A stretch of DNA of 64,000 nt, from contig CP084166.1 in NCBI GenBank assembly GCA_021513695.1, positions 2,048,001-2,112,000 of the forward strand. The letters run 5' to 3'. Shown here piece by piece: positions 1 through 64,000 of the stretch (position 1 is the first letter of the stretch; each line of letters begins with the position of its first letter). This DNA is from Candidatus Heimdallarchaeum aukensis. GTDB taxonomy: Archaea > Asgardarchaeota > Heimdallarchaeia > Heimdallarchaeales > Heimdallarchaeaceae. Both the position numbers and the translations under genes were made by a program. The notes beneath the pieces are model-generated. The model was not told the DNA's origin. It was given only the letters and a program-made list of their open reading frames with translations, and searched no databases.

Positions 1-1
1 T

Positions 2-3000
2 TTAGTAGGTGTAGGAGAGAGTACAGAGCAGTATATTGCTACAATCAGCAGAGAAGAAAAAACGATTACTTATTCCGCTATTCTAAGTTCAGCAGAGGAG
101 CAAGAACAGTGGAAATATTTCTATATTAGCCTTTATCAGCTTGCGAGACATATTCCTAAAGAATTACTTGTAGATAATTATTCAAATGGAAATAAAGAGG
201 TTGATCTATTAGATGAAAATTACCCTGTTTCTGGTATAATTTCTGATGCAAAAATGGTCGTTAATTATGAAGGTTCATATGTGGAAAAAATCATCCAATT
301 AGAAAAAGGAGCAAATCAAAATCTATACATTTCTGACTTGAAATCTACAATTACTAACATCCATAGCGCATATCCTTACGAAAATGCTTTATCTTCTTTG
401 CCTGAGGAAATAAAATGGAAAAAATATGATGTTCCATTTGATGGGTATATTCCTCTTGATAATGTCTATCTTGATGATTTTGACGGTAGTTCGTATTATA
501 TCTACGATGTAGTGGTTTATGTTGATGCTTCCACTTATTCTAAAGTACATTTAACAGTTGAAACTGAGGGATCTTTTGTTCTTTCTAACCGCTACTCTAT
601 AATATTACAAAAGATGGGTTTTTCAAACGAAGTTGTTTCTACAGTCTTTAGCGCACAACAAGGATATACTCCCTTGTATCTTCACGTTGTTTTTCCAAAA
701 ACAGCTTTTAATCAGAATATACGCATTCAATACATCTCCAATGGAGGAGTGGCTATAAGTGCTGAAAACAATAGAGAAGGAGATGCCATATCAGAGTGGT
801 TGATCTCTACTCCTTTCTATTCGGAAAAAAATGAGGACACCGTTGATTATCTTAATTTTATTTCACAAGTTACACCTATGGAAGGAGAGCGATTCGAAAA
901 AAGAGTAGTAGATTCAGAAGGATTTACCCACACAGAAACAATAGAATTTTCTGAATTCACTTTTCCTGGATTTTGTCCTATCTTAGACTTTGTTCCTCAT
1001 GCTGTTCCTTCAGGTTATTCTGTTATTCTCACTACTACGCTCGATTTCGCCAAAAGTTTGAACACTTCCTTAGTTCTACTTCTAAACAAAGAAAGTGGCA
1101 TAACAATACAATCCTTACTTTGGGATGAGACTCCACTTCTTTACATCAATGAAGGAGTATTTAACGAAATTGACTCCGATTTGGAAAATGGTATGATTAC
1201 TATACCTTTGAATAGTGAAGGGTTAACTGTCAACAGTCTCTTTTCTCCTAAAGAAAACAACCCTAATGAGTATGGTTTCATAGAAAACGACCCTGATTAT
1301 AACTTTCATTTTTCATCTTCTGACCCTTATAGTATAAAAACATCCTCTGTTAACCCTGATTCTGTTATTTTGAACAACAAAGGCATTCACAGAATAGTTA
1401 TCCAATTAACCTTTCCTTCTCCTTATAATACAGATTTTGGAATATATTTGGAAAATGTAGATGATAGCGTGCGAACTGTTTTATCTCCCTCAGATAAAGC
1501 AATAGACTTTCATGCAATCGCACAGAAGAACTTTATTCAATTTGAAAACGATCTTCATCAACCTCAAACTCTTGCTCAATTAGAGAAAAACGAGAATACT
1601 TTATTTAAATCACGATATTTCAAAGATGACTATGGTCAATACCATTCCTATAGAATTTATAGTCTTGGCTTTTCTGATGAATACACCTTAGATAAAGGAA
1701 AGAAATGGAAAATATATGATGGTGATACTGATGATTCTAACGATGTTATCTATGAAAGTACAGCTCACTACAATTGGAAACATGTAATAGGAAAGATGAA
1801 TTTTGCAATTGTTATAGATGAAGGAACTCCACAAGTTTTGCAATTGCCTTTTAATTTTCTAGTAGGTTACATGGTCTTTTGTGATTGGCTAGATACAAAT
1901 GGAGATGGATTAGAAGATACATGTGCTCCTTATATAGGTCTAGCAGACCCCTTAGATGCTAGTTCTACTTACGATGATGTAAAAAAAGGTGTAGTGTATA
2001 ATACAGAGGAAGAGAAGAAAATAAGTTATGATGTTACTGATGAACAACAAGCAGAACTCAAGAATCTTACTGTACGCCAATCGTTGATATCTTCTCTTTC
2101 AACTACAGTAATTACAAAAACAGAAGAAACCATCCCCTTATCCTACACTTCTGACGAAATAGCTGCTATTCAAAACAATGGATTAACTCTTGATCGTTAT
2201 CTTCATTCTTTAATAGAAAATGACTATTTGACCTACTCTGAAGATATTGCAAGAGTAGAAATAACTATTAGTTCTTCAAATAATAAAGAAATTGACCTTG
2301 CTTATGATTATGATAAAGAAATATTGTTCACCCACAGTGTTGATAATGCTACAGGAGAAGAAGAAAAAATAGTCTATGATTTTAGATATGACTGTTTTTC
2401 TGTCCTCACTCCTGATGCTCTTGCTAACGACAACTACAGAGTAGATTTTTATACTTTTAATAATAAACTAAGTCTCTATGATACCGATTTGTATAAACTT
2501 AAAGAAACGCCTAATTCTTACGGATTGTTAGATGATCCACAAACTCTTTCACCTATGGTAGTCTTAGAAAATTATAACTATGAAATAAAAGAAACAGTTA
2601 ATAGTCTTGATTCAAAAGATGAAGAAATTTTAAACAATAGTCCAACAACAATTGTAGACGCTTTTGTTCAAGGATTAAGTCTTTCTCAACTAAGCGTGGA
2701 AATGTATGATGCTGAAATAGAGATGGATTATTACAGTTTAGATCTCTTCTATTCTGTTTTCTTTAATGAATATTTGACTCTACAACAATTCTTCTATTCT
2801 CAAGAAACATTAAATAACAACCAGAATTATCAGTATTATCCTACTGGGACAATCCAATTTGCTAAATGGATTAGTTCAATACTTAACTCCTATATAATCC
2901 AACAATCAGACAAATTATTTGATGAATACCAAAACCGTACTTCTCGATATGATTCAGAGAAAAAAGCTATAGCTGCTATGTCCTTTTTGTTAGACCTTAT

Positions 3001-6000
3001 TATTCCTTATCGCGGATTCAAAACCTACGGTTCGGAACCTAAACCAGAAGAGACTCATCACCCACGTTTCTCTAGTTATGTGGACTTCAAATATAGTCTA
3101 GTTATGTTTTGGGGATTAATCTTAGGTAATAGTGCAGGCTGTGGAATACCTAAAAATTCTGTCTCTCTGTTTAGCGAGAGTGAGAGAACTGGAAAACTCT
3201 TGATGATTGACGAATTATGGGATAAAGCTATTAAACACTGGAACTTGGCAGATAAAAGTAGAATAGATGATCCTAGCGAATATTTGCCCTATACTGACCG
3301 AGCTGTAGTAGACAAAATACTGTTTGACGCCAGAGTAAGAGGAGATGAAGCTATGATCGACTGGATAACAAATGAAGATTATAGTGCTGAGGCTTATTAC
3401 ATGCAACCCTATGGAGTGGATTATTCGATCTATTACTGGTTGAAGGCTTTTACTATTCAACAAGGATATGACCCTTATGCTATCAAGGTTTACACCATTG
3501 AAGAGATGAATAGTCAAGAGAGAGAAGATTTTGACGAAAATTATTTTGTTATAGGCGTTCCTGTTTCCACAATCGAAGACCAATATTTAGAATATAACTG
3601 GTTTGTAAGTCTAGATAAAGAAACACGTGTGCCCACTTCTGCTACATCACAACTAATAGACTTTATCCCTCTTGTATTCGGTCAAAGTTCTAATCCACAT
3701 ATAAGAACAATGATGAAAATAATTAAAAGATTAGGAAATGCAGCAAAAGGAGAAAATTTCGGTTATAATACTTTTAGCATGAGTGAATTCAGCTTAATCG
3801 TTACTTTAGAATTTTTAGTTAATCTTGTAGATATAGGCGCTTTACTTATTGATATCAGAGATGCCTATATAGGAGCTACTCCTTTCATACGCAAAATGTC
3901 GCTCATGCAAATACCAATGGATATACTAGATTTGTTCACTCCAGGACCTTTTTCTCTCGTAGGAAATACAATGAATAAAATTTTCAAATCTATAGTCGGA
4001 GACGTTACCTTAGAAGTAAATAGGATAACAAAAACATTTAATTTACTAGATATTGTACAAAATTTCCCAAAAGGAGAGTGGAAAAGCATTGCTCGAGCAG
4101 CAGGAAAATCAGAACTAATGATCTGGATAGTTGGAGCAGCACAAGTGACTTACCGTTTCTCTAAACTAGCCAATCAATTCTATCAATGGTTCTTCTTCCT
4201 CCCGCAAAAGATTTTCATGAGTAGTTTACAAATAACTTTAGGGTCATTCATGATATTTGCCTCTAAAATGATTTATGCCATCAGAAGAATGGATATCGAA
4301 GAAGCAATGTTGTTAAACATTAAAGCGCAAAAATACTTCAACCAAGGACTAGATGATACCGCTAAAATGACAAGAGCTATATTAAGCCATCCAAAAATGC
4401 TAGCAAGATTTGGAACTGAAGAACTTATAGAACGAGCAAATATAGTAGCAAAATATTACATGAACATTATTATAAAGAAAGTAATGGAATTGGAAGCAAC
4501 ATCAAAAGCAATACTAGAATCGGTTGAAAAGTCACGCTTCTATGTTATGATGGCCTTAAGATATGCTACACATATGTACATGAACACCCCAGGAGGAGTA
4601 GGTATACACTTCTCTCCCAATTTAATTGATAATGAGAAAGAAACTGAAGGAATAAGACATTTCAACACCGTGGATAATATTTTGCCAAAATTAGAATATG
4701 AAATAGCAATGTATTACTGGAAGCATGAATATCTAGCGGATGATGAAAAAATAAAAGAGTATAATAGTGAAAAATTCAATTTCAGAGATGTAGAAAGCGC
4801 AAAAATACATATAACTATAGCTTTTTCATCTATTGCTGCAATACATTCGACACCAGAATCATTCCAAAGATATAAAGAACTACTAGAATACACAGATAAG
4901 AGGTTAATAGAAATAAAAAATGAAAAGGGTGAAAATCTAGAGTATACACCTATATGGTGGATTTTACATTTGCCTGTTGATCCCTCGCTACAAAAACTAG
5001 CCCTTAGCCACATATTTGATGAATCACCTGCAGTTTCACTGCTTCTAAAAGTTCTAATGGTAGAGAAAGGTCTTAACGAAGACTTATTAGAAAATAATAT
5101 CGACGATATAGATGAATACAATAAAGAAGTTCATTCCATTTTAGATCAAATTTTATCTTCTTCCCCCCTAAATATAAGTCATAAAGTCTTTATCCTTGAA
5201 AAAGATGAAAAAGGGAATCATATCTGGAAAGCAAGAATTTTAGATTTGTTAGGGCAATCTGAAGGATCATTAACTAAGTTAAGGACACGAGATGAATATA
5301 TTAAGTGGTCTGTAATCGGTAGAACAGGAATAGACTTGTTAGGCCTTTTCGGAAGTGAAGAATTAAAAAACTATTTTCCCAAAGGAGTAAGAAATGCTTT
5401 AACTGCTAGAAATGATCAAACTTCAATAATCTATGAGCTTATATGTATGGGATTATTAGATTTTAGATTTTATACAGATGATAAAAATGTAAAGGATCAA
5501 TTAAAAATTGATTTTCCAGAGCATGACTTTGAAAAAGAACCCAGTATTAGCATTGCTGAATTAGCTAAAAAATATAGTAAATATGATATTCTAGAATTAT
5601 TTGAAAAAAGTAATTTTATTAGACAGACTCTTATAAGTAATGGAGTAGACGGATTAATACACAGTACAAAAATAGGAAAGTCTCTTTATTCTGTTAAAGA
5701 TTCAACGGGAATATTCAATAAAGCTAATTCAAAAAATATTTTATACTCTGTAGCAGCTGAAAATGCATATATAGGTCATGGAAGTGTTATTTATTATTAT
5801 GATAAGCTACAAGGTGATATTATCACGGATATAGATAATAAATTGATATACAATGCTAGATATTATGATCCTACAGCTTCAAAATCACCTAAACCTTTTG
5901 TTCCAGGCGATGCAATATTACTCTATGATTCCAATGTAAATCGTTATCTGTTTTTAAGAACTAATTTTCCTGAGGACACTATGCTAAATCAAAATCAGAA

Positions 6001-8641
6001 ACTAGATGAATATAGTGGTTTTAAAAGAGAAATTAACGTGTTTTGGTTTCAAATAAACAAAGATACAAATGAGGGAGAGATAGTTTATGATACATTAGAA
6101 CACTATTGTTATGAAAATGAAAAACTGAAGGAAGGAATAAAAGTTGTTGGAACGGAGGATATTTTGCAAGAGGTAGATAAGTTTCATCCAAAGAGAAATA
6201 AAATAAGAAGTAGTCAACCTATAATATCAATAGAAGCAAAGCAAAATGGAGGGAACATAGATTACGTTGTCTCAATGGATGAACAACTTCCTTTATTTAG
6301 GTTTATAGGTGGAGATTATTCAACTGCAACAGAAAAAGACATCAATTTTGCTAGTTTTCTTTACCCAAGAAAACATTCCAACGATATTGTTTTCGGATTG
6401 CAAGATGATAACTTAGATTTTATCGATGAAAAGGGTTTATGGCCTATCCATATGGGTTTAAGCCCAGGAAGGTTTACATACAACGTGCAAAACATATATT
6501 TAGATGAGATTAATTCAGCAAAAGCGTTATTGGATAAATTAGATGAATTAGATAACTTGCCTGTAGTAGAAGTTAAAACAAAGGATAATGAATATATAAC
6601 TCGACCAGCAACAGTTCAGGAAGTAAATCAACAGAGAGTATATGAGTTAATTAGATGGTACTCTACAAGTCAAGTGTATACTTATTATGTGTCTAGTTTA
6701 AATAAAGAAAATAAAGCATTTTTGTGCAGAGCATATCTAGATGATTGGAATGCAGCTAAATCGTTAGGTGAAATCATAGAAATAGCAGAAGATACTAATG
6801 GAAATCTATACCAGAAATATGGTTATGAGAATAAACAAGAATATCTAACCTTTAGAATGAATGTTATTCAAACAATAATAAACGAACAAGAACAGTTCTA
6901 TAAATACAAGTTTAAAGATGAAAGTGATTTAACAAAAGAAGAAAAGTTGGTAATATTTCTAAAAGAACAAAAAGAATTTTTTGAAAGATTACATAATGAC
7001 GCTGCTAAAATAGAGGCATTTCAAGAACCATTTTTTTCAAACTTGAGACTAGACATTAAAGAAGTCGATACATATAATGTACTTAATTATCGCAGTTTAG
7101 AATCGTCAATTGAATTACTTTTATTAAATAGATTTGACTCGTATAATAAGATACACTTATTCGAAGGAGATGTACCTTTTTCAAGAAACCCGATGAAATT
7201 CGGTTTCGATAATGTAATTGTCCAAATAGGTACGAGAGCATTCATAAACAAGGTCAAAGAAGAGGGAATATTAGATTTTGATGAAGATAAAAATTCAGTA
7301 TTAGAACTAGCTAATAAAGTATTTAAAAGAAAAACAGTTATAAAACCATTAATCCGCGGACCAATAAAAGCAAAATCAATTGCTTTTCTCCAACATGAAG
7401 AAACAATGGCTAAACTGAACAATTATAAAACATTGCAAAAAATATCCAAAGAAGAAATAAGGCTCTGGAAACTTTACAACAAAAAATTAGATAATGAAAA
7501 AGGCCATTTGACTGTAGAGCAACTATACGAAATAGAAGAAGAGTTCAACAATATAAATGGAAAAAATATAGTAGGAAAACAAGGAGCAGGGATGACAGTA
7601 ATAGAAGATGGAAACACATATGTTGTAAAAATATACAGTCTCATCAGTGATTTAAGATATAATAACAAAATTCATGCAGGTAGTGAGGCAAATAAGTATG
7701 ATATTGCAGAAAGAGTGTTGGGACTAGCACAACACATAAAGTACGTAGCAAAGGAAGGAAGAATATACATTAATTATGCAATGGCAAACATTCTTTATCT
7801 GATAAAAACACTAACAAACGGTAAAATGGAAATAGATGACGTCCAGAATCTAAGGGACCTGGGAAATCCAAAGGAATTAGAAGCTATACTAGTAAATAAT
7901 TTAGGGGAAGAAAGAACAAAAGAAATACTAAATATTTTAGAAGAAGTAACCATAAGAACGAAAAGAAAAATAAAACAAGGAAAAGATTATTCCATAGAAA
8001 ATATAGAAAAAGGACAATCGTTGGCTTTTCAAATTGGATATGTGGATCTGAAAAATATAACCCCTGAGGTAAGAGGAAAATTAAGGCTACAAGGGATGTT
8101 ATTGAGAGAAATCTTGATGTTACTGGATATAATATATGGACTATATTATACAGGAAGAAATTATATGAAACGCCTAGATATTAATTTAGCGCAAACAACA
8201 GTAATTTTCGAAAAAACAACGGAAGAAGGCAAAACAATACTAAAATTAAAAGACGTAAAAACAAGCACAGAACAAGAAATGAATGGAGAGTTCATATCAT
8301 CACTGAACGATTTCGACCAAAAAACAGCATCAATAATAGAAAAACTGGCTGAAACTAAATATTCATCAGTATTTGGACCAGAATTTATGACTAGAGAACA
8401 ATTAAGAAAATTGGTAGATGAAATAATAGAAGAATATGAGAGTATACTAAAATTGAAAATAAGAAAATTCAATGAAATATTAACTCAAGACGATATGGAA
8501 GTAGAACTAGTAGCAAAGAAATTCAAAATAGAAGAATTGCTAAAAATGCTAACACCTAAAGGATTATGGTCAATGTACGAGCAAAAGAAAAGAAATAATG
8601 AAAAAAGAGGACAAACAAAAATAACAGACTTCCTAATTTAA
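2..8641 (+). CDS. giant hypothetical membrane-associated protein, 5'-partial (ORF open to window edge)
   Basis: One uninterrupted frame. Frame 2 has no stop between nt 2 and the first ATG at 254, so the ORF continues upstream of the window. Hydrophobic helices are encoded at about 3780-4290 (FSLIVTLEFLVNLVDIGALLIDI, ELMIWIVGAAQV, LQITLGSFMIFASKMIYAI). I recognise no catalytic motif. Confidence 0.75.
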   Translation, partial: LVGVGESTEQYIATISREEKTITYSAILSSAEEQEQWKYFYISLYQLARHIPKELLVDNYSNGNKEVDLLDENYPVSGIISDAKMVVNYEGSYVEKIIQLEKGANQNLYISDLKSTITNIHSAYPYENALSSLPEEIKWKKYDVPFDGYIPLDNVYLDDFDGSSYYIYDVVVYVDASTYSKVHLTVETEGSFVLSNRYSIILQKMGFSNEVVSTVFSAQQGYTPLYLHVVFPKTAFNQNIRIQYISNGGVAISAENNREGDAISEWLISTPFYSEKNEDTVDYLNFISQVTPMEGERFEKRVVDSEGFTHTETIEFSEFTFPGFCPILDFVPHAVPSGYSVILTTTLDFAKSLNTSLVLLLNKESGITIQSLLWDETPLLYINEGVFNEIDSDLENGMITIPLNSEGLTVNSLFSPKENNPNEYGFIENDPDYNFHFSSSDPYSIKTSSVNPDSVILNNKGIHRIVIQLTFPSPYNTDFGIYLENVDDSVRTVLSPSDKAIDFHAIAQKNFIQFENDLHQPQTLAQLEKNENTLFKSRYFKDDYGQYHSYRIYSLGFSDEYTLDKGKKWKIYDGDTDDSNDVIYESTAHYNWKHVIGKMNFAIVIDEGTPQVLQLPFNFLVGYMVFCDWLDTNGDGLEDTCAPYIGLADPLDASSTYDDVKKGVVYNTEEEKKISYDVTDEQQAELKNLTVRQSLISSLSTTVITKTEETIPLSYTSDEIAAIQNNGLTLDRYLHSLIENDYLTYSEDIARVEITISSSNNKEIDLAYDYDKEILFTHSVDNATGEEEKIVYDFRYDCFSVLTPDALANDNYRVDFYTFNNKLSLYDTDLYKLKETPNSYGLLDDPQTLSPMVVLENYNYEIKETVNSLDSKDEEILNNSPTTIVDAFVQGLSLSQLSVEMYDAEIEMDYYSLDLFYSVFFNEYLTLQQFFYSQETLNNNQNYQYYPTGTIQFAKWISSILNSYIIQQSDKLFDEYQNRTSRYDSEKKAIAAMSFLLDLIIPYRGFKTYGSEPKPEETHHPRFSSYVDFKYSLVMFWGLILGNSAGCGIPKNSVSLFSESERTGKLLMIDELWDKAIKHWNLADKSRIDDPSEYLPYTDRAVVDKILFDARVRGDEAMIDWITNEDYSAEAYYMQPYGVDYSIYYWLKAFTIQQGYDPYAIKVYTIEEMNSQEREDFDENYFVIGVPVSTIEDQYLEYNWFVSLDKETRVPTSATSQLIDFIPLVFGQSSNPHIRTMMKIIKRLGNAAKGENFGYNTFSMSEFSLIVTLEFLVNLVDIGALLIDIRDAYIGATPFIRKMSLMQIPMDILDLFTPGPFSLVGNTMNKIFKSIVGDVTLEVNRITKTFNLLDIVQNFPKGEWKSIARAAGKSELMIWIVGAAQVTYRFSKLANQFYQWFFFLPQKIFMSSLQITLGSFMIFASKMIYAIRRMDIEEAMLLNIKAQKYFNQGLDDTAKMTRAILSHPKMLARFGTEELIERANIVAKYYMNIIIKKVMELEATSKAILESVEKSRFYVMMALRYATHMYMNTPGGVGIHFSPNLIDNEKETEGIRHFNTVDNILPKLEYEIAMYYWKHEYLADDEKIKEYNSEKFNFRDVESAKIHITIAFSSIAAIHSTPESFQRYKELLEYTDKRLIEIKNEKGENLEYTPIWWILHLPVDPSLQKLALSHIFDESPAVSLLLKVLMVEKGLNEDLLENNIDDIDEYNKEVHSILDQILSSSPLNISHKVFILEKDEKGNHIWKARILDLLGQSEGSLTKLRTRDEYIKWSVIGRTGIDLLGLFGSEELKNYFPKGVRNALTARNDQTSIIYELICMGLLDFRFYTDDKNVKDQLKIDFPEHDFEKEPSISIAELAKKYSKYDILELFEKSNFIRQTLISNGVDGLIHSTKIGKSLYSVKDSTGIFNKANSKNILYSVAAENAYIGHGSVIYYYDKLQGDIITDIDNKLIYNARYYDPTASKSPKPFVPGDAILLYDSNVNRYLFLRTNFPEDTMLNQNQKLDEYSGFKREINVFWFQINKDTNEGEIVYDTLEHYCYENEKLKEGIKVVGTEDILQEVDKFHPKRNKIRSSQPIISIEAKQNGGNIDYVVSMDEQLPLFRFIGGDYSTATEKDINFASFLYPRKHSNDIVFGLQDDNLDFIDEKGLWPIHMGLSPGRFTYNVQNIYLDEINSAKALLDKLDELDNLPVVEVKTKDNEYITRPATVQEVNQQRVYELIRWYSTSQVYTYYVSSLNKENKAFLCRAYLDDWNAAKSLGEIIEIAEDTNGNLYQKYGYENKQEYLTFRMNVIQTIINEQEQFYKYKFKDESDLTKEEKLVIFLKEQKEFFERLHNDAAKIEAFQEPFFSNLRLDIKEVDTYNVLNYRSLESSIELLLLNRFDSYNKIHLFEGDVPFSRNPMKFGFDNVIVQIGTRAFINKVKEEGILDFDEDKNSVLELANKVFKRKTVIKPLIRGPIKAKSIAFLQHEETMAKLNNYKTLQKISKEEIRLWKLYNKKLDNEKGHLTVEQLYEIEEEFNNINGKNIVGKQGAGMTVIEDGNTYVVKIYSLISDLRYNNKIHAGSEANKYDIAERVLGLAQHIKYVAKEGRIYINYAMANILYLIKTLTNGKMEIDDVQNLRDLGNPKELEAILVNNLGEERTKEILNILEEVTIRTKRKIKQGKDYSIENIEKGQSLAFQIGYVDLKNITPEVRGKLRLQGMLLREILMLLDIIYGLYYTGRNYMKRLDINLAQTTVIFEKTTEEGKTILKLKDVKTSTEQEMNGEFISSLNDFDQKTASIIEKLAETKYSSVFGPEFMTREQLRKLVDEIIEEYESILKLKIRKFNEILTQDDMEVELVAKKFKIEELLKMLTPKGLWSMYEQKKRNNEKRGQTKITDFLI

Positions 8642-8664
8642 AAATAGTAAATAAAGAAAAAAAC

Positions 8665-8768
8665 TGGTGCGTCAACCGGGAATTGAACCCGGGCCGTCGA
8701 ATCTCTTCTTGAGGCTTCTAGACGCCATATAATGGAAGTCCGACGTACTACCACTATACTATTGACGC
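8665..8768 (-). tRNA. tRNA-Gly(UCC) with ~30-nt intron at the canonical 37/38 site, CCA encoded
   Basis: Hand-folded cloverleaf. Acceptor GCGTCAA/TTGACGC, D arm GTAT-AGTGGTA-GTAC, anticodon stem TCGGA/TTCGA with loop CT-TCC-A, T arm CCGGG-TTCAATT-CCCGG, then ACCA. Length is 104 nt, so about 30 nt is inserted after position 37. Confidence 0.85.
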
Positions 8769-8984
8769 TTTCTTTGTTTTTTTCTTTCTATTCTTTTGAT
8801 TACCGATTTCTTTTTAACTTTTATGGATTTTGTCTTTTTCTTTTTTTTCTTCTTTCTCTTCTTTTTTTTATTTTTAATTTATGTTTCTCTTCTTTTTTTT
8901 ATTTGTTTAAAATCAATATATTTAAGTAACGTTGTTTTGTTTCTGACTTAAGATATACTAACATTATTTAGAGGAGAATATATT

Positions 8985-9482
8985 ATGAGTTCAGATACAG
9001 TTACTGTTGATCTTTTAGTAGATGGTGGTAAAGCTACCCCTGGTGGTGCTATGGGCCCTGCTCTTGGTCCTACTGGTGTTAATATCAAGCAAGTTGTCGA
9101 TGAAATTAACAAGCAAACTCAAGCTTATAAAGGTATGAAGGTTCCTGTTACTGTTACCGTTTTCAAGAAAACACGTGAGTTTACCCTTTCCGTTGGTATT
9201 CCTCCTGCTTCTGCTCTTATTTTAAAAGAAGCTGGTATTTCCAAGGGTTCTGGTACTCCTAATACTGAGGTTGTTGGTAATATTACTTTTCAACAGTTGA
9301 TCAATGCTGCTAAAGCTAAATGGCCTGATCTTACTGCTGCTACCCTTGCTGCTGCTTGTAAAGAGTTGCTTGGGACCATGGTTTGTATGGGTATTACTTG
9401 TGATGGTAAAGCTCCTCGTGTAGTTCAGAAGGAGATAGATGAAGGAGTATATGATGATATTCTCTCTGAGAATGAGGATTAA
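8985..9482 (+). CDS. rpl11: 50S ribosomal protein uL11
   Basis: The translation DGGKATPGGAMGPALGPTGVNIKQVVDEIN matches the conserved uL11 N-terminal domain. GAGGAG lies about 10 nt upstream of the ATG. Confidence 0.93.
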   Translation: MSSDTVTVDLLVDGGKATPGGAMGPALGPTGVNIKQVVDEINKQTQAYKGMKVPVTVTVFKKTREFTLSVGIPPASALILKEAGISKGSGTPNTEVVGNITFQQLINAAKAKWPDLTAATLAAACKELLGTMVCMGITCDGKAPRVVQKEIDEGVYDDILSENED

Positions 9483-9558
9483 ATTTCGTTATAAACAAAG
9501 TTTATGAATGCTAGTAAAAAATTAAACATGAAGTATATTTAAAATAGAGGTATAGATA

Positions 9559-9753
9559 ATGAGCAAATTTATTAACAATACTCGTTCTTTCGTTATTCGT
9601 AGTAGACGTTTACTTCGTCATGCTAAAAAGCCTAGTCGTCGAGAGCTTTCCATGACTGCTAAAATTACTGCTTTAGGTATTATAGTCATTGGATTAATCG
9701 GTTGGGTTCTTCATCTTATGTTCAACGTTATACTTGACGCTATTAACAAATGA
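9559..9753 (+). CDS. secE: protein translocase subunit SecE / Sec61 gamma
   Basis: 64 aa with a basic N-terminus and one C-terminal TM helix (ITALGIIVIGLIGWVLHLMF). It sits immediately upstream of spt5, as in conserved secE-nusG units. Confidence 0.75.
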   Translation: MSKFINNTRSFVIRSRRLLRHAKKPSRRELSMTAKITALGIIVIGLIGWVLHLMFNVILDAINK

Positions 9754-9799
9754 TATTATTCTTTCTTACGTTTTACTTAAACCTCGTGGAGATGAAATT

Positions 9800-10294
9800 A
9801 TGCCAATATATGCATTGAGAACAGCAATAGGGCAGGAACAATCTGTTTCTGAGTATTTAGCTCGTCGAGCAGATAAACGACCAGAGCTTGATATTAAAGC
9901 TATTTTGGTTACTGGTTCTCTTAAAGGTTATATCTTTATAGAATCAAGTTCAATTGATCACATAGAGTTACTAGTTGAAGGAGTCAGACACGTAAGGAAA
10001 CGTCCTCGTTCTTCTAGAGCTGAAGAGATACCTATTAATGAGCTAGAACATTTTCTTATGCCTCGTCCTGTTATTGAAGGGGTAAACCCTGGTGATATAG
10101 TAGAAATCGTCTCTGGTCCCTTTAAGGGTTCTCGAGCACGTGTCACAGATATTCATTCTGCAAAAGAAGAAGTTACCTTGGAGCTTTTAAGTGTTGATCT
10201 TCAAATACCCGTTACTATTTCTGGAGAATCAATACGCGTTATCGAAAAGGCCGCAACTGAAAAGGAAGAGGAAGAAGGAGAGTATCTTTTATAG
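9800..10294 (+). CDS. spt5: transcription elongation factor Spt5 (NusG homologue)
   Basis: NGN-domain start MPIYALRTAIGQEQSV and KOW motif GDIVEIVSGPFKGSRARV. I placed the start at ATG 9800 instead of the track start 9734, which overlaps secE. Confidence 0.88.
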   Translation: MPIYALRTAIGQEQSVSEYLARRADKRPELDIKAILVTGSLKGYIFIESSSIDHIELLVEGVRHVRKRPRSSRAEEIPINELEHFLMPRPVIEGVNPGDIVEIVSGPFKGSRARVTDIHSAKEEVTLELLSVDLQIPVTISGESIRVIEKAATEKEEEEGEYLL

Positions 10295-10326
10295 ATAACT
10301 AATTATTTTTTGCCTATTTTTCTTTC

Positions 10327-12684
10327 TTGTTCAGAACTTTATTCTTTTTTTGTTCCTTAAGCGTAACCTTTTTTATTTTTCCTCAATACATACTCTGGAT
10401 AGCAAAATTGACCTCCTATATTCCTTTATCTCTTTCTGATGTTGTGCATAAAATAAGTATCTATGAGTCTGAATTGAATTTATTTAATAGTTCCAAGAAA
10501 AAAAACTTTGGTATCTACTATACCCCTGACTTTATAGTTGATTATATTGTTTCTAACGCTTTTCTTAGATATTTATCGAAGTTTGACAGCGATATTCCGC
10601 AATTAGTTAAGAAAATCTTGTCTCTTAACTCAAACCTCTCAAATCATGAAAAAAAGATTCTAATATATTTACACCAACATATTTTTCCAAATATAACTGT
10701 CTGTGATATATCGATGGGTTGGGGTGTCTTCCTCATCCATACATTTGATTACTTATTTTTACTGCGTAAAAACGTATTTATTCTTTTATATTCTCCTTCT
10801 TCTTCTGAATTAGAAGAGGAAAGCAAAAAAATCGCTATAGATATCATTCAGAATAGTCTTTTTGGTGCTGATCTTTCCGAAAAGGCTATAGAATTGGCTC
10901 AATTAAAGTTATTTAAACAAGTAATGGAAGCTCTAAATTGTTCTAATATTAAACTTCCTCGTGCTAATTTTAGACAAGGAAATAGTTTACTAGGTTTTAT
11001 TAATAAAGAATATATTAATGGAAAGGATTCTACAAACTACTGGGTTGAACTTTTTTTATCTAAATTTAAAAAGAAAACATTAATCACAGAAGTTTATAAC
11101 TTTTTAAGAAAACAAAAACTAGTTCATTGGAAATCATTTTTTCCTCAATTGAGAAATCGAGAAGGTTTTGATATTATCGTAGGAAATCCCCCCTACATCA
11201 ATGTTAAACGTTTACCACAAATTGAGAGATATATTTATGCAAGCATTTATGAAACTTATAATTCCAACGGTGATCTATCTAACGTTTTCTGGGAACGTGC
11301 ATTATCAATATTACGTCCCTCTGGAGTTGTTTCTTTTATAGTTCCTCGATACTGGTTAGAGGGTAAAGATAGCAATAAATTGAGATATTTTATCCAGAAG
11401 AATTCTAGAATCCTTGAAATCATGGACTTCCAAAGTAATAGGAGTTTGTTTTCTGAGAGCGAAAAAAAGTTGGGGGTCGATGTTTCTATTGTAACTTTAG
11501 AAAAAAGAAAAGAAAAAGGATTGTTTGACGTTTATATTTTACAAAATTCTGAGAGAATAACCTCTGTCAATAAACATAATTTTCTTGTTAAACAAATCGA
11601 TCAAGAATCCCTCTCCTCTTCAAGATGGAACTTTAATGTTCCTAAACTGGTTGAATATCTCGATGAACATAGTTGTTTAACACTTGGGGGAGATAAAGAA
11701 AATAATATTCCTGGTGTGTGTTATATCGGGAAAGGTTGTTCAACAGGTAATAATTCAATATTTACTTTAAAAAAAATTAAAGATAATATATTTGAAGGAT
11801 ATAAAAAAGTTAAACTTTCTCTCCCTGAAAATGAACAAAGAGTTTTAAGAAGATTAATTAAAAATAGTGATATTACCCGCTATTTTCTTAAAAAACAAGA
11901 GCGATATTGGATATTTCTCAAAGACAAGTCTATTTCAGATTACCCTATGATTGAGCAGTATCTACATAAGTATATCGAGAAACTCAAAGAAACACAAAAA
12001 AAATATGGTAGTAAGAACTTCTTTGACTATGCAGCCTATCGCTCTTTAAATTTAATTGATAGTGTTCCAAAAATCGTAACGCCATATCAGTCTTCAATTA
12101 ATAGATTTGCTTTAGTTAAAAGTAAAGCGCCCCTAACAATTAATGAAACAGATGTTATCACTCTTGTTATCAAACAAGAAATGCGTTCTAAGTTGGACTG
12201 GTTTTTTCTTCTTTCTCTTCTAAATTCTGAACTTTTACATTATTATATTAAACACAGAAACAAAAAAATTTACTATCTCTACGATTTTAGAACAAGTCAA
12301 ATTACCACTCTACCTATTCAAGTCTCTCACAACCAAAAAGTGGTAAGTTTCTTTTCTGAATGTATGTACAGAGCACAAGCACTTCAATTGGATGATAGAC
12401 TATATATGCAAGTCAGATCTAAACTCGAGTTTATAATAAATTCTTTGGTTTTTGAAATTTATCTTAGAGAGAAACTATCTTCAGAATTAGAAGAAGTGTT
12501 GCAAGAAATTGTCTTTACGCAGAAACCTGAAGTCATTAATTTTAAACGCGAAAATGAATTTCTTTCAAAAATATTGTCCTCTCCTACAATTATTAAACAA
12601 CTAAGACAGATTTACTCAAATAAGGAAGTAACCTCTGTAGTTAAAGATTTAAGTTTACCCTATTCAAAATTTATTATAAAGTGA
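10327..12684 (+). CDS. N6-adenine DNA methyltransferase, Eco57I/TaqI-like gamma class, no nuclease domain seen
   Basis: Motif X GIYYTPDFIVDYIV, motif I DISMGWGVFL and motif IV IVGNPPYI are present. The long C-terminal half looks like a target-recognition region. There is no ATG upstream of motif X; the track start is TTG 10327, so the exact start is uncertain. Confidence 0.8.
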   Translation: MFRTLFFFCSLSVTFFIFPQYILWIAKLTSYIPLSLSDVVHKISIYESELNLFNSSKKKNFGIYYTPDFIVDYIVSNAFLRYLSKFDSDIPQLVKKILSLNSNLSNHEKKILIYLHQHIFPNITVCDISMGWGVFLIHTFDYLFLLRKNVFILLYSPSSSELEEESKKIAIDIIQNSLFGADLSEKAIELAQLKLFKQVMEALNCSNIKLPRANFRQGNSLLGFINKEYINGKDSTNYWVELFLSKFKKKTLITEVYNFLRKQKLVHWKSFFPQLRNREGFDIIVGNPPYINVKRLPQIERYIYASIYETYNSNGDLSNVFWERALSILRPSGVVSFIVPRYWLEGKDSNKLRYFIQKNSRILEIMDFQSNRSLFSESEKKLGVDVSIVTLEKRKEKGLFDVYILQNSERITSVNKHNFLVKQIDQESLSSSRWNFNVPKLVEYLDEHSCLTLGGDKENNIPGVCYIGKGCSTGNNSIFTLKKIKDNIFEGYKKVKLSLPENEQRVLRRLIKNSDITRYFLKKQERYWIFLKDKSISDYPMIEQYLHKYIEKLKETQKKYGSKNFFDYAAYRSLNLIDSVPKIVTPYQSSINRFALVKSKAPLTINETDVITLVIKQEMRSKLDWFFLLSLLNSELLHYYIKHRNKKIYYLYDFRTSQITTLPIQVSHNQKVVSFFSECMYRAQALQLDDRLYMQVRSKLEFIINSLVFEIYLREKLSSELEEVLQEIVFTQKPEVINFKRENEFLSKILSSPTIIKQLRQIYSNKEVTSVVKDLSLPYSKFIIK

Positions 12685-12708
12685 TTTTACCGATACAATT
12701 TTCTATTT

Positions 12709-13146
12709 TTAAGTCAATAATTTGCCTAATTTAATAGCTGCTCTTTCTAAATCTAAAAATAGTAAACCAAGTTTTGTGTCTGGTGTAGTGGAAACGGTGA
12801 TAACTGCATTTTCTCCTGCTTGCATTGTAACAATATATCCATTATCTCCTTCAATAAGAATCTTCTTTACTTTTCCTTTTCTTAATTCTGAAACCACACG
12901 TTCCCCTAGAGACAAGCTTGCTGCAGTCATTGCTGAAATGCGAGTTTCATCAATGTTGTCCAACATTAATGAAGCTATGGGTAACCCTTCGACAGAAACA
13001 ACCGCGATATCTAAAATCCCTGGGGACTTGAATCTTAATTCACTTATACAATCAGTTATTTCTTCACTAATTTTGTTTGTTAGAATTCCAAAAGACAATA
13101 TTTTCACTCCTAATTTTTCCTTTGATTGTTCTCCTTTTTTATACAA
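12709..13146 (-). CDS. Roadblock/LC7 (MglB-like) domain protein
   Basis: SPGILDIAVVSVEGLPIASL ... ISAMTAASLSLGERVV ... ILIEGDNGYIVTMQAGENAVITV fits the roadblock alpha-beta-alpha pattern. The antisense ORF 12722-13207 has no such signal. Confidence 0.8.
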   Translation of the reverse strand: MYKKGEQSKEKLGVKILSFGILTNKISEEITDCISELRFKSPGILDIAVVSVEGLPIASLMLDNIDETRISAMTAASLSLGERVVSELRKGKVKKILIEGDNGYIVTMQAGENAVITVSTTPDTKLGLLFLDLERAAIKLGKLLT

Positions 13147-13434
13147 AAATAGAACTTATAAAGACCACAAAATGTTAGTGATAATTCAAAAAGAAAATAG
13201 TTTTTAGCAGTAGGCACTAACCTTTCTTCTAAAGTTTTTGCAATATGTCTGTCTCAACCCTCTCCTTTCATTGTATGTTTAGGTTGAGTTACCAAGTGAT
13301 TAAACTTCCTTTAGTTTTCTCTCTTGAAAGACTGAGTGCGAAAAACTTACGTAAAAAAGTAAATTATATCAATCGACACACTTAAATCATTTAATAATCG
13401 GTTGAGGACAAAGGTTAGATTTTGGTGAATCAGT

Positions 13435-15549
13435 GTGACTAAGCTTGAAAAACTATTAAGGCCTGAAAGCGTAGTAATTATTGGCGCTTCTTCTGATGAA
13501 AAGAAAGTTGGTTATGCAGCATTAAAAAATATGATTGATTGTGGGTTCAAAGGAAGGTTATATGCTGTTAATCCCAAAGCTGAACGCTATAATTATGAAA
13601 TTTTGGGTGTCAAGTGTTATTCTCGTGTAAGCGATATCGAAGATACAATTGATCTAGCAGTAATTTGCATTCCTGCACGGTTTATTCCTGCAACTATTGA
13701 AGAATTAGGTGGAAAGAAAGTCCCATATGTTGCTGTAATAACTGCTGGTTTTAAAGAAGTTGGAGAAGAAGGAGCAAAACTTGAAAAGGAACTAGTTGAA
13801 CTTGTGAAAAAATACAACATGAGAATGGTAGGGCCGAATATTTTAGGTATAATAGATACTATTGCACCTATAAATGCAAGTTTTGCAGAACAAACTCCAA
13901 TAAGAGGAGATATTGCATTTATATCCCAAAGTGGAGCTCTTTTAACGGGTATTCTAGATTGGAGTAGAGCAGAGGGAATAGGCTTCTCATCTTTTATAAG
14001 TATAGGTAATAAAGCAGATCTGGACGCAACAGACTTTATTGAAGCTTTAGGTGAGGATAAGCATACAAAAGCAATATTGGCTTATTTGGAAAGTATAAAT
14101 CGAGGGGAAGAATTCATTAAGATTTGTTCTGAAGTAACGAGGACAAAACCTGTCCTTATTATTAAATCAGGAAGATCAAAAGCTGGAGCAAAGGCAGCAT
14201 CTTCACACACAGGAAGTATGGCTGGTGCAGATACAACTTATGATGTTGCTTTTGAAAAATGTGGTGTAATAAGAGCTGATGATGCTGAAGAATTGTTTGA
14301 TATGGCATTTTCATTCAGTTGTATGCCTATACCAAAAGGAAATAGAATAGTAATAATTACTAATGCTGGTGGACCTGGAATTCTGGCAACTGATGCTGCC
14401 GAAAGAGAAGGGTTAGAATTAGCAGAGATATCCCCCGAGTTTGAGGCAAAATTAAGAGAATTTCTACCTCCTGCATCAAGTTTCAAAAATCCGATAGATG
14501 CCTTAGGAACAGCACAAGGAGAGGATTATGGACGGATAATAGAACTAGCATGTAAAGAAGAAAATATAGATGGAATAGTCGTTATTTTAACGCCACAAGC
14601 TATGACCGAAGGACAAGAAACTGCAGAAAGAATTGTGGAGATGCATGAAAAATATCCTGAAAAACCTATCATTGCAGTTTTTATAGGGGGAGAATCATTA
14701 GGCCCCGCAATATATTATTTGAAGAAACACAAAATACCCACATTTACACTTCCAGAGAGAGGGGTTGGAGCTATGGCCGCTATGGCAAGATATGCTAAAA
14801 TAAAAAACAGGCCAGAAGATGAACCTATACCTGAAATAGAAGTAGATAAACAGAGAGTAGAAGAAATATTCAAGAAAGTAAGGGCTGAAGGTAGAAAAAC
14901 GTTATATGGCACAGAAGCAAAAGAAGTGGTAAAGGTATATGGAATAACTACTCCTGCGGCTAAATTAGCAAAAACAAGCGATGAAGCTAAACAAATCGCT
15001 AAAGAACTAGGTTTCCCTGTAGTTATGAAGATAACAGGGGAAGGAATTATGCATAAAAGTGACATCGGAGGAGTAAAAGTAGGTATAAAAAATGAAGAAG
15101 AAGTAGAAAAAGCTTTTACTGAAATAATGGAAAATGTAAAGAAACATTATCCAAACGCAGAAAGCCTAATAGAAGTGCAATATATGGCTCCTCTAGGAAG
15201 AGAATTAATAACAGGAATATTACAAGATCCTCAATTTGGTCCACTAGTAATGATAGGATTAGGAGGAATATATACCAACTTCCTTAAAGATGCAGCTTTC
15301 GGTTTAGCTCCACTAAGCTACAAAGAAGCTGAAATTGTGTTAAGAAAAACAAAATCTTACACATTGTTAAAAGGAGTAAGAGGAGAAAAACCTTCAGATA
15401 TAAAGGCAATAGTTGACACTATGGTGAAAATATCACTGCTTGCAAGAGATTTCAAAAACGATATTAAAGAGATGGACGTAAACCCATTCTTCGCTTATGA
15501 AGAAGGAAAAGGAATCTCAGCAGTAGATGTAAAAATAGTACTTAATTAA
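13435..15549 (+). CDS. acd: ADP-forming acetyl-CoA synthetase, fused alpha-beta
   Basis: N-terminal CoA-binding and succinyl-CoA-ligase-like domains (VVIIGASSDEKKVGY, FISQSGAL, SSHTGSMAG) are followed by a C-terminal ATP-grasp domain (FPVVMKI..HKSDIGGV). GTG start. Confidence 0.88.
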   Translation: MTKLEKLLRPESVVIIGASSDEKKVGYAALKNMIDCGFKGRLYAVNPKAERYNYEILGVKCYSRVSDIEDTIDLAVICIPARFIPATIEELGGKKVPYVAVITAGFKEVGEEGAKLEKELVELVKKYNMRMVGPNILGIIDTIAPINASFAEQTPIRGDIAFISQSGALLTGILDWSRAEGIGFSSFISIGNKADLDATDFIEALGEDKHTKAILAYLESINRGEEFIKICSEVTRTKPVLIIKSGRSKAGAKAASSHTGSMAGADTTYDVAFEKCGVIRADDAEELFDMAFSFSCMPIPKGNRIVIITNAGGPGILATDAAEREGLELAEISPEFEAKLREFLPPASSFKNPIDALGTAQGEDYGRIIELACKEENIDGIVVILTPQAMTEGQETAERIVEMHEKYPEKPIIAVFIGGESLGPAIYYLKKHKIPTFTLPERGVGAMAAMARYAKIKNRPEDEPIPEIEVDKQRVEEIFKKVRAEGRKTLYGTEAKEVVKVYGITTPAAKLAKTSDEAKQIAKELGFPVVMKITGEGIMHKSDIGGVKVGIKNEEEVEKAFTEIMENVKKHYPNAESLIEVQYMAPLGRELITGILQDPQFGPLVMIGLGGIYTNFLKDAAFGLAPLSYKEAEIVLRKTKSYTLLKGVRGEKPSDIKAIVDTMVKISLLARDFKNDIKEMDVNPFFAYEEGKGISAVDVKIVLN

Positions 15550-15645
15550 TTAAAATAAAGAATTTTAAATAAATTCTCTTCTTTTTTTGTTTTTTATTTA
15601 TAAAAGCAAATAAATTTTAAATAATACCATAAAAGTAGGAAAAAC

Positions 15646-16335
15646 ATGGTGCTTTTAGAGATTCTTGTACTCCTTGTAGGATATATCTGTGGCTCGATTC
15701 CCGTAGGTTTCTTAATAGGAAAAATAGGTTATAATATTGATGTAAGAAAACATGGTAGTGGAAATATAGGAATGGCAAATGTAATGCGTCTATGCGGAAA
15801 AAAAGCAGGAATAATGACAATGATAGGTGATATGGTAAAAGGAACAATTGCCGTTCTAAGTGGGAGAATATTAATATGGACAAAAAATTTTGAAGGATTA
15901 GGAAAAATAGGACAAGTAGAATTAACAAATGAAGGGTTATTTCTGTCATTAATAGTCTTTACAACAATAATAGGGCATAGTTTTCCAATATGGTTAAAGT
16001 TTAAAGGAGGGAAATCAGCAAGTGTGGGAGGAGGAGCAATATTAGGAATAAACCCAATAGCATTTGTAATAATAATGAGTTTATGGATTGTTATACTTAA
16101 AAAAACTAAATATACTTCACTTTCAAATTTAGTAGCAGGTATGCTCTATCCTCCATTGTTATGGGTGTTCGCGGGAACTGATCCTTTCTTTAACAACAAT
16201 TGGCAAGCAGCAATAGTAGGAGCAATATGTTTGTTGTTTGTAATCTGGAGACATAGGGAAAATGTGTCAAGGTTAATAAAAGGAACAGAAAGAAAAATTG
16301 GACAAAAAGAAAAAATAGAAGAGAAAAAAGACTAG
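15646..16335 (+). CDS. plsY: PlsY-family glycerol-3-phosphate acyltransferase homologue
   Basis: GSIPVGFLIGK, HGSGNIGMANVMR and GHSFPIWLKFKGGKSASVGGG are the PlsY/YgiH signature blocks. The protein is polytopic membrane. Confidence 0.85.
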   Translation: MVLLEILVLLVGYICGSIPVGFLIGKIGYNIDVRKHGSGNIGMANVMRLCGKKAGIMTMIGDMVKGTIAVLSGRILIWTKNFEGLGKIGQVELTNEGLFLSLIVFTTIIGHSFPIWLKFKGGKSASVGGGAILGINPIAFVIIMSLWIVILKKTKYTSLSNLVAGMLYPPLLWVFAGTDPFFNNNWQAAIVGAICLLFVIWRHRENVSRLIKGTERKIGQKEKIEEKKD

Positions 16336-16431
16336 AATTAAAATAATGGATAGTTTAGTTCTTTTTAAGTTCTTTTTTGAAAAATTGATTTTTCTTATTT
16401 TTTACTGATTAAAAACGTTTTAATTATTGAA

Positions 16432-17178
16432 ATGAGAGAAAAGAATATAATGAAGAGAAAAATCTCAAAGTCAATCAGTGCACTAGAAATCATAGGTATA
16501 ATAATAGTTGCGTCAGCAGCAACAATATTGATAGTAACAAACATTCAACTAGTAAAAGTAGAAGAGATTTTTCTTGAAAAAGAGTACATAAAAGGAGAGA
16601 ATGTGACATTAAAAGTCCAAATAAATAAAAAAATAGAAGAGATCTCAGAAATAGATTATTGTCTGGTGGGGATAAAATCAGAAAATTACTCTTATGAGGG
16701 AGTGTTCAAAGCAAACATAGAAAAAATAGAAATAGATAATTTAAAAACAAAAAGAACAAACATCACAGTATCATTAAAACCATTAATTAAAAATGAAAAT
16801 GGATATTATGCATTAAACGTAGGAAATTATGAAATAGAAAGCCTAGAGTTAAAAATAGGAAGAAAAATAATCAAGCATAGATTAAATGCAAATTTCGTTA
16901 TAAAACATGGAGAAGAGGAAGAAAGAATAAAAAATGGAAATTTTGAACAAGAAGGAGATTATTGGATAATAGAATACAATAAAGAAAAATTTACACTAAA
17001 TTTTAAAGAAAATGAGTATACAGATGGAAAAGCACTAATCTTAAGAAAAAATGAGGAAAAGACAGAAACAAATCAAACATCTATATTGACTATGACACAG
17101 AAAATTAAACTAAAAGATATACACTACCTAGAAATGGATGTAAAAGTAATAAGTGAAAATGAGAGTAAAGTAAATTAA
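16432..17178 (+). CDS. pilin-like (class III signal peptide) secreted protein, probable 5' part of a frameshifted gene
   Basis: The N-terminus KRKISKSISALEIIGIIIVASAATILIV resembles an archaeal type IV pilin signal. The C-terminal IKNGNFEQEGDYW looks like the start of a jelly-roll/CBM-like domain that is cut off by the stop codon. Confidence 0.6.
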   Translation: MREKNIMKRKISKSISALEIIGIIIVASAATILIVTNIQLVKVEEIFLEKEYIKGENVTLKVQINKKIEEISEIDYCLVGIKSENYSYEGVFKANIEKIEIDNLKTKRTNITVSLKPLIKNENGYYALNVGNYEIESLELKIGRKIIKHRLNANFVIKHGEEEERIKNGNFEQEGDYWIIEYNKEKFTLNFKENEYTDGKALILRKNEEKTETNQTSILTMTQKIKLKDIHYLEMDVKVISENESKVN

Positions 17179-17180
17179 GT

Positions 17181-18032
17181 GTGAAAATTAACAATAAAGA
17201 AAGAAAACATGTGCAAGAAATAGATGAAAAAAGCAAAATGCATCAAAAAATAATTTTTGGAGAAATAAAAGAAGAAAATGAAGAAGCAAACATATCAATA
17301 GAAATAACAACAACAGAAGAAATAAACAAAGATTTTGAAATAATAATTGACAACGTGTCAATAAAAGCTTATGAAAAAAAGATTTTCATAGCAATATTAG
17401 ATAATAACTGGAAAATAGCACAAGGAAAGGTAATAAGAAACGAGACAGAGATAGCAGTAGAAAGAGCATCAAAATATTTCGAGAAGAACCTGGGTATAAA
17501 ACTAATACCACTGGTAAGAGTAGAGTGGAAACTAGAAAGTGAAAACAAAATAATAAGCTTAGATGAGATGCATGAAAAAGCAATAAAAGATGCAGAAAAA
17601 TTGTTGGGATTAAAACAAGAGTGGATAGTAGAAAAAGGAAGATCAGAAAAAAATAATGGGTTCGATATGCTAAACGCTTTCACAAATAAAACAGGAGAAC
17701 ATTTCGGATTTATATTCGGAGGAGAAAATGCAGCCTTCCACTTCGCTCAATCAAATTACCTGCAAAAAGCACTAAATGAAGCAGGAATGGGATACATACA
17801 AGTAACAGTGATAGATGAATGGGCAGAAAGCCTGGTACAACATGAAGTAAGCCATATATTCGGAGCAAAAGATAGAGACAGTAGAGAGTATGAACCAAGT
17901 GTGATGACAAAACAATTGACAACAGAAGAAGTAATAAAAGCATTTATAGAAGGAAAAATGTGGTTACAATGCAATAATTGGTTAATAGAAGACATGAAAA
18001 TAATGATAGAAAATGTAGAACTATTCAAATAA
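17181..18032 (+). CDS. zincin metalloprotease domain protein, probable 3' part of the same frameshifted gene
   Basis: HExxH motif in LVQHEVSHIFGAKD. The N-terminal ISIEITTTEEINKDFEIIIDNVSI looks like the closing strands of the jelly-roll begun in the upstream ORF. GTG start 2 nt after the upstream stop, in a different frame. Confidence 0.6.
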   Translation: MKINNKERKHVQEIDEKSKMHQKIIFGEIKEENEEANISIEITTTEEINKDFEIIIDNVSIKAYEKKIFIAILDNNWKIAQGKVIRNETEIAVERASKYFEKNLGIKLIPLVRVEWKLESENKIISLDEMHEKAIKDAEKLLGLKQEWIVEKGRSEKNNGFDMLNAFTNKTGEHFGFIFGGENAAFHFAQSNYLQKALNEAGMGYIQVTVIDEWAESLVQHEVSHIFGAKDRDSREYEPSVMTKQLTTEEVIKAFIEGKMWLQCNNWLIEDMKIMIENVELFK

Positions 18033-18200
18033 AAATAAAGAAAAAAGACAAAAGAAGCAATGGGTGGGAAAAAGAAAAATTGTAACTATCAGAAAGCGAA
18101 AACTTTAATTAATAATTTGGAAGCAGTAATCCGTCAATAAAAAGAAAAAATTGACAAAAAAGAAAAAAGAAAAATGGCAAAAACGCCCACTAAAAGCGCT

Positions 18201-18277
18201 GGCGGGGTAGTCTAGCTTGGTATGGCCCCTGGTTTGGGACCAGGTGATCAGGAGTTCAAGTCTCCTCTCCGCCACCA
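18201..18277 (+). tRNA. tRNA-Pro(UGG), CCA encoded
   Basis: Acceptor GGCGGGG/CTCCGCC, anticodon arm CCTGG-TTTGGGA-CCAGG, T arm GGAGTTCAAGTCTCC, then ACCA. Confidence 0.9.
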
Positions 18278-18425
18278 TTTTCCTTTGTTTTGAGGCTTTT
18301 TCAGTTCTTTCTTCTGGGAAGATATGCATATTTTACTATTTGAATAAATAATCTAATTATTATGACCAATAATTGTTAGCTCATATTCACTGTATTCTCG
18401 TAACTAACAACAAAAAAACGCTTTG

Positions 18426-19178
18426 TTATTCTGACGAACTGGAGAGTAAATCCTCTGCTCTTAACTTTTTACTAGTTCTCCTATTATAATTTTCTTGAAT
18501 TCTATTAAGGCCGCTATAAAAATCATTATACCTGTTAATTTGTTTTGTAGTTTTTCTTTTTTCTTCATTTTTTCTCTCACGATTAAAAAGATAAGAGAAA
18601 TATTCTCTAACTGACAAACCTGTCTCCTTTATATGATTAAATAATAAACCAATTACGTAGGCAATAGGAAAAACAATTATGGCTATAATAAAGAGATATT
18701 TAAGCCAATCTACACTTTTTCCTACTACTAGAAGAACAATAACAGTTGGTAAATATAATGCTGAAATAGTAGCTACGATTATTGCTATTATATAAAAAAA
18801 TTCAAAAAAAAGTCTACTTATGCTATATGCACCACTTGAAAGATACTTAAACAACAGCCCAACTCCAAAGTTCACAGTAAAAATACCCAAAATAGTGAAC
18901 ATAAATAGATAAACAAGGCTGTTTGTAGGATACTTTTTAAGAGCAATTACATAAAGAATCGAGGATCCTAAAACAGTACAAATAATCTGGACAAAAGGCT
19001 TCCATCTCGACCAGTTTTTACTCACATACTTAGAGGTTTTTCTTTTTGGTGGAGTCTTTATACTAGCCTCAGCTTCGCCATATTCAGCAAGTTTTACAGC
19101 TGTAGAATATAGGCTCATACGTCTCCTCTTTTGTGTTAATTGCTTATGAAAGTCCTTTTCCTTTTTTTTACTGTACAT
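18426..19178 (-). CDS. hypothetical membrane protein (about 4 TM)
   Basis: Long ORF with a basic N-terminus and four clear hydrophobic helices. No recognised family. Confidence 0.6.
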   Translation of the reverse strand: MYSKKKEKDFHKQLTQKRRRMSLYSTAVKLAEYGEAEASIKTPPKRKTSKYVSKNWSRWKPFVQIICTVLGSSILYVIALKKYPTNSLVYLFMFTILGIFTVNFGVGLLFKYLSSGAYSISRLFFEFFYIIAIIVATISALYLPTVIVLLVVGKSVDWLKYLFIIAIIVFPIAYVIGLLFNHIKETGLSVREYFSYLFNRERKNEEKRKTTKQINRYNDFYSGLNRIQENYNRRTSKKLRAEDLLSSSSE

Positions 19179-19658
19179 TAAAACGAAAATCTCAATAAAT
19201 ATTTATAAATTTTATCTATTAAGAAGTATTATGACTAATTAGAACTATCTTGATAATACTCTAAAAGACTAGTTACTAAAAGTAAACAATAAACATAAAA
19301 AACAACCACACCCTAGAAAACTTAGAAAGAGAGTAGTTAAAAAGTACAGAATGGAGAGGAAGTAACCTAAACCGCAGTATAGTAAATATTGAGTAGAAAA
19401 ACCATCTATAAGCGAATTAAAAAGATAAGGAAGATACTAATAAAGAATGGTGTGTAAACACTCGGATGTATCAAAGAAGGGAAAGCGGAAGATCCACCAT
19501 AATTATCACTGATTTAATATCCTGTACTCAGTAGGACACCTAAACCTCTCAAACGGGTATCGAAGATGACAAAAGATTCTTCCATGAGAAGGTAATCCAT
19601 TTTGTTAGTAATTGACCTCTTAATCTTAATTCTCTATAAACTAATTAAAATAGGAACT

Positions 19659-19797
19659 TGGTGCCCCGACCGGGAACCTCAAAAAAAATGCCTCAACATT
19701 TTTCTTTTTGAACCCGGGTCTGCGGATATTCCTGCCACATCCGCGAACTTTAGCATGTGAAAGTCCGCAATGATTGGCCGAGCTACACCATCGGGGC
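19659..19797 (-). tRNA. tRNA-Glu(UUC) with two introns (anticodon loop and T loop), CCA encoded
   Basis: 5' GCCCCGATGGTGTAGCTCGGCCAATCAT is the typical archaeal tRNA-Glu start. Anticodon stem GCGGA/TCCGC with loop CT-TTC-A, then a ~30-nt insert. T arm CCGGG-TTCAA[~31 nt]TT-CCCGG. Acceptor 3' TCGGGGC-ACCA. Total 139 nt. Confidence 0.8.
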
Positions 19798-19999
19798 ATA
19801 GAGTTTTTGTCTTGTTGAAATGATAGAATTAAATTGATTTTTAATATTTTTGTTTGTCGTGTCCTCTTATTAATAATGATTTTCTTTATATTCTGTTATT
19901 ATCTTACAGAGATAAATTTAAAAAATAAATGTTAACTCGTTTCTTAATCCATATAGAAAAACTGCTCGTTTCCTACTTTGTTCATTTGCTTAAAATTTC

Positions 20000-20084
20000 G
20001 CGGGGATTGCCGAGCGGTCAAAGGCGCTGGACTTAGGATCCAGTCCTTAGTGGTTCGAGAGTTCGAATCTCTCTCCCCGCACCA
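20000..20084 (+). tRNA. tRNA-Leu(UAG), CCA encoded; integration target
   Basis: GCGGGGA-TT-GCCGAGCGGTCAAAGGC-G-CTGGA-CTTAGGA-TCCAG, then a long variable arm, then GAGAG-TTCGAAT-CTCTC-TCCCCGC-ACCA. Confidence 0.92.
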
Positions 20085-20095
20085 TTTCTTCTTTT
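20057..20095. repeat. attL core (39 bp)
   Basis: GAGAGTTCGAATCTCTCTCCCCGCACCATTTCTTCTTTT, identical to 22887-22925. Confidence 0.9.
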
Positions 20096-20098
20096 ATC

Positions 20099-20106
20099 TT
20101 TATATA
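20099..20106 (+). promoter_or_regulatory. TATA-box-like element upstream of the element ORF
   Basis: TTTATATA is centred about 26 nt upstream of ATG 20128, a spacing compatible with a leaderless archaeal transcript. Confidence 0.35.
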
Positions 20107-20127
20107 TTTCCTTTTCCTTTTTTCTTT

Positions 20128-22881
20128 ATGGTTGCTTTTTCTCCTACTTTTTCTGTTATCGATTCTTTCTCTTTTCTTCACGACCCTCAATTTGTTTTTT
20201 TACTTCAGACTTTTATTGATTCTTCCCCTGACTTTTTTTCGTTTCTTTCTCTTCTTTCTTCCTCTTCTCCCTCTTCTCTTTCTTCTTTTGTAAGGGACAT
20301 TTTTTTACTTATTTCTTTTGATGATCCTTTTTCTCTTTCTTCTTCCTCTTTTCATTTTTTTGATTCTCATTTTAATTGGAAATCTTTTCTTTCCTTTTTC
20401 CTTGATTCTTTTTCTTCCCGTAAATTTTCTCTTTGCAATTTTTCTTTATTTTATGCTCATTTTTCTTTTTTGCATTTTTCTATTCCTAATTTTTTATCTG
20501 ATTTTGCATTCTTTTTTTTATCTGATTTAGATTTTAATTTTTTATCTTCTTCCTTTTTCAGTTCTTTTTTCTCTTTTGAATCTTTTTATGATTTTTTCTT
20601 TTCTTATTTTGATTCTTTTTTACCTTCCTATCGTCTCCTTATGCGTCATCGTTTTAATTCTTCTCCTAACCATTTTTTTCCTCCTTTTCTTCCATTCCTT
20701 CGTTCTGAAGAGGTTAGCTCTTATTTTAAGTCCTTTCTGTATATTTGTGGCTTTGATAAATCTGTTTTCGGTTTTGGTTCTTCTCGTGCTAAGGTTGATC
20801 CTCGTCAATTTGCTGAGTCTTTTCAAACTTCTTGGATTAAATTGCACTTTCATTTAGACAAAATGCGTTTTCCTTTTACTCTTTCTTCTACTCGTGTTCT
20901 TTCTCTTTATCATCCTGGTCGTTATGTTTCTTCTGTTAATCCAAGTAATGGTTTTGACGATCTAATTGTTTTTTCTTCCTCCTCTTCCATTCCATCCTCT
21001 CTTTCCTCTTCTCCTTCTTCTCTTTCTTCCTTTTCTTCTCCCGTTTCTCCCTGCTTTACTATTTGTGTTATTGAGCAAAAAATGAACCATTTAGACGTTA
21101 AGCGTTTAGATAGTCCTTCTTCCTCTTCCGATTTTACGCGTTATCTCTCTTACCTTGCTAAAACCCACTTAAATCCCTTTATTCTTCTTTTACAAGCGTT
21201 TCATTATCCTGAAAAAGATAGACTTAAATTGTCCTCTCTATTGTATGATCGCTCTTTAACTTATTCTAACTCTGTTGGATTAGACTTTTTACGTAAAATC
21301 ACGAATGGTGATTTTCTATCTTCTCTTAAACTAATTGAACCTTCTTTAGATGATCAAACTATCAATAATATTCTTCGGGGTTCTATTATCCAGCACCAGC
21401 TTATTTCTTTGATTAAGTCTGGTTTTTGTTTTAAATTGGCTTTTGTTGATGGTTATTATACCGTTAAAAAGAGGTATCCTGGTGACCTGGTCTCTTCTGT
21501 TATATGTTATTATAATTGTTTAAATGGTTCTTGCGTTGAAATCCATTTTCCTTCGTCGCTATTTGAAATAAGAATAGATTCTAGGGGTCATTTTCTTGTA
21601 CCTCAGTACTCTGAATCTCAGATTTCTTCATATGCAAAGACAGAAAACGAGCTTATGGCTTATCAGGAACTCAACAATCTATTTAACACTTTACGGAGCG
21701 ATATGATTTTTAATGTAAATATTTTGTCTCTCCCTCCTTTTGAAATTGTAAAAAAAGTTAATTTATATCAAAAAAAGATTCTCTTTTTTTTACTTAATTC
21801 TAGACGAATTGCTGATTTAAGTATCTTTAACGATGGTTTTGTTAAATCTTATTTGGAAATTTTTACTTTACCAAAAACAGCTCATCGGATCAAGAGATAC
21901 TTATCCTATATACACGATTCACTTTCAATTTTTCCCTATTCGTTTTATCAGCAGTGGAATGCTCCTTTTGGCGATAGACTAAAAAACATGTTCTCTGGTT
22001 CTTTTAGTCGTGATACCCTTCTTTGTAAGCGTTTTAAAGAAAAGCTTCTTGAGTTTATTTTATCCTCTGATTATGATTTTTCCGAAATGCCTTTAGAATT
22101 TATTGAAACTAAGTTACGTCATTCACCTGATATTCAAATTTTTTTAGATTGCTATTTTAGTCAGTTTGCTCTTTATCCTGACGGTAATTTTTTACGGTTT
22201 AAACATAATAAAATTTCTTTGAAAGCTCTTGCTTTTTGGGATGAGACCAACAATCAATGGTTTTCGCTTAACAAGAAGCGTTTTTACATTTTATTGAACT
22301 TTGAAGATATTTTAGCTAATATAAGTAAGGAAGTGTCTTTTAAAGTAACAAAAAATCTTTTGCTTTTTCCTATTAAATTTAGTTTAAATAAACGCACAGG
22401 GCAGTTATCAGCTCTATTTAATACTGATTTTACTAACACTGAAGTAAACAGAATTTGGGTTGCATATCTTAAAAAATTGAAAGGAATGGATCTTTCCTTT
22501 GAGATTTTGTCCTCTTTTTCTTATGGTCAACGAAATAAGCGGAGTGGAATTGATTTATTCTATAACTGTAACCAAAAAAAGCTTTCAATATTGTTGGCAA
22601 TATTATCAGAAACTATTAAGTTGTGGAGTTTGGTTAAAGAACTTGTCCTTAACGTTGTTTATAAAAAATTAGATTCTGAAATGGATAAAATTATCTTATC
22701 TACCAAAGGAGATAAAATTGTTCTCAATGGCAAGCAATACAAAATGGTCTTACTCAATTACAATGAAAGTAATTCAAGGGTTAGGTGGTCGTTTAAACAC
22801 TACCTATTTCCTGTTGAAGGAACAATTATTGATGATTTTGTTAAAAAATGTTATTCTATTTATACTGATTTATTTTCTTAG
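20128..22881 (+). CDS. orphan protein of the tRNA-Leu element (about 917 aa; N-terminal third F/S/L-rich low complexity)
   Basis: First ATG after the tRNA in the long frame. The track start 19978 reads through the tRNA gene and is rejected. The stop lies 5 nt before attR. The C-terminal ~600 aa has ordinary composition. I recognise no recombinase or Rep motif. Confidence 0.55.
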   Translation: MVAFSPTFSVIDSFSFLHDPQFVFLLQTFIDSSPDFFSFLSLLSSSSPSSLSSFVRDIFLLISFDDPFSLSSSSFHFFDSHFNWKSFLSFFLDSFSSRKFSLCNFSLFYAHFSFLHFSIPNFLSDFAFFFLSDLDFNFLSSSFFSSFFSFESFYDFFFSYFDSFLPSYRLLMRHRFNSSPNHFFPPFLPFLRSEEVSSYFKSFLYICGFDKSVFGFGSSRAKVDPRQFAESFQTSWIKLHFHLDKMRFPFTLSSTRVLSLYHPGRYVSSVNPSNGFDDLIVFSSSSSIPSSLSSSPSSLSSFSSPVSPCFTICVIEQKMNHLDVKRLDSPSSSSDFTRYLSYLAKTHLNPFILLLQAFHYPEKDRLKLSSLLYDRSLTYSNSVGLDFLRKITNGDFLSSLKLIEPSLDDQTINNILRGSIIQHQLISLIKSGFCFKLAFVDGYYTVKKRYPGDLVSSVICYYNCLNGSCVEIHFPSSLFEIRIDSRGHFLVPQYSESQISSYAKTENELMAYQELNNLFNTLRSDMIFNVNILSLPPFEIVKKVNLYQKKILFFLLNSRRIADLSIFNDGFVKSYLEIFTLPKTAHRIKRYLSYIHDSLSIFPYSFYQQWNAPFGDRLKNMFSGSFSRDTLLCKRFKEKLLEFILSSDYDFSEMPLEFIETKLRHSPDIQIFLDCYFSQFALYPDGNFLRFKHNKISLKALAFWDETNNQWFSLNKKRFYILLNFEDILANISKEVSFKVTKNLLLFPIKFSLNKRTGQLSALFNTDFTNTEVNRIWVAYLKKLKGMDLSFEILSSFSYGQRNKRSGIDLFYNCNQKKLSILLAILSETIKLWSLVKELVLNVVYKKLDSEMDKIILSTKGDKIVLNGKQYKMVLLNYNESNSRVRWSFKHYLFPVEGTIIDDFVKKCYSIYTDLFS

Positions 22882-22886
22882 GCTTG

Positions 22887-22925
22887 GAGAGTTCGAATCT
22901 CTCTCCCCGCACCATTTCTTCTTTT
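22887..22925. repeat. attR core (39 bp)
   Basis: Identical copy of 20057-20095. Confidence 0.9.
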
Positions 22926-22968
22926 CTTTTGTTTTCTTTTTCGTTTTGTTTCGTTTTGTTTATTTTTT

Positions 22969-23010
22969 GATAGTGATAGTGATAGTTACACCTTTTTTGA
23001 TAGTGATAGA
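22969..23010. repeat. GATAGT hexamer array (3 copies, 12-nt spacer, 2 copies)
   Basis: TTTTTTGATAGTGATAGTGATAGTtacaccTTTTTTGATAGTGATAGA, read directly from the sequence. Confidence 0.85.
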
Positions 23011-23012
23011 CT

Positions 23013-23708
23013 TTATTTTTCTCTTATTGTTCCGTAAATTCTCATATATCTTGGTTTTATTTTTTTTCTTTTGATGTATCTTTTTATTATCGTCACATCT
23101 ACTATTATTTTTACTCCTATCATTATCATCAATATTGTTTCTATTGTTCCATTGAATACCAGTAGATAAATTAGGAATTCTTCATCTCCTGCTGCATTAG
23201 CTATTGAAGCTATTACTGAAACAATTATTGAATAGAATCCGAATATTTGGTATAATATACTTCCCACTTTAATATCTGTTATTTTTTTTATTCTTGTTAG
23301 CATTAGATCTATTTTTCTGAATCCTATTGCTCTTGACGCTAGACTTATTAGAATCGCAAAGCTTCCGAAAACCACACTTCCTATAGTGAATGGTTTTAAT
23401 ATTTCTCCTATTGCATAAATCAACAAATATGTTCTTCCTTGCATTCCTTCCTTTCTGACGTGGTCTTTAAAGTATAGGTCTGCTATTCCTCCGAAGCTTA
23501 ATGCTATTGGTATTAAGCTTAGAGCTATTACTGCAGCAAAAATATAATCAAAAAACCAATTTACTGCTCTTAAGTATTGTATTGTCCTGTTCGACAGATT
23601 TATTGCTGCTGCTATTGTAAACAAAATGCTTCCCGTTATTGCTAAAAAAGAAAATTTGTTTATTTCTGTGTTAAATATTTTCTTCTGCTTTTCTTCGTTT
23701 GAGACCAT
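23013..23708 (-). CDS. hypothetical polytopic membrane protein (paralogue of 27285-27950)
   Basis: About 6 TM. It aligns by eye with the 27285-27950 product, for example FGFYSIIVSVIASIANA..LIYLLVFNGTIETILMIMIGVKIIVD against FGSYRIVVAIVVGIAANV..LYLIAVNATLEAIFTFIIGIKLLID. Confidence 0.65.
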   Translation of the reverse strand: MVSNEEKQKKIFNTEINKFSFLAITGSILFTIAAAINLSNRTIQYLRAVNWFFDYIFAAVIALSLIPIALSFGGIADLYFKDHVRKEGMQGRTYLLIYAIGEILKPFTIGSVVFGSFAILISLASRAIGFRKIDLMLTRIKKITDIKVGSILYQIFGFYSIIVSVIASIANAAGDEEFLIYLLVFNGTIETILMIMIGVKIIVDVTIIKRYIKRKKIKPRYMRIYGTIREK

Positions 23709-23723
23709 GCTTAAACCCTTTTT

Positions 23724-24593
23724 TTATACTTCTGATGCTAAGAGAAAGTCTGCTTCCTTTGCGTTAAATGAGCTTCTCACAAACGGAGCTGAAGCTACGA
23801 ACTTAAATCCCAGCTCATAACCTATTTTTTCATATTCCTTAAAAGTATCTGGGTGAACGTATTCTTCTATTTCTAAGTTTGAGCTTGGTGGTTTCAGATA
23901 TTGTCCTATAGTTAATATGTCACAATCTACTTTTCTTAAATCCTTTAATACTTGTATTACTTCTTCTTTTGTTTCTCCTAGTCCAACCATTATTCCTGAT
24001 TTAGTTAATATTTCCTTACTATATTCTTTGACCATCTTCAGTACTTTTAATGATATTTCATAATTTGCTTGTGGTGTGACTTTTTTATATAATCTTGGTA
24101 CTACCTCTACATTGTGATTAATTATGTTTGGTTTTGCTTCTATTATTGTTTTAATGCTCTCCTCTTTTCCTTTCATGTCAGGTATAAGTAGTTCTATTAT
24201 CAAATCTTCTTTATATTCTCTTAATTTTCTTGTTATTTCGGCGAAATGTGCAGCTCCTCCATCTGGTAAATCATCTCTTGTTACTGATGTGACTACTACG
24301 TGCTCTAAATTTAGTTTTTTAGCTGCTTCAACAATATGTTTTGGTTCCATGGGATCTAGTGGTTGTGGTCTTCCTGTTGTAATATCGCAAAATTTACAAT
24401 TTCTTGTACAGACATTTCCCATCACTAGAAATGTTGCAGTTTTATTTACAAAGCATTTTCCTATATTTGGGCACATTGATTCTTCGCATACTGTATGTAG
24501 ATGCAGTTCTCTCATAAGTTTTTGAACTTGTTTTATCTCTTCCCTCTGCACCTTCCCAATTCTTAACCATTCTGGCTTTCTTACATTTGGCAT
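23724..24593 (-). CDS. lipA: lipoyl synthase
   Basis: Auxiliary cluster CEESMCPNIGKC and radical-SAM cluster CTRNCKFC. The length and remaining sequence are typical of LipA. Confidence 0.92.
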   Translation of the reverse strand: MPNVRKPEWLRIGKVQREEIKQVQKLMRELHLHTVCEESMCPNIGKCFVNKTATFLVMGNVCTRNCKFCDITTGRPQPLDPMEPKHIVEAAKKLNLEHVVVTSVTRDDLPDGGAAHFAEITRKLREYKEDLIIELLIPDMKGKEESIKTIIEAKPNIINHNVEVVPRLYKKVTPQANYEISLKVLKMVKEYSKEILTKSGIMVGLGETKEEVIQVLKDLRKVDCDILTIGQYLKPPSSNLEIEEYVHPDTFKEYEKIGYELGFKFVASAPFVRSSFNAKEADFLLASEV

Positions 24594-24617
24594 TATTACT
24601 CACTTTTCTTTATTGTT

Positions 24618-25349
24618 TTATTGTTTTTCTATTTCTCTTTCTCTTTCTTTTTTTTCTATTTTTGTCAATAAATCTCTTGGTGAAAGATCCTTAATTTCTA
24701 TGTTAAATACTTTAGTAAAATTGTTTTTAAATTTCTCATACACTTCACGCATATCAACGCTTCTATTTAGAACTTCCTCGAGTGATATGGGTATAAAATC
24801 TGTTATTCCGCATGGAATTATCATTTGAAAATGACTCATATTTGTATTTACATTCAGTGCTAATCCGTGTGATGTTATATGCTTTGATGCTCTCGCTCCG
24901 ACAGCAGCTATTTTGGATATTTGACCATTATGTTCTATCCACACTCCAGGATATTCTTCTCTTCTGAAACCTTTTATGTTGTATTCCATTATCGTTTGAA
25001 TTACTACTTCTTCCATTTTGTGAACGAACTCGGGTATAGTGATTTTCAATTGTATTAAATCTAATAAAAAGTAAGCTACTAATTGTCCTGGGCCGTGATA
25101 TGTTACTTTTCCACCTCTTCTAATTTCAACAACTTCAATTCCTTCTTTTTCCAACACCTCATCACTAACAAGAATTTCACTTCTCTTTCCTTGTTTCCCT
25201 AAAGTAAAAACTGGTGGATCATGTTGTAACAATAACAGAAAATTGTCGTATTGTCTATCTTCCTCTTTTATGTTTCTTATTTTATTCTGTATCTCTAATG
25301 CGCTTAAATAATCGATAGTATCGTATTTTATAACAAAACATTCACTCAT
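24618..25349 (-). CDS. lipB: octanoyltransferase (lipoate-protein ligase B)
   Basis: RRGGKVTYHGPGQLVAY and KIAAVGAR ... HGLALNV motifs. The gene is adjacent to lipA. Confidence 0.9.
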   Translation of the reverse strand: MSECFVIKYDTIDYLSALEIQNKIRNIKEEDRQYDNFLLLLQHDPPVFTLGKQGKRSEILVSDEVLEKEGIEVVEIRRGGKVTYHGPGQLVAYFLLDLIQLKITIPEFVHKMEEVVIQTIMEYNIKGFRREEYPGVWIEHNGQISKIAAVGARASKHITSHGLALNVNTNMSHFQMIIPCGITDFIPISLEEVLNRSVDMREVYEKFKNNFTKVFNIEIKDLSPRDLLTKIEKKEREREIEKQ

Positions 25350-25519
25350 TAAGTTATTTTTTTCTTATTCTTTTTACAGATTTCGATTGGACGATACCCC
25401 TAATATTTGTGATTAAAACTCTCTTTCTTTTATTTTTGTCCTTTTTTAAAGAAACACTAAATTCAAAAACTTGAAAAAGGTACTAATCAACGCTCCTATG
25501 AGATAAAAAGGTGAACTCA

Positions 25520-25786
25520 ATGAGCGTAAAAGTTTACAAAATTACTGGACATTATAAGAAGGGCAAACAAAGGATAAAATTCAGCAAGTTTGTTCGTGCG
25601 TTAAATCCACAAGATGCTTTGGAAAATATTTATGCAATTATGGGTAGTAAACATCACGTAAAGAGAACTGAGATCGTTCTTACTGAAGATAGCATTCGTG
25701 AAATTACTGATCCCAATGAAATAACAGATCAGTATGTTCATACATTCACAACTGACGATAACCTAAAAATCCCAAAAAAGGCTTAG
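25520..25786 (+). CDS. rplX: 50S ribosomal protein LX (eL20/L18Ae family)
   Basis: MSVKVYKITGHYKKGKQRIKFSKFVRALNPQDALE is typical of archaeal LX. It lies in the conserved LX-prefoldin alpha-FtsY order. ATG 25520 is preferred to the track GTG 25511. Confidence 0.8.
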   Translation: MSVKVYKITGHYKKGKQRIKFSKFVRALNPQDALENIYAIMGSKHHVKRTEIVLTEDSIREITDPNEITDQYVHTFTTDDNLKIPKKA

Positions 25787-25787
25787 T

Positions 25788-26225
25788 GTGATAAGATTGG
25801 CAAGTAATAAACCCCAAATTGGCCAGGAAGAATTAAGTAAGTTACTTTATTCTGCTCAACAACTAGAGCAACAAGCTGGTCAATATCAGAAACAGCTAGA
25901 GGTCTTTCAAAGTTATTTAGCTGATATGAATAATGCTGAAAAAGCAATGAAAGAGCTCAAGAATATCTCTGATGAAAAAAATATTCTCGTTCCAATAGGT
26001 GCAGGTAATTTCATTCATGCATCAGTAAAGAAAACAGAGAAAGTTATTTCCTCTTTAGGTGCAGGAGTACATGCAGAGATACCAATCGACCAGGCATTAG
26101 CTAACATAGAAAAAAGAAAAACTGATGTAAACAATCAAATCTCACAAGTACAGGCAAATTATAACCAAGTAATTGAGAGACTAAAAGAAATCGATTCTTT
26201 TGTTAGAATGATACAACAAGGATAA
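25788..26225 (+). CDS. pfdA: prefoldin alpha subunit
   Basis: About 145 aa with coiled coil, beta hairpins (ILVPIGAGNFIHASV) and a second coiled coil. Conserved position before ftsY. Confidence 0.8.
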   Translation: MIRLASNKPQIGQEELSKLLYSAQQLEQQAGQYQKQLEVFQSYLADMNNAEKAMKELKNISDEKNILVPIGAGNFIHASVKKTEKVISSLGAGVHAEIPIDQALANIEKRKTDVNNQISQVQANYNQVIERLKEIDSFVRMIQQG

Positions 26226-26260
26226 TCTTTCTTTACGGGGGAATTTTTTTGTTCAAAAAT

Positions 26261-27163
26261 ATGAAAAAAAGCCTTTCTTCTCTTTTGAAGAAGATCACTA
26301 TTGCCGAACTTAACCAAAAGACTATAAAAAAGGTAATTCACCCCCTTAAGGACATACTAATACAAAATGAAGTAGCGGTGGTAACAGCTGATAAAATTTG
26401 TGAAAGTGTTTCAGATAAGTTACTAAATGTTGAGTATAAACGTATGTCTTCTCCAAAAAGCCTTATCCTAGAAGCTTTACGCTCTTCATTATTAGAAATT
26501 TTACAACCAGAAGAGACAATTGATTTATTGAGTTTAGTAGAAGAATATAAAAAGAAAAAACAGCCTTTAGTCATTGCCTTCTTTGGAATAAATGGCGTTG
26601 GTAAAACTCTTTCAATAGCTAAATTAGGCTATTACTTGAAAAAAAATGACATTTCTTCTGTTTTTGCTGCGTCAGATACCTTTAGAGCTGGAAGTATACA
26701 ACAATTGGAGCAACATGCAAAAAAAGTAGGGGTAAAAATTATTTCTCAAACATATGGTTCTGATGCTGCAGCAGTAGCTTTTGATGCAGTATCACATGCT
26801 TCAGCTAAAGGAATTGATGTAGTTCTAATTGATACGGCAGGAAGGATGGAAACAAATAAGAACTTAATGGCTGAATTACAGAAATTAGATAGAGTTGTTG
26901 AACCTGATTTGAAGATTTTTGTAGGTGATGCTTTAACAGGTAATTCTTTAGTATCTCAAGCAGAATTATTTAATAGTAAGATAGGTATTGATGCTTCAAT
27001 TATTAATAAGATGGATGCAGATGTTAAAGGAGGAGCAACAATCTCTGTTGTGCATGCTACAAGGAAACCAATTTTATTTATAGGCGTAGGACAAAAATAT
27101 AATGACTTAAAACCATTTATTCCTGAACAAATAATCAAGAATGTTCTTCCAGATAAAATTTGA
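26261..27163 (+). CDS. ftsY: signal recognition particle receptor FtsY
   Basis: SRP-GTPase motifs FFGINGVGKT, DTFRAG, DTAGR and NKMD. ATG 26261 is preferred to the track TTG 26249. Confidence 0.92.
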   Translation: MKKSLSSLLKKITIAELNQKTIKKVIHPLKDILIQNEVAVVTADKICESVSDKLLNVEYKRMSSPKSLILEALRSSLLEILQPEETIDLLSLVEEYKKKKQPLVIAFFGINGVGKTLSIAKLGYYLKKNDISSVFAASDTFRAGSIQQLEQHAKKVGVKIISQTYGSDAAAVAFDAVSHASAKGIDVVLIDTAGRMETNKNLMAELQKLDRVVEPDLKIFVGDALTGNSLVSQAELFNSKIGIDASIINKMDADVKGGATISVVHATRKPILFIGVGQKYNDLKPFIPEQIIKNVLPDKI

Positions 27164-27284
27164 ATTGAACCTTTTCACCTTTTACACTTGGAGTTCTATA
27201 GATAACTTGATTATTCACTATCGTAATGTTTAAAGAACTGATTTTTTGTTTGAAAACTACTAACGATAAGGTTTGTGAATTAAA

Positions 27285-27950
27285 TTGGACGTTTCTCACG
27301 AAGCATTACTACCGTTAAAAATAGAATATCATTTTAAGGAAACATTCATTTGGAGCTTTTCAGGTGTAATTTTGTTATTGCTTTCTTCATTATTCAACAT
27401 CATAGACCTTTTAGTTACAAGATGGGCTTATGTCGGATGGTTCCGACAATACCTAATAAGATCAACGATGTCTATTAGCTTTCTTCCCCTTGCAATAGGT
27501 TTTGGGATGATTTTTTCTAACTTTTTTGTAGGTTTTATAAGGCGAGAAGGAGAATTAGCAAAAAATTGGCTGATTGTTTATAGTATAGCAGAAATGGTCT
27601 CGCTTTTTACATTAAGTACAATAGTATTAGGTGCGTTTACTCTGCTAGCAATTATTTTCGGTAAATTGATAGCATTTATTTACTTAGACAGAGTTTTTTT
27701 GAAACTTAAAAAAAATGATGAGGTAAAGATAAATTTTAGTTTAATTTATCCGCTTTTTGGCTCCTACAGGATAGTAGTAGCTATAGTTGTAGGAATAGCA
27801 GCAAATGTAAGAGATTATGAAACAGAGCTATATTTGATAGCTGTAAATGCAACACTAGAAGCAATTTTTACCTTTATTATAGGAATAAAGTTGTTAATAG
27901 ACCTACTTAAAATTCGTTCTTATATAAATAGTAAAAGAAAGAAAAAATGA
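27285..27950 (+). CDS. hypothetical polytopic membrane protein (paralogue of 23013-23708)
   Basis: See 23013-23708. TTG start as given in the track. Confidence 0.6.
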   Translation: MDVSHEALLPLKIEYHFKETFIWSFSGVILLLLSSLFNIIDLLVTRWAYVGWFRQYLIRSTMSISFLPLAIGFGMIFSNFFVGFIRREGELAKNWLIVYSIAEMVSLFTLSTIVLGAFTLLAIIFGKLIAFIYLDRVFLKLKKNDEVKINFSLIYPLFGSYRIVVAIVVGIAANVRDYETELYLIAVNATLEAIFTFIIGIKLLIDLLKIRSYINSKRKKK

Positions 27951-27967
27951 AAAATAAAATCTTTGAA

Positions 27968-28936
27968 TCACTCAAATACCTTTTTCACAGGTTCAAAGAT
28001 TTTTGCTAATTCGGTAGCAATAACTTTCTTTAAATCTAGAGGATGAAGATTTCCCTCAACAAAGGTTTTTTCTAATTCTTCATAATTATTGAAAGAAATA
28101 TCTCCGCCAAATTTTTCGGGTCTTTCAACAGTTAATGATTTAATGTTCGGAAAAATAATCAATTTTGCAATCTGAAGAACAGGATTGTCTTCAACGATTT
28201 TAGCAGGACAATATGCCTTCTTAAGTTTGCGTTGAATATCCTCCTTGGAATCTATGACAGATATCATCGATTCTGGGATTGAAGAAGACATCTTTGATCC
28301 TGGGCCCATGAGGGAAGAAATAAGAGGAGTGTGAATACATACGGGAGGTTTTAACTTTAATTCACTAGGGAAAACTTCTCTAGCTAACATGTGAATCTTT
28401 CTTTGCTCCATTCCTCCTTGTGCAGCGTCAAGATCAAGATATTTAATATCTAATACTTGCATAAGTGGATAAATCATCTGAGATACGGTAGCATTTTCAA
28501 TATCTCGAGCAATTTCTTGCATAGATCGTAAACCACGGTTAATAGTTACACGCAAAGCTAGACGGTGTAAGTCTTGAATGTATTCCTTGTCATATTGAAA
28601 CTCGCTACCAAGAACGATTTCAGGATTTTTAAGGCCTAAGGCACGCATAGCTTTTTCCCAGAGAACGCAATTTTCACTTATTTCCTCTTCAGTACCTTTT
28701 TTGTTCAAAAGTGCATGAACGTCAGCTAGTAAAATCTTAATATGAAAACCGGCACTTTCAAGATCTTTTAACTTCATTACAGTAACTGCATGACCAAGAT
28801 GAACAGGACCACTAGGTTCGTAGCCAGTATAAATGTTAGGTGAATCTTTAGTCTCTAAAAGCTCTTTTAATTCCTGTTCAGTAACAATTTCAGTAGTATT
28901 ATACTTAATAAGATCAATTTTTTTTGCAGTGTCCAT
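27968..28936 (-). CDS. tyrS: tyrosyl-tRNA synthetase (archaeal type)
   Basis: Class I motifs YTGYEPSGPVHLGH (HIGH) and KMSSS (KMSKS). About 320 aa, typical of archaeal TyrRS. Confidence 0.88.
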   Translation of the reverse strand: MDTAKKIDLIKYNTTEIVTEQELKELLETKDSPNIYTGYEPSGPVHLGHAVTVMKLKDLESAGFHIKILLADVHALLNKKGTEEEISENCVLWEKAMRALGLKNPEIVLGSEFQYDKEYIQDLHRLALRVTINRGLRSMQEIARDIENATVSQMIYPLMQVLDIKYLDLDAAQGGMEQRKIHMLAREVFPSELKLKPPVCIHTPLISSLMGPGSKMSSSIPESMISVIDSKEDIQRKLKKAYCPAKIVEDNPVLQIAKLIIFPNIKSLTVERPEKFGGDISFNNYEELEKTFVEGNLHPLDLKKVIATELAKIFEPVKKVFE

Positions 28937-29279
28937 TTAAATCAACAGTTAAAGTGGGTTAAAAACCATTTTACTAAAAATAATAAATACTTGTTGTTTC
29001 TGAGGAGAAAAAGGAAGAGAATTAGAACGAATAGTTCAATAAACTATTTTGATTTACAAATTAGCATCCTGTTTATTCACTTGGACATTAATAACTTTTC
29101 ATTTAATTGATAGTAAACTGGGCGTAGTTAAATATTGATTAGCTTAATTTTTGTAAGACAACTTTGCTCTCAAGGATAGTTAGAAAAAAACCATCTAAAG
29201 AAGAAAAAAAGAATAAAAGCTATTTTTATCTGAAAAAGATTTTTAACAGAAAAAATCAGTATACTACATAGGTGATTAA

Positions 29280-29513
29280 ATGGCAACAGCTTTTATATTA
29301 ATAAATAGTGAAATAGGAGAAGAAAAATCTGTTCTCGAACAACTGCTAGGGATGCCAAATGTGAAAGAAGCTCATGTAGTTTATGGTGTATATGACCTAA
29401 TAGCTAAAATTGAATCGGAAACAATGGATTCTTTAAAAAAGATTGTAACTGATAACTTAAGAGTATTAGAAAATGTTCGCTCAACAATGACTATGATTTG
29501 TGTAGAAAAATAA
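29280..29513 (+). CDS. stand-alone Lrp/AsnC ligand-binding (RAM) domain protein
   Basis: 77 aa. AFILINSEIGEEKSVLEQLLGMPNVKEAHVVYGVYDLIAKIE fits the beta-alpha-beta-beta-alpha-beta RAM pattern. Confidence 0.75.
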   Translation: MATAFILINSEIGEEKSVLEQLLGMPNVKEAHVVYGVYDLIAKIESETMDSLKKIVTDNLRVLENVRSTMTMICVEK

Positions 29514-29617
29514 CTAAGATAACAATAATTAGTTAATAAATAACAAAAAAAAAAGAAATTTGTCTCTTTTTTTCCTTTTTTCTTTTTCCCCATCTACTAC
29601 TTTTTGAAATAATTTTT

Positions 29618-30325
29618 TTATAGGTTGACATTTTGTTCTTCTTCAAAGTTATAAAGTGAAGCTAAAACGTGAGAAATAACAGAAAAAAGCTCTAATCCAT
29701 GAGGATAAATTGATAATCGATAATCAACAAATTTAGAGTCAATATTAAGGTGTCCATGGGAAAATCCACCAAAAATGAGCAGAGGATTTGAACAACGAGA
29801 AGAAAGAAGATAAGCATATTCACGAGAAGGTAAGACATCTCCCTTTTGAGAAAATTCAACAATAAGGTCATGTTTTTCACGAGCAGAAATTAAGAATTGA
29901 GTTAAAGATTGAGGATGAAGAGTGAGTAAAGGCTCATCAGAAAGAGGAGGAACACGGCCTTCCTTGAAAAGTTGAATCATAAGCCCCTTAAAACGATCTA
30001 AATTTTTAGGAAGACGAATAGAAGGATGGAATTCTATGATTAGATCATTAATGGTATGAATAAAGACACGAAGACGGCGATCTTGAGAAAGAAGAGAACC
30101 AAAACAGGCAAGAAGAGCTAAATGTGGAATATCAGGACGACCACGCTTGGATAAATTAGGTAAATTAGACATAAAACGAGAATGATAATTGGAATCAAGA
30201 ATAATATCACTAGGTTTTTTCTTTATCTTGCGAAAAAAGTTACGGACGGGTAAATTGGATAAAAGCTCTGAAGGAAAAGTTTCCAGAGAAGAATCAGCAA
30301 CAAGGATGGTATAAACATGGGGCAT
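29618..30325 (-). CDS. nep1: rRNA small-subunit pseudouridine methyltransferase Nep1/Emg1
   Basis: ILDSNYH, RGRPDIPHLALL, IRLPKNLDRFKGLM and IFGGFSHG blocks match the Nep1 family. Confidence 0.88.
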   Translation of the reverse strand: MPHVYTILVADSSLETFPSELLSNLPVRNFFRKIKKKPSDIILDSNYHSRFMSNLPNLSKRGRPDIPHLALLACFGSLLSQDRRLRVFIHTINDLIIEFHPSIRLPKNLDRFKGLMIQLFKEGRVPPLSDEPLLTLHPQSLTQFLISAREKHDLIVEFSQKGDVLPSREYAYLLSSRCSNPLLIFGGFSHGHLNIDSKFVDYRLSIYPHGLELFSVISHVLASLYNFEEEQNVNL

Positions 30326-30469
30326 AATTTGGCATGCGCAACAAACGTAATTAATTTTTCTGATACGAGGATAAATTGGAAGGAAAAGAAGAAGGGAAAA
30401 AAGAAGAAAAAAATAAGCGAAAAAACAACTTTTTAATGGGAAAAAAAAACAGTAATTAGGAATATAAAC

Positions 30470-31516
30470 ATGCCAAGTATTGTAAAATATGAAAATGGAA
30501 TAAGAGTGATAGATACAGAAAGAAAAACTAGTCTAATAGCTGATCCAACAACAATAGCAACAGCAAAAAAGAATACAGCAGCAATAATAACACATGCACA
30601 TACAGATCACGCAATAGCCTTCCCAAATGAAGGAATAAAAGTATACGCAACAAAAATAGCAAGTGAATTGTTTTCAACATTAACAGGAAAAAAAAGCAAA
30701 AATACATTTTTCATGGAATATAATAAAGAAATAAAAATTAAAGAAATGAATATAGAAGCACTGCCAGCAGGACACTTGCTAGGAGCAGCACAAATTCTGT
30801 TTAAAACAGAAAAAAAGAACATACTGTATACAGGAGATATAAGCTTTGGAAAAATGAAAACAGTAAAAGAAGCAAAAGAACCAGAAGAAAAAATAGACAT
30901 ACTGATAACAGAAGCAACATACGGAAAACCAGACCTATACTTCGAACCAAGAGAAACAGTAAAAATGAAAATATTCAACTGGATAGTAGAAAAAATAAAA
31001 GAAAATAACTTGGCAGTAATAAATGTGGGAAATCTGGGGCCCGCACAAGAAATAATAGCTTATCTAAATGAAATGCTAGAAATAGATATCTATTGCAACA
31101 AAAAAACAAGTAGAATAAATGAAGTGTACAAAAAAAACGGAATAAAACTAAAATACAAAGAAATAGAAGAAATAGAAGAAAAAATAGACCCAAAAAATAG
31201 CCTGATACTGTTATCAAGAGGAGAAAAAAAAATACCAGAAAAAATAATAAAAGAAAAAATAAAAGTGAAAAGAGCAATAGTAACAGGACAGGCAGCAAGA
31301 TTTAATTATACAAGTTTCGAAAAAGCTTTTCCGTTCTCGATGCACGCAAATACAAAAGAAATAGAAGAATACGCTAAAAAAATAAAACCAAAGAAAATAT
31401 ATACATTATATGGATTTGAAAGTGAATTGGCAGCTTATCTAAGAAAAAAAATAAATGTGGATGCTAGGCCATTAAAAATAGCAAATGAAAAATTACCAAT
31501 AGAGGAGTTCTTTTAA
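30470..31516 (+). CDS. metallo-beta-lactamase / beta-CASP family nuclease (short form)
   Basis: THAHTDH (motif 2), AGHLLGA (motif 3), YTGD (motif 4), TEATYG, and the C-terminal FSMHAN motif followed by YTLYG. Confidence 0.7.
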   Translation: MPSIVKYENGIRVIDTERKTSLIADPTTIATAKKNTAAIITHAHTDHAIAFPNEGIKVYATKIASELFSTLTGKKSKNTFFMEYNKEIKIKEMNIEALPAGHLLGAAQILFKTEKKNILYTGDISFGKMKTVKEAKEPEEKIDILITEATYGKPDLYFEPRETVKMKIFNWIVEKIKENNLAVINVGNLGPAQEIIAYLNEMLEIDIYCNKKTSRINEVYKKNGIKLKYKEIEEIEEKIDPKNSLILLSRGEKKIPEKIIKEKIKVKRAIVTGQAARFNYTSFEKAFPFSMHANTKEIEEYAKKIKPKKIYTLYGFESELAAYLRKKINVDARPLKIANEKLPIEEFF

Positions 31517-31607
31517 AGAATATAAATCTAAGAAAGGAGAAAAAGAGACCCAAAAAGAAAAATTTAAGAAAGAAAGAGAAAGAGTAAAACGAAAAAAAGT
31601 CAAGACA

Positions 31608-31733
31608 GGGGCATTAGCTCAGCTTGGTTTAGAGCATCCGGCTCATAATTTGCGTCCTAGAAACAGTCTAATTCATTAAGAACGCAAAAGAGCGACCGGA
31701 TGGTCATCGGTTCAAATCCGATATGCCCCACCA
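31608..31733 (+). tRNA. tRNA(CAU), elongator Met or Ile2, with ~49-nt canonical intron, CCA encoded
   Basis: Acceptor GGGGCAT/ATGCCCC, D arm GCTC-AGCTTGGTTTA-GAGC, anticodon stem TCCGG/CCGGA with loop CT-CAT-A then the insert, T arm ATCGG-TTCAAAT-CCGAT, then ACCA. Confidence 0.85.
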
Positions 31734-31896
31734 GCTCTTTTGATATAGTTTATCGTTTTTCTTCAGTGCAAGAAAAAGGCTATTGGAAAATTTTTTTATT
31801 ATATTCTTATTTTCCGTTTTTACACTTTTTCTCTTTCTTTGCTTTAACGATAAATCTATAAATTGTTTTCTTTAATTTATTTATTGTCTAATATAG

Positions 31897-32835
31897 GTGA
31901 TTGAACTGGATGATAAATTTCAGAAAATAGTTGATGATATCCGAGCTCTTCGTATTCAAGGAGCGACCAATATTGCTATTGAGGGCGTTAAGGCTTTCTC
32001 TTCTTTAGCTGAGCGAATAGATTTTTCTTCTCTCCCTGATTATTTTGAACATCTTAAGAAAGCTAGTATTATTTTATCTACTGCTAGAGATACTGAACCT
32101 GCTTTACGTAATGGTTTACACTTTATTCTTTACGAGTTAGAGCATCAAGCTAGTTCTGTTTCTGAGGCTAAGGAACTTGTTTCTTCTCTTTCCCAGAAAT
32201 ACGTTGAGATGTTGAAGGATTCTAAAAGGAAAGTTATCTCTTATGGAGCTCACCGGATTCGTGATAATAGTGTTATTATGACTCATTGTCATTCTTCCTT
32301 GTCTACTGGTATAATTATTGAGGCTCACCGTCAGGGTAAAAACATTGAGGTTTTTCTTACTGAGACTCGTCCTAAGTGGCAGGGTCGTATTACTGCTAAG
32401 GAGATGGTTGATGCTGAGATTCCTACTACTATGGTTGTTGATAGTGCTATGCGTTACGTAATCAACAGACATAATGTTGATATTGTTATTACCGGTGCTG
32501 ATGCAATTACTAGCCAAGGTACTGTTATTAATAAGATTGGTACTCGTCTTTTAGCTTTGGCTGCTAGGGAAATGGATGTTCCTTTTTATACCGCTATCAA
32601 CTTGTTGAAGTATGATGCTTCCACTACTATTGGCAAGTTATCTGCGATTGAATTTCGCCCTTCTTCTGAAGTTTGGGAAGATCCTCCTAAAGGTTTGAAA
32701 ATTCTTAATCCTGCATTTGAGACAGTTTCTCGTGATCTTATTGATGGTGTAATCACTGAAGCTGGTATTTTTGCTCCTTCCTTGGTTTACATGATTATTA
32801 AAGAGCGTTATCCCTTTATGCTCTTAAACGAATGA
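31897..32835 (+). CDS. ribose-1,5-bisphosphate isomerase (eIF-2B alpha/beta/delta-like family)
   Basis: IMTHCHS, TETRPKWQGRITAKEM, ITGADAITSQGTVINKIGT and NPAFE blocks closely resemble the characterised Thermococcus enzyme. GTG start. Confidence 0.85.
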   Translation: MIELDDKFQKIVDDIRALRIQGATNIAIEGVKAFSSLAERIDFSSLPDYFEHLKKASIILSTARDTEPALRNGLHFILYELEHQASSVSEAKELVSSLSQKYVEMLKDSKRKVISYGAHRIRDNSVIMTHCHSSLSTGIIIEAHRQGKNIEVFLTETRPKWQGRITAKEMVDAEIPTTMVVDSAMRYVINRHNVDIVITGADAITSQGTVINKIGTRLLALAAREMDVPFYTAINLLKYDASTTIGKLSAIEFRPSSEVWEDPPKGLKILNPAFETVSRDLIDGVITEAGIFAPSLVYMIIKERYPFMLLNE

Positions 32836-33028
32836 ATTTTATGAGCCAACTTTCTTTTCTTTCTTTTTTCTTTCTTTTTCTTCTATTGATTTTTTGCTTG
32901 ATTTTTTCTCTAATACATTTATAATTTTTTTTAATAACTAGTAAAGAGTTTTTTTAATTTTCATTTTTTCTGATTAATAAATTTGAACAAAACAGACCAT
33001 TTAAAAGTTCATTTGCTATTTTTATTTT

Positions 33029-34276
33029 ATGAATAACGCATATAAAGATTTAGTAGTTGCTCGCTATTACGTTGAGCATAAAAGCGTGGAAAAAGCCGCA
33101 GAAGAAATCTGTGATGAAGAAAGTGTTGGCACTTGGACAGACTTACGTACTACAGAGGGTAAGCCTCACGTTGCTAAACTTAGAGCTGAAGTTTTGGACA
33201 CTAAAGTTTTTTCTGAGAAGGATGGTTATCAAACTGGTGAAGTATTAATTGGCTTTAAAACTGAGACTTTTGACTTAGAAGCTGGTATTACTAGTATCCT
33301 CTCTATGCTTGCCGGAAATCTCTTTGGTCTCGGTGCTTTAAGAAACATACGTTGGTTAGACGTTGAGTTTCCTAGAGTCATTGCTGAAACTTATCCTGGT
33401 CCTAAATTTGGTATCGAAGGTGTAAGAAAGATAATAGGGACTGATAAAGGCGAATTTCCTAATCGGCCACATATCGGAACAATAGTCAAACCCAAAATGG
33501 GCTTAACCGCTCAAGAGTGGGCTGATGTAGCCTATGAAGCAGCTATAGGTGGTGTTGATTTCATCAAAGATGATGAAAATTTGTCTGATCAGTCCTTCTG
33601 CAGGTTAGAAGATCGAGTTGTAAAAGTACTTGAAAAATTAGATCAGGTTAAAGAGGAAACCGGTCGCACTGTTTTACATGCTGTAAATGTTACTGCTAAG
33701 CATGATGTTATGTGGAAAAGAATAGAAATGGCTTTAGATAACGGGGCAAAGTGTTTAATGATTGATGTAATATTAACTGGTTTCCAAGAACTTGCTCAAA
33801 TGGCTGAAGATCCAGCAGTTAATGTTCCCATACATGTTCATAGAACAATGCATGCCGCTTTCACTCGAAACCCACTTCATGGAATTTCTATGCTACCTAT
33901 TGCAAAAATAGTTCGCATGTCTGGTGGAGACCAATTGCATATTGGCTCATATGGACAAGGTAAGATGGACACTGATAAAGAACTAGAATTACAAATAAAA
34001 GATACCCTCACTCATCCAATGTATGAATTTAAGCCCACATTTCCTGTAGCTTCCGGAGGATTACATCCCGGAAAAATACCCAACCTAGTAAAATATGGCG
34101 GAAATAATATCATTATTCAAGCAGGTGGAGGTATACACGGTCATCCTGATGGAACAAGGAAAGGGGCAACAGCAATGAAGCAAGCACTAGAAGCAACATT
34201 AAAAGGTATCCCATTAGACGAGTATGCAAAAGAGCATGAAGAATTAGCCAAAGCTTTAACGAAATGGGGTAAGTAG
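33029..34276 (+). CDS. rbcL: ribulose-bisphosphate carboxylase, form III
   Basis: Active-site blocks TIVKPKMGL, GGVDFIKDDEN, HVHRTMHAAFTRNPLHGIS, SGGLHPG and GGGIHGHPDG are all present. Confidence 0.92.
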   Translation: MNNAYKDLVVARYYVEHKSVEKAAEEICDEESVGTWTDLRTTEGKPHVAKLRAEVLDTKVFSEKDGYQTGEVLIGFKTETFDLEAGITSILSMLAGNLFGLGALRNIRWLDVEFPRVIAETYPGPKFGIEGVRKIIGTDKGEFPNRPHIGTIVKPKMGLTAQEWADVAYEAAIGGVDFIKDDENLSDQSFCRLEDRVVKVLEKLDQVKEETGRTVLHAVNVTAKHDVMWKRIEMALDNGAKCLMIDVILTGFQELAQMAEDPAVNVPIHVHRTMHAAFTRNPLHGISMLPIAKIVRMSGGDQLHIGSYGQGKMDTDKELELQIKDTLTHPMYEFKPTFPVASGGLHPGKIPNLVKYGGNNIIIQAGGGIHGHPDGTRKGATAMKQALEATLKGIPLDEYAKEHEELAKALTKWGK

Positions 34277-34523
34277 TCAATTAATGCAACTTGACTTTTA
34301 CTAATTTTTTCTTTTTTTTCGTTTTTTTCTTGTTTCTTCTTATTGGCTTGAACCTTTTTTTCTAATTAGTTGATTATTGGAATAAATAAAAAGAAAATTT
34401 AAAATTAGTGGCTAATACTTAAAACAGAGGAAAGGAAAATAAACAATCTACTTTACAATACTAATCGAAAAAAGAAATATTTATATTAACAGTATAAACT
34501 TGAGGAACGAGAGAATTGGAGTA

Positions 34524-34757
34524 ATGACAATGAGTAAGACACAAAAACCAATGGACCTGTTGAATAACGCTAGAGAAAAAACAGTGTTGATAAGGCTAAG
34601 AGGAAATAGACGAATGAGAGGAACACTAAAAGCTTACGACGTGCACCTCAACCTAATACTAGAAAATGCAGAAGAAATAGGAGAGGAAGGACTTATACCT
34701 CTAGGAGACATAATACTAAGAGGAGACAATGTGATAATGGTCTCTCCAGTGATATAA
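34524..34757 (+). CDS. Sm-like archaeal protein (LSm)
   Basis: Sm1/Sm2 pattern VLIRLRGNRRMRGTLKAYDVHLNLILENAEE ... ILRGDNVIMV. ATG 34524 is preferred to the track TTG 34500. Confidence 0.88.
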   Translation: MTMSKTQKPMDLLNNAREKTVLIRLRGNRRMRGTLKAYDVHLNLILENAEEIGEEGLIPLGDIILRGDNVIMVSPVI

Positions 34758-34781
34758 TAATAAAGTAGAAAAGGGATAAAA

Positions 34782-34946
34782 ATGACTAAAGGAACACCAT
34801 CATTCGGAAGACATAATAAAGCAGCAACACACATGATCTGCAGAAGATGTGGAAAAAGATCATATCATCGAACAAAAAAAGTTTGTGCATCATGTGGATA
34901 TGGAAGAACAGCAAAAATAAGAAGTTATGCATGGCATAAACACTAA
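34782..34946 (+). CDS. rpl37e: 50S ribosomal protein L37e
   Basis: 54-aa ORF below the track cutoff: [54 protein letters not shown]. It has the C4 zinc ribbon and the conserved GTPSFG start. The LSm-L37e pairing is conserved in archaea. Confidence 0.9.
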
Positions 34947-34947
34947 A

Positions 34948-34967
34948 AGGTTAGATTTTACTAACCT
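34948..34967 (+). terminator. hairpin directly after the L37e stop
   Basis: AGGTTAG-atttta-CTAACCT (7-bp stem). A second hairpin, CACAATT-gccata-AATTGTG, lies at 34993-35012. The function is not established. Confidence 0.25.
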
Positions 34968-35024
34968 AAAAAAATTTATAAAAGAAGAAAATCACAATTG
35001 CCATAAATTGTGAAAAAACATTGT

Positions 35025-35135
35025 GGGCTGGTAGTTCAGAGGAAGAACGCTTCCTTGGCATGGAAGAGGCCGGGGGTTCAATTGATTTTTCGTGCGCTGT
35101 GTGCGCCGAATCTGAAAATCCCCCCCAGTCCACCA
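35025..35135 (+). tRNA. tRNA-Ala(GGC) with ~35-nt intron in the T loop, CCA encoded
   Basis: Acceptor GGGCTGG/CCAGTCC includes the G3:U70 alanine identity pair. Anticodon arm CTTCC-TTGGCAT-GGAAG. T arm GGGGG-TTCAA[35 nt]AT-CCCCC, then ACCA. Confidence 0.8.
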
Positions 35136-35287
35136 TTACTTTTTTAGTAATCAGTTATTGGTTTTGATTTGTTTTCTTTTTTTTACTTTAATTTCCATTA
35201 TTGGATTTTCTTTTAACCACAAAGTTTTTTTTATATTAGTTCCTTTTTTATACTTATGGGATTAATATATAATAGAAGGTAGAAATT

Positions 35288-37027
35288 ATGTCTGGTGAAA
35301 GAACAAGTTATGATGGTGATCTCGCTCGTTTAATGTCTGAAGCTCGTGATCTTTTTAAATCTGCCAATTATTCACAGGCAGCTAATAAGTATCTTAAAGC
35401 TGCTGAAGTTCAGCATGAGACCTTAGGATTAGAACAAGCTCGTGATTTATATAATGAGGCTATTCAGAATTTTTTACGTGCTTCTGAGGATTACAAAGAA
35501 AAAAAGCAATACCGTACTAGTGCTCAAAACCTCTACCAAATTGCTCTTATTTATAAAAAATTAAATGATAAAGAAAATTGGTCTGCTGCTATGCGGGCTG
35601 TCATTGATGACCTTTTAGCTGCAGCTCAAGATTATTTACAATTATGGAACGAGTATGAGCGAGCTATTACTTTGGTTTCTGCTTCTTGTTTTCTGTTATT
35701 CTCTTTAGAAGATTTTAGTCTTGCTGAGCAATATTACAATCAATATATTGCTCAAATTCAGAATGATCCAGGTTTTACTGTGGCTCAGCAAGTTCTTTAT
35801 GCAGCTGGGTATGCTATTAAAGCAGTTAAGGATTTAGACGCAAAGGCTCTTCTTAGTGCTCAACAACTTGTTGGGAGTCATCTAAAACCCCATCTTTCTC
35901 AGATGATGGATTCTTCTTTTGTGGATGCTATCGATCGTTCTCTTGACGATGTTGTTCGCATCTTTCGTTCCAAAATCAAACTTCCTAAAATTATCCCCGA
36001 GCTTAATTTCTCTCGTGATCTTGTTTTAAATGAACCCAGTACTCTAAAAGTTGTCTTAGAGAATGAAGGTGAAGGAGACGCTTTTAATATTGATTTTCAA
36101 CTTTATATTCCTGATGAGGTTGAAATTTTAGATGGACAGAAACAATTTATCGTCCCTGAATTATCTTCTGGACAAAAACATGAGCATTCTCTTACTTTTC
36201 GTTGTATGTCAGCTACTGGGGAAGTTACTCATGAGGTTAGTGGTAAGGTAACCTTCTATGACCAACTTCAAACCAAGCAAACAATGATGATTGGACCTTA
36301 TGATCTTATCTTTCGTGAAGTTAGTTTGTCAAAAGAACTGGGAGGAAAATTAGCTGATTTTGAAGCAAGGTGTAATAATTATAAAGAATCGTTGAAGAAC
36401 TCTTTAATTCTTCCAGACGAAGTGGTTGAAAAAACTATTTCTTTGATTCGTGATATCATACGTGCCGCAGAAGAAGATATAAGTAAAGAGGAGTTTAAAA
36501 GTGTTGAATCTAGCATATTGAGTATCTCCAAAGCCTTTAATTTCTTTGATGATATAACCTCACCTGATTTTGTACAAAAGATAAAGGAAGAGCGTGATAG
36601 AGAAATCCAAGAGAAAATTGATGCTGCAGTAGAGAAAGTAAAACTTGAACTACAGGAAGAATTTGCAAAAGAGAAGCAAGAGTTGTCTACCCGCCATCAA
36701 GAAGAATTAACCAATCTCGAAAATGAGTTACGTCAGAAGTTTGAGGAAGAGAAGGCTACTATTATTGAACAAACTAAAGCTGAAGTTAGTGAAACACATA
36801 AACAAGAAATAGAAGAACTTATGAATGAATTAAACAGCCAGCATAAGAAGGAGATCGAAGAGCTCAAGTTGGAAGCTGAAGAAGAAAAAAACCGAGCTTT
36901 AGCAGAACTTCGTGCTCAGATGGAAGAAGAGAAAAAGAAAGCGCTTGAAGAACAAGAATCACTTCTTCAAGAAGAGTTTCAGAAACGTCTATCTCAACTT
37001 CAAAATAGTTCAAAAAAGAAAGATTAA
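35288..37027 (+). CDS. hypothetical protein: helical-repeat N-terminus, beta-sandwich-like middle, E/K-rich coiled-coil C-terminus
   Basis: Long ORF with a good start context. The architecture is inferred from sequence character only. Confidence 0.65.
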   Translation: MSGERTSYDGDLARLMSEARDLFKSANYSQAANKYLKAAEVQHETLGLEQARDLYNEAIQNFLRASEDYKEKKQYRTSAQNLYQIALIYKKLNDKENWSAAMRAVIDDLLAAAQDYLQLWNEYERAITLVSASCFLLFSLEDFSLAEQYYNQYIAQIQNDPGFTVAQQVLYAAGYAIKAVKDLDAKALLSAQQLVGSHLKPHLSQMMDSSFVDAIDRSLDDVVRIFRSKIKLPKIIPELNFSRDLVLNEPSTLKVVLENEGEGDAFNIDFQLYIPDEVEILDGQKQFIVPELSSGQKHEHSLTFRCMSATGEVTHEVSGKVTFYDQLQTKQTMMIGPYDLIFREVSLSKELGGKLADFEARCNNYKESLKNSLILPDEVVEKTISLIRDIIRAAEEDISKEEFKSVESSILSISKAFNFFDDITSPDFVQKIKEERDREIQEKIDAAVEKVKLELQEEFAKEKQELSTRHQEELTNLENELRQKFEEEKATIIEQTKAEVSETHKQEIEELMNELNSQHKKEIEELKLEAEEEKNRALAELRAQMEEEKKKALEEQESLLQEEFQKRLSQLQNSSKKKD

Positions 37028-37038
37028 ACCTTTTTATT

Positions 37039-37455
37039 TTAGCTATTACTTTTTTTGTCTATCGTTAATGTTCTTCTTTCAGGGTCAATTGATATTATAT
37101 CTCCCGTGGACACTATTTTTGTGATGTCTCTATTTTCTACTTCAAAGAAAGGGATTTCTGCTAAAATTGCTCCTGCAATAACAATTGTTTCAGCGTGATT
37201 TGTTACTAAAGCTAGAGGACTAACGTTATTTACCTTTAAACTGTATATTACATAAGATCCTACTGTGGAACCCACACTTTCAGGAAAGACAAATATCTTA
37301 TCTTTAATTGATTTTCCGTGTAGTTCGCTTTGTATGTCTGCAATTATACCTTTTTTTCCATCTACTCCTCCAAGAAAAGAAATAGGTTTTTTAGAAACAA
37401 TTGCTTCTCCTCTAACACTACCTGTTACAATTACCTTTACTTCTACTTCTTTCAT
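37039..37455 (-). CDS. aconitase X swivel-domain protein (DUF126), phosphomevalonate dehydratase small subunit
   Basis: GEAIVSKKPISFLGGVD ... HGKSIKDKIFVFPESVGSTVGSYVIYSL is the DUF126 pattern. It overlaps the large-subunit gene by 4 nt. Confidence 0.8.
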   Translation of the reverse strand: MKEVEVKVIVTGSVRGEAIVSKKPISFLGGVDGKKGIIADIQSELHGKSIKDKIFVFPESVGSTVGSYVIYSLKVNNVSPLALVTNHAETIVIAGAILAEIPFFEVENRDITKIVSTGDIISIDPERRTLTIDKKSNS

Positions 37456-38648
37456 CTTAGAGTTCTCCTTAAAATATTTTCAAGTGTATCAAGGAAAACA
37501 TTAGTTTCTTTGTTTTTACTTAAATAAAAAACTGCTTTAGAAGAGTTAGTTATAATATTTCTGTAATTTTGTCTAGTCACAGGAGAGACAACCATACATG
37601 TATCAGCATAAACCTTTATACCCTTTTTAGTCAATTCTTTTACTATTGAAACTGTCTCAATATCAGTTAGAACTTTCCTTGAAGTAAAAATCATTATATC
37701 TACATCAGATTTTTTTTGTTTGCTCTTAACAACGTTATAAATCATTTTTATTTCTTTTTTTGAAGCGTGGGGGCAACCTATTGCAATCAAATCAATATTA
37801 TCTTGTTCTTTAAATCTTTCATAGATTGCTTTTTTTTCTTCTTCAGTAAAGTGAATTGTTTCTGTTAAATCCTCTTTTTTAATTTTCTTATATTCTGGTG
37901 TGAAGTGTTCTACATGATACATTGCTACGCTTCCTGATGCAGCCATTGCTGCAGATAGACTCTTTGCTTTTTCTATAGACAGTTGTTTTATACCCCTAAA
38001 GAAAGGTATTTTTCCTCCTTGATTCTCTCCAAACCAAAACCCTAAAACTGAAAAATCTGCGAAGGACTCTAATGCTGCATCTACTTCTATTAATACCTCT
38101 GGTTTACGATTTTCTGGTAAATGTAATCCATATTCTGCAGTAAGCCCTGTTAACGCTGAAGCTAAAGATGAGGGCCCTCCTTCACGATTTGTTCTTGCTC
38201 CAAAATAACTATTAGCCATTGAAACAGCAGAACTCTCACTCCAAGCAACATGTTCTCCAAATTTTGGTTCGTGCCCTACTAAATAGGGCGTGCATGTTAA
38301 AGTATCTTTTATCCCTAGCTTTCTATACTCTTCAATAATCTGTATTTGCTTTTTAGAAAATAAACTATCAATGCCCATCTCTTTGTATCTGCCCATGTCC
38401 ATTCCTGCTGGATTTAACCACGAAGGGATCTTAACTTTCAAATTGTCTTTATTTATCATGTCAAAAAAAGAAAATATTGCATCACCTACAGTTAAATAAG
38501 AGACTCCTGCAATTTGAGCACTATTTACAGAAATAAGCTTCTCTGCACCATTTACTTCTCCAATCTTAACTATTAGCTGCAGCATTTTAGAAAGAGCTTC
38601 CCCTTTTTCTCCTTCTAAAATTCTTTCTTGTTCTTTGGTTAGATACAT
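37452..38648 (-). CDS. aconitase X catalytic-domain protein (DUF521), phosphomevalonate dehydratase large subunit
   Basis: MYLTKEQERILEGEKGEA start. The length and position upstream of the DUF126 gene also fit. Confidence 0.8.
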   Translation of the reverse strand: MYLTKEQERILEGEKGEALSKMLQLIVKIGEVNGAEKLISVNSAQIAGVSYLTVGDAIFSFFDMINKDNLKVKIPSWLNPAGMDMGRYKEMGIDSLFSKKQIQIIEEYRKLGIKDTLTCTPYLVGHEPKFGEHVAWSESSAVSMANSYFGARTNREGGPSSLASALTGLTAEYGLHLPENRKPEVLIEVDAALESFADFSVLGFWFGENQGGKIPFFRGIKQLSIEKAKSLSAAMAASGSVAMYHVEHFTPEYKKIKKEDLTETIHFTEEEKKAIYERFKEQDNIDLIAIGCPHASKKEIKMIYNVVKSKQKKSDVDIMIFTSRKVLTDIETVSIVKELTKKGIKVYADTCMVVSPVTRQNYRNIITNSSKAVFYLSKNKETNVFLDTLENILRRTLR

Positions 38649-38701
38649 TACTTCTAACTTTTCTTATTTTTATTTAAACGCTTTCAATTGTCTATTCTTG
38701 G

Positions 38702-39331
38702 TTAATAAACCACTAATTTTTCACATATGTCGTTGAGAGGACATTTATCACATTTAGGACTTTTTTTTGAACATGTCTCTTTTGCATGTTTAACTAATAG
38801 TGCATGAAGTTCCTTGTATAATTCTACATCTTCAGGTATATTTTGTGATACTAGTTTTTGTAATTCGTTATAATCAAATTTCTCTTTATTATAAATCCCC
38901 AATCTTTTAAAAATTCTGAAAGTATAAGCATCGACTACGAAAAAGGGTTTTTCAAATAAATAGTTTAAAATAGAATCTGCAGTCTCGAAACCAATTCCTT
39001 TAACACTTAAAAGCTCTTCCCGCGTAGGTTTAGTTTTTTCTGCAAGTAAATTAATCAAATTACGCAACCGAATGGCCTTCAATCTGTAATAACCTGATGG
39101 ACGAATCAATTCTTCGAGTTTACTTAATTCGATTGATTGTAAGCATTTAATTGACAAACAATTTGCTTTTCTGAGGTTATTTAACGCTATTTCAACATTA
39201 TTCCATGATGTTTGTTGAGTAAGTACTGCACCTATAGCTATCTCTATTCCTTCTCCTGGCCACCAGTTTTGCCTTCCATAAAATTCTAATAGTTTTTGAT
39301 AAGTAAACTGTAGTTTTTCGCTTAAATCCAT
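38702..39331 (-). CDS. HhH-GPD family DNA glycosylase (endonuclease III-like, Fe-S cluster loop)
   Basis: AVLTQQTSWNNV, HhH LLSVKGIGFETAD, and C-terminal CSKKSPKCDKCPLNDIC. Confidence 0.75.
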   Translation of the reverse strand: MDLSEKLQFTYQKLLEFYGRQNWWPGEGIEIAIGAVLTQQTSWNNVEIALNNLRKANCLSIKCLQSIELSKLEELIRPSGYYRLKAIRLRNLINLLAEKTKPTREELLSVKGIGFETADSILNYLFEKPFFVVDAYTFRIFKRLGIYNKEKFDYNELQKLVSQNIPEDVELYKELHALLVKHAKETCSKKSPKCDKCPLNDICEKLVVY

Positions 39332-39425
39332 TGATTGTACAAAATTGGACTAATAAATTAATTTTTGTTTACTTAACTATTTATTCCGAAGTTTTATATT
39401 AACATTGGTAAATGTCGTCACGCAA

Positions 39426-40028
39426 ATGACAATCGAAGACATTGATGCTTCAGAATTTGATATTACTTGTCCATCTTGTAAAAGTAACGATGTTGAGGTC
39501 TCTCAGAAGATTCTAGATATTCCCCATTTTTCAAAGGTTTGGTTGTATAACATTAAATGCAATAATTGTGGTTACAAACATAATGATATGTTAAACCTTG
39601 AATCTAAGGAAGCGACGAGATATATTTATAAAGTAGAAAACGCCAAAGATTATACTTCTAAAATAGTTCGCTCTGCCAATGGGACAGTGAGAATCCCTGA
39701 ATTAGGCGTTATAATAGAACCAGGACCAAGTTCAACTGGCTTTATCAATAATATAGAAGGTGTACTGCAAGATGTGAAAGAAAAAGTCCTATTTTTACTT
39801 AAGAATGCACAAAGCGAAGGTGAACGAGAAAAAATTATCCAATATATTAACCAGTTAAATAGTTATATAGAAAGAAGTTTACCTCTTACATTTATTATTG
39901 AAGATCCACTAGGAAATAGTTTAATTGTCCCATATGATGAAGAAAAACTAACTGTTGAAATATTAACCGAGGAAGAAGCATCAAATCTAAAAACCGGGTA
40001 TTTAATTTTCTCAACAAAAAAAAGTTAA
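39426..40028 (+). CDS. ZPR1-type zinc-finger protein
   Basis: CPSCKSNDVEVSQKILDIPHFSKVWLYNIKCNNCGY is followed by the ZPR1 beta-domain pattern. ATG 39426 is preferred to the track TTG 39405. Confidence 0.7.
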   Translation: MTIEDIDASEFDITCPSCKSNDVEVSQKILDIPHFSKVWLYNIKCNNCGYKHNDMLNLESKEATRYIYKVENAKDYTSKIVRSANGTVRIPELGVIIEPGPSSTGFINNIEGVLQDVKEKVLFLLKNAQSEGEREKIIQYINQLNSYIERSLPLTFIIEDPLGNSLIVPYDEEKLTVEILTEEEASNLKTGYLIFSTKKS

Positions 40029-40043
40029 AGATGAGTTGATTTT

Positions 40044-41294
40044 TTGAAGCAGATAGTTGACTTTCATATCCATAGTCCTTTCTCGCGTGGTGTATCAAAA
40101 AACATGCAGATTTCTATTTTAGCTGCAGAAGCAAGAAAAAAAGGACTTGATATAATCGGAACCGGAGATGTTTTCCACAAACAATGGAATAAATACCTCC
40201 AAGAAAATTTGTCTTATGAAGTTGATGGATTATACAGCCCTTCAAAGAAAGAATATAATACATTGTTTATTGCTACAGGAGAAGTTGAGGATAACGAACA
40301 TATTCATCATTTAGTTATAGTTCCTAGTTTAAAAACTGGTATCGAGATAGCAATAGAGTTTGAAAAAAGGAACAAAATAAAGCTATCTCGCTATGGTGGG
40401 AGACCTAGAGTGGACATGGATGCTTCTCAACTTGTAGATTTGGTAAAAGAGTATAACTGTTTAATTGGTCCTGCACATATATTTACTCCTTTTACTTCAA
40501 TTTTTAGAGAAAATAAATATTCATCACTAAAAGACTGTTTTAAAGAATCAACTGTTAAGGTTGACTTTGTAGAGCTCGGCCTTTCTGCAAATTCTGCGAT
40601 GGCCGATAAAATAAAAGAACTTTGGGGGTATACTTTTTTAAGCAATTCAGATAGCCATTCTCCTAAATCATCGAAAATAGGACGAGAAGCAAATGTGATA
40701 GAGGTTGATGATGTATCTTTCAGTTCAATCCAAAAGTCATTAGAAAAAGGAAAGGAGTCCAAGATTATTTTGAATGTTGGATTAGATCCTCGTTTGGGCA
40801 AATATCATTTGTCTTTTTGCTATAAATGTAGAAGAAGGATAGTATATATTCATAATCCTTCAAAAATTTATGATGAAAAGTTCATTTATTTTGAAAAAGA
40901 AAATGAGAAACAATTCATGATTTCAATATCAGCTAGAAAACTACGTTGTCCTGCATGTAATGGTTTACTTAAATTAGGCGTAAATGACAGGGTAGAGTTA
41001 TTAGCAACTACAAATAAAAAGAACACAAAACGTCCTCCTTATTTTGATAGTGTGCCTCTCGTGTCACTTATTTCTAAAGGACTTAAAATAAAGAACCCTG
41101 ATTCAAAAACGGTGATAAAAGAGTATAACCGTTTAATAGCTACATTTGAAAATGAATACAATATTTTACTTAATGCATCAATAGAAGAAATTAGAAAAGA
41201 GAATGATTATATTGGTAAAAAAATAGAGTTGATGAGAGAAAATAAATTGGAAATCATTCCTGGTGGAGGGGGAAACTATGGGGAATTGGTTTAA
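40044..41294 (+). CDS. PHP-domain endonuclease, EndoQ-like
   Basis: VDFHIHSPFSRGVS PHP start, GTGDVFH, SNSDSHS, and the zinc ribbon CYKCRR...CPACNG. The size (~416 aa) matches EndoQ-type proteins. TTG start. Confidence 0.6.
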   Translation: MKQIVDFHIHSPFSRGVSKNMQISILAAEARKKGLDIIGTGDVFHKQWNKYLQENLSYEVDGLYSPSKKEYNTLFIATGEVEDNEHIHHLVIVPSLKTGIEIAIEFEKRNKIKLSRYGGRPRVDMDASQLVDLVKEYNCLIGPAHIFTPFTSIFRENKYSSLKDCFKESTVKVDFVELGLSANSAMADKIKELWGYTFLSNSDSHSPKSSKIGREANVIEVDDVSFSSIQKSLEKGKESKIILNVGLDPRLGKYHLSFCYKCRRRIVYIHNPSKIYDEKFIYFEKENEKQFMISISARKLRCPACNGLLKLGVNDRVELLATTNKKNTKRPPYFDSVPLVSLISKGLKIKNPDSKTVIKEYNRLIATFENEYNILLNASIEEIRKENDYIGKKIELMRENKLEIIPGGGGNYGELV

Positions 41295-42058
41295 TTTATA
41301 TCGCGAATAAACGCTATGATTTCTTTAAACGCTAATTCTCTATTTTCATCCACTGTAAGAATATGATCTCCTTGTGGTATTTTTACAAGTTTCTTTTTAC
41401 ATTGTAGTTTCTTGTATATTTTTTCAGCGTTTTTAGGGTTAACTGTCTGATCTGATTGACTTTGGGTTAAAAGAACAGGATTATTAATTCTCTTAATGCT
41501 TTTGTGTAATTTTCTATGGAATTTTAAAATTTGATAAGCTCCGTAAGTAGAATCATATGAATATGAAAAAAGATTGTGTTCAATATACCATTTAATACGT
41601 TGTTCACTCCTTGGAATATGTTTCTTGAATATAGCTAATAATGGAGTAATAATTTTGTGTAAAGGTTTGAATTCATAAAAGGCATTTATGGTAAAGATCC
41701 CGTCAACATGGAATAAGCTTCCAAAGTATAAAGAAAGAGCTCCGCCTAATGATACCCCCCCAATAATTACTTTGTCATATTTTTTTGAATATTTGTCATA
41801 AGCATCTTTGATATCATTGATCCAATCTGTCCATTTTATTTTATCTAAATCTTTGGAGGAAGATCCATGACCTGATAGTAAAATACCGTAGCAATCATAT
41901 CCTTCTCTAACTAAAAATTCAGCTAAAGGACGTGTTTCTGTACACGACGCACCAAAACCATGTACTAGTAAAATCAAAGTATTTGTTTCTTTTTTTTCGG
42001 CTTTTAAGAAAAATGGTTGCGCCAACTCTTTTAATTTATCCTGATTCATTTTATTCAT
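41291..42058 (-). CDS. alpha/beta hydrolase (carboxylesterase / monoacylglycerol lipase-like)
   Basis: HGFGAS oxyanion region, nucleophile elbow GVSLGG, and the late GDH histidine (PQGDHIL). Confidence 0.75.
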   Translation of the reverse strand: MNKMNQDKLKELAQPFFLKAEKKETNTLILLVHGFGASCTETRPLAEFLVREGYDCYGILLSGHGSSSKDLDKIKWTDWINDIKDAYDKYSKKYDKVIIGGVSLGGALSLYFGSLFHVDGIFTINAFYEFKPLHKIITPLLAIFKKHIPRSEQRIKWYIEHNLFSYSYDSTYGAYQILKFHRKLHKSIKRINNPVLLTQSQSDQTVNPKNAEKIYKKLQCKKKLVKIPQGDHILTVDENRELAFKEIIAFIRDIN

Positions 42059-42175
42059 AATTTTGACCCTGAAACATTATTTTTTTGATTTCAAATTCAG
42101 AAATCACAAAATTTCAACACATATAAATATTATTCTACTAATATATATAATAGAACTTTTTAGGGTAGAATCTAA

Positions 42176-44419
42176 ATGACAAAAGAAAAAGAAATTTTAG
42201 AACAGGATGAGAAAAAGAAAAAGTGGAGTTTTCTAGGTTGGGGGTTGCTGTTTCTTCTAATTTGGACAATAGCTCTTATGTTTATTCTCGAGGTAGCTCT
42301 GCATCCTGCAGATAGTATTATAGCGACAATTGTTGCTTATGCTCTAGGATTACTAGGCCTAGGTGTTTTCGCAGGGTTGACTCGAAGTAAATGGAAAGTT
42401 TTGGTAACCTTTCCCTTAGCAATACTAATTATCTTTGGTGCAGGTTACCTGCTACACTTAGTTAACGCTCCTATATATAATCCATTAGCTCCCGTTTCAG
42501 AAAGAGTTTTTGTGATTGTAGATGAACTAGATAGTATTGCTAATACTTCTATAGCTGACAATATTCCCGCAGATCTATTGAATAATATGGAATCTATCAA
42601 ACAATATGCTGATTTTGCATTTGTAGTTGATTTAATTATTAGTTTACCGATATTTATCCTTGGTACGTTATCTGTGACGTGGATAGTTCAGATATTTACT
42701 CAGAAACCTAAATGGTGGGTGATTTTCTCTGCGTTTTTTGCTTTAATATTTTTCATGATAGGAATGATTATGACTCCCTTTGTTCACTTAGTTATTGCGG
42801 GCGTTGTTGACCTAGGAACTAATATGAGCATCGGAGCTTTATATATGGTAAATGGACTTTCATACCTACAAGATTTACAGAATGCAGATCAAGCAGATAT
42901 TAATGAAGCAGTAGCTAATCTGAATTTAGCTTCAGAATGGTTTCAAAAAGGAGGAGAAGATATAAAGGTATTCCTAGGCGCGCTTTCTATGTCACCTTAT
43001 TTAGGAGATGCAGCCGATGACTTTAATCACCTGTTCCAAGCAGCATTCATACTCTTAGGTGGAGCAGGAACGTTTGTTAATGGGTCATATCAACTATTCA
43101 AAGGATTTGATCTGATTTCAAAAGCTCTGAATACAAGCTCTGGGTCATTAACTATGCAAGATGATCAAGTTAAACAAGCAATAGACGACGATTTGTTTAA
43201 TCAAGGTATTGACTTTATTAATGAAGGTCTTGAACTATTTGATAATAGTAGCTATGTTTTTGATGATGCTTTAACTGAAATAAAACAAGTTGATTGGCAA
43301 GAAATAAAAACTGAACTTCACGAATTGCCGATAGAAGGGACTGAAGAAATAGATTCAACTTTGGACCAGATGGAAGGTTATCTCAGCATCTTTGAAAATG
43401 CAACAGGATTGATTGATGTACTAATATCAAAACCAACATTTGCTAATGGTAGTCAAAGTAATTATGCAACATTAATTCATTTCTTCTTAGGGGCTTATAA
43501 TATAATGAAAGCTCAAGAAATTATAGGTGATGAAACTAACTTTGCAGGAACAGAAGTTTACTTTAACAGGGCTGGTGAACACTTTAATGTTACATATAAT
43601 GCATTACAAACAAGAACTGTTGCTCAGTTAATACATTCAGACACCCCAATATTAAATGGGACTGTTGCTTTCATTGTTGATATGACCGGATTGGCCGCTG
43701 ATTTAAGTTTCTTCGGTGGAGATATGGGGCCAACACTTGTTGGATTAAATAGCACACTTTCAGTTTTGTCTAATGGATATGAAAATGTAACTGATTATGA
43801 CTCAATTAGAGCAGATATTTCTGATAGTATAACAGAATTAGATAACCTAAAGGATACTGCTCATTCGATAGATAATAGGATTTTAGGAATTCAAGAAAAC
43901 GCAACAGCAAACATTTATGGAGAGTTCAGTGAAACAGCAAGTGATTTTGCATCTAATTTCCAGAAATTTAATATTACTTTGAACCTCGAAAATGCTTATT
44001 ATATTGCCCAATCATTCTATTATCTATTTGGTGCTATGAAAGATCTTAAGGACATTAAAGGATATATTGAAACTGGACAAACTGCTTTTGATAATTCAGA
44101 TTATTTGACCGCCTATAATAACTTCTTAGCCGCTAATACATCATTAGATTCATGCATCGATCAGATGTGGAATGCAAGTTACTACTTTAACCAAACTATA
44201 GGCAATGGAATGGGACAGTTAAGTAGTTCTGGTGATGCAATTGCACTAATTTACTTCTCTCTAGTATCTATACAAACTGACATAAACGTTATAACTGGAA
44301 TCGCAGGGGGTGGTAGCCCAACTGAAAGCGAAATTACTGAAGTAAATAATCGCTTAGACCACATTAACACAGTATTAGTGAATGTAAACAATGAACTAGC
44401 ACAAGTAAAAGGACAATAA
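42176..44419 (+). CDS. hypothetical membrane glycoprotein (N-terminal TM bundle, large sequon-rich domain)
   Basis: Several N-terminal TM helices are followed by ~500 aa with many N-x-S/T sequons. No family recognised. Confidence 0.6.
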   Translation: MTKEKEILEQDEKKKKWSFLGWGLLFLLIWTIALMFILEVALHPADSIIATIVAYALGLLGLGVFAGLTRSKWKVLVTFPLAILIIFGAGYLLHLVNAPIYNPLAPVSERVFVIVDELDSIANTSIADNIPADLLNNMESIKQYADFAFVVDLIISLPIFILGTLSVTWIVQIFTQKPKWWVIFSAFFALIFFMIGMIMTPFVHLVIAGVVDLGTNMSIGALYMVNGLSYLQDLQNADQADINEAVANLNLASEWFQKGGEDIKVFLGALSMSPYLGDAADDFNHLFQAAFILLGGAGTFVNGSYQLFKGFDLISKALNTSSGSLTMQDDQVKQAIDDDLFNQGIDFINEGLELFDNSSYVFDDALTEIKQVDWQEIKTELHELPIEGTEEIDSTLDQMEGYLSIFENATGLIDVLISKPTFANGSQSNYATLIHFFLGAYNIMKAQEIIGDETNFAGTEVYFNRAGEHFNVTYNALQTRTVAQLIHSDTPILNGTVAFIVDMTGLAADLSFFGGDMGPTLVGLNSTLSVLSNGYENVTDYDSIRADISDSITELDNLKDTAHSIDNRILGIQENATANIYGEFSETASDFASNFQKFNITLNLENAYYIAQSFYYLFGAMKDLKDIKGYIETGQTAFDNSDYLTAYNNFLAANTSLDSCIDQMWNASYYFNQTIGNGMGQLSSSGDAIALIYFSLVSIQTDINVITGIAGGGSPTESEITEVNNRLDHINTVLVNVNNELAQVKGQ

Positions 44420-44557
44420 TTTTTCTTTTTTTTTACACTATAATCAAAAAATAATTCTCCTTTTTTTATTCTTCTAAACTTTTTGTATTGCCTAGTGGGG
44501 AAATTTTTTAATAACGAATAAATCAATCATAGTATAGTATATCTTTTAGGTGTTAGT

Positions 44558-45052
44558 ATGGAACATGTTTATCTCATTTATGACCACTCTGTAAGAGAAT
44601 TTAAAGAACCTGCAGATCAAAAAAAGTTCAAATCAATAACTCAAGGCTCTCCCGATGAAATAAGTACAAGTTTAGATAGTGTGGGCGTTGATGGTTTGTT
44701 AATATTTAACAGAGAAAGAAATGAATGGAACTTAATATTCGCAAAAAGCTTAGGATTGGTTGCTCAAAGAACGGCAAGAAGGCAAGCAGATACAATAAGC
44801 AGATCAGGATTTTTGTTATCTTCAGGAGAACGGGTGGGGATACGTAGTAGATTACAGCAATTAACAGAAGATAATATAGGGGATTTACATAAAACTGTGC
44901 AGCAAAAATATATTGTTTCTGATTTAGTTGGTCATGTGGGAGATTCAAGAAGTGAACGTTTTCCAGCTAAAGTCTATGCAACAAAAGAATTAGAAGAAAA
45001 AAGAAATGAGGTTGAGAAAGAGCCAAAACAAACTACAAAAGAAAATATATAA
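44558..45052 (+). CDS. hypothetical protein
   Basis: ORF with an AGGTG-like sequence before the ATG. No family recognised. Confidence 0.45.
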   Translation: MEHVYLIYDHSVREFKEPADQKKFKSITQGSPDEISTSLDSVGVDGLLIFNRERNEWNLIFAKSLGLVAQRTARRQADTISRSGFLLSSGERVGIRSRLQQLTEDNIGDLHKTVQQKYIVSDLVGHVGDSRSERFPAKVYATKELEEKRNEVEKEPKQTTKENI

Positions 45053-45323
45053 GACGGATAATGTAGAGTAAACACATTGATTACAACCTTTATTTTTTTG
45101 CTTTAAGGCTCCTATCCTATAGCTAAATTCAGTAAAATTAAGAAACCACAGTAATTTCTTCATTGTAAGACTGTTTTAGCATTGAAACTTTTTATTGGTT
45201 TTTCTTTTAATAGATGCCTGTAATAGCATCTGTCCCTTAAGATTTATATATAGTTTAAAAAATAAGATAATCTGTTGAGACACATTTATTAACTAGAACG
45301 AACTTACATTTTTTGGTGTTTAA

Positions 45324-46220
45324 ATGTATCAAACACAAGTAAATCCTTTTGAATTATCAAAAAGAAAGATATCTGAAAGTTCAGGAAAAATAGCTAAATT
45401 GCTTATAGCTGTTGTTGCGCTATTGTTTGTACTAATAATCCTTGTGATGATAATGCTAGCTATAGCAGGAGGAAGTTCTGTTGTTATTGACCCAAGTAAT
45501 CCTTATGCGGCAGTTGGTGCAATGTTTAGTTCCTTTATTGTTCTAGGTATCTTTATTCTTTTAATTGCTTTAGCCTTTATTGTCATTCAAATAATGGTGC
45601 TAGTACAATATTACAAACTTGGACAAGGCTTTTCAGAAGTTGCTAATATGGACCCCTCCCTGCCAAATGCGAAAAATATTAGTTTTGGAATCTATGGCTA
45701 CATCATGGGTTATGTTTTAGGCCTTATTATTCCTGGAACCTTTGGAAAAATAATGGCACTTTTAGGTACTTTCTCATTAGCTGCAGGTTTCTACTTCATT
45801 TATGAAACGTTTGAAGATTTTAGAAAACAAGGTAGATTTGGTAAACCCGCATCTAAAAAATTGTTTATTGCTGTGGCTTTTACACTAATAGGCAATATAA
45901 TGAACTTTGTTAACAGCATTGCTATGATCGGTGTTGGCGGTTTCTTTGGTTTAATTGGTTTTATTCTTTTGATAATTGGATTAAAAGATCTAGAGCGAGA
46001 TATTCTGTTGGTTACACCAACGGAAACAGTTCCTACACAACCACCCACACAAACCCCCTATCAAGCTCCAACTTCTGTACCCACTTCTCCAGCTCCTGAA
46101 CAATCTAATCAATCACCACAGACGCAAGACGCAACCCAAGTAAAGTTTTGTCCCAACTGTGGAACAAAAAATGAATTACAAGATAAGTTTTGCATATCTT
46201 GTGGAACAAAACTAGATTAA
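45324..46220 (+). CDS. membrane protein with P/T/Q-rich linker and C-terminal zinc ribbon
   Basis: About 6 TM, then TPTETVPTQPPTQTPYQAPTSVPTSPAPEQ, then CPNCGTKNELQDKFCISCGTKL. Confidence 0.65.
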   Translation: MYQTQVNPFELSKRKISESSGKIAKLLIAVVALLFVLIILVMIMLAIAGGSSVVIDPSNPYAAVGAMFSSFIVLGIFILLIALAFIVIQIMVLVQYYKLGQGFSEVANMDPSLPNAKNISFGIYGYIMGYVLGLIIPGTFGKIMALLGTFSLAAGFYFIYETFEDFRKQGRFGKPASKKLFIAVAFTLIGNIMNFVNSIAMIGVGGFFGLIGFILLIIGLKDLERDILLVTPTETVPTQPPTQTPYQAPTSVPTSPAPEQSNQSPQTQDATQVKFCPNCGTKNELQDKFCISCGTKLD

Positions 46221-46280
46221 GTTCCCATCTTTTATTTCTTTTTTTAAAAATAGTTGCTTTTTTAACTTCATTGATTGCTC

Positions 46281-46319
46281 GATAGTGATAGTGCTGATAG
46301 TGATAGTGATAGTGATAGC
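46281..46319. repeat. GATAGT hexamer array (2 + 4 copies)
   Basis: GATAGTGATAGTgctGATAGTGATAGTGATAGTGATAGC, lying between two convergent genes. Confidence 0.85.
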
Positions 46320-46467
46320 ACTTTTTAAACCAAAATCGAAATGTTTTGAGAAAAAAGTTATTTAAATTAATTTAAGGTTAGTCCTAAAAAAACATACTGA
46401 CAGCTTTTTCGATTATCAACCAAGGATAGAATTTTCTAAATGGGGTGTTTTCTTTTTTTATGGTTTT

Positions 46468-47064
46468 TTATTCTGTATTGCTTTCGCCCATGGCCGCACT
46501 TAAAATTTCTACTTCCTGAGCTACGGACTTGATTTTAGAAGCGATAACTCTCTTCTTTTCTATTTCTTCTTGATCTTTAAGCTCTGGGAGATACTTTCCT
46601 ATAGCCGCAGTTGTTCGTATTCTTACACTATAAGGAAAAATGGTTTTATTACGACTTTTAAGTTCAGCAAGGATGCCCACGGTCCAACGTTCATTCTCTT
46701 CATCTTTGTGAATGTGAAATTTTGTTACATCAACATCACACAGGTTAAGAATTGATGAAAGAAAAGTTTCTATATCCTCATTATTAAATTGACTAATATC
46801 TAAAATCTCTCCTTTTTCAAATTCTTCTTCATGAAAATTGTATATCTGTTTTTTATCATGTATCTGTGAAAAGCGTTTATCTCTCTCGGTTCTTTTTTTA
46901 GCTGGTTGCTTTTTTCCTGTTTCATACTTATTTCTGTTACGAGCGACCCAAACACTAACAGCTTTTCCTGAACCAAGACCTATAATGGGAGCGATTTCTG
47001 AGTATGTATATCCTTGTTTTTTTAGCTCTTCTATCTTATTCCATCGCTCTTGACCTTGTAACAT
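46468..47064 (-). CDS. helix-turn-helix DNA-binding protein, family unknown
   Basis: The N-terminal KKQGYTYSEIAPIIGLGSGKAVSVWVARNR is a typical HTH. The rest is unassigned. Confidence 0.6.
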   Translation of the reverse strand: MLQGQERWNKIEELKKQGYTYSEIAPIIGLGSGKAVSVWVARNRNKYETGKKQPAKKRTERDKRFSQIHDKKQIYNFHEEEFEKGEILDISQFNNEDIETFLSSILNLCDVDVTKFHIHKDEENERWTVGILAELKSRNKTIFPYSVRIRTTAAIGKYLPELKDQEEIEKKRVIASKIKSVAQEVEILSAAMGESNTE

Positions 47065-47110
47065 TATTTTTCATCTTTTTTGGTTTTTTTATTTAGACTA
47101 CCATTCAATT

Positions 47111-47137
47111 ACTATCATTTTTTGATAGTGCTATCAC
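47111..47137. promoter_or_regulatory. operator-like inverted repeats of the TGATAG(T) motif upstream of the HTH gene
   Basis: ACTATCA-ttttt-TGATAGT-g-CTATCAC lies 47-73 nt upstream of the start codon at 47064. Confidence 0.4.
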
Positions 47138-47626
47138 TTTCATATAACATTTTACTTGCAACTATAAAAATTTTTACTAGTTAATAAAATCCTTGCGCAT
47201 AGTATTAGGCTTTTTGTCGGAATATTTTATATATGTCTAGCTAAAGCTACCTAGGCTGCTTCTAAGTTTACATATACTATGACTGTTTGATATTATCCCT
47301 TAAATTCAAGATTTGAATGTTAGTTAAAATGAAATTCTAAATCTTAGTTAATAACGTTGTATTATAAATAGACAAAATAAGCAAAAATAGACCTTTATAA
47401 TCTATATTTTAACCAATTAATCTAAATTCGTTTTGTTATACGTTTAATTATATTATTCCAAGTTTTCTATAACGCCTATTTCTCGATGAAAGTTAAATAT
47501 TAAACGTAAAAGGACTTTTATTATTAGGCTTTTAATGTAGACTTTTTACTTTTTTGAAAGGAGAAATAATTAAAAAGATGTTACAAACCTATTCTCTATT
47601 AGGAGGTAATTTACATACAGGTAAGT

Positions 47627-48622
47627 TTGGCTATCTTATCTGGTGGTGATTCGAAGCGTTATAAGCAGAAAGGTAAACTTATAGATAAAGCATTAATGGA
47701 AGTAAATACCAAGCCTCTGCTTTTTAAAATAGTTGAAGATGGTCTTAATAATTACGACAATGTTATTGTATCCCTGAACAACAATAAAAGGAAAAAAAAG
47801 TATGAAAGTGTATTAAAACCCCTACTGAAAAGCGATAATGTTGAGTTTGTTGAAGATGATAAAGAAATTAATTTTATTGGAGTAGGAAAGGGAATTGCTT
47901 CTGTACTATTGAAATTATTGCCAAAAACTTCAATCCAATTCATTCCTTGTGATCGCCCTTACCTTGATGTGAAATTACTAAGACAGTTAGAGACAGTAAA
48001 AGAGGGAGTAACAATACTTATTTATCAAAGTGGATTGATTGAGCCACTGCTTGCTCTATATGCTGAAAACTATGCATTTCCTCCACTCTTTGTTTTTTCT
48101 TTTGATCTAAGCAGAGCTGACGTGTTTATCCGCTTAGCTCCTCGAATCAGGCTTTATAATGCAACAGAAATAATTGAGATGAATGATCTCAGATCTAGTT
48201 TTTTCTTAAATGTAAACACTCCAAGGTTAACAGCTTCAGACCTCTCTTTAGAAAAAGAGAAATATTTCTTACCAAAATCTAAAATTGTGGAAAGAAAAAA
48301 TCTTGAACCTCTTGATAGTATCGATTTAGATGGTGATCCTACAGAGAGAATTCACCATTTGATTGAAAGAGAACACTTTTTTTTAGCATTCTTAGTAACA
48401 AAATACCTATTTCGAAGTCAAGTTTTTGACTTTGACCTCTTTTCTTACTATGTCAACTTAACACTAAAGTCAGAGTACGAATATTGGATGGAGAAAAATA
48501 TACCTTTCTTAGGATTACATGCGCTGCAAGATTTATCACATACTTTTCAGAATAATGTGTCTAATGAAATTGACAATGAAATAAAGACTCTAAAAGAAAA
48601 AATAGGTATAAAAAAGAAATAA
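47627..48622 (+). CDS. MobA-like nucleotidyltransferase domain protein (molybdenum cofactor guanylyltransferase-like) with C-terminal extension
   Basis: The N-terminal AILSGGDSKRYK..DKALMEVNTKPLL resembles the MobA/NTP_transf_3 start. The gene is adjacent to a molybdopterin formate dehydrogenase. TTG start. Confidence 0.55.
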   Translation: MAILSGGDSKRYKQKGKLIDKALMEVNTKPLLFKIVEDGLNNYDNVIVSLNNNKRKKKYESVLKPLLKSDNVEFVEDDKEINFIGVGKGIASVLLKLLPKTSIQFIPCDRPYLDVKLLRQLETVKEGVTILIYQSGLIEPLLALYAENYAFPPLFVFSFDLSRADVFIRLAPRIRLYNATEIIEMNDLRSSFFLNVNTPRLTASDLSLEKEKYFLPKSKIVERKNLEPLDSIDLDGDPTERIHHLIEREHFFLAFLVTKYLFRSQVFDFDLFSYYVNLTLKSEYEYWMEKNIPFLGLHALQDLSHTFQNNVSNEIDNEIKTLKEKIGIKKK

Positions 48623-48663
48623 AGACTCTAAAAGAAAAAATAGGTATAAAAAAGAAATAAAGA
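48581..48663. repeat. 38-bp tandem duplication (2 copies plus 7 nt) spanning a stop codon
   Basis: ATAAAGACTCTAAAAGAAAAAATAGGTATAAAAAAGAA occurs at 48581-48618 and again at 48619-48656, followed by ATAAAGA. Confidence 0.85.
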
Positions 48664-51375
48664 TTATTCTTTTGTCACTTTTACCGCACAGACTTTAAGT
48701 TCTGGTATTTTTGCAAGAGGATCAAGTGCATCATTTGTTAAGAGGTTAGCAGCTGATTCTTTAAAGTGGAAAGTCATAAAAACAACTCCTTCTTTAATTT
48801 TGTCAGTGACTTTTACTTCTGTTAGTAGTTTACCTCTCCTTGATTCAATGATTACTTTGTCACCCGTTTTTATTCCTAATCTTTTTGCATCTTTGACGTT
48901 TATTTCACTTCTTTCAATTGGTTTACGTTGGTGTATTCCTTCTACCCTACGTGTCATTTCTCCCGTATGGAAATGGAATAAATTGCGACCCGTAGTTAGA
49001 ATTAGGGGATATTCATCATCAGGAAGCTCATCTGGATCCAAGTAATCAATGGCATGGAATTTTCCTTTCCCTCTAGAGAATTTATCCTTATGTAAAATTG
49101 GAGTACCAGGATGGTCATCAGATGGACATGGCCACTGTAAACCTCCATTTTCTACTCTCTTATAACTTATTCCTCCATAGATTGGGGTCACCTGAGCTAT
49201 TTCATCCATTATTTCACTGGGAGAGTTATAGTGTTTTTCAATTCCAAAACGATTAAGCATAATCTCTAAGATTTTCCAATCAGGTAATCTGCTTCCATCT
49301 GTTTCTATAGCTTTTCTAACTCTCTGTACCCTTCTTTCAGTATTGGTGTAAGTACCATCTTTTTCTGCAAATGATTGTCCAGGGAGAATAACATCTGCAT
49401 ATTTTGCAGTTTCAGTAATAAATAAATCTTGAACAACTAAGAACTCCACCTTCTCAAGAGCTTCTCTAACATGGTTAATATTTGGGTCGCTAATAACAGG
49501 ATTTTCACCCATGATGTAGATCCCTCTAATGTTTCCTTTATGGGCTTCGTTCATTATTTCAACAACAGTCAACCCCGCTTTGTCATCAAGTTTATCTACT
49601 CCCCAGAACTCTTTGAATTTCTTGATGTTTTTTTCATCAGTTACTTTTTGATAACCTGGGAAAACATCAGGTAAACCACCTAGATCACAAGCTCCTTGAA
49701 CATTGTTTTGACCACGTAGTGGATTAACTCCAGTACCTGGTTTTCCAACATTTCCAGTTAACATAGCCAAATTAGCTAAACTTAGAACATTATCTGTCCC
49801 AGTAGTATGTTGAGTAATACCCATGGCATAAACTATAGCAGCAGTTTTTGCAGTAGCGTAAAGTGAAGCAGCTTTTTTCACATCTTCCTCATCAACATTC
49901 GCAATCTTACACAGTGAAGAAAAGTCTATCTTACTTATCTTTTCTTTCAATTTCTCAAAGTCTTCTGTCCTATTCTCAATAAACTCTTTATCATATAATT
50001 CTTCGTCAATAATGTACTTAATCATAGCATTAATGAGGGCAACATCGCTACCTGGTCTCTGAGACATATAAATTTCAGCATAATCTGCTAATTCAATTCT
50101 ACGAGGATCTGCAACAATCAATTTTGTTTTGCCTTTTCTAACAGCTTGCTTAATTTTTATTCCTATTACGGGATGCGCCTCTGTTGTATTGCTCCCAATA
50201 ATAAATATAACTTCAGCATTATTAGTTAAATCTGAGACACTGTTTGTCATTGCTCCTGAACCAAAAGCTTTGACAAGTCCTGTGACTGTTGAGGCATGAC
50301 AAAGTCGAGCACAGTGGTCAACGTTATTCGTTCCAATAGCTGCACGGGAAAGTTTTTGCATCAGATAATTCTCTTCATTTGTACATTTAGCAGAAGTAAG
50401 GAAAGCAAGAGAATCAGGGCCCGTTTCACTGATAATTTCCTTAAATCGTTTTTCAATAAGATCGAAAGCTTCTTCCCAGCTTACCTCTACGAAATTTCCA
50501 TTTTTCTTGATTAGTGGAGTATTCACTCTATCATGATGATGGACATATTCCCACCCATATCTCCCTTTTACACAAAGTGACAATCCATTAATACTATCTC
50601 TATGTGATTGGACATCTACGATTCTATTTTGTTTTGGATCAACCAATAGTTCTAGTTGACAACCAACTCCACAGTAGGTACATGTTGTTACTGTTTTCTT
50701 TAATTCATAAGACCGACTTTTTGTAGTTTTGATAGATTTGCTAACTAATGCTCCAACTGGACAGACTTCTACACAGTTCCCACAAGCAACACAACCTGCT
50801 TCTTCAAAACTTCTACCAAAACCAGCACTAGGATAGATGTCAAAACCTCTGTCTTGCATGGAAAGAACATTACATACTTGTATCTCATCTGTAACACGAA
50901 CACAAAGCTGACAACGGATACAGGCGGAATAATTGAGTACAAAAAATTCATTCACTTCTACTAGGTCTGTAGTTGGTTTTTTACCCTCTAGTTTACTTAA
51001 GCGGCTCTTTGGAACATACTGATAGGCTAGTTTTTGTAGAGTGCAAACACCATTTTTATTACACACTATACAGTTTAATGGGTGAGAACGAAGAAGTAAT
51101 TCAATATTAGTTTGACGAGCACGATGAATTCGTTCATTATAGGTGGTAACCACCGCATTAGGACGAACAGGTGTAACACAAGCGGCAACTAAATTAGGAG
51201 CTCCTTCAACTTCAATAACACAAATACGACAAGCACCAGACGGTTTTAATTCTTCCATATGACACAAAGTAGGGATCTCTATTCCAGCACGAGTGATAGC
51301 TGAAAGATATGTGTCATCCTTTTTACATAAGATTTTTTGACCATCAACAATAATAGAAATTTTTTCTTCTGACAT
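48664..51375 (-). CDS. fdhA: formate dehydrogenase alpha subunit (molybdo/tungstopterin, NuoG-like Fe-S N-terminus), Cys type
   Basis: N-terminal 2Fe-2S and 4Fe-4S cysteine motifs, then the molybdopterin oxidoreductase domains. The active-site stretch HCARLCHAST has Cys rather than an in-frame TGA. Confidence 0.88.
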   Translation of the reverse strand: MSEEKISIIVDGQKILCKKDDTYLSAITRAGIEIPTLCHMEELKPSGACRICVIEVEGAPNLVAACVTPVRPNAVVTTYNERIHRARQTNIELLLRSHPLNCIVCNKNGVCTLQKLAYQYVPKSRLSKLEGKKPTTDLVEVNEFFVLNYSACIRCQLCVRVTDEIQVCNVLSMQDRGFDIYPSAGFGRSFEEAGCVACGNCVEVCPVGALVSKSIKTTKSRSYELKKTVTTCTYCGVGCQLELLVDPKQNRIVDVQSHRDSINGLSLCVKGRYGWEYVHHHDRVNTPLIKKNGNFVEVSWEEAFDLIEKRFKEIISETGPDSLAFLTSAKCTNEENYLMQKLSRAAIGTNNVDHCARLCHASTVTGLVKAFGSGAMTNSVSDLTNNAEVIFIIGSNTTEAHPVIGIKIKQAVRKGKTKLIVADPRRIELADYAEIYMSQRPGSDVALINAMIKYIIDEELYDKEFIENRTEDFEKLKEKISKIDFSSLCKIANVDEEDVKKAASLYATAKTAAIVYAMGITQHTTGTDNVLSLANLAMLTGNVGKPGTGVNPLRGQNNVQGACDLGGLPDVFPGYQKVTDEKNIKKFKEFWGVDKLDDKAGLTVVEIMNEAHKGNIRGIYIMGENPVISDPNINHVREALEKVEFLVVQDLFITETAKYADVILPGQSFAEKDGTYTNTERRVQRVRKAIETDGSRLPDWKILEIMLNRFGIEKHYNSPSEIMDEIAQVTPIYGGISYKRVENGGLQWPCPSDDHPGTPILHKDKFSRGKGKFHAIDYLDPDELPDDEYPLILTTGRNLFHFHTGEMTRRVEGIHQRKPIERSEINVKDAKRLGIKTGDKVIIESRRGKLLTEVKVTDKIKEGVVFMTFHFKESAANLLTNDALDPLAKIPELKVCAVKVTKE

Positions 51376-51376
51376 T

Positions 51377-53317
51377 TTAATTCACCTTCTCAATTGCTTT
51401 CTTTGGACAACGCTCAAAACATGCATTGCAAGAGATACATAGACGATTCTCAATGAAAAAACCCGTCTCCTTAGAACCAAAAACAGCATCAACTGGGCAA
51501 ACATTTTGGCACACACCACATTTAATGCAAAGGTCATCATTAATAACATAATTGAATAATCCTGGACAAACCTTTGCTCGACATACTTTTTGTTCAATGT
51601 GCTCAATATATTCTTCTCTGAAGTATTTAAGAGTAGACAAAATAGGATTAGGAGCCGTTTGACCTAAGCCACAGAGAGCAGTATCTTTGATAACAAATGA
51701 TAATTGCTCTAAATCAGTAAGAATGTCTAGTGTAGCATCACCAGATGTGATTTTCTCAAGCATTTCTAATGCGCGAACTGTTCCTTCTCGACAAGGAGTG
51801 CATTTTCCACAAGATTCAGATGCGATAAATGTCATAAAATAACGAGCTAAATCAACCATACAAGTGGACTCACTACAGACAATCATGCCTCCGGACCCCA
51901 TAATAGAACCAAGTTTCTTAAGAGAAGCAAAGTCAACTGGTGTATCAATTAGCGAAAAAGGAATACAACCACCAGAAGGACCCCCTGTCTGAACTGCTTT
52001 AAACTGTTTATCCCCTTTGACACCGCCACCGATATCGAAAATGATTTCACGAAGAGTTGTACCCATAGGAACTTCAACTAAACCAGAATTTTTAACATCC
52101 CCAGTAAGAGCAAAAACAGCTGTACCTTTAGTGTCCTCTGTTCCAATGCTACTAAACCATTTAGCGCCATTAAGAAGAATAACAGGAACTGTGACAAGAG
52201 TCTTGACATTGTTGATAATTGTTGGTTTTTCCCATAATCCGGAAACAGCAGGATAAGGAGGACGGGGGCGAGGTTCACCACGTAATCCCATTATAGAATT
52301 TATTAAAGCTGTTTCTTCTCCACAAACAAAAGCACCAGCTCCTTTTCTGATTTCAATAGAAAAATGAAAATCAGTACCAAAGATGTTATCTCCAAGAAAA
52401 TGGTTTTCGTAAGCTTGTTTTAGTGCAATCTCTAAACGCTTAATAGCAAGTGGATATTCAGCTCGGATGTAAATAAATCCCTTATTTGCTCCAATGGCAT
52501 ACGCAGCAATAGTCAATCCTTCAATTACACTATGAGGGTCTCCTTCAATCAAAGATCTGTCCATGAAAGCTCCAGGGTCGCCTTCATCAGCATTGCAGAC
52601 AACATATTTTTCAGTTTTTTCAATACTATCCTCGGTCGTTTTTGAAAGTTCTGCATTATATGCAAATTCCCATTTCACGCCAGTGGGAAAACCAGCACCA
52701 CCACGACCACGAAGGCCAGAAGATTTGATTTCATCAATAACCTCTTTGGGAGAAAGAGTAGTTAGAGTTTTGTAAAGGGCTTGGTAGCCACCTCTAGCAA
52801 GGTAATCGTTGATGTTTTCAGGGTCAATTATCCCAACATTTCTTAACGTTATTCTCTTTTGTTTCTTTAACATTGGCAAGGATTTGAAAGTTGGTAGTCC
52901 AGAGTAAATCTGTGGAATATTATATTTCCATGACTCTTGGTATTGAATAATATTTTCTTGTTCATCAAACATGCAGAAAACTTTTTCTTTTTTGAGATCT
53001 CCTCCAAAGTGTTTATCTATTATTTCTTTTACTTCTTCAGGCTTAACATTTTTATAAGAAACTCTGGGTGAGTTAGCTAGTTCAATATCCATTAAAGGCT
53101 CATAAGAACAACAACCTATACATCCTGTTTTTTCTATAATGACATCGTCTATTTTTAACTCATGAAGCACTTGTTGCACTTCTTTCAGAACTTCTTCTGC
53201 ACCTGCAGCAATACCACAAGTCCCATAGCCTATAATAATCCTATTTTTATTATGCTTCTCCTTGCTATGTAAAATCGCTTCTTCAGTTATATAATGAAAA
53301 TGATTGGATTTATTCAT
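51377..53317 (-). CDS. NuoF/HydB-like NAD(P)H-binding flavoprotein subunit with N-terminal thioredoxin-like and C-terminal 2x[4Fe-4S] domains
   Basis: GLRGRGGAGFPTG (FMN/NAD site), ESCGKCTPCREG, and C-terminal CIKCGVCQNVCP and CISCNACFERCP. Confidence 0.88.
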   Translation of the reverse strand: MNKSNHFHYITEEAILHSKEKHNKNRIIIGYGTCGIAAGAEEVLKEVQQVLHELKIDDVIIEKTGCIGCCSYEPLMDIELANSPRVSYKNVKPEEVKEIIDKHFGGDLKKEKVFCMFDEQENIIQYQESWKYNIPQIYSGLPTFKSLPMLKKQKRITLRNVGIIDPENINDYLARGGYQALYKTLTTLSPKEVIDEIKSSGLRGRGGAGFPTGVKWEFAYNAELSKTTEDSIEKTEKYVVCNADEGDPGAFMDRSLIEGDPHSVIEGLTIAAYAIGANKGFIYIRAEYPLAIKRLEIALKQAYENHFLGDNIFGTDFHFSIEIRKGAGAFVCGEETALINSIMGLRGEPRPRPPYPAVSGLWEKPTIINNVKTLVTVPVILLNGAKWFSSIGTEDTKGTAVFALTGDVKNSGLVEVPMGTTLREIIFDIGGGVKGDKQFKAVQTGGPSGGCIPFSLIDTPVDFASLKKLGSIMGSGGMIVCSESTCMVDLARYFMTFIASESCGKCTPCREGTVRALEMLEKITSGDATLDILTDLEQLSFVIKDTALCGLGQTAPNPILSTLKYFREEYIEHIEQKVCRAKVCPGLFNYVINDDLCIKCGVCQNVCPVDAVFGSKETGFFIENRLCISCNACFERCPKKAIEKVN

Positions 53318-53783
53318 TTTTTTCGCCCTCCTCTAATCCCGAAAGTAGCTTATCTATTGTTTTTACTGTATTTCTGCCGTAAACTTTTCCGTTGATAACA
53401 ATAGTTGGAGCTAAAGCACATGAACCAATACAAGCTACAGTCTCAAGAGAATATTTTCCATCAGGAGAATGCTCTCCTGCTTTTAGATTTAACTTTGATT
53501 CAATGTAATCAAGATTGCGTTTTGCTCCTGAAACATGACATGCTGTGCCTTGACAAACTGTTATGTTATATTTGGCAGGAGGTTTAAGTTTAAATAAGGC
53601 ATAAAAAGATATTACACCCCACATTTTACTTAAAGGGACTTCAATTTTTTGTGAAATGTCCTCTAAGACTTCACGTGGCAGATAACCATATTTATCTTGA
53701 GCATCGGACAAAATCTGAATTAGAGCGCTAGAATCAAAATTATAACGCGCTAGGATGGAATCAATATTAAAATCTGCATTCAT
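53310..53783 (-). CDS. NuoE/HydC-like thioredoxin-fold [2Fe-2S] subunit
   Basis: CQGTACHVSG ... CIGSCALAP cysteine pattern. It overlaps the NuoF-like gene by 8 nt. Confidence 0.85.
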   Translation of the reverse strand: MNADFNIDSILARYNFDSSALIQILSDAQDKYGYLPREVLEDISQKIEVPLSKMWGVISFYALFKLKPPAKYNITVCQGTACHVSGAKRNLDYIESKLNLKAGEHSPDGKYSLETVACIGSCALAPTIVINGKVYGRNTVKTIDKLLSGLEEGEKNE

Positions 53784-53918
53784 AAAGAAAAAAAAATGAT
53801 TGTACCTATTAAATTTTATGTGACTGTGTGCAAAAAAATACTAAGTGAAAAACACTATGAATTAAAAAATAAGAAAAAACAAAGAAGTGTGAAGTAATAT
53901 GTTGCTCAAAAACAACTA

Positions 53919-54767
53919 TTATACTTCTAAATACTCCTTACCCAATCTATCCATGAATTCTCTAATCTTCTTCCTGTGTTCAGATCTTGTTCCCTTCTTG
54001 TCTACCATGGCAGCAAAAGGGTTCTCAATAGTCTTTTTAAAAGCTTGCTTGACTATCTCGTAATTGATATGATCTAAAACATATTTGGGAGCTATGTGAC
54101 CAATCAGAATGCTTTCTTCACTATACAACTTTTTTTCAAAACGGTAAGCATAATGATTTCCACCAAAACCAACATAAACGGATTCTCCATTTTCTCGGTT
54201 TTTTGCCTTTAAATATTCCTCTGCAGTCTTGATTATAGCTTTTGCAACTCCCTCAGCTCCTCGCTTATCTGTCCAATATTTTTCACTACTTCCTAATTCC
54301 ATGAAACATAAGGGAGTACTCATATTAGTAGGACCATGGTGAGTGACTTCTATCCCAACTCTGTATTCTTCAAGTTTTAAATCGTCTTTGAAAAATCTCA
54401 AGTTCTTTAAACCGATCTTGATGGCTAAAGCAGAAGAATAAGCAAGCTCGTTACTATTACCCCCCAATCTAGCTTCGCCCCAATTACCAGGAGTGTGAAT
54501 AAGTAAAGCAGGAAAACCAGATTCAGCACTATGTCTACTAGCAAAAATAAACAAATCGGTATCAATTATATCTTCTAAATTAGAAATATTCACACCGTCG
54601 TTATCAACATGAATAGCTTTAACATCATTAGGAAACTTAGTATAAGCATAAATCTCTTGGTCATAATCTAATTTCTTGAAAAGAGAAGATTCTTCAATTA
54701 TATCCCACATTGCTGATGCAGCTTGATCTCTTTTAGGAAAAACAATAACTACTTTGGACTTAATCAA
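53919..54767 (-). CDS. dtdA: D-aminoacyl-tRNA deacylase, archaeal type (DTD2)
   Basis: FASRHSAESGFPALLIHTPGNWG, EVTHHGPT, MELGSSEKYW and GHIAPKY blocks match archaeal DtdA. TTG start. Confidence 0.85.
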   Translation of the reverse strand: MIKSKVVIVFPKRDQAASAMWDIIEESSLFKKLDYDQEIYAYTKFPNDVKAIHVDNDGVNISNLEDIIDTDLFIFASRHSAESGFPALLIHTPGNWGEARLGGNSNELAYSSALAIKIGLKNLRFFKDDLKLEEYRVGIEVTHHGPTNMSTPLCFMELGSSEKYWTDKRGAEGVAKAIIKTAEEYLKAKNRENGESVYVGFGGNHYAYRFEKKLYSEESILIGHIAPKYVLDHINYEIVKQAFKKTIENPFAAMVDKKGTRSEHRKKIREFMDRLGKEYLEV

Positions 54768-54887
54768 AGTTACTCATCCTTTTTTAGACTTTTCAAAAAT
54801 TTATTTTTTATTAAGTTAGTTATTAAGACAAATCTGTCGTACTTCGTAAACAATAACAAGAAGGAACGGAACTTAAAAAAATAAGGC

Positions 54888-54965
54888 TGGTGGGGTAGAC
54901 AGGATTTGAACCTGTGACATCCTCCACGTCAAGGAGGTATCATAGCCGGGCTAGATCACTACCCC
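54888..54965 (-). tRNA. tRNA-Val(GAC), CCA encoded
   Basis: Acceptor GGGGTAG/CTACCCC, anticodon arm CCTCC-TTGACGT-GGAGG, T arm ACAGG-TTCAAAT-CCTGT, then ACCA. Confidence 0.9.
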
Positions 54966-55246
54966 AATATTATTAAGGTCTACTGCTTTTTTTTTTCCTC
55001 TGTTTAAATATTTTTTGTTGAGTTATTTTTCTTCAACTGTATCTCATTTAAGTAAGTTTGATTATTAAAATTATTAATGAGTTCTTAGGCTGTTTTTAGA
55101 AAAAATAATTACTAAAGTTTTTTCTTATAGACTCTGACTTCTAGGGAAAAAATACTATCCTGTCATTTGTTATTCTTATAACCTTGCTTTTACATCAAAA
55201 AAGTTCAAACTTCAAAAATGGAATAAAAAAGTGAATAGTTTGGATT

Positions 55247-55372
55247 TTATACTACACATTTTCTTTGTGTAAGGTATATTGAAGTTTGAGTTAATTCTTC
55301 ACGTCTTGTTCTTTTTTGTACTGGTCTTGATTTCCAGTATTTTTCTGTTCTTCCTGTTTTTCTTTCTGCCAT
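55247..55372 (-). CDS. small basic ORF (41 aa), unassigned
   Basis: MAERKTGRTEKYWKSRPVQKRTRREELTQTSIYLTQRKCVV. It is below the track cutoff and is the only ORF in an otherwise empty ~600-bp spacer. No family recognised. Confidence 0.2.
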   Translation of the reverse strand: MAERKTGRTEKYWKSRPVQKRTRREELTQTSIYLTQRKCVV

Positions 55373-55564
55373 TTTTATCACTGTATACATAATGTCCCCT
55401 TATTTATTAAGCACTTTTAAAATCAACAGTTGTAACGCTTCTAATTGTTGGTTTTATCCTCTTTTCTTTTAATTAAGCTTCAAAAGAGAATCATTTATCT
55501 GATAAACCAAAAGGTTAAAGAGGAAATATAGAAGTGAACCACTTTTTATTACTTTTAGTGGCCA

Positions 55565-56437
55565 TTAATTAACTGTTTTACTAACGTTTGTTTGACTTTT
55601 CATCTCTTTTACTTCTCTTTTTTCAGTCGATCTACTTTCTTCTAGTTTACGTGAAAAAAAATTACTTAGTTCTACTTTTAGTTGTGGGCTGAGCCTTGTT
55701 AATTTTTCTACTATTCCGTAAACCTTTGGGTAATATAATTCTTTTTTCTTATTTAACATTAATTTTACTATTTTTTTTGCTAGATCTTCTTTTCTGTATG
55801 TTTTGAACGTTTTTGTGTTTATATTTGCTTTTTCACAGAATGGTGTATCATGTAGTGCTGGATAAACTGTGCTTATTTTTATTCCGCTTTTTTTTAACTC
55901 GTTTCTTATACTTTCGCTTAATATTTTAACTGCACCCTTTGTTATACAGTAAGTTGTGAACCTGTAGGTTGGTACTGCTGCTATTGCTGAAGACATGTTT
56001 ATAATCTGCCCTTCTCCTTGTTTTTTCATTATGTTTGCCACTTTTTTTGTTAATTTTATTAGTCCTATTACGTTTGTTTCTATCATTTCTTCTATATCTT
56101 CATCACTCTGCTCTAGGAAGTCTATATTTTTTCCATATCCTGCATTGTTTAGCAGTACATCTATCTTTCCGTATTTTTTTAACGTTTCATCTACAAGTTT
56201 TCTAATGTCTTCGTTGTTCTTTATATCTCCTACTATCTTTAATGTGCTGATGTTGTTTCTTTTTAGTTCTTCTTCTACTTTACTTAGCTTTTCTTCTCTC
56301 CTTGCAAAAATTACTACTTTTGCGTTGTACTTTATTAGTTCTTTTGCTACTTGTTTTCCTATCCCTGAAGATGCTCCTGTTATTATTACTACTTTTTCTC
56401 TCAATTTTTCTGAATTTTTCTTCTTCAATTTTTTCAT
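55565..56437 (-). CDS. short-chain dehydrogenase/reductase (SDR)
   Basis: Cofactor motif ITGASSGIGK, NNAG, and the catalytic YCITKGAVK (YxxxK). Confidence 0.88.
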   Translation of the reverse strand: MKKLKKKNSEKLREKVVIITGASSGIGKQVAKELIKYNAKVVIFARREEKLSKVEEELKRNNISTLKIVGDIKNNEDIRKLVDETLKKYGKIDVLLNNAGYGKNIDFLEQSDEDIEEMIETNVIGLIKLTKKVANIMKKQGEGQIINMSSAIAAVPTYRFTTYCITKGAVKILSESIRNELKKSGIKISTVYPALHDTPFCEKANINTKTFKTYRKEDLAKKIVKLMLNKKKELYYPKVYGIVEKLTRLSPQLKVELSNFFSRKLEESRSTEKREVKEMKSQTNVSKTVN

Positions 56438-56671
56438 CGAGTTGTTTACCCTATTATCTTATTTAAACAGCAAAAAAGTTCTTTCTTGATTTTCTTACTC
56501 TCTGCTTCTTTTTCTTCTTTTTGTACTTTTTTTAATTATCATTTTCTTTTGTTTAGTTTTTTGTCTGAACTTATCATCTAATTTCTTTAGAAAAAACTTA
56601 TAAAAATATCAACAATTGGTGAGTTAAAGAAAAGAATATTATTCTTTAAGATAAAATTAAATTAGTCAGAG

Positions 56672-58393
56672 TTGATCGACTTGAAAGCAATTGCAATCGG
56701 ATTGAAAGTATTAGGTTTTATCTTAATATTTACCACGGCCTTTGTGCCTATCTACAAGATTTATTATGATGCTACTCCACTGAGTGAGCATGACAAGTAT
56801 ACACAAGATTCACTTTTAATTAGTATATTTGGTTCGAGAGTTGAATATAATACTATAGGATATGATTACAATAACAATATCACGAAGGTGTATACGGAGT
56901 TACAAATTCCTAGTAATATAGTCCTACTGTCTGCAGCGCTATGGTTTTTGTTATTCTTTAGTGTTCTCGCTGCTGCTTTAGGTCAAGTATTTCAGTCAGG
57001 AGGAGTGAAAAAGAGAGGTAATATGGCAGACATAATGGCTGCATTATTCCTGTTAGTCTCTTTGATTGTTCTCATAATTGCTATTAATCGGACTTTGAAC
57101 TTCACTGCGAGTGAATACAAAGCGGTATTGTCTGGACAGACTGCTACTCCTTCATCTGCAGTAACTTTCAATCCCAATGATAGTAATCCTTCTTATTTCT
57201 TAATTAGCTTACGTGGAAAAATGACCTTCATGTTTTATATTTATATTATTGGTGTTCTTCTCACTCTAACAGGTTTATTCTTACCTGTTGATTGGACAAA
57301 ACCAAGTGAGGGAACATTCAGTAAAAAATTCGCTAGTTCTAAACCCATTTCCTTTATTAAACAAATAGCTACAATGAGGTTGACCATCTATATTCTTCGC
57401 CGACTTCTTACACTCATCCCCTTGTTCATTGCCATTATGGTTATGACCTTTGTAATGGTTTCTGGGTTGGGAGACCCTGTCGCATTGTTACTCTTGGGTA
57501 AGATTAACGTTACCGAGGAAGACAAAATTAACCTTACTAGATCTCTTGGATTGGATCAACCTGTTTATGCTCGATTTGTTATTTGGTTCTATAACTTCCT
57601 TCATGGTAATATGGGTGAAAGTTATCGTGGTGGTCGTTCTATTAACACCATGATTGGTGAACTTGTTTGGGAAACACTAAAACTTCAGCTTGCTTCTTTT
57701 GTTTTAGCTTTACTCATAGCTATTCCTCTAGGTGTGGTCGCAGCTAAGAATCAGAATACTTGGATTGATTCAACTGCAAGCACTATCGCTCTTCTTGGTT
57801 TGTCCATGCCTATTTTCGTTTTTGGTTTAATGCTTATTTATATCTTCAGTGGATATGGTTTAGGCTGGCTACCAGCAGCTAAAGCACATTCCATTCCAAC
57901 TCCTGTTGTTGATTGGTCCGCACTCCGGGCAGGAGACTGGGGTACGTGGTGGTCCTCGCTGATGGCGCGTACGGGAGATTCAATAATTCACATGATCCTT
58001 CCAACTACTGCTTTGACCTTCGCTTCTCTTGCTACCTATACTCGTTTAGTCAGAACAACAATGTTAGAAGTTCTTCGCCAAGATTATATTTTAGCAGCTC
58101 GAGCTAATGGTCTTTCTGAACGAGTTATTACTTGGAAACATGCTTGGAGAAACGTTCTTATTCCTGTAGTTACTTATGTTGGTCTATTTTTAGCTTCGGC
58201 TTTAGCTGGTGCTCCTATTACAGAAACGCTTTTCACTTGGCCTGGTTTAGGTTATAGGTATGTTGTTGCTGTGGGTCTTTTGGATTTTCCGATGATTTTG
58301 GGTACAACTGCTATTCTTACTATTTTGATCCTTTTAGGAAATTTAGTTACTGATATTGTTTACGTCGCTGTTGACCCGAGAATTGAATTGTAG
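56672..58393 (+). CDS. Opp/Dpp-type ABC transporter permease (DppB-like) with ~234-aa N-terminal 4-TM extension
   Basis: The canonical permease begins at MRLTIYILRRLLTLIPLFIAIMV (ATG 57374). The same frame is open back to TTG 56672 and encodes extra TM helices. Confidence 0.8.
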   Translation: MIDLKAIAIGLKVLGFILIFTTAFVPIYKIYYDATPLSEHDKYTQDSLLISIFGSRVEYNTIGYDYNNNITKVYTELQIPSNIVLLSAALWFLLFFSVLAAALGQVFQSGGVKKRGNMADIMAALFLLVSLIVLIIAINRTLNFTASEYKAVLSGQTATPSSAVTFNPNDSNPSYFLISLRGKMTFMFYIYIIGVLLTLTGLFLPVDWTKPSEGTFSKKFASSKPISFIKQIATMRLTIYILRRLLTLIPLFIAIMVMTFVMVSGLGDPVALLLLGKINVTEEDKINLTRSLGLDQPVYARFVIWFYNFLHGNMGESYRGGRSINTMIGELVWETLKLQLASFVLALLIAIPLGVVAAKNQNTWIDSTASTIALLGLSMPIFVFGLMLIYIFSGYGLGWLPAAKAHSIPTPVVDWSALRAGDWGTWWSSLMARTGDSIIHMILPTTALTFASLATYTRLVRTTMLEVLRQDYILAARANGLSERVITWKHAWRNVLIPVVTYVGLFLASALAGAPITETLFTWPGLGYRYVVAVGLLDFPMILGTTAILTILILLGNLVTDIVYVAVDPRIEL

Positions 58394-58403
58394 GTGAAAA
58401 AAA

Positions 58404-59636
58404 ATGTTACGAGTGGCTCGTGAAAAAAGAAAAACAGTGTTTGAAAATAACGTTAAAGCTTATATGGAAGAGCATCGCCTTCCTCCATCAATGTCTTGGG
58501 TAGCAAAATTAGCTATTGCTTGGAGACATTATAGTGTTGATATAGCTGTACAGAGTTTGGCTATCTTTACTTTTCTCCTTATCTTTTTATCAATAACCTG
58601 GGATACTAGTTTTGCCCGGATTCTCATATGGTCTCTAATTGTTGCAGGAGTCTGGGGTGTAGTTAGATTTTCTATTCGTCTCTATAAACAAACTGCTATG
58701 CAAAAAGAACTTATTATTGCCAAAGATGGAACGTTAAGAGAACGTAGTCCTTCTAATTGGAGTCTTATCTGGAGACGATATAAGAAAAACAAGGTTTCTC
58801 TTTTGTCTGGAAGTGTGGTCGCAATCGTTACCTTAATTGCTATAATTTATCCTATTCTTTTACCCTTTAACCCTGTACAACAAGTTCCTCTATTTGATGC
58901 TTGGAATGGCGGTGGTTCAATCGCCCGACCTAATTTGAAGTATCCTGCTGGTACAGATATTCTCGGTAGAGATGAATTCTCAAGAGTACTTGCTGGTTCT
59001 GAGGTTTCTTTAACTGTTGGAGTATTTTCAACTGTCTTATCAGTTTTTATTGGTGTGTCCTTAGGAGCTATCGCTGGATATTATCGAGGTTGGTCAGAAG
59101 AAATTATTATGAGAATCACAGATATGTTCCTATCCCTACCTTTCTTAGTTATTGCTATTCTTGCTGTAGCCTTTATTAGGAGAGGAAGGATAGCTTTCTT
59201 GAAACAAATTCCTCAGTCTATGGTTATTATTCTTGTACTGGGAATATTTGGTTGGGGTGGACTGTGCAGGTTAGTAACTGCAAATACAAAGCAGATCTAT
59301 AGGTTAGATTATGTTAATGCTGCACGAGTATTAGGGGCCAGTAATCGTCGAATAATTCTATTGCATATTTTACCTAATATTTTAGCTCCTATAATTGTTA
59401 TAGCAACATTGTCTGTTGCAGGAGGAATATTGTCAGAAGCAGGATTGACTTTCCTAGGTTTGGGTAGTCCAACAACTATTTCGTGGGGACAAATGGTAAA
59501 TGAAGCCCAAACAGTTTTCAGATCCAATCCTGAACTCGCATTCATACCTGGTTTTGCAATATTTTTTGTTGTATTAGCTTTTAACTTACTAGGTGATGCC
59601 CTGAGGGACGCAATGGATCCAAGACTAAAGGAGTAA
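58404..59636 (+). CDS. Opp/Dpp-type ABC transporter permease (DppC-like) with ~115-aa N-terminal extension
   Basis: WRRYKKNKVSLLSG is the usual DppC start region. The EAA-like loop lies near VNAARVLGASNRRIILLHILPN. Confidence 0.85.
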   Translation: MLRVAREKRKTVFENNVKAYMEEHRLPPSMSWVAKLAIAWRHYSVDIAVQSLAIFTFLLIFLSITWDTSFARILIWSLIVAGVWGVVRFSIRLYKQTAMQKELIIAKDGTLRERSPSNWSLIWRRYKKNKVSLLSGSVVAIVTLIAIIYPILLPFNPVQQVPLFDAWNGGGSIARPNLKYPAGTDILGRDEFSRVLAGSEVSLTVGVFSTVLSVFIGVSLGAIAGYYRGWSEEIIMRITDMFLSLPFLVIAILAVAFIRRGRIAFLKQIPQSMVIILVLGIFGWGGLCRLVTANTKQIYRLDYVNAARVLGASNRRIILLHILPNILAPIIVIATLSVAGGILSEAGLTFLGLGSPTTISWGQMVNEAQTVFRSNPELAFIPGFAIFFVVLAFNLLGDALRDAMDPRLKE

Positions 59637-60694
59637 TGAGAATAATGAAGAAAATAGAACCTATACTAGATGTGAAAAATCTTTACACCCGCTTTTATAC
59701 AGAAAGTGGTGTAGTAGAAGCACTTGATGGTGTTAACTTTGATGTAGGTTACGGAGAACCTGTTGGAATTGTAGGTGAAAGCGGGTGCGGAAAAACTGTA
59801 ACAAGTCATAGTGTGCTAAGAATTTTACCTAAAAATGGACGAATACTACAACCTCCAAGTGAAATATACTATAAAGGAGTTAATCTCTTAGACTTAACAG
59901 ATGAACAGATGCGACATGTTAGAGGAAAAGAAGCTGCAATGATATTTCAAGATCCGATGACTAGTCTTAATCCCATTTTCAAAATAAGTGACCAGATGAT
60001 TGAAGTTATCCAGTTACACAGAAAGGTAAACAAAAATGAAGCAAGGGATATAGCTATTGAGATGATGGAAGCAGTAGGTATCCCTGATTCCGCGGAAAGA
60101 ATTGACAATTATCCTCATCAATTCAGTGGAGGAATGAGACAAAGAATTCTAATTGCTAGAGCATTGGCATTACAACCAAGTTTGTTAATTGCTGATGAGC
60201 CTACTACAGCATTAGATGTAACCATTCAAGCTCAAGTTCTTGAAATAATCAAAGAAATGCAAAAGCAATTTGGTTTAGCTCTGATGCTAATCACTCATAA
60301 TCTAGGTGTGGTAGCTGAAATAACAAAAAGAGTACATATATTCTACGGTGGAAGAGTAGTGGAATCAGGTCCAACAGAGGAAATATTCGTTAATCCTTTC
60401 CACCCATATACAAAAGCACTTTTTGATAGTATCCCCTCACTAGAACAAGATAAAACAAGATTAGCAACAATACCTGGAACAGTACCTCAACTTATTAACC
60501 CACCGCAAGGTTGTAGATTTCATCCAAGATGTAAATATGCAACAGAAATATGTCGAAGGGCTCGTCCTCCAGATATGTGGGTAACAGAAACAAGACGTGT
60601 ACAGTGTCACCACTGGGAAGAATTAGATCTTACAATCGATAAAGAAAAAGTGAAAGAAGTGAGAAAAACAGCTGTTTCCGTGGAAGGTGTGTAA
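59636..60694 (+). CDS. Opp/Dpp-type ABC transporter ATPase (OppD-like)
   Basis: Walker A GESGCGKT, signature FSGGMRQR, Walker B LLIADEPTTALD, and the C-terminal oligopeptide-type Cys motif. TAATG overlap with the upstream gene. Confidence 0.92.
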   Translation: MRIMKKIEPILDVKNLYTRFYTESGVVEALDGVNFDVGYGEPVGIVGESGCGKTVTSHSVLRILPKNGRILQPPSEIYYKGVNLLDLTDEQMRHVRGKEAAMIFQDPMTSLNPIFKISDQMIEVIQLHRKVNKNEARDIAIEMMEAVGIPDSAERIDNYPHQFSGGMRQRILIARALALQPSLLIADEPTTALDVTIQAQVLEIIKEMQKQFGLALMLITHNLGVVAEITKRVHIFYGGRVVESGPTEEIFVNPFHPYTKALFDSIPSLEQDKTRLATIPGTVPQLINPPQGCRFHPRCKYATEICRRARPPDMWVTETRRVQCHHWEELDLTIDKEKVKEVRKTAVSVEGV

Positions 60695-60696
60695 AA

Positions 60697-61749
60697 GTGG
60701 CAAGCATGAGATCATTTGAAGAATACGAAGTAATAGACACAGACTTGTTTTCAGCATGGGACCCAAATAAATTCCCTATTCTTGAAACAAAAAATTTGAA
60801 GAAATGGTTTCCAGTAGCTGAACAATCATTACTCTATTCAAAAACAGTAAACTTCATAAAAGCAGTAGATGGAGTAAATCTCTTTTTGAATAAAGGTGAA
60901 ACACTTGGACTAGTAGGAGAAAGTGGGTGTGGAAAGAGTACAACATCAAAAACAATAATTAAATTGGAAGAACCAACAGAAGGGTCTGTTTACTTTAAAG
61001 GAATAGATATGTTTCAACCAATGACAAGAGTTGAAGAGTTAGCAATAAAAAGACAGATACAAATGGTTTTCCAGGACCCATATGCAAGCCTAAACCCGAG
61101 AAGAATGGTTTTAGATATTATAAAAGAACCATTCGATATACATTTCGCTGATATGCCTTATGAAGAAAAAGAAGCAAGAGTACTGGAAATTCTAAGTAAA
61201 GTTGGTCTTGAAGATTATCATGCATTAAGATATCCACATGAATTCTCAGGAGGCCAAAGACAAAGAATAGGAATAGCAAGAGCTTTAGCTATGAATCCAG
61301 AAGTCATTCTGTTAGACGAACCAGTATCTGCATTAGATGTATCAGTTCAAGCTCAAATACTAAATCTATTACATGACTTGCAAATAGATTTCAAATTAAC
61401 ATATATGTTTATAGCACACGATCTAAGTGTAATTAAGCATGTATCAGATAGAGTAGCAGTGATGTATCTAGGAAAAATAATGGAAATGGCACCAACAGGA
61501 GAATTGTTCAGAAACACAGCTCATCCATATACAATAGCTTTATTGTCTGCTATACCGAGACCAGATCCAAGAATAAAAATGGATAGAATAATATTAGAAG
61601 GAGACCCACCAAGTCCAATTAATACTCCAAGCGGTTGTCCTTTTCATCCTCGTTGTTGGAAAGCTAAAGAAGTTTGTTCTCAAAAACAGCCTCCTTTGGA
61701 AGAAGTTAAACCTAATCATTATGTCAGTTGTTGGTTCCCTGAAATATAA
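60697..61749 (+). CDS. Opp/Dpp-type ABC transporter ATPase (OppF-like)
   Basis: Walker A GESGCGKST, signature FSGGQRQR and Walker B ILLDEPVSALD. Confidence 0.92.
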   Translation: MASMRSFEEYEVIDTDLFSAWDPNKFPILETKNLKKWFPVAEQSLLYSKTVNFIKAVDGVNLFLNKGETLGLVGESGCGKSTTSKTIIKLEEPTEGSVYFKGIDMFQPMTRVEELAIKRQIQMVFQDPYASLNPRRMVLDIIKEPFDIHFADMPYEEKEARVLEILSKVGLEDYHALRYPHEFSGGQRQRIGIARALAMNPEVILLDEPVSALDVSVQAQILNLLHDLQIDFKLTYMFIAHDLSVIKHVSDRVAVMYLGKIMEMAPTGELFRNTAHPYTIALLSAIPRPDPRIKMDRIILEGDPPSPINTPSGCPFHPRCWKAKEVCSQKQPPLEEVKPNHYVSCWFPEI

Positions 61750-61883
61750 AACTGCAGAGAAATTAATCATTTTTTCTTTTTTTAATTTTAAAATTCATTC
61801 TTTTTTTTAAAAAATGATCTGATATTATTTTATACTACCGCTAAAAATAAAAATGATAAGTATCAACTTATCATTGATAGATT

Positions 61884-62822
61884 GTGAATGACAAAGTACT
61901 AAAGGTAGGAAAAGAATCAGTACCCGTAACTATACTTGGGTTAGAAAATGCTGGAAAAACCACTCTAATTGAGAGGTTAAAAACAGGTTCTTTTGTAGAA
62001 GATACAACTCCTACATTAGGTGTAAGCTTTGAATCTTTTAAAGTAGGTGATACTTTATTCAAGATTTTTGATGTTGGGGGACAATTTGTTTATCGAAAAC
62101 AGTTTTGGGTAAATTACGCATCAAATAGCTATGGTATTATCTTTGTATTTGATGCCTCCGATAAAGAAAGAACAACAGAAGGAAAAGAGTGGTTCTGGTA
62201 TCTAATAGACAATATTGAAATTGAAGACCGAATAGTTGTAGCTTTTTTTGCTAATAAAGCCGATTTAGAATGCATGTCAATAGAAGAAATTATTGAAGCG
62301 CTTGAACTCCCAAGGATGAGTGAGCACTCAAAGATTAGTTTCCAAATATTTAAGACAAGTAATAAAACAGGCGAAGGAATAGACGCTGCATTAGATTGGT
62401 TTACAAACAAACTAAAACAAATAGGAAAAGAAAAAATAGTCCATCCAAAAGGTTTGATTATAAGTACAACACTAGGCAGAGTGCAGTTATTCTTAGATCT
62501 TGAAGGATTATCACAACAAATATCGCAAATCAGAGAATTATTAGCTCAAATATTTAAATATGAATCAGCTACGCTCAAAGAAGAAAAATTATCTACTATT
62601 TCAAACGAGAATATAAAACTCGTATGTCACGAAAGAAGTGACGTGATAATAACAATGATCATAAATCCAGAAGAATCTCATGTAGAAGCTCAAAGATATA
62701 TTGAGCAAGTGTATGAATACTTAGAAAAGAAAACAGCAAAAACGAAAGATGAGCTTATAAAAGGAATATTAAACTTACTAAATATTAAAGATGAAAGTAA
62801 AGTTAAGATAATTACAATGTAA
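61884..62822 (+). CDS. Arf/Rag-like small GTPase with C-terminal roadblock/longin-like domain
   Basis: G1 GLENAGKTT, G3 DVGGQ followed by the WxxY-like FWVNY, G4 NKAD, G5 TSNKTG. About 130 further residues have an alpha/beta pattern. GTG start. Confidence 0.8.
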   Translation: MNDKVLKVGKESVPVTILGLENAGKTTLIERLKTGSFVEDTTPTLGVSFESFKVGDTLFKIFDVGGQFVYRKQFWVNYASNSYGIIFVFDASDKERTTEGKEWFWYLIDNIEIEDRIVVAFFANKADLECMSIEEIIEALELPRMSEHSKISFQIFKTSNKTGEGIDAALDWFTNKLKQIGKEKIVHPKGLIISTTLGRVQLFLDLEGLSQQISQIRELLAQIFKYESATLKEEKLSTISNENIKLVCHERSDVIITMIINPEESHVEAQRYIEQVYEYLEKKTAKTKDELIKGILNLLNIKDESKVKIITM

Positions 62823-62910
62823 GAAACTTTTTTTCATTTTCAATTTTTTCTTTTTTATTAGACATCAAAATTATTCTATCTACCCTCACAGTAAATCTCT
62901 AAAAAATAAT

Positions 62911-62987
62911 TGGAGCCCCGGGGGGGACTTGAACCCCCGACCATTTGATTACAAGTCAAACGCTCTACCGAGCTAAGCCACCGAGGC
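62911..62987 (-). tRNA. tRNA-Thr(UGU), CCA encoded
   Basis: Acceptor GCCTCGG/CCGGGGC, anticodon arm TTTGA-CTTGTAA-TCAAA, T arm GGGGG-TTCAAGT-CCCCC, then TCCA. Confidence 0.88.
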
Positions 62988-63407
62988 CTTTTTATACATA
63001 TTGCTTTTTCTTTTGTTTTTTTGTTTTTCTTTTTCTTTGTGCTAAAAAATTTTTTTATTAGTTACAATTTTCTTTTCTCTTTTCTTCCTTTTTTACTAAT
63101 ATTTTTCTAATAATTATCTGGGTATTACATTTTCTTTTTAATCACTTTTTGCATTGTTTCCGACATAAAACTTCTTAGTTCATTTTTTAAATAAGTATTT
63201 GCGTTTAAGCCCCCTCCCCTTTGTTTCCAATGGAGTGTGCCGTTTTTTGTTATTTTGGCCGCTCTATCGCCTTTTTCTGAAAAATATTTAACCTTATTCT
63301 TTTTTTAATATATTTCCACTGAAACAATGAAAAGGTTTAATATTATATTAGGTTACTTTTTAAATAATAACATCTCAGTTAATATAGTGAAAGCAAAAAC
63401 AGGTGGT

Positions 63408-63722
63408 ATGATGACTACAATCGCACAAGCCCAAGAAAAATTACTTGAACTCATTCATAGTAGAAATAGTATAAAGCAGACTGACACCGTTCGTATCCCC
63501 AAGCTTCCCAGTAGGATAATTGGTGAAAGAATGCTAGATGCTTTTGCCAATCAAATCCAAAATGATGTTGAAGGTTTAGAATCAGATCCATATATTGAAG
63601 ATGAATTAGTTGAAAGTTTATTAAGCACTTTAGCTTTAGCAGGGCTTGTTGGTATTGATCTTGAATCAAAATTGGAAGAGATTCTATCTTTAATGGAAAT
63701 TGTAACAGCTGATAGTTCTTAA
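63408..63722 (+). CDS. small all-alpha protein, possibly MazG-like nucleotide pyrophosphohydrolase
   Basis: DELVESLLSTLALAGLVGIDLESKLEEIL resembles the MazG helix pair. The start is uncertain (track 63327, internal ATG 63408). Confidence 0.35.
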   Translation: MMTTIAQAQEKLLELIHSRNSIKQTDTVRIPKLPSRIIGERMLDAFANQIQNDVEGLESDPYIEDELVESLLSTLALAGLVGIDLESKLEEILSLMEIVTADSS

Positions 63723-64000
63723 ATAACAGTTGCTTGTTTTACTCTTTATATGCCTCTTTTATCTAATTTGTGCTTTTTATTAATACTAGGTACTTTTTTA
63801 TATACCTTCATTTGTGATTCTTTTGAAATGGGGTATTTTGTAACCTTTTCTTACTGATATCTAATTATATTCAATAATTAAAAATATAAACAACCTAAAA
63901 AAATTAAAACTAGAGTATCTAAGAGTGATTTATTCGATGTCTAAATTCAGGAAAAAATGTAATCGCTATTATAAATTTGGCGCTCCTACTATGGCTAAGA

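Follow-up and report, generated by a model that had tools for sequence, protein, structure and literature searches.

Short runs of the hexamer GATAGT occur at three places in a 64,000-nucleotide stretch of the genome of Candidatus Heimdallarchaeum aukensis (contig CP084166.1), which we refer to as the window. One run lies close to a displaced fragment of a tRNA-Leu gene, and the other two flank a gene for a small helix-turn-helix (HTH) protein 23 kb away. This arrangement raises the question of whether the repeats belong to a mobile element, to the HTH gene, or to neither. An earlier note on this DNA took them for an iteron, centromere or operator set that connects the flank of the tRNA-Leu element with the HTH locus. 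The question has a wider setting, as Heimdallarchaeia are the archaeal group placed closest to eukaryotes, and in the searchable literature we found no transcription factor-operator pair defined for them.

GATAGT repeats are concentrated at three sites

The window, which has a G+C content of 32.7%, contains 50 copies of GATAGT against 31.4 ± 5.6 expected, a number reached in no shuffle. The excess comes entirely from three clusters, designated sites 1, 2 and 3 (Table 1). These are the only clusters in the window with at least three GATAG in 30 nt (five, six and three copies, respectively), and the largest cluster per 60 nt in 200 Markov simulations held four copies, compared with the five to six observed. 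Both tandem arrays, at sites 1 and 2, were also called independently by TRF; the remaining period-6 tandem arrays that it detects in the window are T/C-rich low complexity. The GATAGT arrays reported previously at three loci are thus real, with clusters at 22969-23009, 46281-46319 and 47111-47136 and none elsewhere in the window. Perfect palindromes and perfect tandem dimers of the motif are likewise confined to the three sites and their orthologous positions across ~155 kb of clade DNA and a 10-kb extension.

Site 1 consists of two blocks, each a run of six thymines followed by GATAGT units, with three units in the first block, a 12-nt spacer and two units in the second. Sites 1 and 3 share a 13-mer, TTTTTTGATAGTG, of which the window holds three exact copies at 22963, 22993 and 47118; about 0.5 matches would be expected even with one mismatch permitted. 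The earlier note had already counted three copies of this string, although its first two coordinates (22964 and 22994) were off by one. The units come as GATAGT and GATAGC, and the proposed half-site core of both is TGATAG. Read in frame, GATAGT would encode Asp-Ser.

Table 1. Coordinates of the repeat sites and associated features in the window, followed by the layout of site 2 in individual genomes
Feature	Position	Strand	Description
Intact tRNA-Leu(TAG)	20000-20084		
Displaced tRNA-Leu(TAG) 3' fragment	22884-22925	+	Last 31 nt plus ~11 nt ('attR'); context, not part of the operator set
Site 1	22963-23009	+	TTTTTT(GATAGT)3 TACACC TTTTTT GATAGTGATAG
Site 1, first units	22969-22986	+	(GATAGT)3
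Site 1, second units	22999-23009	+	GATAGTGATAG
T-runs of the zinc-ribbon gene	46239-46245, 46258-46263	+	
Site 2	46281-46319	+	(GATAGT)2-GCT-(GATAGT)3-GATAGC tandem array
T7 run of the HTH gene	46386-46392	-	~76-82 nt past the stop; likely intrinsic termination signal
HTH gene (candidate regulator)	46468-47064	-	198 aa; flanked by sites 2 and 3
Degenerate half-site	47098-47104	-	TGGTAGT; TGATAGC in H. endolithica
Site 3	47111-47136		ACTATCA-TTTTT-TGATAG-TG-CTATCA
Half-site	47111-47117	-	TGATAGT; 5 nt past the palindrome
Core palindrome	47123-47136	-	TGATAG-TG-CTATCA, sense strand TGATAGCACTATCA; sole zero-mismatch TGATAGNNCTATCA in the window
Putative promoter	47162-47179	-	Sense TAGTAAAAATTTTTATAG: BRE-like AGTAAAAA, then TATA box TTTTTATA
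TATA box	47163-47170	-	TTTTTATA; 26 nt upstream of the core palindrome
Site 2 in H. aukensis			4+2 units, spacer GCA
Site 2 in H. endolithica			Four units (one degenerate) + two, spacer CAATTA
Site 2 in related strain L255			3+2 units
Site 2 in L001			ACTATCACTATCAC GATAGC CTATCA, mixed orientation, ~100 nt after the stop

A conserved palindrome lies at the promoter of the HTH gene

The HTH gene is chromosomal and lies in a syntenic position next to formate-dehydrogenase-like genes and a gene for a MobA-like nucleotidyltransferase. This holds for H. endolithica (L254) and related strains (L255-L257), as well as for L001/L002 and L003/L004, in which the ortholog is 70% and 63% identical, respectively. 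On the other side of the locus, housekeeping genes are found in four genomes.

Site 3 is located upstream of this gene, and its core is an inverted pair of TGATAG half-sites. The perfect palindrome TGATAGNNCTATCA recurs at the orthologous promoters in L254, L001 and L003; the ~155 kb of Heimdallarchaeaceae DNA contains no other copy, and matches with two mismatches occur in it at background level. When the sequences upstream of the gene in H. aukensis, L001 and L003 are aligned (mean identity 64%), two invariant blocks are seen in otherwise poorly conserved sequence. The first, of 17 nt (TAGTAAAAATTTTTATA), comprises the BRE-like element and the TATA box and is identical in L254 and L256. The second begins ~26 nt downstream of the first and consists of (G)TGATAGCACTATCAA followed by AATGATAGTA, the latter being invariant also in the comparison with H. 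endolithica and related strains. The geometry of TATA box and palindrome is the same in L001 (70% protein identity), L003 (63%) and L254. Likewise, the palindrome is unchanged between H. aukensis and H. endolithica, in a 5' intergenic region of 81% identity. The operator region has therefore been kept together with the gene while its flanks diverged, as judged by the invariant blocks in the 64% and 81% identity alignments.

Beyond the palindrome, the relatives have one to three extra copies of TGATAG that reach as far as the start codon. The half-sites follow a syntax, an inverted pair at offset 7 with a direct site 12-13 nt further on, that H. aukensis shares with loci L001, L003, L010 and L013. 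The TATA box lies ~26 nt upstream of the palindrome, and the spacing usual between TATA box and transcription start in archaea would put the start at the edge of the operator. The palindrome would then occupy the position that is expected of an autoregulatory operator in the promoter of the regulator gene.

A second array follows the HTH gene

Site 2 is found ~150 nt past the stop codon of the HTH gene, which converges with a gene for a zinc-ribbon membrane protein; the T-run terminators of the two genes lie on either side of the array. Oligo-T acts as a transcription terminator in archaea. Since site 2 sits between the T-runs, it is probably not transcribed and would thus lie outside the HTH transcript, which argues for a role at the level of DNA. 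The T7 region of the HTH gene (CAGTATGTTTTTTT) is among the few blocks in the 3' intergenic region that are conserved in both H. aukensis and H. endolithica. This region is 65.6% identical in the two species, but the array is nevertheless retained; the HTH gene itself has a nucleotide identity of 85.6%. Enrichment of the motif within 300 nt downstream of the gene is significant in the window (P = 2e-6), in L254 (P = 3e-5) and in L001 (P = 8e-4).

Compared with Heimdallarchaeum, L001 has the zinc-ribbon gene in inverted orientation, and the array is still 3' of the HTH gene. Its position despite the inversion of the neighbor indicates that the array belongs with the HTH gene rather than with the zinc-ribbon gene. 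In L003, the HTH ortholog has neither a 3' spacer nor a downstream array. Site 2 was also considered as an antisense promoter element, as a TATA-like AAAAATAGTTGC is located 27 nt upstream on the plus strand, but this sequence is not kept in H. endolithica, and the whole region is rich in A and T. The comparison with other Heimdallarchaeaceae, of the kind that the earlier note had proposed, reveals that the HTH gene is accompanied there by both the palindrome and the array downstream, and the view that the repeats are a functional set of cis elements rather than random simple sequence is supported.

Site 1 is a chromosomal feature outside the tRNA-Leu element

The tRNA-Leu element is bounded by a direct repeat that aligns at 20054-20109 and 22884-22939 with 88% identity, the exact identity ending at about 22925. 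A 26-mer within it occurs in exact form at 20059-20084 and 22889-22914 only, such that there are just two copies of the tRNA fragment. Two further tRNA genes in the window, of ~100 and 123 nt, were detected by Rfam only, and their lengths are compatible with introns, as would suit an archaeal genome. The array of site 1 begins 54 nt past the displaced tRNA-Leu fragment, which ends at 22914; the distance of 44 nt given earlier is correct if attR is understood as the full direct repeat, up to the end of exact identity. On its other side, site 1 lies 3 nt past the stop codon of a gene for a 231-residue membrane protein that follows lipB-lipA.

When an element integrates into the 3' end of a tRNA gene, the distal copy and everything beyond it represent the original chromosome. 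Site 1 is beyond the distal copy and, by this logic, on the chromosomal side, outside the repeat pair and outside the element. H. endolithica (L060) and the metagenome contigs L007-L009 and L260 have site 1 in the same context, with 4+2 units in place of 3+2. L260 was the single match of the site-1 35-mer in a metagenome scan, and its chromosomal context is unchanged. A scan of genome contigs with GATAGTGATAGTGATAG yielded, among the matches listed, unrelated bacterial and giant-virus hits and one useful match, L060, and a scan of viral contigs with the two-block pattern returned, among the matches listed, unrelated bacterial and giant-virus hits. The element measures 2.8 kb in the window as compared with ~1.3 kb in H. 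endolithica and the related contigs, where it is a deletion derivative, and the array remains at the same position. The only long open reading frame (ORF) of the element is an orphan unrelated to the HTH protein.

H. aukensis and H. endolithica share 96% identity over the site-1 region, with a one-unit indel as the sole large change, and at this level of identity conservation is uninformative with regard to selection. In L005, neither an array nor a tRNA-Leu follows the 60%-identical ortholog of the 231-residue protein gene. Judged by its distribution among these contigs, site 1 is a genus-level chromosomal feature and not a part of the element. The proposal that the motif links the flank of the element to the HTH locus is therefore supported in part: the tie to the HTH gene stands, because the motif is conserved with that gene, whereas the tie to the element is not supported, as the array is on the chromosomal side and fixed while the element content differs. 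The association of the GATAGT repeats with the tRNA-Leu mobile element looks coincidental. Site 1 has its half-site, T6 prefix and 'n+2' layout in common with the other sites. Most simply read, it would be bound by the HTH protein too, and site 1 is probably another target of this protein.

The HTH protein has few relatives

The product of the HTH gene is 100% identical to UJG40036.1 of Ca. H. aukensis. Its N-terminus (residues 1-47) and its C-terminal domain (91-195) hardly vary among the homologs compared, and the basic linker that joins them (~48-90) is poorly conserved. In an AlphaFold model computed from a five-sequence alignment, the N-terminus forms three helices (4-16, 21-28 and 33-47; block pLDDT 73-90) with the geometry of a three-helix HTH. 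The C-terminal part is α/β, poorly defined (pLDDT ~40-60) and terminates in a long helix; with a three-sequence alignment the pLDDT was 40. A Foldseek search of the model against the PDB returned nothing below E = 0.05, but the poor quality of the model outside the N-terminus made this search uninformative. For the same reason, oligomerization through the C-terminal domain can only be guessed at. A PDB sequence match, 8vd6, was dismissed as it is a de novo designed repeat protein (PMC12339374).

The protein matches no Pfam family at E ≤ 0.01, HTH_23 included, and nothing significant in PHROGs, NCBIfam or PADLOC. The 231-residue protein and the element ORF also matched nothing significant in these four profile libraries. 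A profile search of 1.84 billion representatives retrieved only 14 relatives, and the viral contig collection contained none. However, several distant matches to the N-terminal profile (P0008, P0010, P0013, P0014 and P0016) do carry Pfam HTH_23/HTH_28. Together with the model, this identifies the 198-residue protein as an HTH protein in substance, despite the missing formal Pfam membership, and makes it a plausible DNA binder.

Distant homologs are associated with related arrays

P0006 and P0007, two distant homologs of full length, share 38% and 33% identity with the HTH protein, respectively. Upstream of both genes, a TATA-like box is followed by TGATAAC/GTTATCA palindromes of the TGATAAyGTTATCA type and then by direct TGATAAC repeats that extend to the ATG. 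The site order, an inverted pair at offset 7 and a direct site 12-13 nt later, is common to both full-length clades, that of Heimdallarchaeum and that of P0006 and P0007. Two homologs that share only the N-terminal region, P0018 and P0015, have TGATAA(C) clusters directly upstream, with TGATAA being the commonest or second-commonest hexamer in their contigs. Enrichment of the core within 150 nt upstream was significant at seven of eight loci (P = 3e-3 to 5e-8), and in the paralog clade a second array is found after the gene as well. As far as these sequences go, the HTH family is linked to TGATAR arrays, of which the Heimdallarchaeum clade uses TGATAG[T/C].

We asked whether the two motif variants correspond to a residue in the recognition helix, pairing AVSVW with GATAG and AVRVW with GATAAC. 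This code failed, as P0015 and P0018 have a Ser-type recognition helix but TGATAA(C) arrays, and the motif difference is therefore one between clades only, with no specificity code at the level of residues. A connection to aloposons was also rejected, since the divergent giant ORF adjoining P0006 (L010) is not homologous to the 2795-residue ORF of the window.

In frame, GATAAC encodes Asp-Asn, and NDNANDNVIT is found in L010:5884-5956; linkers rich in Asp and Asn are present in P0009, P0011, P0012 and P0015. A wider and rather unlikely reading is that the protein is more than an autorepressor and founds an Asgard-lineage family of multivalent array binders, in which HTH, linker and oligomerizing C-terminus would clamp arrays flanking their own gene as well as distant sites and so create loops, insulators or roadblocks, with the arrays of the paralogs residing inside linker DNA. 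If this were true, the same nucleotides would carry both the binding-site arrays and the peptide repeats, and the two would evolve together.

A proposed model for autoregulation by the HTH protein

The clustering of the motif, its conservation with the gene, the promoter geometry, the family-wide association and the HTH fold were all obtained by computation. Taken together, they make it likely, in our view, that the GATAGT and GATAGC units are half-sites of the 198-residue HTH protein acting as an autoregulator, with a self-operator at its promoter, an auxiliary array downstream and a second target at site 1. From these observations we infer binding, the sense of regulation (repression or activation), oligomerization, looping and the role of site 1. 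The co-occurrence of gene and motif may also be compatible with another factor reading the motif instead of the 198-residue protein.

At the promoter of the HTH gene, the palindrome and the direct half-sites begin ~26 nt past the TATA box, where transcription is expected to start. Occupancy of this operator could block the recruitment or the escape of RNA polymerase, which is the usual mode of archaeal repressors, and would result in negative autoregulation. The protein appears to be built from one small HTH, a flexible linker of ~40 residues and a C-terminal domain with a long helix that is probably oligomerizing. Several HTHs could then engage direct or inverted half-sites at variable spacing, a design that would explain the joint use of tandem 6-bp arrays and palindromes. 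Site 2 may serve as an auxiliary site of high avidity, possibly looping to the promoter operator ~0.8 kb away; alternatively, it could be a reservoir or an insulator between the two convergent transcription units. Site 1 would be the second chromosomal target of the protein.

Alternative explanations

Sites 1 and 2 could be neutral hexanucleotide microsatellites generated by replication slippage, leaving only the promoter palindrome of site 3 functional. The perfect head-to-tail periodicity of 6 bp is typical of slippage, and, as for microsatellites in general, the number of units differs between close genomes: three or four in the first block of site 1, and 4+2, 4 (one degenerate)+2 or 3+2 at site 2. 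At site 1, which is missing in the more distant relative L005, there is no differential footprint, and the one-unit indel is what neutral slippage predicts. Site 2 behaves differently. Its position is kept in H. aukensis, H. endolithica and L001 although the flanks are 66% identical or cannot be aligned, and it was not lost after divergence. Moreover, an unusual unit that is used twice and equals the operator half-site, together with the shared 13-mer, is unexpected by chance, and the second array after the gene in the paralog clade also speaks against a neutral origin. We regard slippage as an unlikely account of the two arrays.

A second possibility is that arrays at the 3' ends of genes are protein roadblocks or insulators against read-through between convergent units, with the promoter operator being a separate use of the same protein. 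In both H. aukensis and H. endolithica the two tandem arrays occupy convergent 3'-3' gaps, and site 2 falls between the T-runs of the zinc-ribbon and HTH genes. The lipB-lipA-231-residue unit has no run of five or more thymines within ~165 nt past the stop of the 231-residue protein gene, and unblocked read-through would run antisense into the pre-insertion position of tRNA-Leu. However, the array in L001 lies between two co-directional genes, and two convergent placements carry little statistical weight for what is a reading by position. To our knowledge, roadblock termination has not been described in archaea. This explanation seems quite improbable.

The third alternative assigns the repeats to mobile-element biology, as iterons, a partition centromere or recombination sites of the tRNA-Leu element, with the HTH protein as a Rep-, ParB- or excisionase-like factor. 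Site 1 is indeed only 44-54 nt from the duplicated tRNA-Leu end, and N-terminal-only family members reside on contigs of many small co-directional unannotated ORFs that resemble mobile elements. Arrays of short repeats in mixed orientation are also typical of type Ib/II centromeres (PMC9499535). The architecture of the arrays, with contiguous short repeats in direct or inverted orientation, resembles that of such centromeres; the HTH protein is not of the ribbon-helix-helix type. The array of site 1 is on the chromosomal flank, outside the repeat-bounded element, and fixed while the content of the element changes; the tRNA-Leu fragment has two copies only; and the HTH gene is 23 kb away at a syntenic chromosomal position in four genomes. 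The element ORF is an orphan, and the viral collection lacks relatives of the HTH protein.

The gene content points in the same direction. The Pfam-annotated neighbors include no Rep, integrase or ParA/MinD. In particular, members of the ParA, CbiA and MinD families are absent from the called genes within 10 kb on either side of the HTH gene in L254, L256, L001 and L003 and from the surroundings of site 1 in L005 and L007, and no replication initiator is present among the Pfam-annotated neighbors of the orthologous loci. A search for an origin of replication in the window revealed no GC-skew signature, the skew following gene orientation only. From the earlier triad of iteron, centromere and operator set, the operator fits; the other two are not supported, in view of the missing Rep and ParA among Pfam-annotated neighbors, the 6-bp unit and the missing skew signature. 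A mobile-element origin is very improbable and, for this locus, largely refuted.

Significance and comparison with known systems

If the HTH protein does bind these repeats, the locus represents a candidate regulator/operator pair that comprises a small soluble protein, a 14-bp palindrome with tandem arrays, a TATA/BRE promoter and natural variants in the form of TGATAG and TGATAAC. Such a pair could serve as a regulatory part for future Asgard genetic systems. The analysis further sets right the impression that the tRNA-Leu mobile element is marked by these repeats. The published description of the H. aukensis genome covers transposases, CRISPR and 'aloposons', and GATAG is not mentioned in it (PMC8813620); nor did we find any mention of the motif or the HTH protein in the searchable literature. 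Archaeal repressors that bind at the transcription start of their own genes are already a well-known class; the novelty here lies in the protein family, in its restriction to Asgard-type sequences and in the additional arrays at the ends of genes.

Members of that class that act close to the promoter, such as MDR1, LrpA, Phr, TrmB-type regulators and aCcr1, have their operator at or just downstream of the TATA/BRE and the start, where the bound protein hinders the recruitment of RNA polymerase, and autoregulation is common among them. They are winged-helix, Lrp/AsnC, ArsR or ribbon-helix-helix proteins of known Pfam families. In contrast, the protein described here combines an HTH_23-like (homeodomain-like) domain with an unassigned C-terminal domain, has very few relatives and is accompanied by extra arrays away from promoters. 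Plasmid iterons are similar in that they are directly repeated binding sites that can autoregulate the gene of their binder. They are typically 17-22 bp long, spaced about one helical turn apart and located beside a rep gene and an AT-rich unwinding element, whereas the units here are 6 bp with neither an initiator gene nor an origin signature.

A close parallel within archaea is F55 (Tlys) of the Saccharolobus fusellovirus SSV1, which binds tandem ATAGATAG repeats whose consensus, ATAGATAGAGT, contains GATAG (PMC5569661). At the promoter of F55 itself and at a few others, these repeats overlap both the BRE and the transcription start, and occupancy is graded by the number of sites (PMC5569661). 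Both cases involve a small archaeal regulator, or candidate regulator, and short tandem direct repeats at its own promoter. F55 is a viral ribbon-helix-helix dimer of 55 residues, whereas the HTH protein is a chromosomal protein of 198 residues with a three-helix HTH and a C-terminal domain. The candidate operators described here also differ in that they combine a palindrome with direct repeats, and two of the three arrays are at gene 3' ends instead of promoters.

The omega protein (ParB) of plasmid pSM19035 binds at several loci to runs of contiguous 7-bp repeats, whichever way these are oriented, with a function that depends on the number of units (PMC9499535). The repeats are alike in being short and unspaced (7 bp for omega, 6 bp here), direct or inverted, and variable in number. 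Omega is a plasmid-borne ribbon-helix-helix protein that works with the ParA ATPase delta; the HTH protein has another fold, is chromosomal and has no ParA among its Pfam-annotated neighbors. Repressor action of the omega type is plausible by analogy, whereas membership of the HTH protein in a partition system is not supported. Since F55 and omega are both ribbon-helix-helix proteins, the relationship of the HTH protein to either is one of analogy and not of membership.

The HTH locus and its relatives

At paralog loci of the 198-aa HTH regulator, a motif array lies inside coding DNA (L010:5884-5956; L259:632-818; also L011 and L012). At the first of these, eight GATAAC sites are translated in frame into the Asp-Asn-rich repeat NIDNVITQNDNANDNVITKNDNANDNVIIH; the 411-aa protein concerned carries this repeat in its linker and has the same HTH at its N-terminus as the regulator. 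Similar DN-rich linkers occur in the family members P0009, P0011, P0012 and P0015. As read from the sequences, the peptide repeats of these paralogs are encoded by the very nucleotides that form the putative binding-site arrays.

The 38-nt tandem repeat near the HTH gene extends over the MobA-like gene's 3' end and the intergenic stretch that separates it from the stop, at 48664, of a formate-dehydrogenase-like gene, which lies on the minus strand and is convergent with the MobA-like gene. The near-palindromic block on the other side of the MobA-like gene is well kept between H. aukensis and H. endolithica, whereas its surroundings are more variable; an Rfam scan returned nothing at its position. 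At L001, the locus with the 70%-identical HTH relative, the zinc-ribbon gene has the opposite orientation to its counterparts in the two Heimdallarchaeum species and encodes a protein with a shorter N-terminus, and the boundary array beside it has units in both orientations.

Features of the window and their positions
Feature	Position	Strand	Size	Remarks
ORF	254-8641		2795 aa	No Pfam match
tRNA gene	8668-8768	-	~100 nt	Rfam 59 bits; ARAGORN negative
ORF	10327-12684		785 aa	Eco57I-type and N6-DNA-methylase domains
tRNA-Leu to duplicated 3' end	20085-22883			Annotated product of 746 aa
tRNA gene	31608-31730	+	~123 nt	Rfam 56 bits; ARAGORN negative
Zinc-ribbon membrane-protein gene	45324-46220			Beside site 2 (a tandem GATAGT/GATAGC array); counterpart L001:10874-11416
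Near-palindromic block	47240-47270			tctagctaaagctacctaggctgcttctaag; 5' intergenic region, HTH gene/MobA-like gene
Perfect tandem repeat	48578-48663		38-nt unit	2.3 copies, 100% match; GAAATAAAGACTCTAAAAGAAAAAATAGGTATAAAAAA

The tRNA-Leu element and regional divergence

The interior of the tRNA-Leu element is strongly pyrimidine-rich on the plus strand (GC skew -0.25 and AT skew -0.40 at 20-22 kb), and a single reading frame is open throughout. Its annotated 746-aa product is an orphan, found in H. aukensis and a single close relative and nowhere else, and no integrase was found within this interval. The H. endolithica counterpart of the element is a ~1.3-kb deletion derivative. Nucleotide identity between the two species is ~95% over 22763-28097 (lipB, lipA, the gene for the 231-aa membrane protein, the array and the tRNA fragment), as against 87-92% over the Fdh/HTH region (36403-56916). 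The higher identity of the tRNA-Leu-proximal segment could reflect stronger constraint or more recent exchange.

Other genes and comparison with known systems

Directly preceded by the ribosomal L11 and Spt5/NusG genes, the 785-aa ORF is, by virtue of its two domains, a type IIG-like restriction-modification enzyme. Both Rfam-only tRNA genes probably encode intron-containing archaeal tRNAs, as their lengths would allow. The one at 8668-8768 is separated by 27 nt from the end of the 2795-aa ORF, a layout that resembles the aloposons of the H. aukensis genome, in which a giant gene is followed by a tRNA (PMC8813620). The exact product of this ORF was sought among database records and not found, and comparison with the giant ORF of L010 revealed no homology.

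Eukaryotic GATA zinc-finger factors recognize the consensus WGATAR. This is matched by the TGATAG and TGATAA half-sites of the three candidate operator arrays (sites 1-3) and of loci L010, L013, L258 and L259. GATAG also occurs within the SSV1 F55 site ATAGATAG (PMC5569661). Because the proteins are unrelated in fold, we treat the resemblance of the half-sites to both GATA-factor and F55 sites as coincidence.

Follow-up and report, generated by a model that had tools for sequence, protein, structure and literature searches.

Archaeal repressors such as MDR1 of Archaeoglobus fulgidus and LrpA and Phr of Pyrococcus furiosus bind operators that cover the transcription start, just downstream of the TATA box; this placement is classical for archaeal repressors acting through a block of polymerase recruitment. 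Multi-operator looping repressors are represented by LacI, which uses O1 together with O2 inside lacZ, and by GalR and DeoR. Centromere-binding autoregulators and iteron systems, exemplified by ParR-parC, omega/ParG and Rep-iteron, form another group, and the Fur box, TGATAAT-N-ATTATCA, can be read as a set of overlapping GATAAT hexamers. Asgard archaea are hard to manipulate, and to our knowledge very few pairs of a transcription factor and its operator are known for them.

Here we describe a gene in a 64-kb stretch (the window) of the chromosome of the Asgard archaeon Candidatus Heimdallarchaeum aukensis. We consider it likely that this gene encodes a chromosomal transcription factor restricted to the Heimdallarchaeaceae, which represses its own promoter and has an auxiliary distal site. 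A preliminary description of the window had proposed an autoregulated DNA-binding module bracketed by its own motif, and comparison with related genomes lends weight to this proposal through conserved promoter sites, an array 3′ of the gene and the corresponding layout in a sister clade. The functional kind is familiar; neither the protein family nor the distal hexamer array nor a motif cluster embedded in coding sequence in the sister clade is described in the libraries and papers searched. The genome paper on these organisms does not mention the locus.

The gene (46468..47064, minus strand) encodes a two-domain protein of 198 aa that is identical to UJG40036.1 (K9W45_09315). The open reading frame reported initially is confirmed, and the helix-turn-helix (HTH) assignment is supported by a structure model. 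Built from a five-sequence alignment, the AF2 model contains a confident three-helix HTH at residues 4-47 (pLDDT 73-90), of the kind expected for an autoregulated HTH transcription factor and apparently similar to the DNA-binding domains of LuxR, sigma region 4 and AraC. Residues 51-94 form a disordered basic linker, and the C-terminal domain (residues 95-194) is modelled with low confidence (pLDDT 35-62) as a helix, three strands and a long helix. In this domain C109, H117 and E122 are invariant and might conceivably bind a metal or ligand; an NTF2-like or SnoaL-like fold, an alpha+beta cone in which a curved sheet makes a ligand pocket, was considered for it. The homology and structure search that had been recommended therefore returned an HTH fold, but no curated family in Pfam, NCBIfam or PHROGs passed its threshold. 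The best Pfam match was Terminase_5 (14.8 bits, cut-off 20.3), and HTH_28 scored 12.8 bits against a cut-off of 25; the Pfam search gave no match to GerE (PF00196), and no match to Pfam FUR for the protein of either clade. Compared with LuxR/FixJ/GerE proteins and sigma-70 region 4 (PF00196), the protein thus stays below any Pfam or NCBIfam threshold, and it differs from the LuxR/FixJ/GerE group in its N-terminal HTH, in having no receiver or autoinducer domain and in its archaeal host.

Among 1.84 billion representative proteins, a profile search retrieved only about five protein-distinct full-length relatives. These comprise the cluster of H. aukensis and H. endolithica, P0002 (70% identity) and P0003 (63% identity), together referred to as clade 1, and a sister clade (clade 2) of P0004 and P0005, which are 33-38% identical to the window protein and match its two-domain architecture. 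The remaining matches have only the N-terminal ~50 residues in common, and a search with the HTH domain only against a 5.8 G protein set gave no match at E up to 0.01.

The upstream region of the gene holds the evidence for an operator. When the window was aligned with two more distant Heimdallarchaeaceae, L001 and L003, two islands only were exactly conserved, TAGTAAAAATTTTTATA and TGATAGCACTATCA(A). Both are also present in L128, in H. endolithica (L130) and in a second MAG (L132), giving six loci with four protein-distinct promoters. The orthologs in this footprint share 63-91% protein identity and the surrounding upstream sequence has diverged; a shared 10-mer appeared in 0 of 2000 shuffles of the upstream regions. 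The first island, a 17-mer at 47163..47179 (minus strand), is identical at all six loci between diverged flanks, occurs once in the window and includes the 12-nt palindrome TAAAAATTTTTA. From the archaeal promoter consensus, we take it to be the BRE/TATA element of the HTH gene. The second island contains the primary candidate operator, the 14-bp inverted repeat TGATAGC·ACTATCA at 47123..47136, in which two 7-nt half-sites TGATAGY directly adjoin each other. In the window, 26 nt separate it from the TATA-like element upstream; this spacing is fixed at 26-27 nt in all orthologous promoters, and the repeat is the sole perfect copy within the 64 kb. Near-palindromes with two to three mismatches at 32.2-32.8 kb, considered as other operators in the window, fall within an eIF-2B-like gene and were rejected as apparent chance occurrences.

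In gene orientation, positions 47111-47137 read TGATAGCACTATCA-aaaaa-TGATAGT, 47-73 nt upstream of the ATG, and the alternating inverted TGATAG half-sites noted there before are present as described. Direct half-sites follow in the 5′ leader (47097..47117, minus strand): TGATAGT at 47111-47117 and, 7 nt beyond it, the one-mismatch copy TGGTAGT at 47097-47103, whose position is occupied by a perfect TGATAGT in L128 and by TGATAGC in H. endolithica. Between one and three direct TGATAG(T) copies follow the palindrome in each lineage, with two in L001 and three in L003, where they extend right up to the ATG. All six loci therefore carry a conserved probable operator of inverted and/or direct repeats in the gene's own promoter, and the motif, rather than being absent from orthologous promoters, is exactly conserved there. 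Because its loop would be 0-2 nt, the palindrome could form no meaningful RNA hairpin, which favours a role at the DNA level. Moreover, since the 17-mer is read as a putative BRE/TATA element, the palindrome is predicted to sit about where transcription should start; the start itself would be expected ~22-27 nt beyond TTTTTATA, which would place it at the palindrome or just ahead of it.

The sister clade repeats this layout with a different half-site. Promoters of P0004 (L005-L007) consist of a TATA element, TGATAA(C/T)·GTTATCA, TGATAAC-N3-GTTATCA, three direct TGATAAC copies and the ATG, and that of P0005 (L008) follows the same plan with three palindromes; overall, two to three direct TGATAAC copies precede the ATG in clade 2. 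The half-site is thus TGATAGY in clade 1 and TGATAAC in clade 2. No TGATAG was found in the clade-2 promoters and no GATAG cluster in the clade-2 loci, and the clade-1 loci contain no GATAAC clusters. Between the two clades, the recognition helix differs by K34T/L, S37R, A41H/S and R44K, so that operator and protein co-vary. That protein and site change together is the best reason to suppose that the HTH protein binds its own promoter, and it is a comparison of two clades, given the approximately five protein-distinct full-length members. Neither palindrome was found in the literature searched. At the level of the motif only, the clade-2 sites TGATAAT·GTTATCA and TGATAAC·GTTATCA and their hexamer-array logic resemble the Fur box; however, their spacing is 7-0-7 or 7-3-7 and not 7-1-7 as in Fur, and the protein has no Fur domain.

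A downstream cluster is present in clade 2 as well; in it, three TGATAACGTTATCA palindromes alternate with TGATAAC. The clade-2 copies of the gene are tandem paralogs beside giant genes, and the cluster is located within the coding linker of a tandem paralog with the same HTH (peptide ...NIDNVITQNDNANDNVITKNDNANDNVII...), a neat dual use of sequence. The motif is retained in a deletion variant (L129) and in the divergent L008 paralog. Since both clades possess a downstream cluster, the bracket of operator, gene and distal cluster recurs in the family.

These features suggest a mechanism close to that of the archaeal repressors. The N-terminal three-helix HTH would recognise the 7-nt half-site TGATAGY, and a dimer or higher oligomer would assemble on TGATAGC·ACTATCA over the predicted start as well as on the direct half-sites of the leader. 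The subunits would probably be joined through the C-terminal domain and its long terminal helix, which is a guess because this part of the model is of low confidence. Occupancy at the start would then block recruitment of RNA polymerase once TBP and TFB are bound, as with similar archaeal repressors. The putative inverted-repeat operator ~25 nt downstream of BRE/TATA in the regulator's own promoter, the predicted block of polymerase recruitment and the negative autoregulation would all match MDR1, LrpA and Phr. In contrast, those proteins belong to unrelated families (DtxR, Lrp/AsnC and winged-helix), whereas here a LuxR/sigma-r4-like three-helix HTH is combined with an unassigned C-terminal domain; unlike them, the window gene also has direct half-sites in its leader and a distal array beyond the gene.

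The locus represents a putative protein-operator pair that emerged from comparative genomics alone. Such a pair would offer a natural specificity switch, TGATAGY versus TGATAAC, for which a small set of recognition-helix residues are candidates, as well as a defined promoter geometry and an unusual auxiliary array. As the system is small, with a protein of 198 aa and a site of 14 bp, it is directly testable in vitro, and it could become a model system for how an Asgard promoter is repressed.

The distal 3′ array (46281..46319, plus strand) reads GATAGT GATAGT GC TGATAGT GATAGT GATAGT GATAGC on the plus strand, corresponding to (ACTATC)4-AGC-(ACTATC)2 on the gene strand. It had been placed just past the 3′ end of the gene; the array itself is found at these positions, but it is not immediately adjacent: it lies 149-187 nt past the HTH stop, and on its other side the stop of the convergent gene 45324..46220 is 60 nt away. 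The oligo-T tracts which flank it could be candidate terminators of both convergent genes. Tandem repeats beside the gene of the binding protein are conserved in L128, L130 and L132 and are shorter in L001. The 4+2 arrangement is retained in H. endolithica and L128, where the array is 80-87% identical to that of the window, compared with 20-70% for the flanks and 54-75% for 4-fold degenerate sites. In L001, AGCACTATCACTATC is the only block in common with the window on the 3′ side; the Zn-ribbon gene is inverted there and hence co-directional with the HTH gene, and the position and orientation of the array relative to the HTH gene are unchanged. L003 has an overlapping downstream gene and no 3′ array, so that the array is dispensable for the HTH gene. 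Two other origins of the array were considered and discarded: a relic of a lost second HTH paralog, of which tblastn and translation in three frames gave no sign, with stops in all frames, and a coding sequence, for which the (Asp-Ser)n and (Ile-Val)n frames give ORFs of 17-26 aa that are not conserved relative to a 35-aa call in L001.

In the proposed mechanism, the (ACTATC)n array, ~830 bp away, would serve the HTH protein as an auxiliary site and would most likely raise local occupancy or form a loop that encloses the gene. This part of the model is held with low confidence, because L003 lacks the array and hexamer tracts are common microsatellites. Furthermore, with a period of 6 bp, successive half-sites face different sides of the helix, which is awkward for simple cooperative binding. 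A promoter operator with a putative auxiliary site hundreds of bp downstream would be comparable to LacI, GalR and DeoR, and the clade-2 auxiliary cluster lies in a coding region like lac O2. Unlike in those systems, the candidate auxiliary site is a tandem hexamer array that encloses the regulator's own gene together with the operator, and looping is hypothetical here.

Across the window, at least three GATAG copies within ~20 nt occur in three places, at 22969-23009, 46281-46318 and 47112-47135, compared with a mean of 0.2 such clusters in shuffled sequences. The heptamer TGATAGT is found 24 times (10.4 expected), a number reached in no shuffle, and its excess is due entirely to the three clusters. 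In the related loci L001, L003, L128, L130 and L132, GATAG clusters are limited to the HTH promoter and the 3′ side of the gene. The first of the three places in the window is a second hexamer array (22968..23009, plus strand) with the structure (TGATAG)3T-tacacctttttt-GATAGTGATAG, in which 12 nt separate (TGATAG)3T from GATAGTGATAG. This array, which is conserved in H. endolithica, is located between another pair of convergent genes, 43 nt beyond a displaced 3′ fragment of tRNA-Leu that marks an insert of ~2.8 kb. By motif identity alone, it may be a further binding site of the HTH protein. Being near no promoter, it is unexplained by a simple autorepressor model. This second array had been overlooked in the preliminary description.

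Among the alternatives to an autorepressor with an auxiliary site, the most probable holds that only the promoter palindrome and the leader half-sites are functional and that both arrays, the one 3′ of the gene and the one at 22968, are passive, slippage-prone microsatellites. We consider this unlikely. (TGATAG)3 occurs in well over 100 unrelated bacterial genomes among the matches listed, of which the H. endolithica tRNA-Leu locus was the only informative one, the array beside tRNA-Leu has three units in H. aukensis and four in H. endolithica, one unit of the 3′ array is mutated in H. endolithica, and L003 does without it; both arrays, moreover, lie in convergent, probably untranscribed intergenic DNA. 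Given the variable unit number and the frequency of such microsatellites, part of the array conservation is possibly passive. However, the array unit is exactly the operator half-site, and three clade-1 lineages keep an array or cluster on the 3′ side of the gene, between flanks that have diverged. The downstream cluster of clade 2 is built from that clade's own half-site and includes full palindromes, which hexamer slippage could not produce. In addition, only two arrays were found in the 64 kb and ~60 kb of related loci, one of them adjoining the HTH gene.

The palindrome might instead be read by another factor, with the HTH gene as a mere target, or the arrays might be architectural sites for a nucleoid protein. 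The HTH gene has no linkage to the array at 22968, the assignment of binding to the HTH protein is an inference, and the 17-mer and a block at 47196..47252 are conserved as well as the palindrome; because of these two elements, other factors probably act on the HTH promoter. This block, TTCCGACAAAAAGCC ... CTAGCTAAAG, lies 20-75 nt upstream of the TATA-like element, is conserved in the window, H. endolithica and L001 and not in L003, and could be the site of a second regulator or the start of a divergent transcript. We nevertheless regard a different binder of the palindrome as improbable. The change from TGATAGY to TGATAAC falls exactly between the protein clades and is accompanied by changes in the recognition helix, and the clade-2 sites lie within a tandem paralog whose recognition helix is of the same type. 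To invoke a separate factor that changed in parallel would be less parsimonious, and in all related loci the motif clusters at the HTH gene only.

A broader role can also be imagined, in which the HTH protein reads TGATAG arrays that are dispersed over Heimdallarchaeum chromosomes as marks of convergent gene boundaries, polymerises on them and bridges them as a boundary, roadblock or organising factor. We see it as distinctly improbable. If it were true, the sister clade would use the same logic in the coding linkers of its tandem paralogs, and genes of such readers would thus carry their own binding arrays within their ORFs.

Returning to an autorepressor encoded in the chromosome, its gene neighbourhood is shared among relatives. 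The order of the FdhA/NuoF cluster, MobA-like gene, spacer, HTH gene, Zn-ribbon membrane protein, 164-aa protein, 747-aa protein and alpha/beta hydrolase recurs in H. endolithica and in L132; L001 and L003 share it apart from local rearrangements, so that synteny from the FdhA/NuoF cluster to the alpha/beta-hydrolase gene extends over five assemblies. The rearrangements near the HTH gene are the Zn-ribbon inversion and an insertion of GNAT and 149-aa genes in L001 and the move of a block in L003. The region at 44.5-47.6 kb, whose possible absence from relatives was to be checked, is therefore conserved and syntenic including the spacer. The k-mer analysis suggested for detecting foreign origin likewise gave typical tetranucleotide usage at 44-48 kb (z -0.5 to +0.6), compared with a z of 3.5 for the tRNA-Leu insert in the same window. 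As already remarked in the preliminary description, no Rep, ParA or integrase gene is nearby, and neither is a ParM gene; we also found no relatives in IMG/VR, PLSDB or INPHARED/phage records by tblastn or pattern scans, and no flanking att or terminal repeats around the locus. Short direct-repeat arrays do adjoin the gene of a presumed autoregulating binder, as in ParR-parC, omega/ParG and Rep-iteron systems, and direct repeats are thus the one feature of a partition or iteron module seen here; unlike those systems, the locus has neither a partner NTPase or Rep nor residence on a mobile element, being chromosomal and syntenic with no mobile-element signature. The view of the locus as a relic of a plasmid or virus, whose iteron- or centromere-type cassette became stranded in the chromosome or was domesticated there, can draw on this resemblance, on the rearranged gene order around the HTH gene, on the clade-2 tandem paralogs beside giant genes and on marginal matches of the HTH to terminase and transposase HTH profiles, but in view of the synteny, the typical composition and the missing mobile relatives, partner genes and repeats it is very improbable. 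The derivation from a plasmid or virus and the iteron analogy offered earlier are hence given up, which removes a false lead.

Between the divergent HTH and MobA-like genes lies an AT-rich spacer of 562 bp (47065..47626), in agreement with the ~560 bp first described as free of ORFs of at least 60 aa; the longest ORF touching it has 34 aa. Spacers of equal length are present in H. endolithica and L132. Compared with H. endolithica, the 150 nt adjoining MobA, which are taken to be the promoter and leader of the MobA-like gene, are 83-100% identical and the 130 nt adjoining HTH 87-97% identical, and the well-conserved part on the HTH side spans ~200 nt including the block at 47196-47252. The middle is AT-rich and variable, with 33-80% identity and indels. 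A non-coding RNA in the spacer or the 3′ region was rejected, as there was no Rfam match at E up to 1 and the spacer middle is poorly conserved; so was a pseudogene, since tblastn with the GNAT and 149-aa proteins, which occupy the same position in L001, found nothing in the window. The spacer is ordinary divergent-promoter DNA.

The neighbouring genes at 44558-46220, previously regarded as orphans, both have orthologs in the Heimdallarchaeaceae, with 76-79% and 42% identity, and one of them carries a Pfam zinc-ribbon domain. Together with this Zn-ribbon membrane protein, the neighbours comprise the 164-aa and 747-aa proteins, which are lineage-specific, the MobA-like NTP transferase and FdhA. 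The window as a whole contains intron-containing tRNAs and has a GC content of ~32%, as fits an archaeal chromosome.

Two further features mark the promoter of the HTH gene. A conserved block, TTCCGACAAAAAGCC ... CTAGCTAAAG (47196-47252), lies 20-75 nt upstream of its TATA-like 17-mer and is present in H. endolithica and in the related locus L001 and absent from the related locus L003, and within the 17-mer lies the palindrome TAAAAATTTTTA. Block and palindrome could together indicate that transcription also starts divergently here, or that a second regulator binds. In the HTH protein (gene at 46468-47064), Cys109, His117 and Glu122 of the C-terminal domain are invariant in both clades, which makes them candidates for binding a metal or ligand. 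The MobA-like gene and the formate dehydrogenase cluster are always found near the HTH gene, and no TGATAG site was found in the promoters of these genes.

In the sister clade, tandem paralogs with the same HTH carry a putative operator cluster of TGATAACGTTATCA / TGATAAC within the coding linker, where its translation yields NDNVIT/NDNAN peptide repeats. This arrangement was seen in L005 (8644-9879, with the cluster at 8884-8961), in L008 (1514-1747), which has three tandem paralogs, and in the deletion variant L129. The HTH pair of L005 is oriented divergently to two tandem giant genes (1-7824; 2219 aa and >2172 aa), neither of which has a Pfam match. Aloposons of Heimdallarchaeum contain giant-gene pairs (PMC8813620), of which the L005 genes are reminiscent. 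Two metagenomic giant proteins, P0006 (1557 aa) and P0014 (914 aa), are built from a related HTH unit repeated many times in tandem, and the same profile matches PDB 8vd6, a designed HTH-repeat protein (‘CAP repeat’).

A second (TGATAG)n array occupies a convergent intergenic region at 22968-23009 and at 5083-5129 of L043, the H. endolithica tRNA-Leu locus, with 3+2 units in H. aukensis versus 4+2 in H. endolithica. It lies just beyond a displaced tRNA-Leu fragment: the 3′ end of tRNA-Leu(tag) (20000-20084) is repeated exactly and directly over 39 nt (20057-20095 = 22887-22925). Between the two copies, within 20000-22925, lies an insert of ~2.8 kb whose tetranucleotide usage is aberrant (z 3.5). 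It includes a CT-rich low-complexity stretch (20.1-21.1 kb) and a single long ORF without family match; no integrase is visible. Since the same tRNA and repeat are separated by only ~1.35 kb in H. endolithica, the insert looks like a decaying integrated element.

Two other tRNA genes, of 101 nt (8668-8768, minus strand) and 123 nt (31608-31730, plus strand), were matched by Rfam and missed by ARAGORN; both presumably contain introns, consistent with an archaeal genome. Finally, a 38-nt unit is repeated perfectly in tandem, in 2.3 copies (48578-48663), across the stop codon that ends the MobA-like gene, at the convergent gap ahead of the FdhA-like gene.

Follow-up and report, generated by a model that had tools for sequence, protein, structure and literature searches.

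A heimdallarchaeal Arf-family GTPase with a C-terminal domain of predicted longin fold

The forward-strand reading frame at positions 61884 to 62822 of the Candidatus Heimdallarchaeum aukensis DNA analysed here (a stretch of 64,000 nucleotides, hereafter the window) encodes a protein of 312 amino acids in which an ArfR-type G domain is followed by a C-terminal domain whose predicted structure is that of a longin. With an Arf switch and a C-terminal longin in one chain, this is a real eukaryote-like protein whose kind is familiar from earlier reports on Asgard archaea; the initial annotation rightly placed it among the eukaryotic signature proteins of that group, as it comes from a Heimdallarchaeaceae genome and such proteins are counted so. 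We think it probable that the protein works as a soluble ArfR-type switch whose longin domain would serve as a platform for dimerisation or for the binding of partners.

Arf-family GTPases and longin domains are core parts of eukaryotic membrane trafficking, and the way in which their cooperation arose belongs to the open question of eukaryogenesis. In the Heimdallarchaeaceae protein the Arf switch and the predicted longin are covalently joined in a polypeptide without a membrane-inserting helix; if the longin does provide a dimerisation or partner platform, the family would offer a tractable system for the roles of Arf-type switches before endomembranes, tractable because these proteins are small and soluble and because complete genomes exist. 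Interest is nevertheless modest, since publications exist on ArfRs as well as on GTPase-longin fusions and the protein is annotated as Arf-like in GenBank; the subfamily is moderately interesting and unsurprising, a confirmation of known biology that overturns none of it. No description of a C-terminal orphan longin on a helix-less ArfR, of the Gln/His split or of the PAS/TPR gene cluster presented below was found in the literature searched.

The gene, its orthologues and its flanks

The reading frame, complete from its GTG start at 61884 to a TAA stop at 62820-62822, is a real gene that is conserved and under strong purifying selection on both halves. Stop codons abound on the opposite strand, and the GTG start is consistent with the N-termini of the aligned homologues. 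When one genome per species was scanned, a syntenic orthologue with 93% identity was found on the Ca. Heimdallarchaeum endolithica PR6 chromosome, from which the window gene differs by a dS of 0.79 and a dN of 0.035 (dN/dS 0.044); strong purifying selection on both halves follows from the separate dN/dS values, which are 0.045 in the case of the G domain and 0.041 in that of the C-terminal domain. The 90%-identity cluster of the protein includes UJG42565.1 (Ca. H. endolithica) and UJG40047.1 (Ca. H. aukensis), both annotated as 'ADP-ribosylation factor-like protein', and full-length orthologues, sharing 47-78% identity, were found in about a dozen Heimdallarchaeaceae or 'Heimdallarchaeota' species. 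More distant homologues of ~315 aa (29-34% identity, aligned to residue ~287) match the two-part layout and come from Hodarchaeales and other MAGs, mostly labelled Hodarchaeota, Heimdallarchaeota or Promethearchaeota. Within the window itself, tblastn found no other small GTPases, and a second reading frame of 312 aa, at 31897-32835, proved to be unrelated.

Between the upstream ABC-transporter genes and the start codon lie 134 AT-rich bases, which include, on the forward strand and about 50 nt 5' of the start codon, the element TTTATACTACCGCTAAAA (61829..61846); H. endolithica has this element unchanged between flanks that differ, and it is a putative archaeal TATA-box/promoter region. It is followed, 8 nt 5' of the start codon, by a perfect 10-bp inverted repeat, AATGATAAGT-ATCA-ACTTATCATT (61852..61875, forward strand), of which 8 of the 10 bp per arm are retained in PR6 and which could be a candidate operator or a hairpin of the 5'-UTR. 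Immediately 3' of the stop codon, three oligo-T tracts (62828..62857, forward strand) form a putative archaeal transcription terminator, and the next feature downstream is a tRNA-Thr on the opposite strand. Given these tracts, the tRNA gene on the other strand and a separate upstream region with TTTATACTACCGCTAAAA, the gene is probably transcribed alone, as a monocistronic unit.

Family assignment of the G domain

The G domain (aa 13-182; 61920..62429, forward strand as are all its motifs) has the intact G1-G5 series described in the initial annotation, down to the DVGGQ followed by FWVNY. G1, the P-loop, reads GLENAGKT (aa 19-26; 61938..61961), with G19, G24, K25 and T26 invariant; the switch I threonine of G2, Thr44 (62013..62015), is invariant in 24 homologues and aligned with Thr48 of Arf1; G3 is DVGGQ (aa 63-67; 62070..62084), which ends in the catalytic Gln67 and continues as FVYRKQFWVNY; G4 is an Arf/Ras-like NKAD (aa 124-127; 62253..62264), with N124 invariant across the family; and G5 is TSNK (aa 158-161; 62355..62366), aligned with TSAT of Arl1. 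Across the 24 full-length homologues the complete set of invariant nucleotide-binding residues comprises G19, G24, K25, T26, T44, D63, G66, N124, K125, D127 and S159, and the domain is, to go by its sequence, probably catalytically competent.

That this is a eukaryote-like, Arf-family GTPase, as had been proposed, is borne out by sequence searches, with matches far beyond chance. The Pfam profile Arf (PF00025) matched with 122.7 bits (E=1.4e-35, cut-off 22.3), as compared with 49.8 for Ras and 33.9 for SRPRB; human Arf1 in the PDB was matched at E=7e-27; and all 60 of the 60 PDB sequence matches listed for the G domain were Arf/Arl or Asgard ArfR structures. BLAST scores with human Arf1, human Arl1 and Leishmania Arl1 ranged from 97 to 103 bits at 35-38% identity, and all G motifs are common to eukaryotic Arf1, Arf6 and Arl1, including the double glycine of DVGGQ and the tryptophan of switch II (Trp75, the equivalent of Arf1 Trp78); a beta2-beta3 hairpin is likewise predicted. 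The hairpin, DVGGQ and Trp75 are compatible in sequence with an Arf interswitch toggle, in which the register would shift by two residues between the GDP and GTP forms. Switch II differs from that of Arf1 and Arl1 by an insertion of one residue, and a switch II insert has been noted for GTPase-roadblock fusions (Tran et al., PMC10933270).

The archaeal structures among the PDB matches listed are three of Asgard ArfR GTPases, a class already known together with its structures (bioRxiv 10.1101/2024.02.28.582541; cited as Nat Microbiol 2025); they matched the G domain with 93.2 (8OUL), 90.4 (8OUK) and 82.6 bits (8OUN). HodArfR1 is the top PDB match of the His-bearing orthologue P0020, at 82 bits, the next distinct protein being Arl1 at 68.8, and it is likewise the top PDB match of a Hod-type homologue. 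As class-labelled Asgard references we used the Hel and Loki sequences of Table S3 of Vargova et al., only one of which is labelled ArfR; against these the G domain reached at most 63 bits with RagGtr, 62 with RasL, 55.5 with the seven labelled ArfL sequences and 23 with MglA (22.7 for MglA1). In a rough neighbour-joining tree of G domains, built from capped distances with 300 bootstraps and few labelled references, the window G domain groups with its paralogues (73), then with the Loki ArfR (51) and then with eukaryotic Arfs (40), the deep nodes being weak, while ArfL (98) and RasL (92) form separate clades and most RagGtr also fall outside. The domain is thus of the Arf family by sequence and is provisionally filed here as ArfR-type, a class placement on which the bit scores and this crude tree agree.

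Two other affiliations were weighed against these data. It is scarcely credible that the Arf likeness is superficial and the protein a member of some prokaryote-type group, be it MglA or the Asgard-only ArfL: ArfL proteins are indeed often fused to longin-like domains too, at their N-terminus, but the low scores to both classes and their separate clades in the tree argue otherwise. Neither an MglA- or Era-like placement nor a C-terminal domain devoid of a roadblock or longin fold, which the initial annotation had named as counting against its own proposal, was found. The label 'Rag-type', with its parallel to Rag/Gtr at the level of family, had to be given up, as the G domain gave no Pfam match to Gtr1_RagA, carries NKAD at G4, in contrast to the HK[YFIN]D of six of the eight labelled RagGtr sequences with a complete G domain (a ninth is a truncated fragment), and scores far higher with Arf/Arl than with RagGtr. 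Membership of the Rag/Gtr family, with a Ragulator-like nutrient-sensing complex formed together with stand-alone roadblock proteins, is therefore already largely refuted as regards family and in our judgement very improbable as a whole, notwithstanding the shared order of a G domain ahead of a roadblock/longin-superfamily alpha/beta sandwich, the operon paralogue pairs of relatives that resemble RagA/RagC, the weak Gtr1_RagA matches of some paralogues and the presence in the window of a genuine Robl_LC7 protein at 12709-13146 (E=5.9e-19), which would be one such partner. Rag/Gtr proteins and the Asgard RagGtr (LokiRagO, PDB 8YL2) are alike to the window protein in domain order, and the paralogue pairs in operons of its relatives recall the RagA/RagC heterodimer, but its G domain is not Rag-type; the Rag parallel holds for domain order and possibly for logic, and not for homology.

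N-terminal segment and C-terminal domain

The first 13 residues, MNDKVLKVGKESV (61884..61922, forward strand), sit where the amphipathic helix of an Arf would be. According to Vargova et al. (bioRxiv 10.1101/2024.02.28.582541), what defines the family is an N-terminal amphipathic helix, which HodArfR1 and GerdArfR1 need in order to bind membranes. In the window protein such a helix was not found by length, hydrophobicity, conservation or AF2 modelling: the stretch ahead of the P-loop glycine has only 18 residues, five fewer than the 23 of Arf1; the segment has a net polar character (mean hydrophobicity -0.31, muH 0.49) and is not conserved among orthologues, the N-terminus of P0020 having a muH of 0.14; AF2 predicts it as coil with low pLDDT; and Gly2, the myristoylation site, is absent. 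The membrane-inserting helix is thus missing, whether lost or never present. This sets the protein apart both from the Asgard ArfRs HodArfR1 and GerdArfR1 (PDB 8OUL/8OUK/8OUN/8OUM), which possess the helix and from which it differs further by its C-terminal longin, and from eukaryotic Arf/Arl proteins, in comparison with which it lacks the myristoylation site and the amphipathic helix, is fused to a longin and belongs to an archaeal host without demonstrated endomembranes.

These features bear directly on the idea that the protein is a classical membrane-binding Arf switch in the manner of HodArfR1, GerdArfR1 or Arf1, which once loaded with GTP would attach by its N-terminus to membranes and recruit effectors, its longin being a passenger effector module. 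The closest characterised relatives, HodArfR1 and GerdArfR1, do bind membranes by way of an N-terminal amphipathic helix (bioRxiv 10.1101/2024.02.28.582541), the hydrophobic moment of the window N-terminus is moderate, and longin domains are found in the coats that Arfs recruit (AP sigma/mu, COPI zeta/delta); however, an N-terminus that is shortened, polar, unconserved, predicted as coil and devoid of Gly2 makes this a decidedly unlikely account.

The C-terminal domain (aa 188-312, with the fold extending to about residue 300; 62445..62819, forward strand) contains the strings KGLIISTTLGRVQLFLDLEG and DVIITMIINPEE, both present in the translation, and was described in the initial annotation as a further ~130 aa of alpha/beta pattern from the roadblock/longin superfamily. 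AF2 modelling and Foldseek comparison agree with that description and specify it, the topology predicted being that of a longin. In the window protein, strands are predicted at residues 190-195 and 200-205, a helix at 209-228, strands at 236-240, 245-251 and 254-260, and helices at 266-282 and 288-298; the conserved polar residues of the domain are P188, K189, D205, E250, S265, Q270 and R271. Modelled alone from a 16-sequence alignment (pLDDT 86, pTM 0.82), the domain adopts a beta-beta-alpha-beta-beta-beta-alpha-alpha topology, with strands, in its own numbering, at 8-13 and 18-23, a helix at 27-43, strands at 53-58, 63-69 and 72-78, and helices at 84-100 and 106-116. The absence of an N-terminal helix and the presence of two C-terminal ones are the definition of a longin in Tran et al. 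2024 (PMC10933270), and Foldseek gave TMq values of 0.55-0.67 with the longins of AP sigma, zeta-COP, Sec22b and VAMP7, as compared with 0.36-0.51 with roadblock proteins. Neither a match to the Robl_LC7 profile nor the roadblock N-terminal helix before beta1-beta2 was found in the domain, which does not have the alpha-beta-beta-alpha-beta-beta-beta arrangement of the Rag-type C-terminal roadblock domain. The GTPase-plus-roadblock architecture that had been likened to Rag/Gtr therefore stands as a domain order only, the fold being that of a longin and the GTPase being Arf-type.

The domain is, on the strength of these models, a longin, an identity drawn from fold comparison because sequence searches gave no match outside its own family. 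Sixteen members yielded no Pfam match for it and no PDB profile matched below E=0.19, while an hmmsearch of its profile against 1.84 billion representatives returned five clusters, all from the family itself; the corresponding domain of the Hod-type ~315-aa homologues gave a marginal, in-register profile match (probability 10%, E 0.003). Identity to the longins of TRAPPC4, AP mu/sigma, delta/zeta-COP, VAMP7, Sec22b and Ykt6 is 7-16%, and the window domain alone among these is attached to a GTPase. Fusions of this general type are known from other Asgard archaea: Tran et al. 2024 (PMC10933270) report 26 GTPases fused to roadblock or longin domains for Ca. Prometheoarchaeum MK-D1, and Zhu et al. 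2025 (PMC11914678) note AArfs that carry further domains, for instance a longin at the N-terminus. The window protein resembles both sets in being a small GTPase fused to a longin or roadblock domain and annotated as Arf-like, but the former are Lokiarchaeial and structurally Rag-like and the AArfs of PMC11914678 carry the extra domain N-terminally, whereas the window subfamily is Heimdallarchaeaceae-specific and ArfR-type and its sequence-orphan longin domain is C-terminal.

Since the AF2 model of the full-length protein reaches a pTM of 0.83, the G and longin domains are suggested to lie in a defined mutual arrangement. The main rival to a platform role for the longin is that it lies over the switch face of the G domain in the same chain, either as an autoinhibitory lid or with GAP- or GEF-like activity. 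The analogy is with MglB, the TRAPP longins and SRX, all of which contact the switch regions of a GTPase in trans; on the other hand, no conserved arginine was found in the beta1-beta2 loop region, the site of the GP motif of the Traffic paper, where R199 is replaced by N, K or S in orthologues. Such regulation in cis is conceivable, if on the unlikely side, and it is compatible with dimerisation.

Paralogues, gene context and proposed mechanism

The Heimdallarchaeaceae contain three more groups of proteins, of 299, 308 and 318 aa, in which an Arf-type G domain is followed by an unassigned C-terminal domain of ~120 aa. Their G domains cluster with that of the window protein (110-158 bits), and the C-terminal domains of the 299- and 308-type paralogues gave no profile-profile signal with the window domain (hhalign probability <1%); a dimerisation mode shared among the paralogues is accordingly an assumption, because these domains are without detectable sequence homology. 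At the loci of 18 relatives, on at least 13 contigs, the gene is part of a conserved cluster in the order Arf299, a PAS protein of ~430 aa, Arf312 and a protein of ~900 aa, where the ~430-aa product has one PAS domain and the ~900-aa product a weak TPR match. The 308- and 318-type genes adjoin each other in several genomes. Searches with the ~900-aa and 299-type proteins returned 21 and 23 proteins, respectively, all Heimdall-derived where a source was named, and word-indexed searches found neither on the 3-Mb Heimdallarchaeum chromosomes. By those searches, the genus of the window appears to be without the Arf299/PAS/~900-aa module; a 308-type paralogue (L042) is present elsewhere in it.

The catalytic position also divides the family. 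Histidine takes the place of glutamine in 20 of 24 members (DxGGH), which distinguishes most orthologues from the Asgard ArfRs, and the window protein itself has Gln67; the switch II insertion relative to Arf1 and Arl1 is a further distinction from those ArfRs. All cluster-embedded orthologues that were checked read DxGGH, while solitary genes with DxGGQ are those of the window, PR6, L006/L007 and L010, and the solitary L016 has histidine; the correlation of Gln or His with gene context probably reflects one or two evolutionary events only. Sar1 likewise has a histidine at the catalytic position (H79). Special kinship to Sar1 on account of the DxGGH of orthologues was considered and rejected, as their top match among solved structures is HodArfR1 and many Arf/Arl matches rank above Sar1.

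The mechanism that we consider probable is that of a soluble GTP/GDP switch in which the fused longin domain would assume the output and assembly role, acting as a dimerisation or partner-docking platform after the fashion of the Rag C-terminal domains, SRalpha-SRX/SRbeta, TRAPP and Mon1-Ccz1, so that the nucleotide state would be read through a protein complex and not through membrane insertion. The SRP receptor has SRbeta and SRX on two different polypeptides, the former anchored in the membrane by its N-terminus; no specific sequence relationship of SRbeta-SRX to the window protein was found. We attribute this role to the longin because domains of the longin and roadblock types form dimers that serve small GTPases as platforms, as presented in PMC10933270 and in Levine 2013 as summarised there; by this analogy, dimerisation, partner binding and a signalling role of the window protein may be expected. 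In the distant orthologues, the shared cluster that also holds the paralogue, PAS and ~900-aa TPR genes and the replacement of glutamine by histidine would point to a paired-GTPase signalling module as opposed to vesicle-coat recruitment. Tandem genes with two ArfR-like G domains occur in other Asgard MAGs, mostly labelled Hodarchaeota or Heimdallarchaeota, and together with the neighbouring paralogue pairs they fit a RagA/C-like 'paired GTPase' logic built from Arf-type parts. The window protein, in a genus without the partner genes and with its glutamine retained, would most likely act alone or as a homodimer.

Beyond this soluble-platform mechanism, a bolder and rather doubtful proposal is that the 312- and 299-type proteins, and likewise the 308- and 318-type proteins, are obligate dimers through their C-terminal domains and that the solitary, Gln-bearing 312-type protein is a homodimer, the whole being an Arf-derived counterpart of the Rag heterodimer that was invented independently. 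As part of the same proposal, the paired module would in most lineages be coupled to a PAS sensor and to a TPR scaffold of ~900 aa and, if true, would amount to a signalling module not described before in those archaea that are most closely related to eukaryotes. The Arf-longin fusion might also be a relic of an ancestral pairing that survives in SRbeta-SRX and in Arf-recruited coats. Tandem genes with two ArfR-like G domains occur in other Asgard MAGs, mostly labelled Hodarchaeota or Heimdallarchaeota, and together with the neighbouring paralogue pairs they fit a RagA/C-like 'paired GTPase' logic built from Arf-type parts.

Large PAS/histidine-kinase genes, finally, frequently adjoin the Arf312 cluster.

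Catalytic residue and gene neighbourhood of the 312-type GTPases

At the catalytic position of the DVGGQ motif, the glutamine of the window protein (Gln67, codon at 62082-62084, + strand), which was compared with that of orthologues in A1 and at loci L011-L020, is replaced by histidine (DxGGH) in 20 of the 24 family members, a residue likewise found in Sar1. Every cluster-embedded orthologue that was checked carries the histidine; glutamine is kept by solitary genes, namely the window gene, its counterpart in Ca. Heimdallarchaeum endolithica PR6 and those at L006 and L010, and the solitary gene at L016 reads DLAGH.

The cluster in question, which is conserved in more distant Heimdall relatives, consists of a 299-aa Arf-type paralogue, a protein of ~430 aa with a single PAS domain, the 312-type gene and a protein of ~900 aa with a weak TPR_12 match; it occupies 3721-9759 of L004 and recurs at L001, L002, L008, L011-L015, L017-L021 and L025, often adjoined in these relatives by large PAS/HisKA sensor kinases. 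The module of 299-aa paralogue, PAS protein and ~900-aa protein is missing around the window gene. Here the GTG start is preceded, at a distance of 8 nt, by a perfect 10-bp inverted repeat with a 4-nt loop (AATGATAAGT/ACTTATCATT, 61852-61875), of which 8 bp per arm are kept in H. endolithica and which could be an operator or a 5'-UTR hairpin. Directly downstream, on the opposite (-) strand, is a tRNA-Thr (TGT; 62911-62987), and a 131-aa ORF without a Pfam match (63327-63722, +) has a counterpart of equal length at the corresponding place in H. endolithica (L009, 7437-7832). In the oligopeptide-type ABC transporter encoded upstream of the GTPase, the first permease (56672-58393, +) bears a hydrophobic N-terminal extension of ~230 aa, conserved in length in H. 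endolithica, ahead of its BPD_transp_1 domain.

Further Arf-like GTPase genes in pairs and tandems

In two more types of paralogue, one of ~308 aa and the other of ~318 aa, an Arf-type G domain is combined with an unassigned C-terminal domain. Their genes are directly adjacent and co-oriented in four loci (L038, 6013-7849; L040, 6016-7852; L041, 1405-3241; L058, 73-1966), which suggests that the proteins are paired GTPases; at L008 and L017 both types occur within one cluster, non-adjacent. The 308-type paralogue on CAYTAB010000041.1 (L043, labelled Woesearchaeota) is almost identical to that of H. endolithica (L042), and the L043 bin is probably mislabelled or contaminated.

In MAGs labelled Hodarchaeota and Heimdallarchaeota, two Arf-like G domains lie back to back on the same strand, ~60 nt apart (L044, 5983-7074; L047, 5983-7065; L050, 5983-7068), with near-identical matches (L046, L048, L049 and L051) in others that carry the labels Promethearchaeota and Hermodarchaeota; the two domains may form a single tandem double-GTPase protein.

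Sar1-like genes (DLGGH/DMGGH) were also encountered in bacteria-labelled MAGs (L059, L061, L063 and L087, with the labels unclassified 'uncultured bacterium', Oligoflexales, Chitinophagaceae and Devosiaceae), one of them in separate in-frame pieces, as though intron-split; these genes probably reflect eukaryotic contamination of the bins.

The roadblock protein and other features of the window

The stand-alone roadblock protein to which the initial annotation had pointed (12709-13146, -) proves to be a genuine Roadblock/LC7 protein (PF03259, E=5.9e-19); its gene and that of the GTPase are 49 kb apart and show no evident linkage. A 161-aa ORF that overlaps the roadblock gene (12722-13207, +) is probably spurious. 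Between the roadblock gene and an Spt5/NusG gene is that of a 785-aa protein (10327-12684, +) with Eco57I-type methylase, N6_Mtase and TaqI_C specificity domains, a composition that looks like that of a type IIG/IIL-like restriction-modification enzyme. The window opens with a giant ORF of 2795 aa (254-8641, +), and contains three further tRNAs, for Pro at 18201, Leu at 20000 and Val at 54888.
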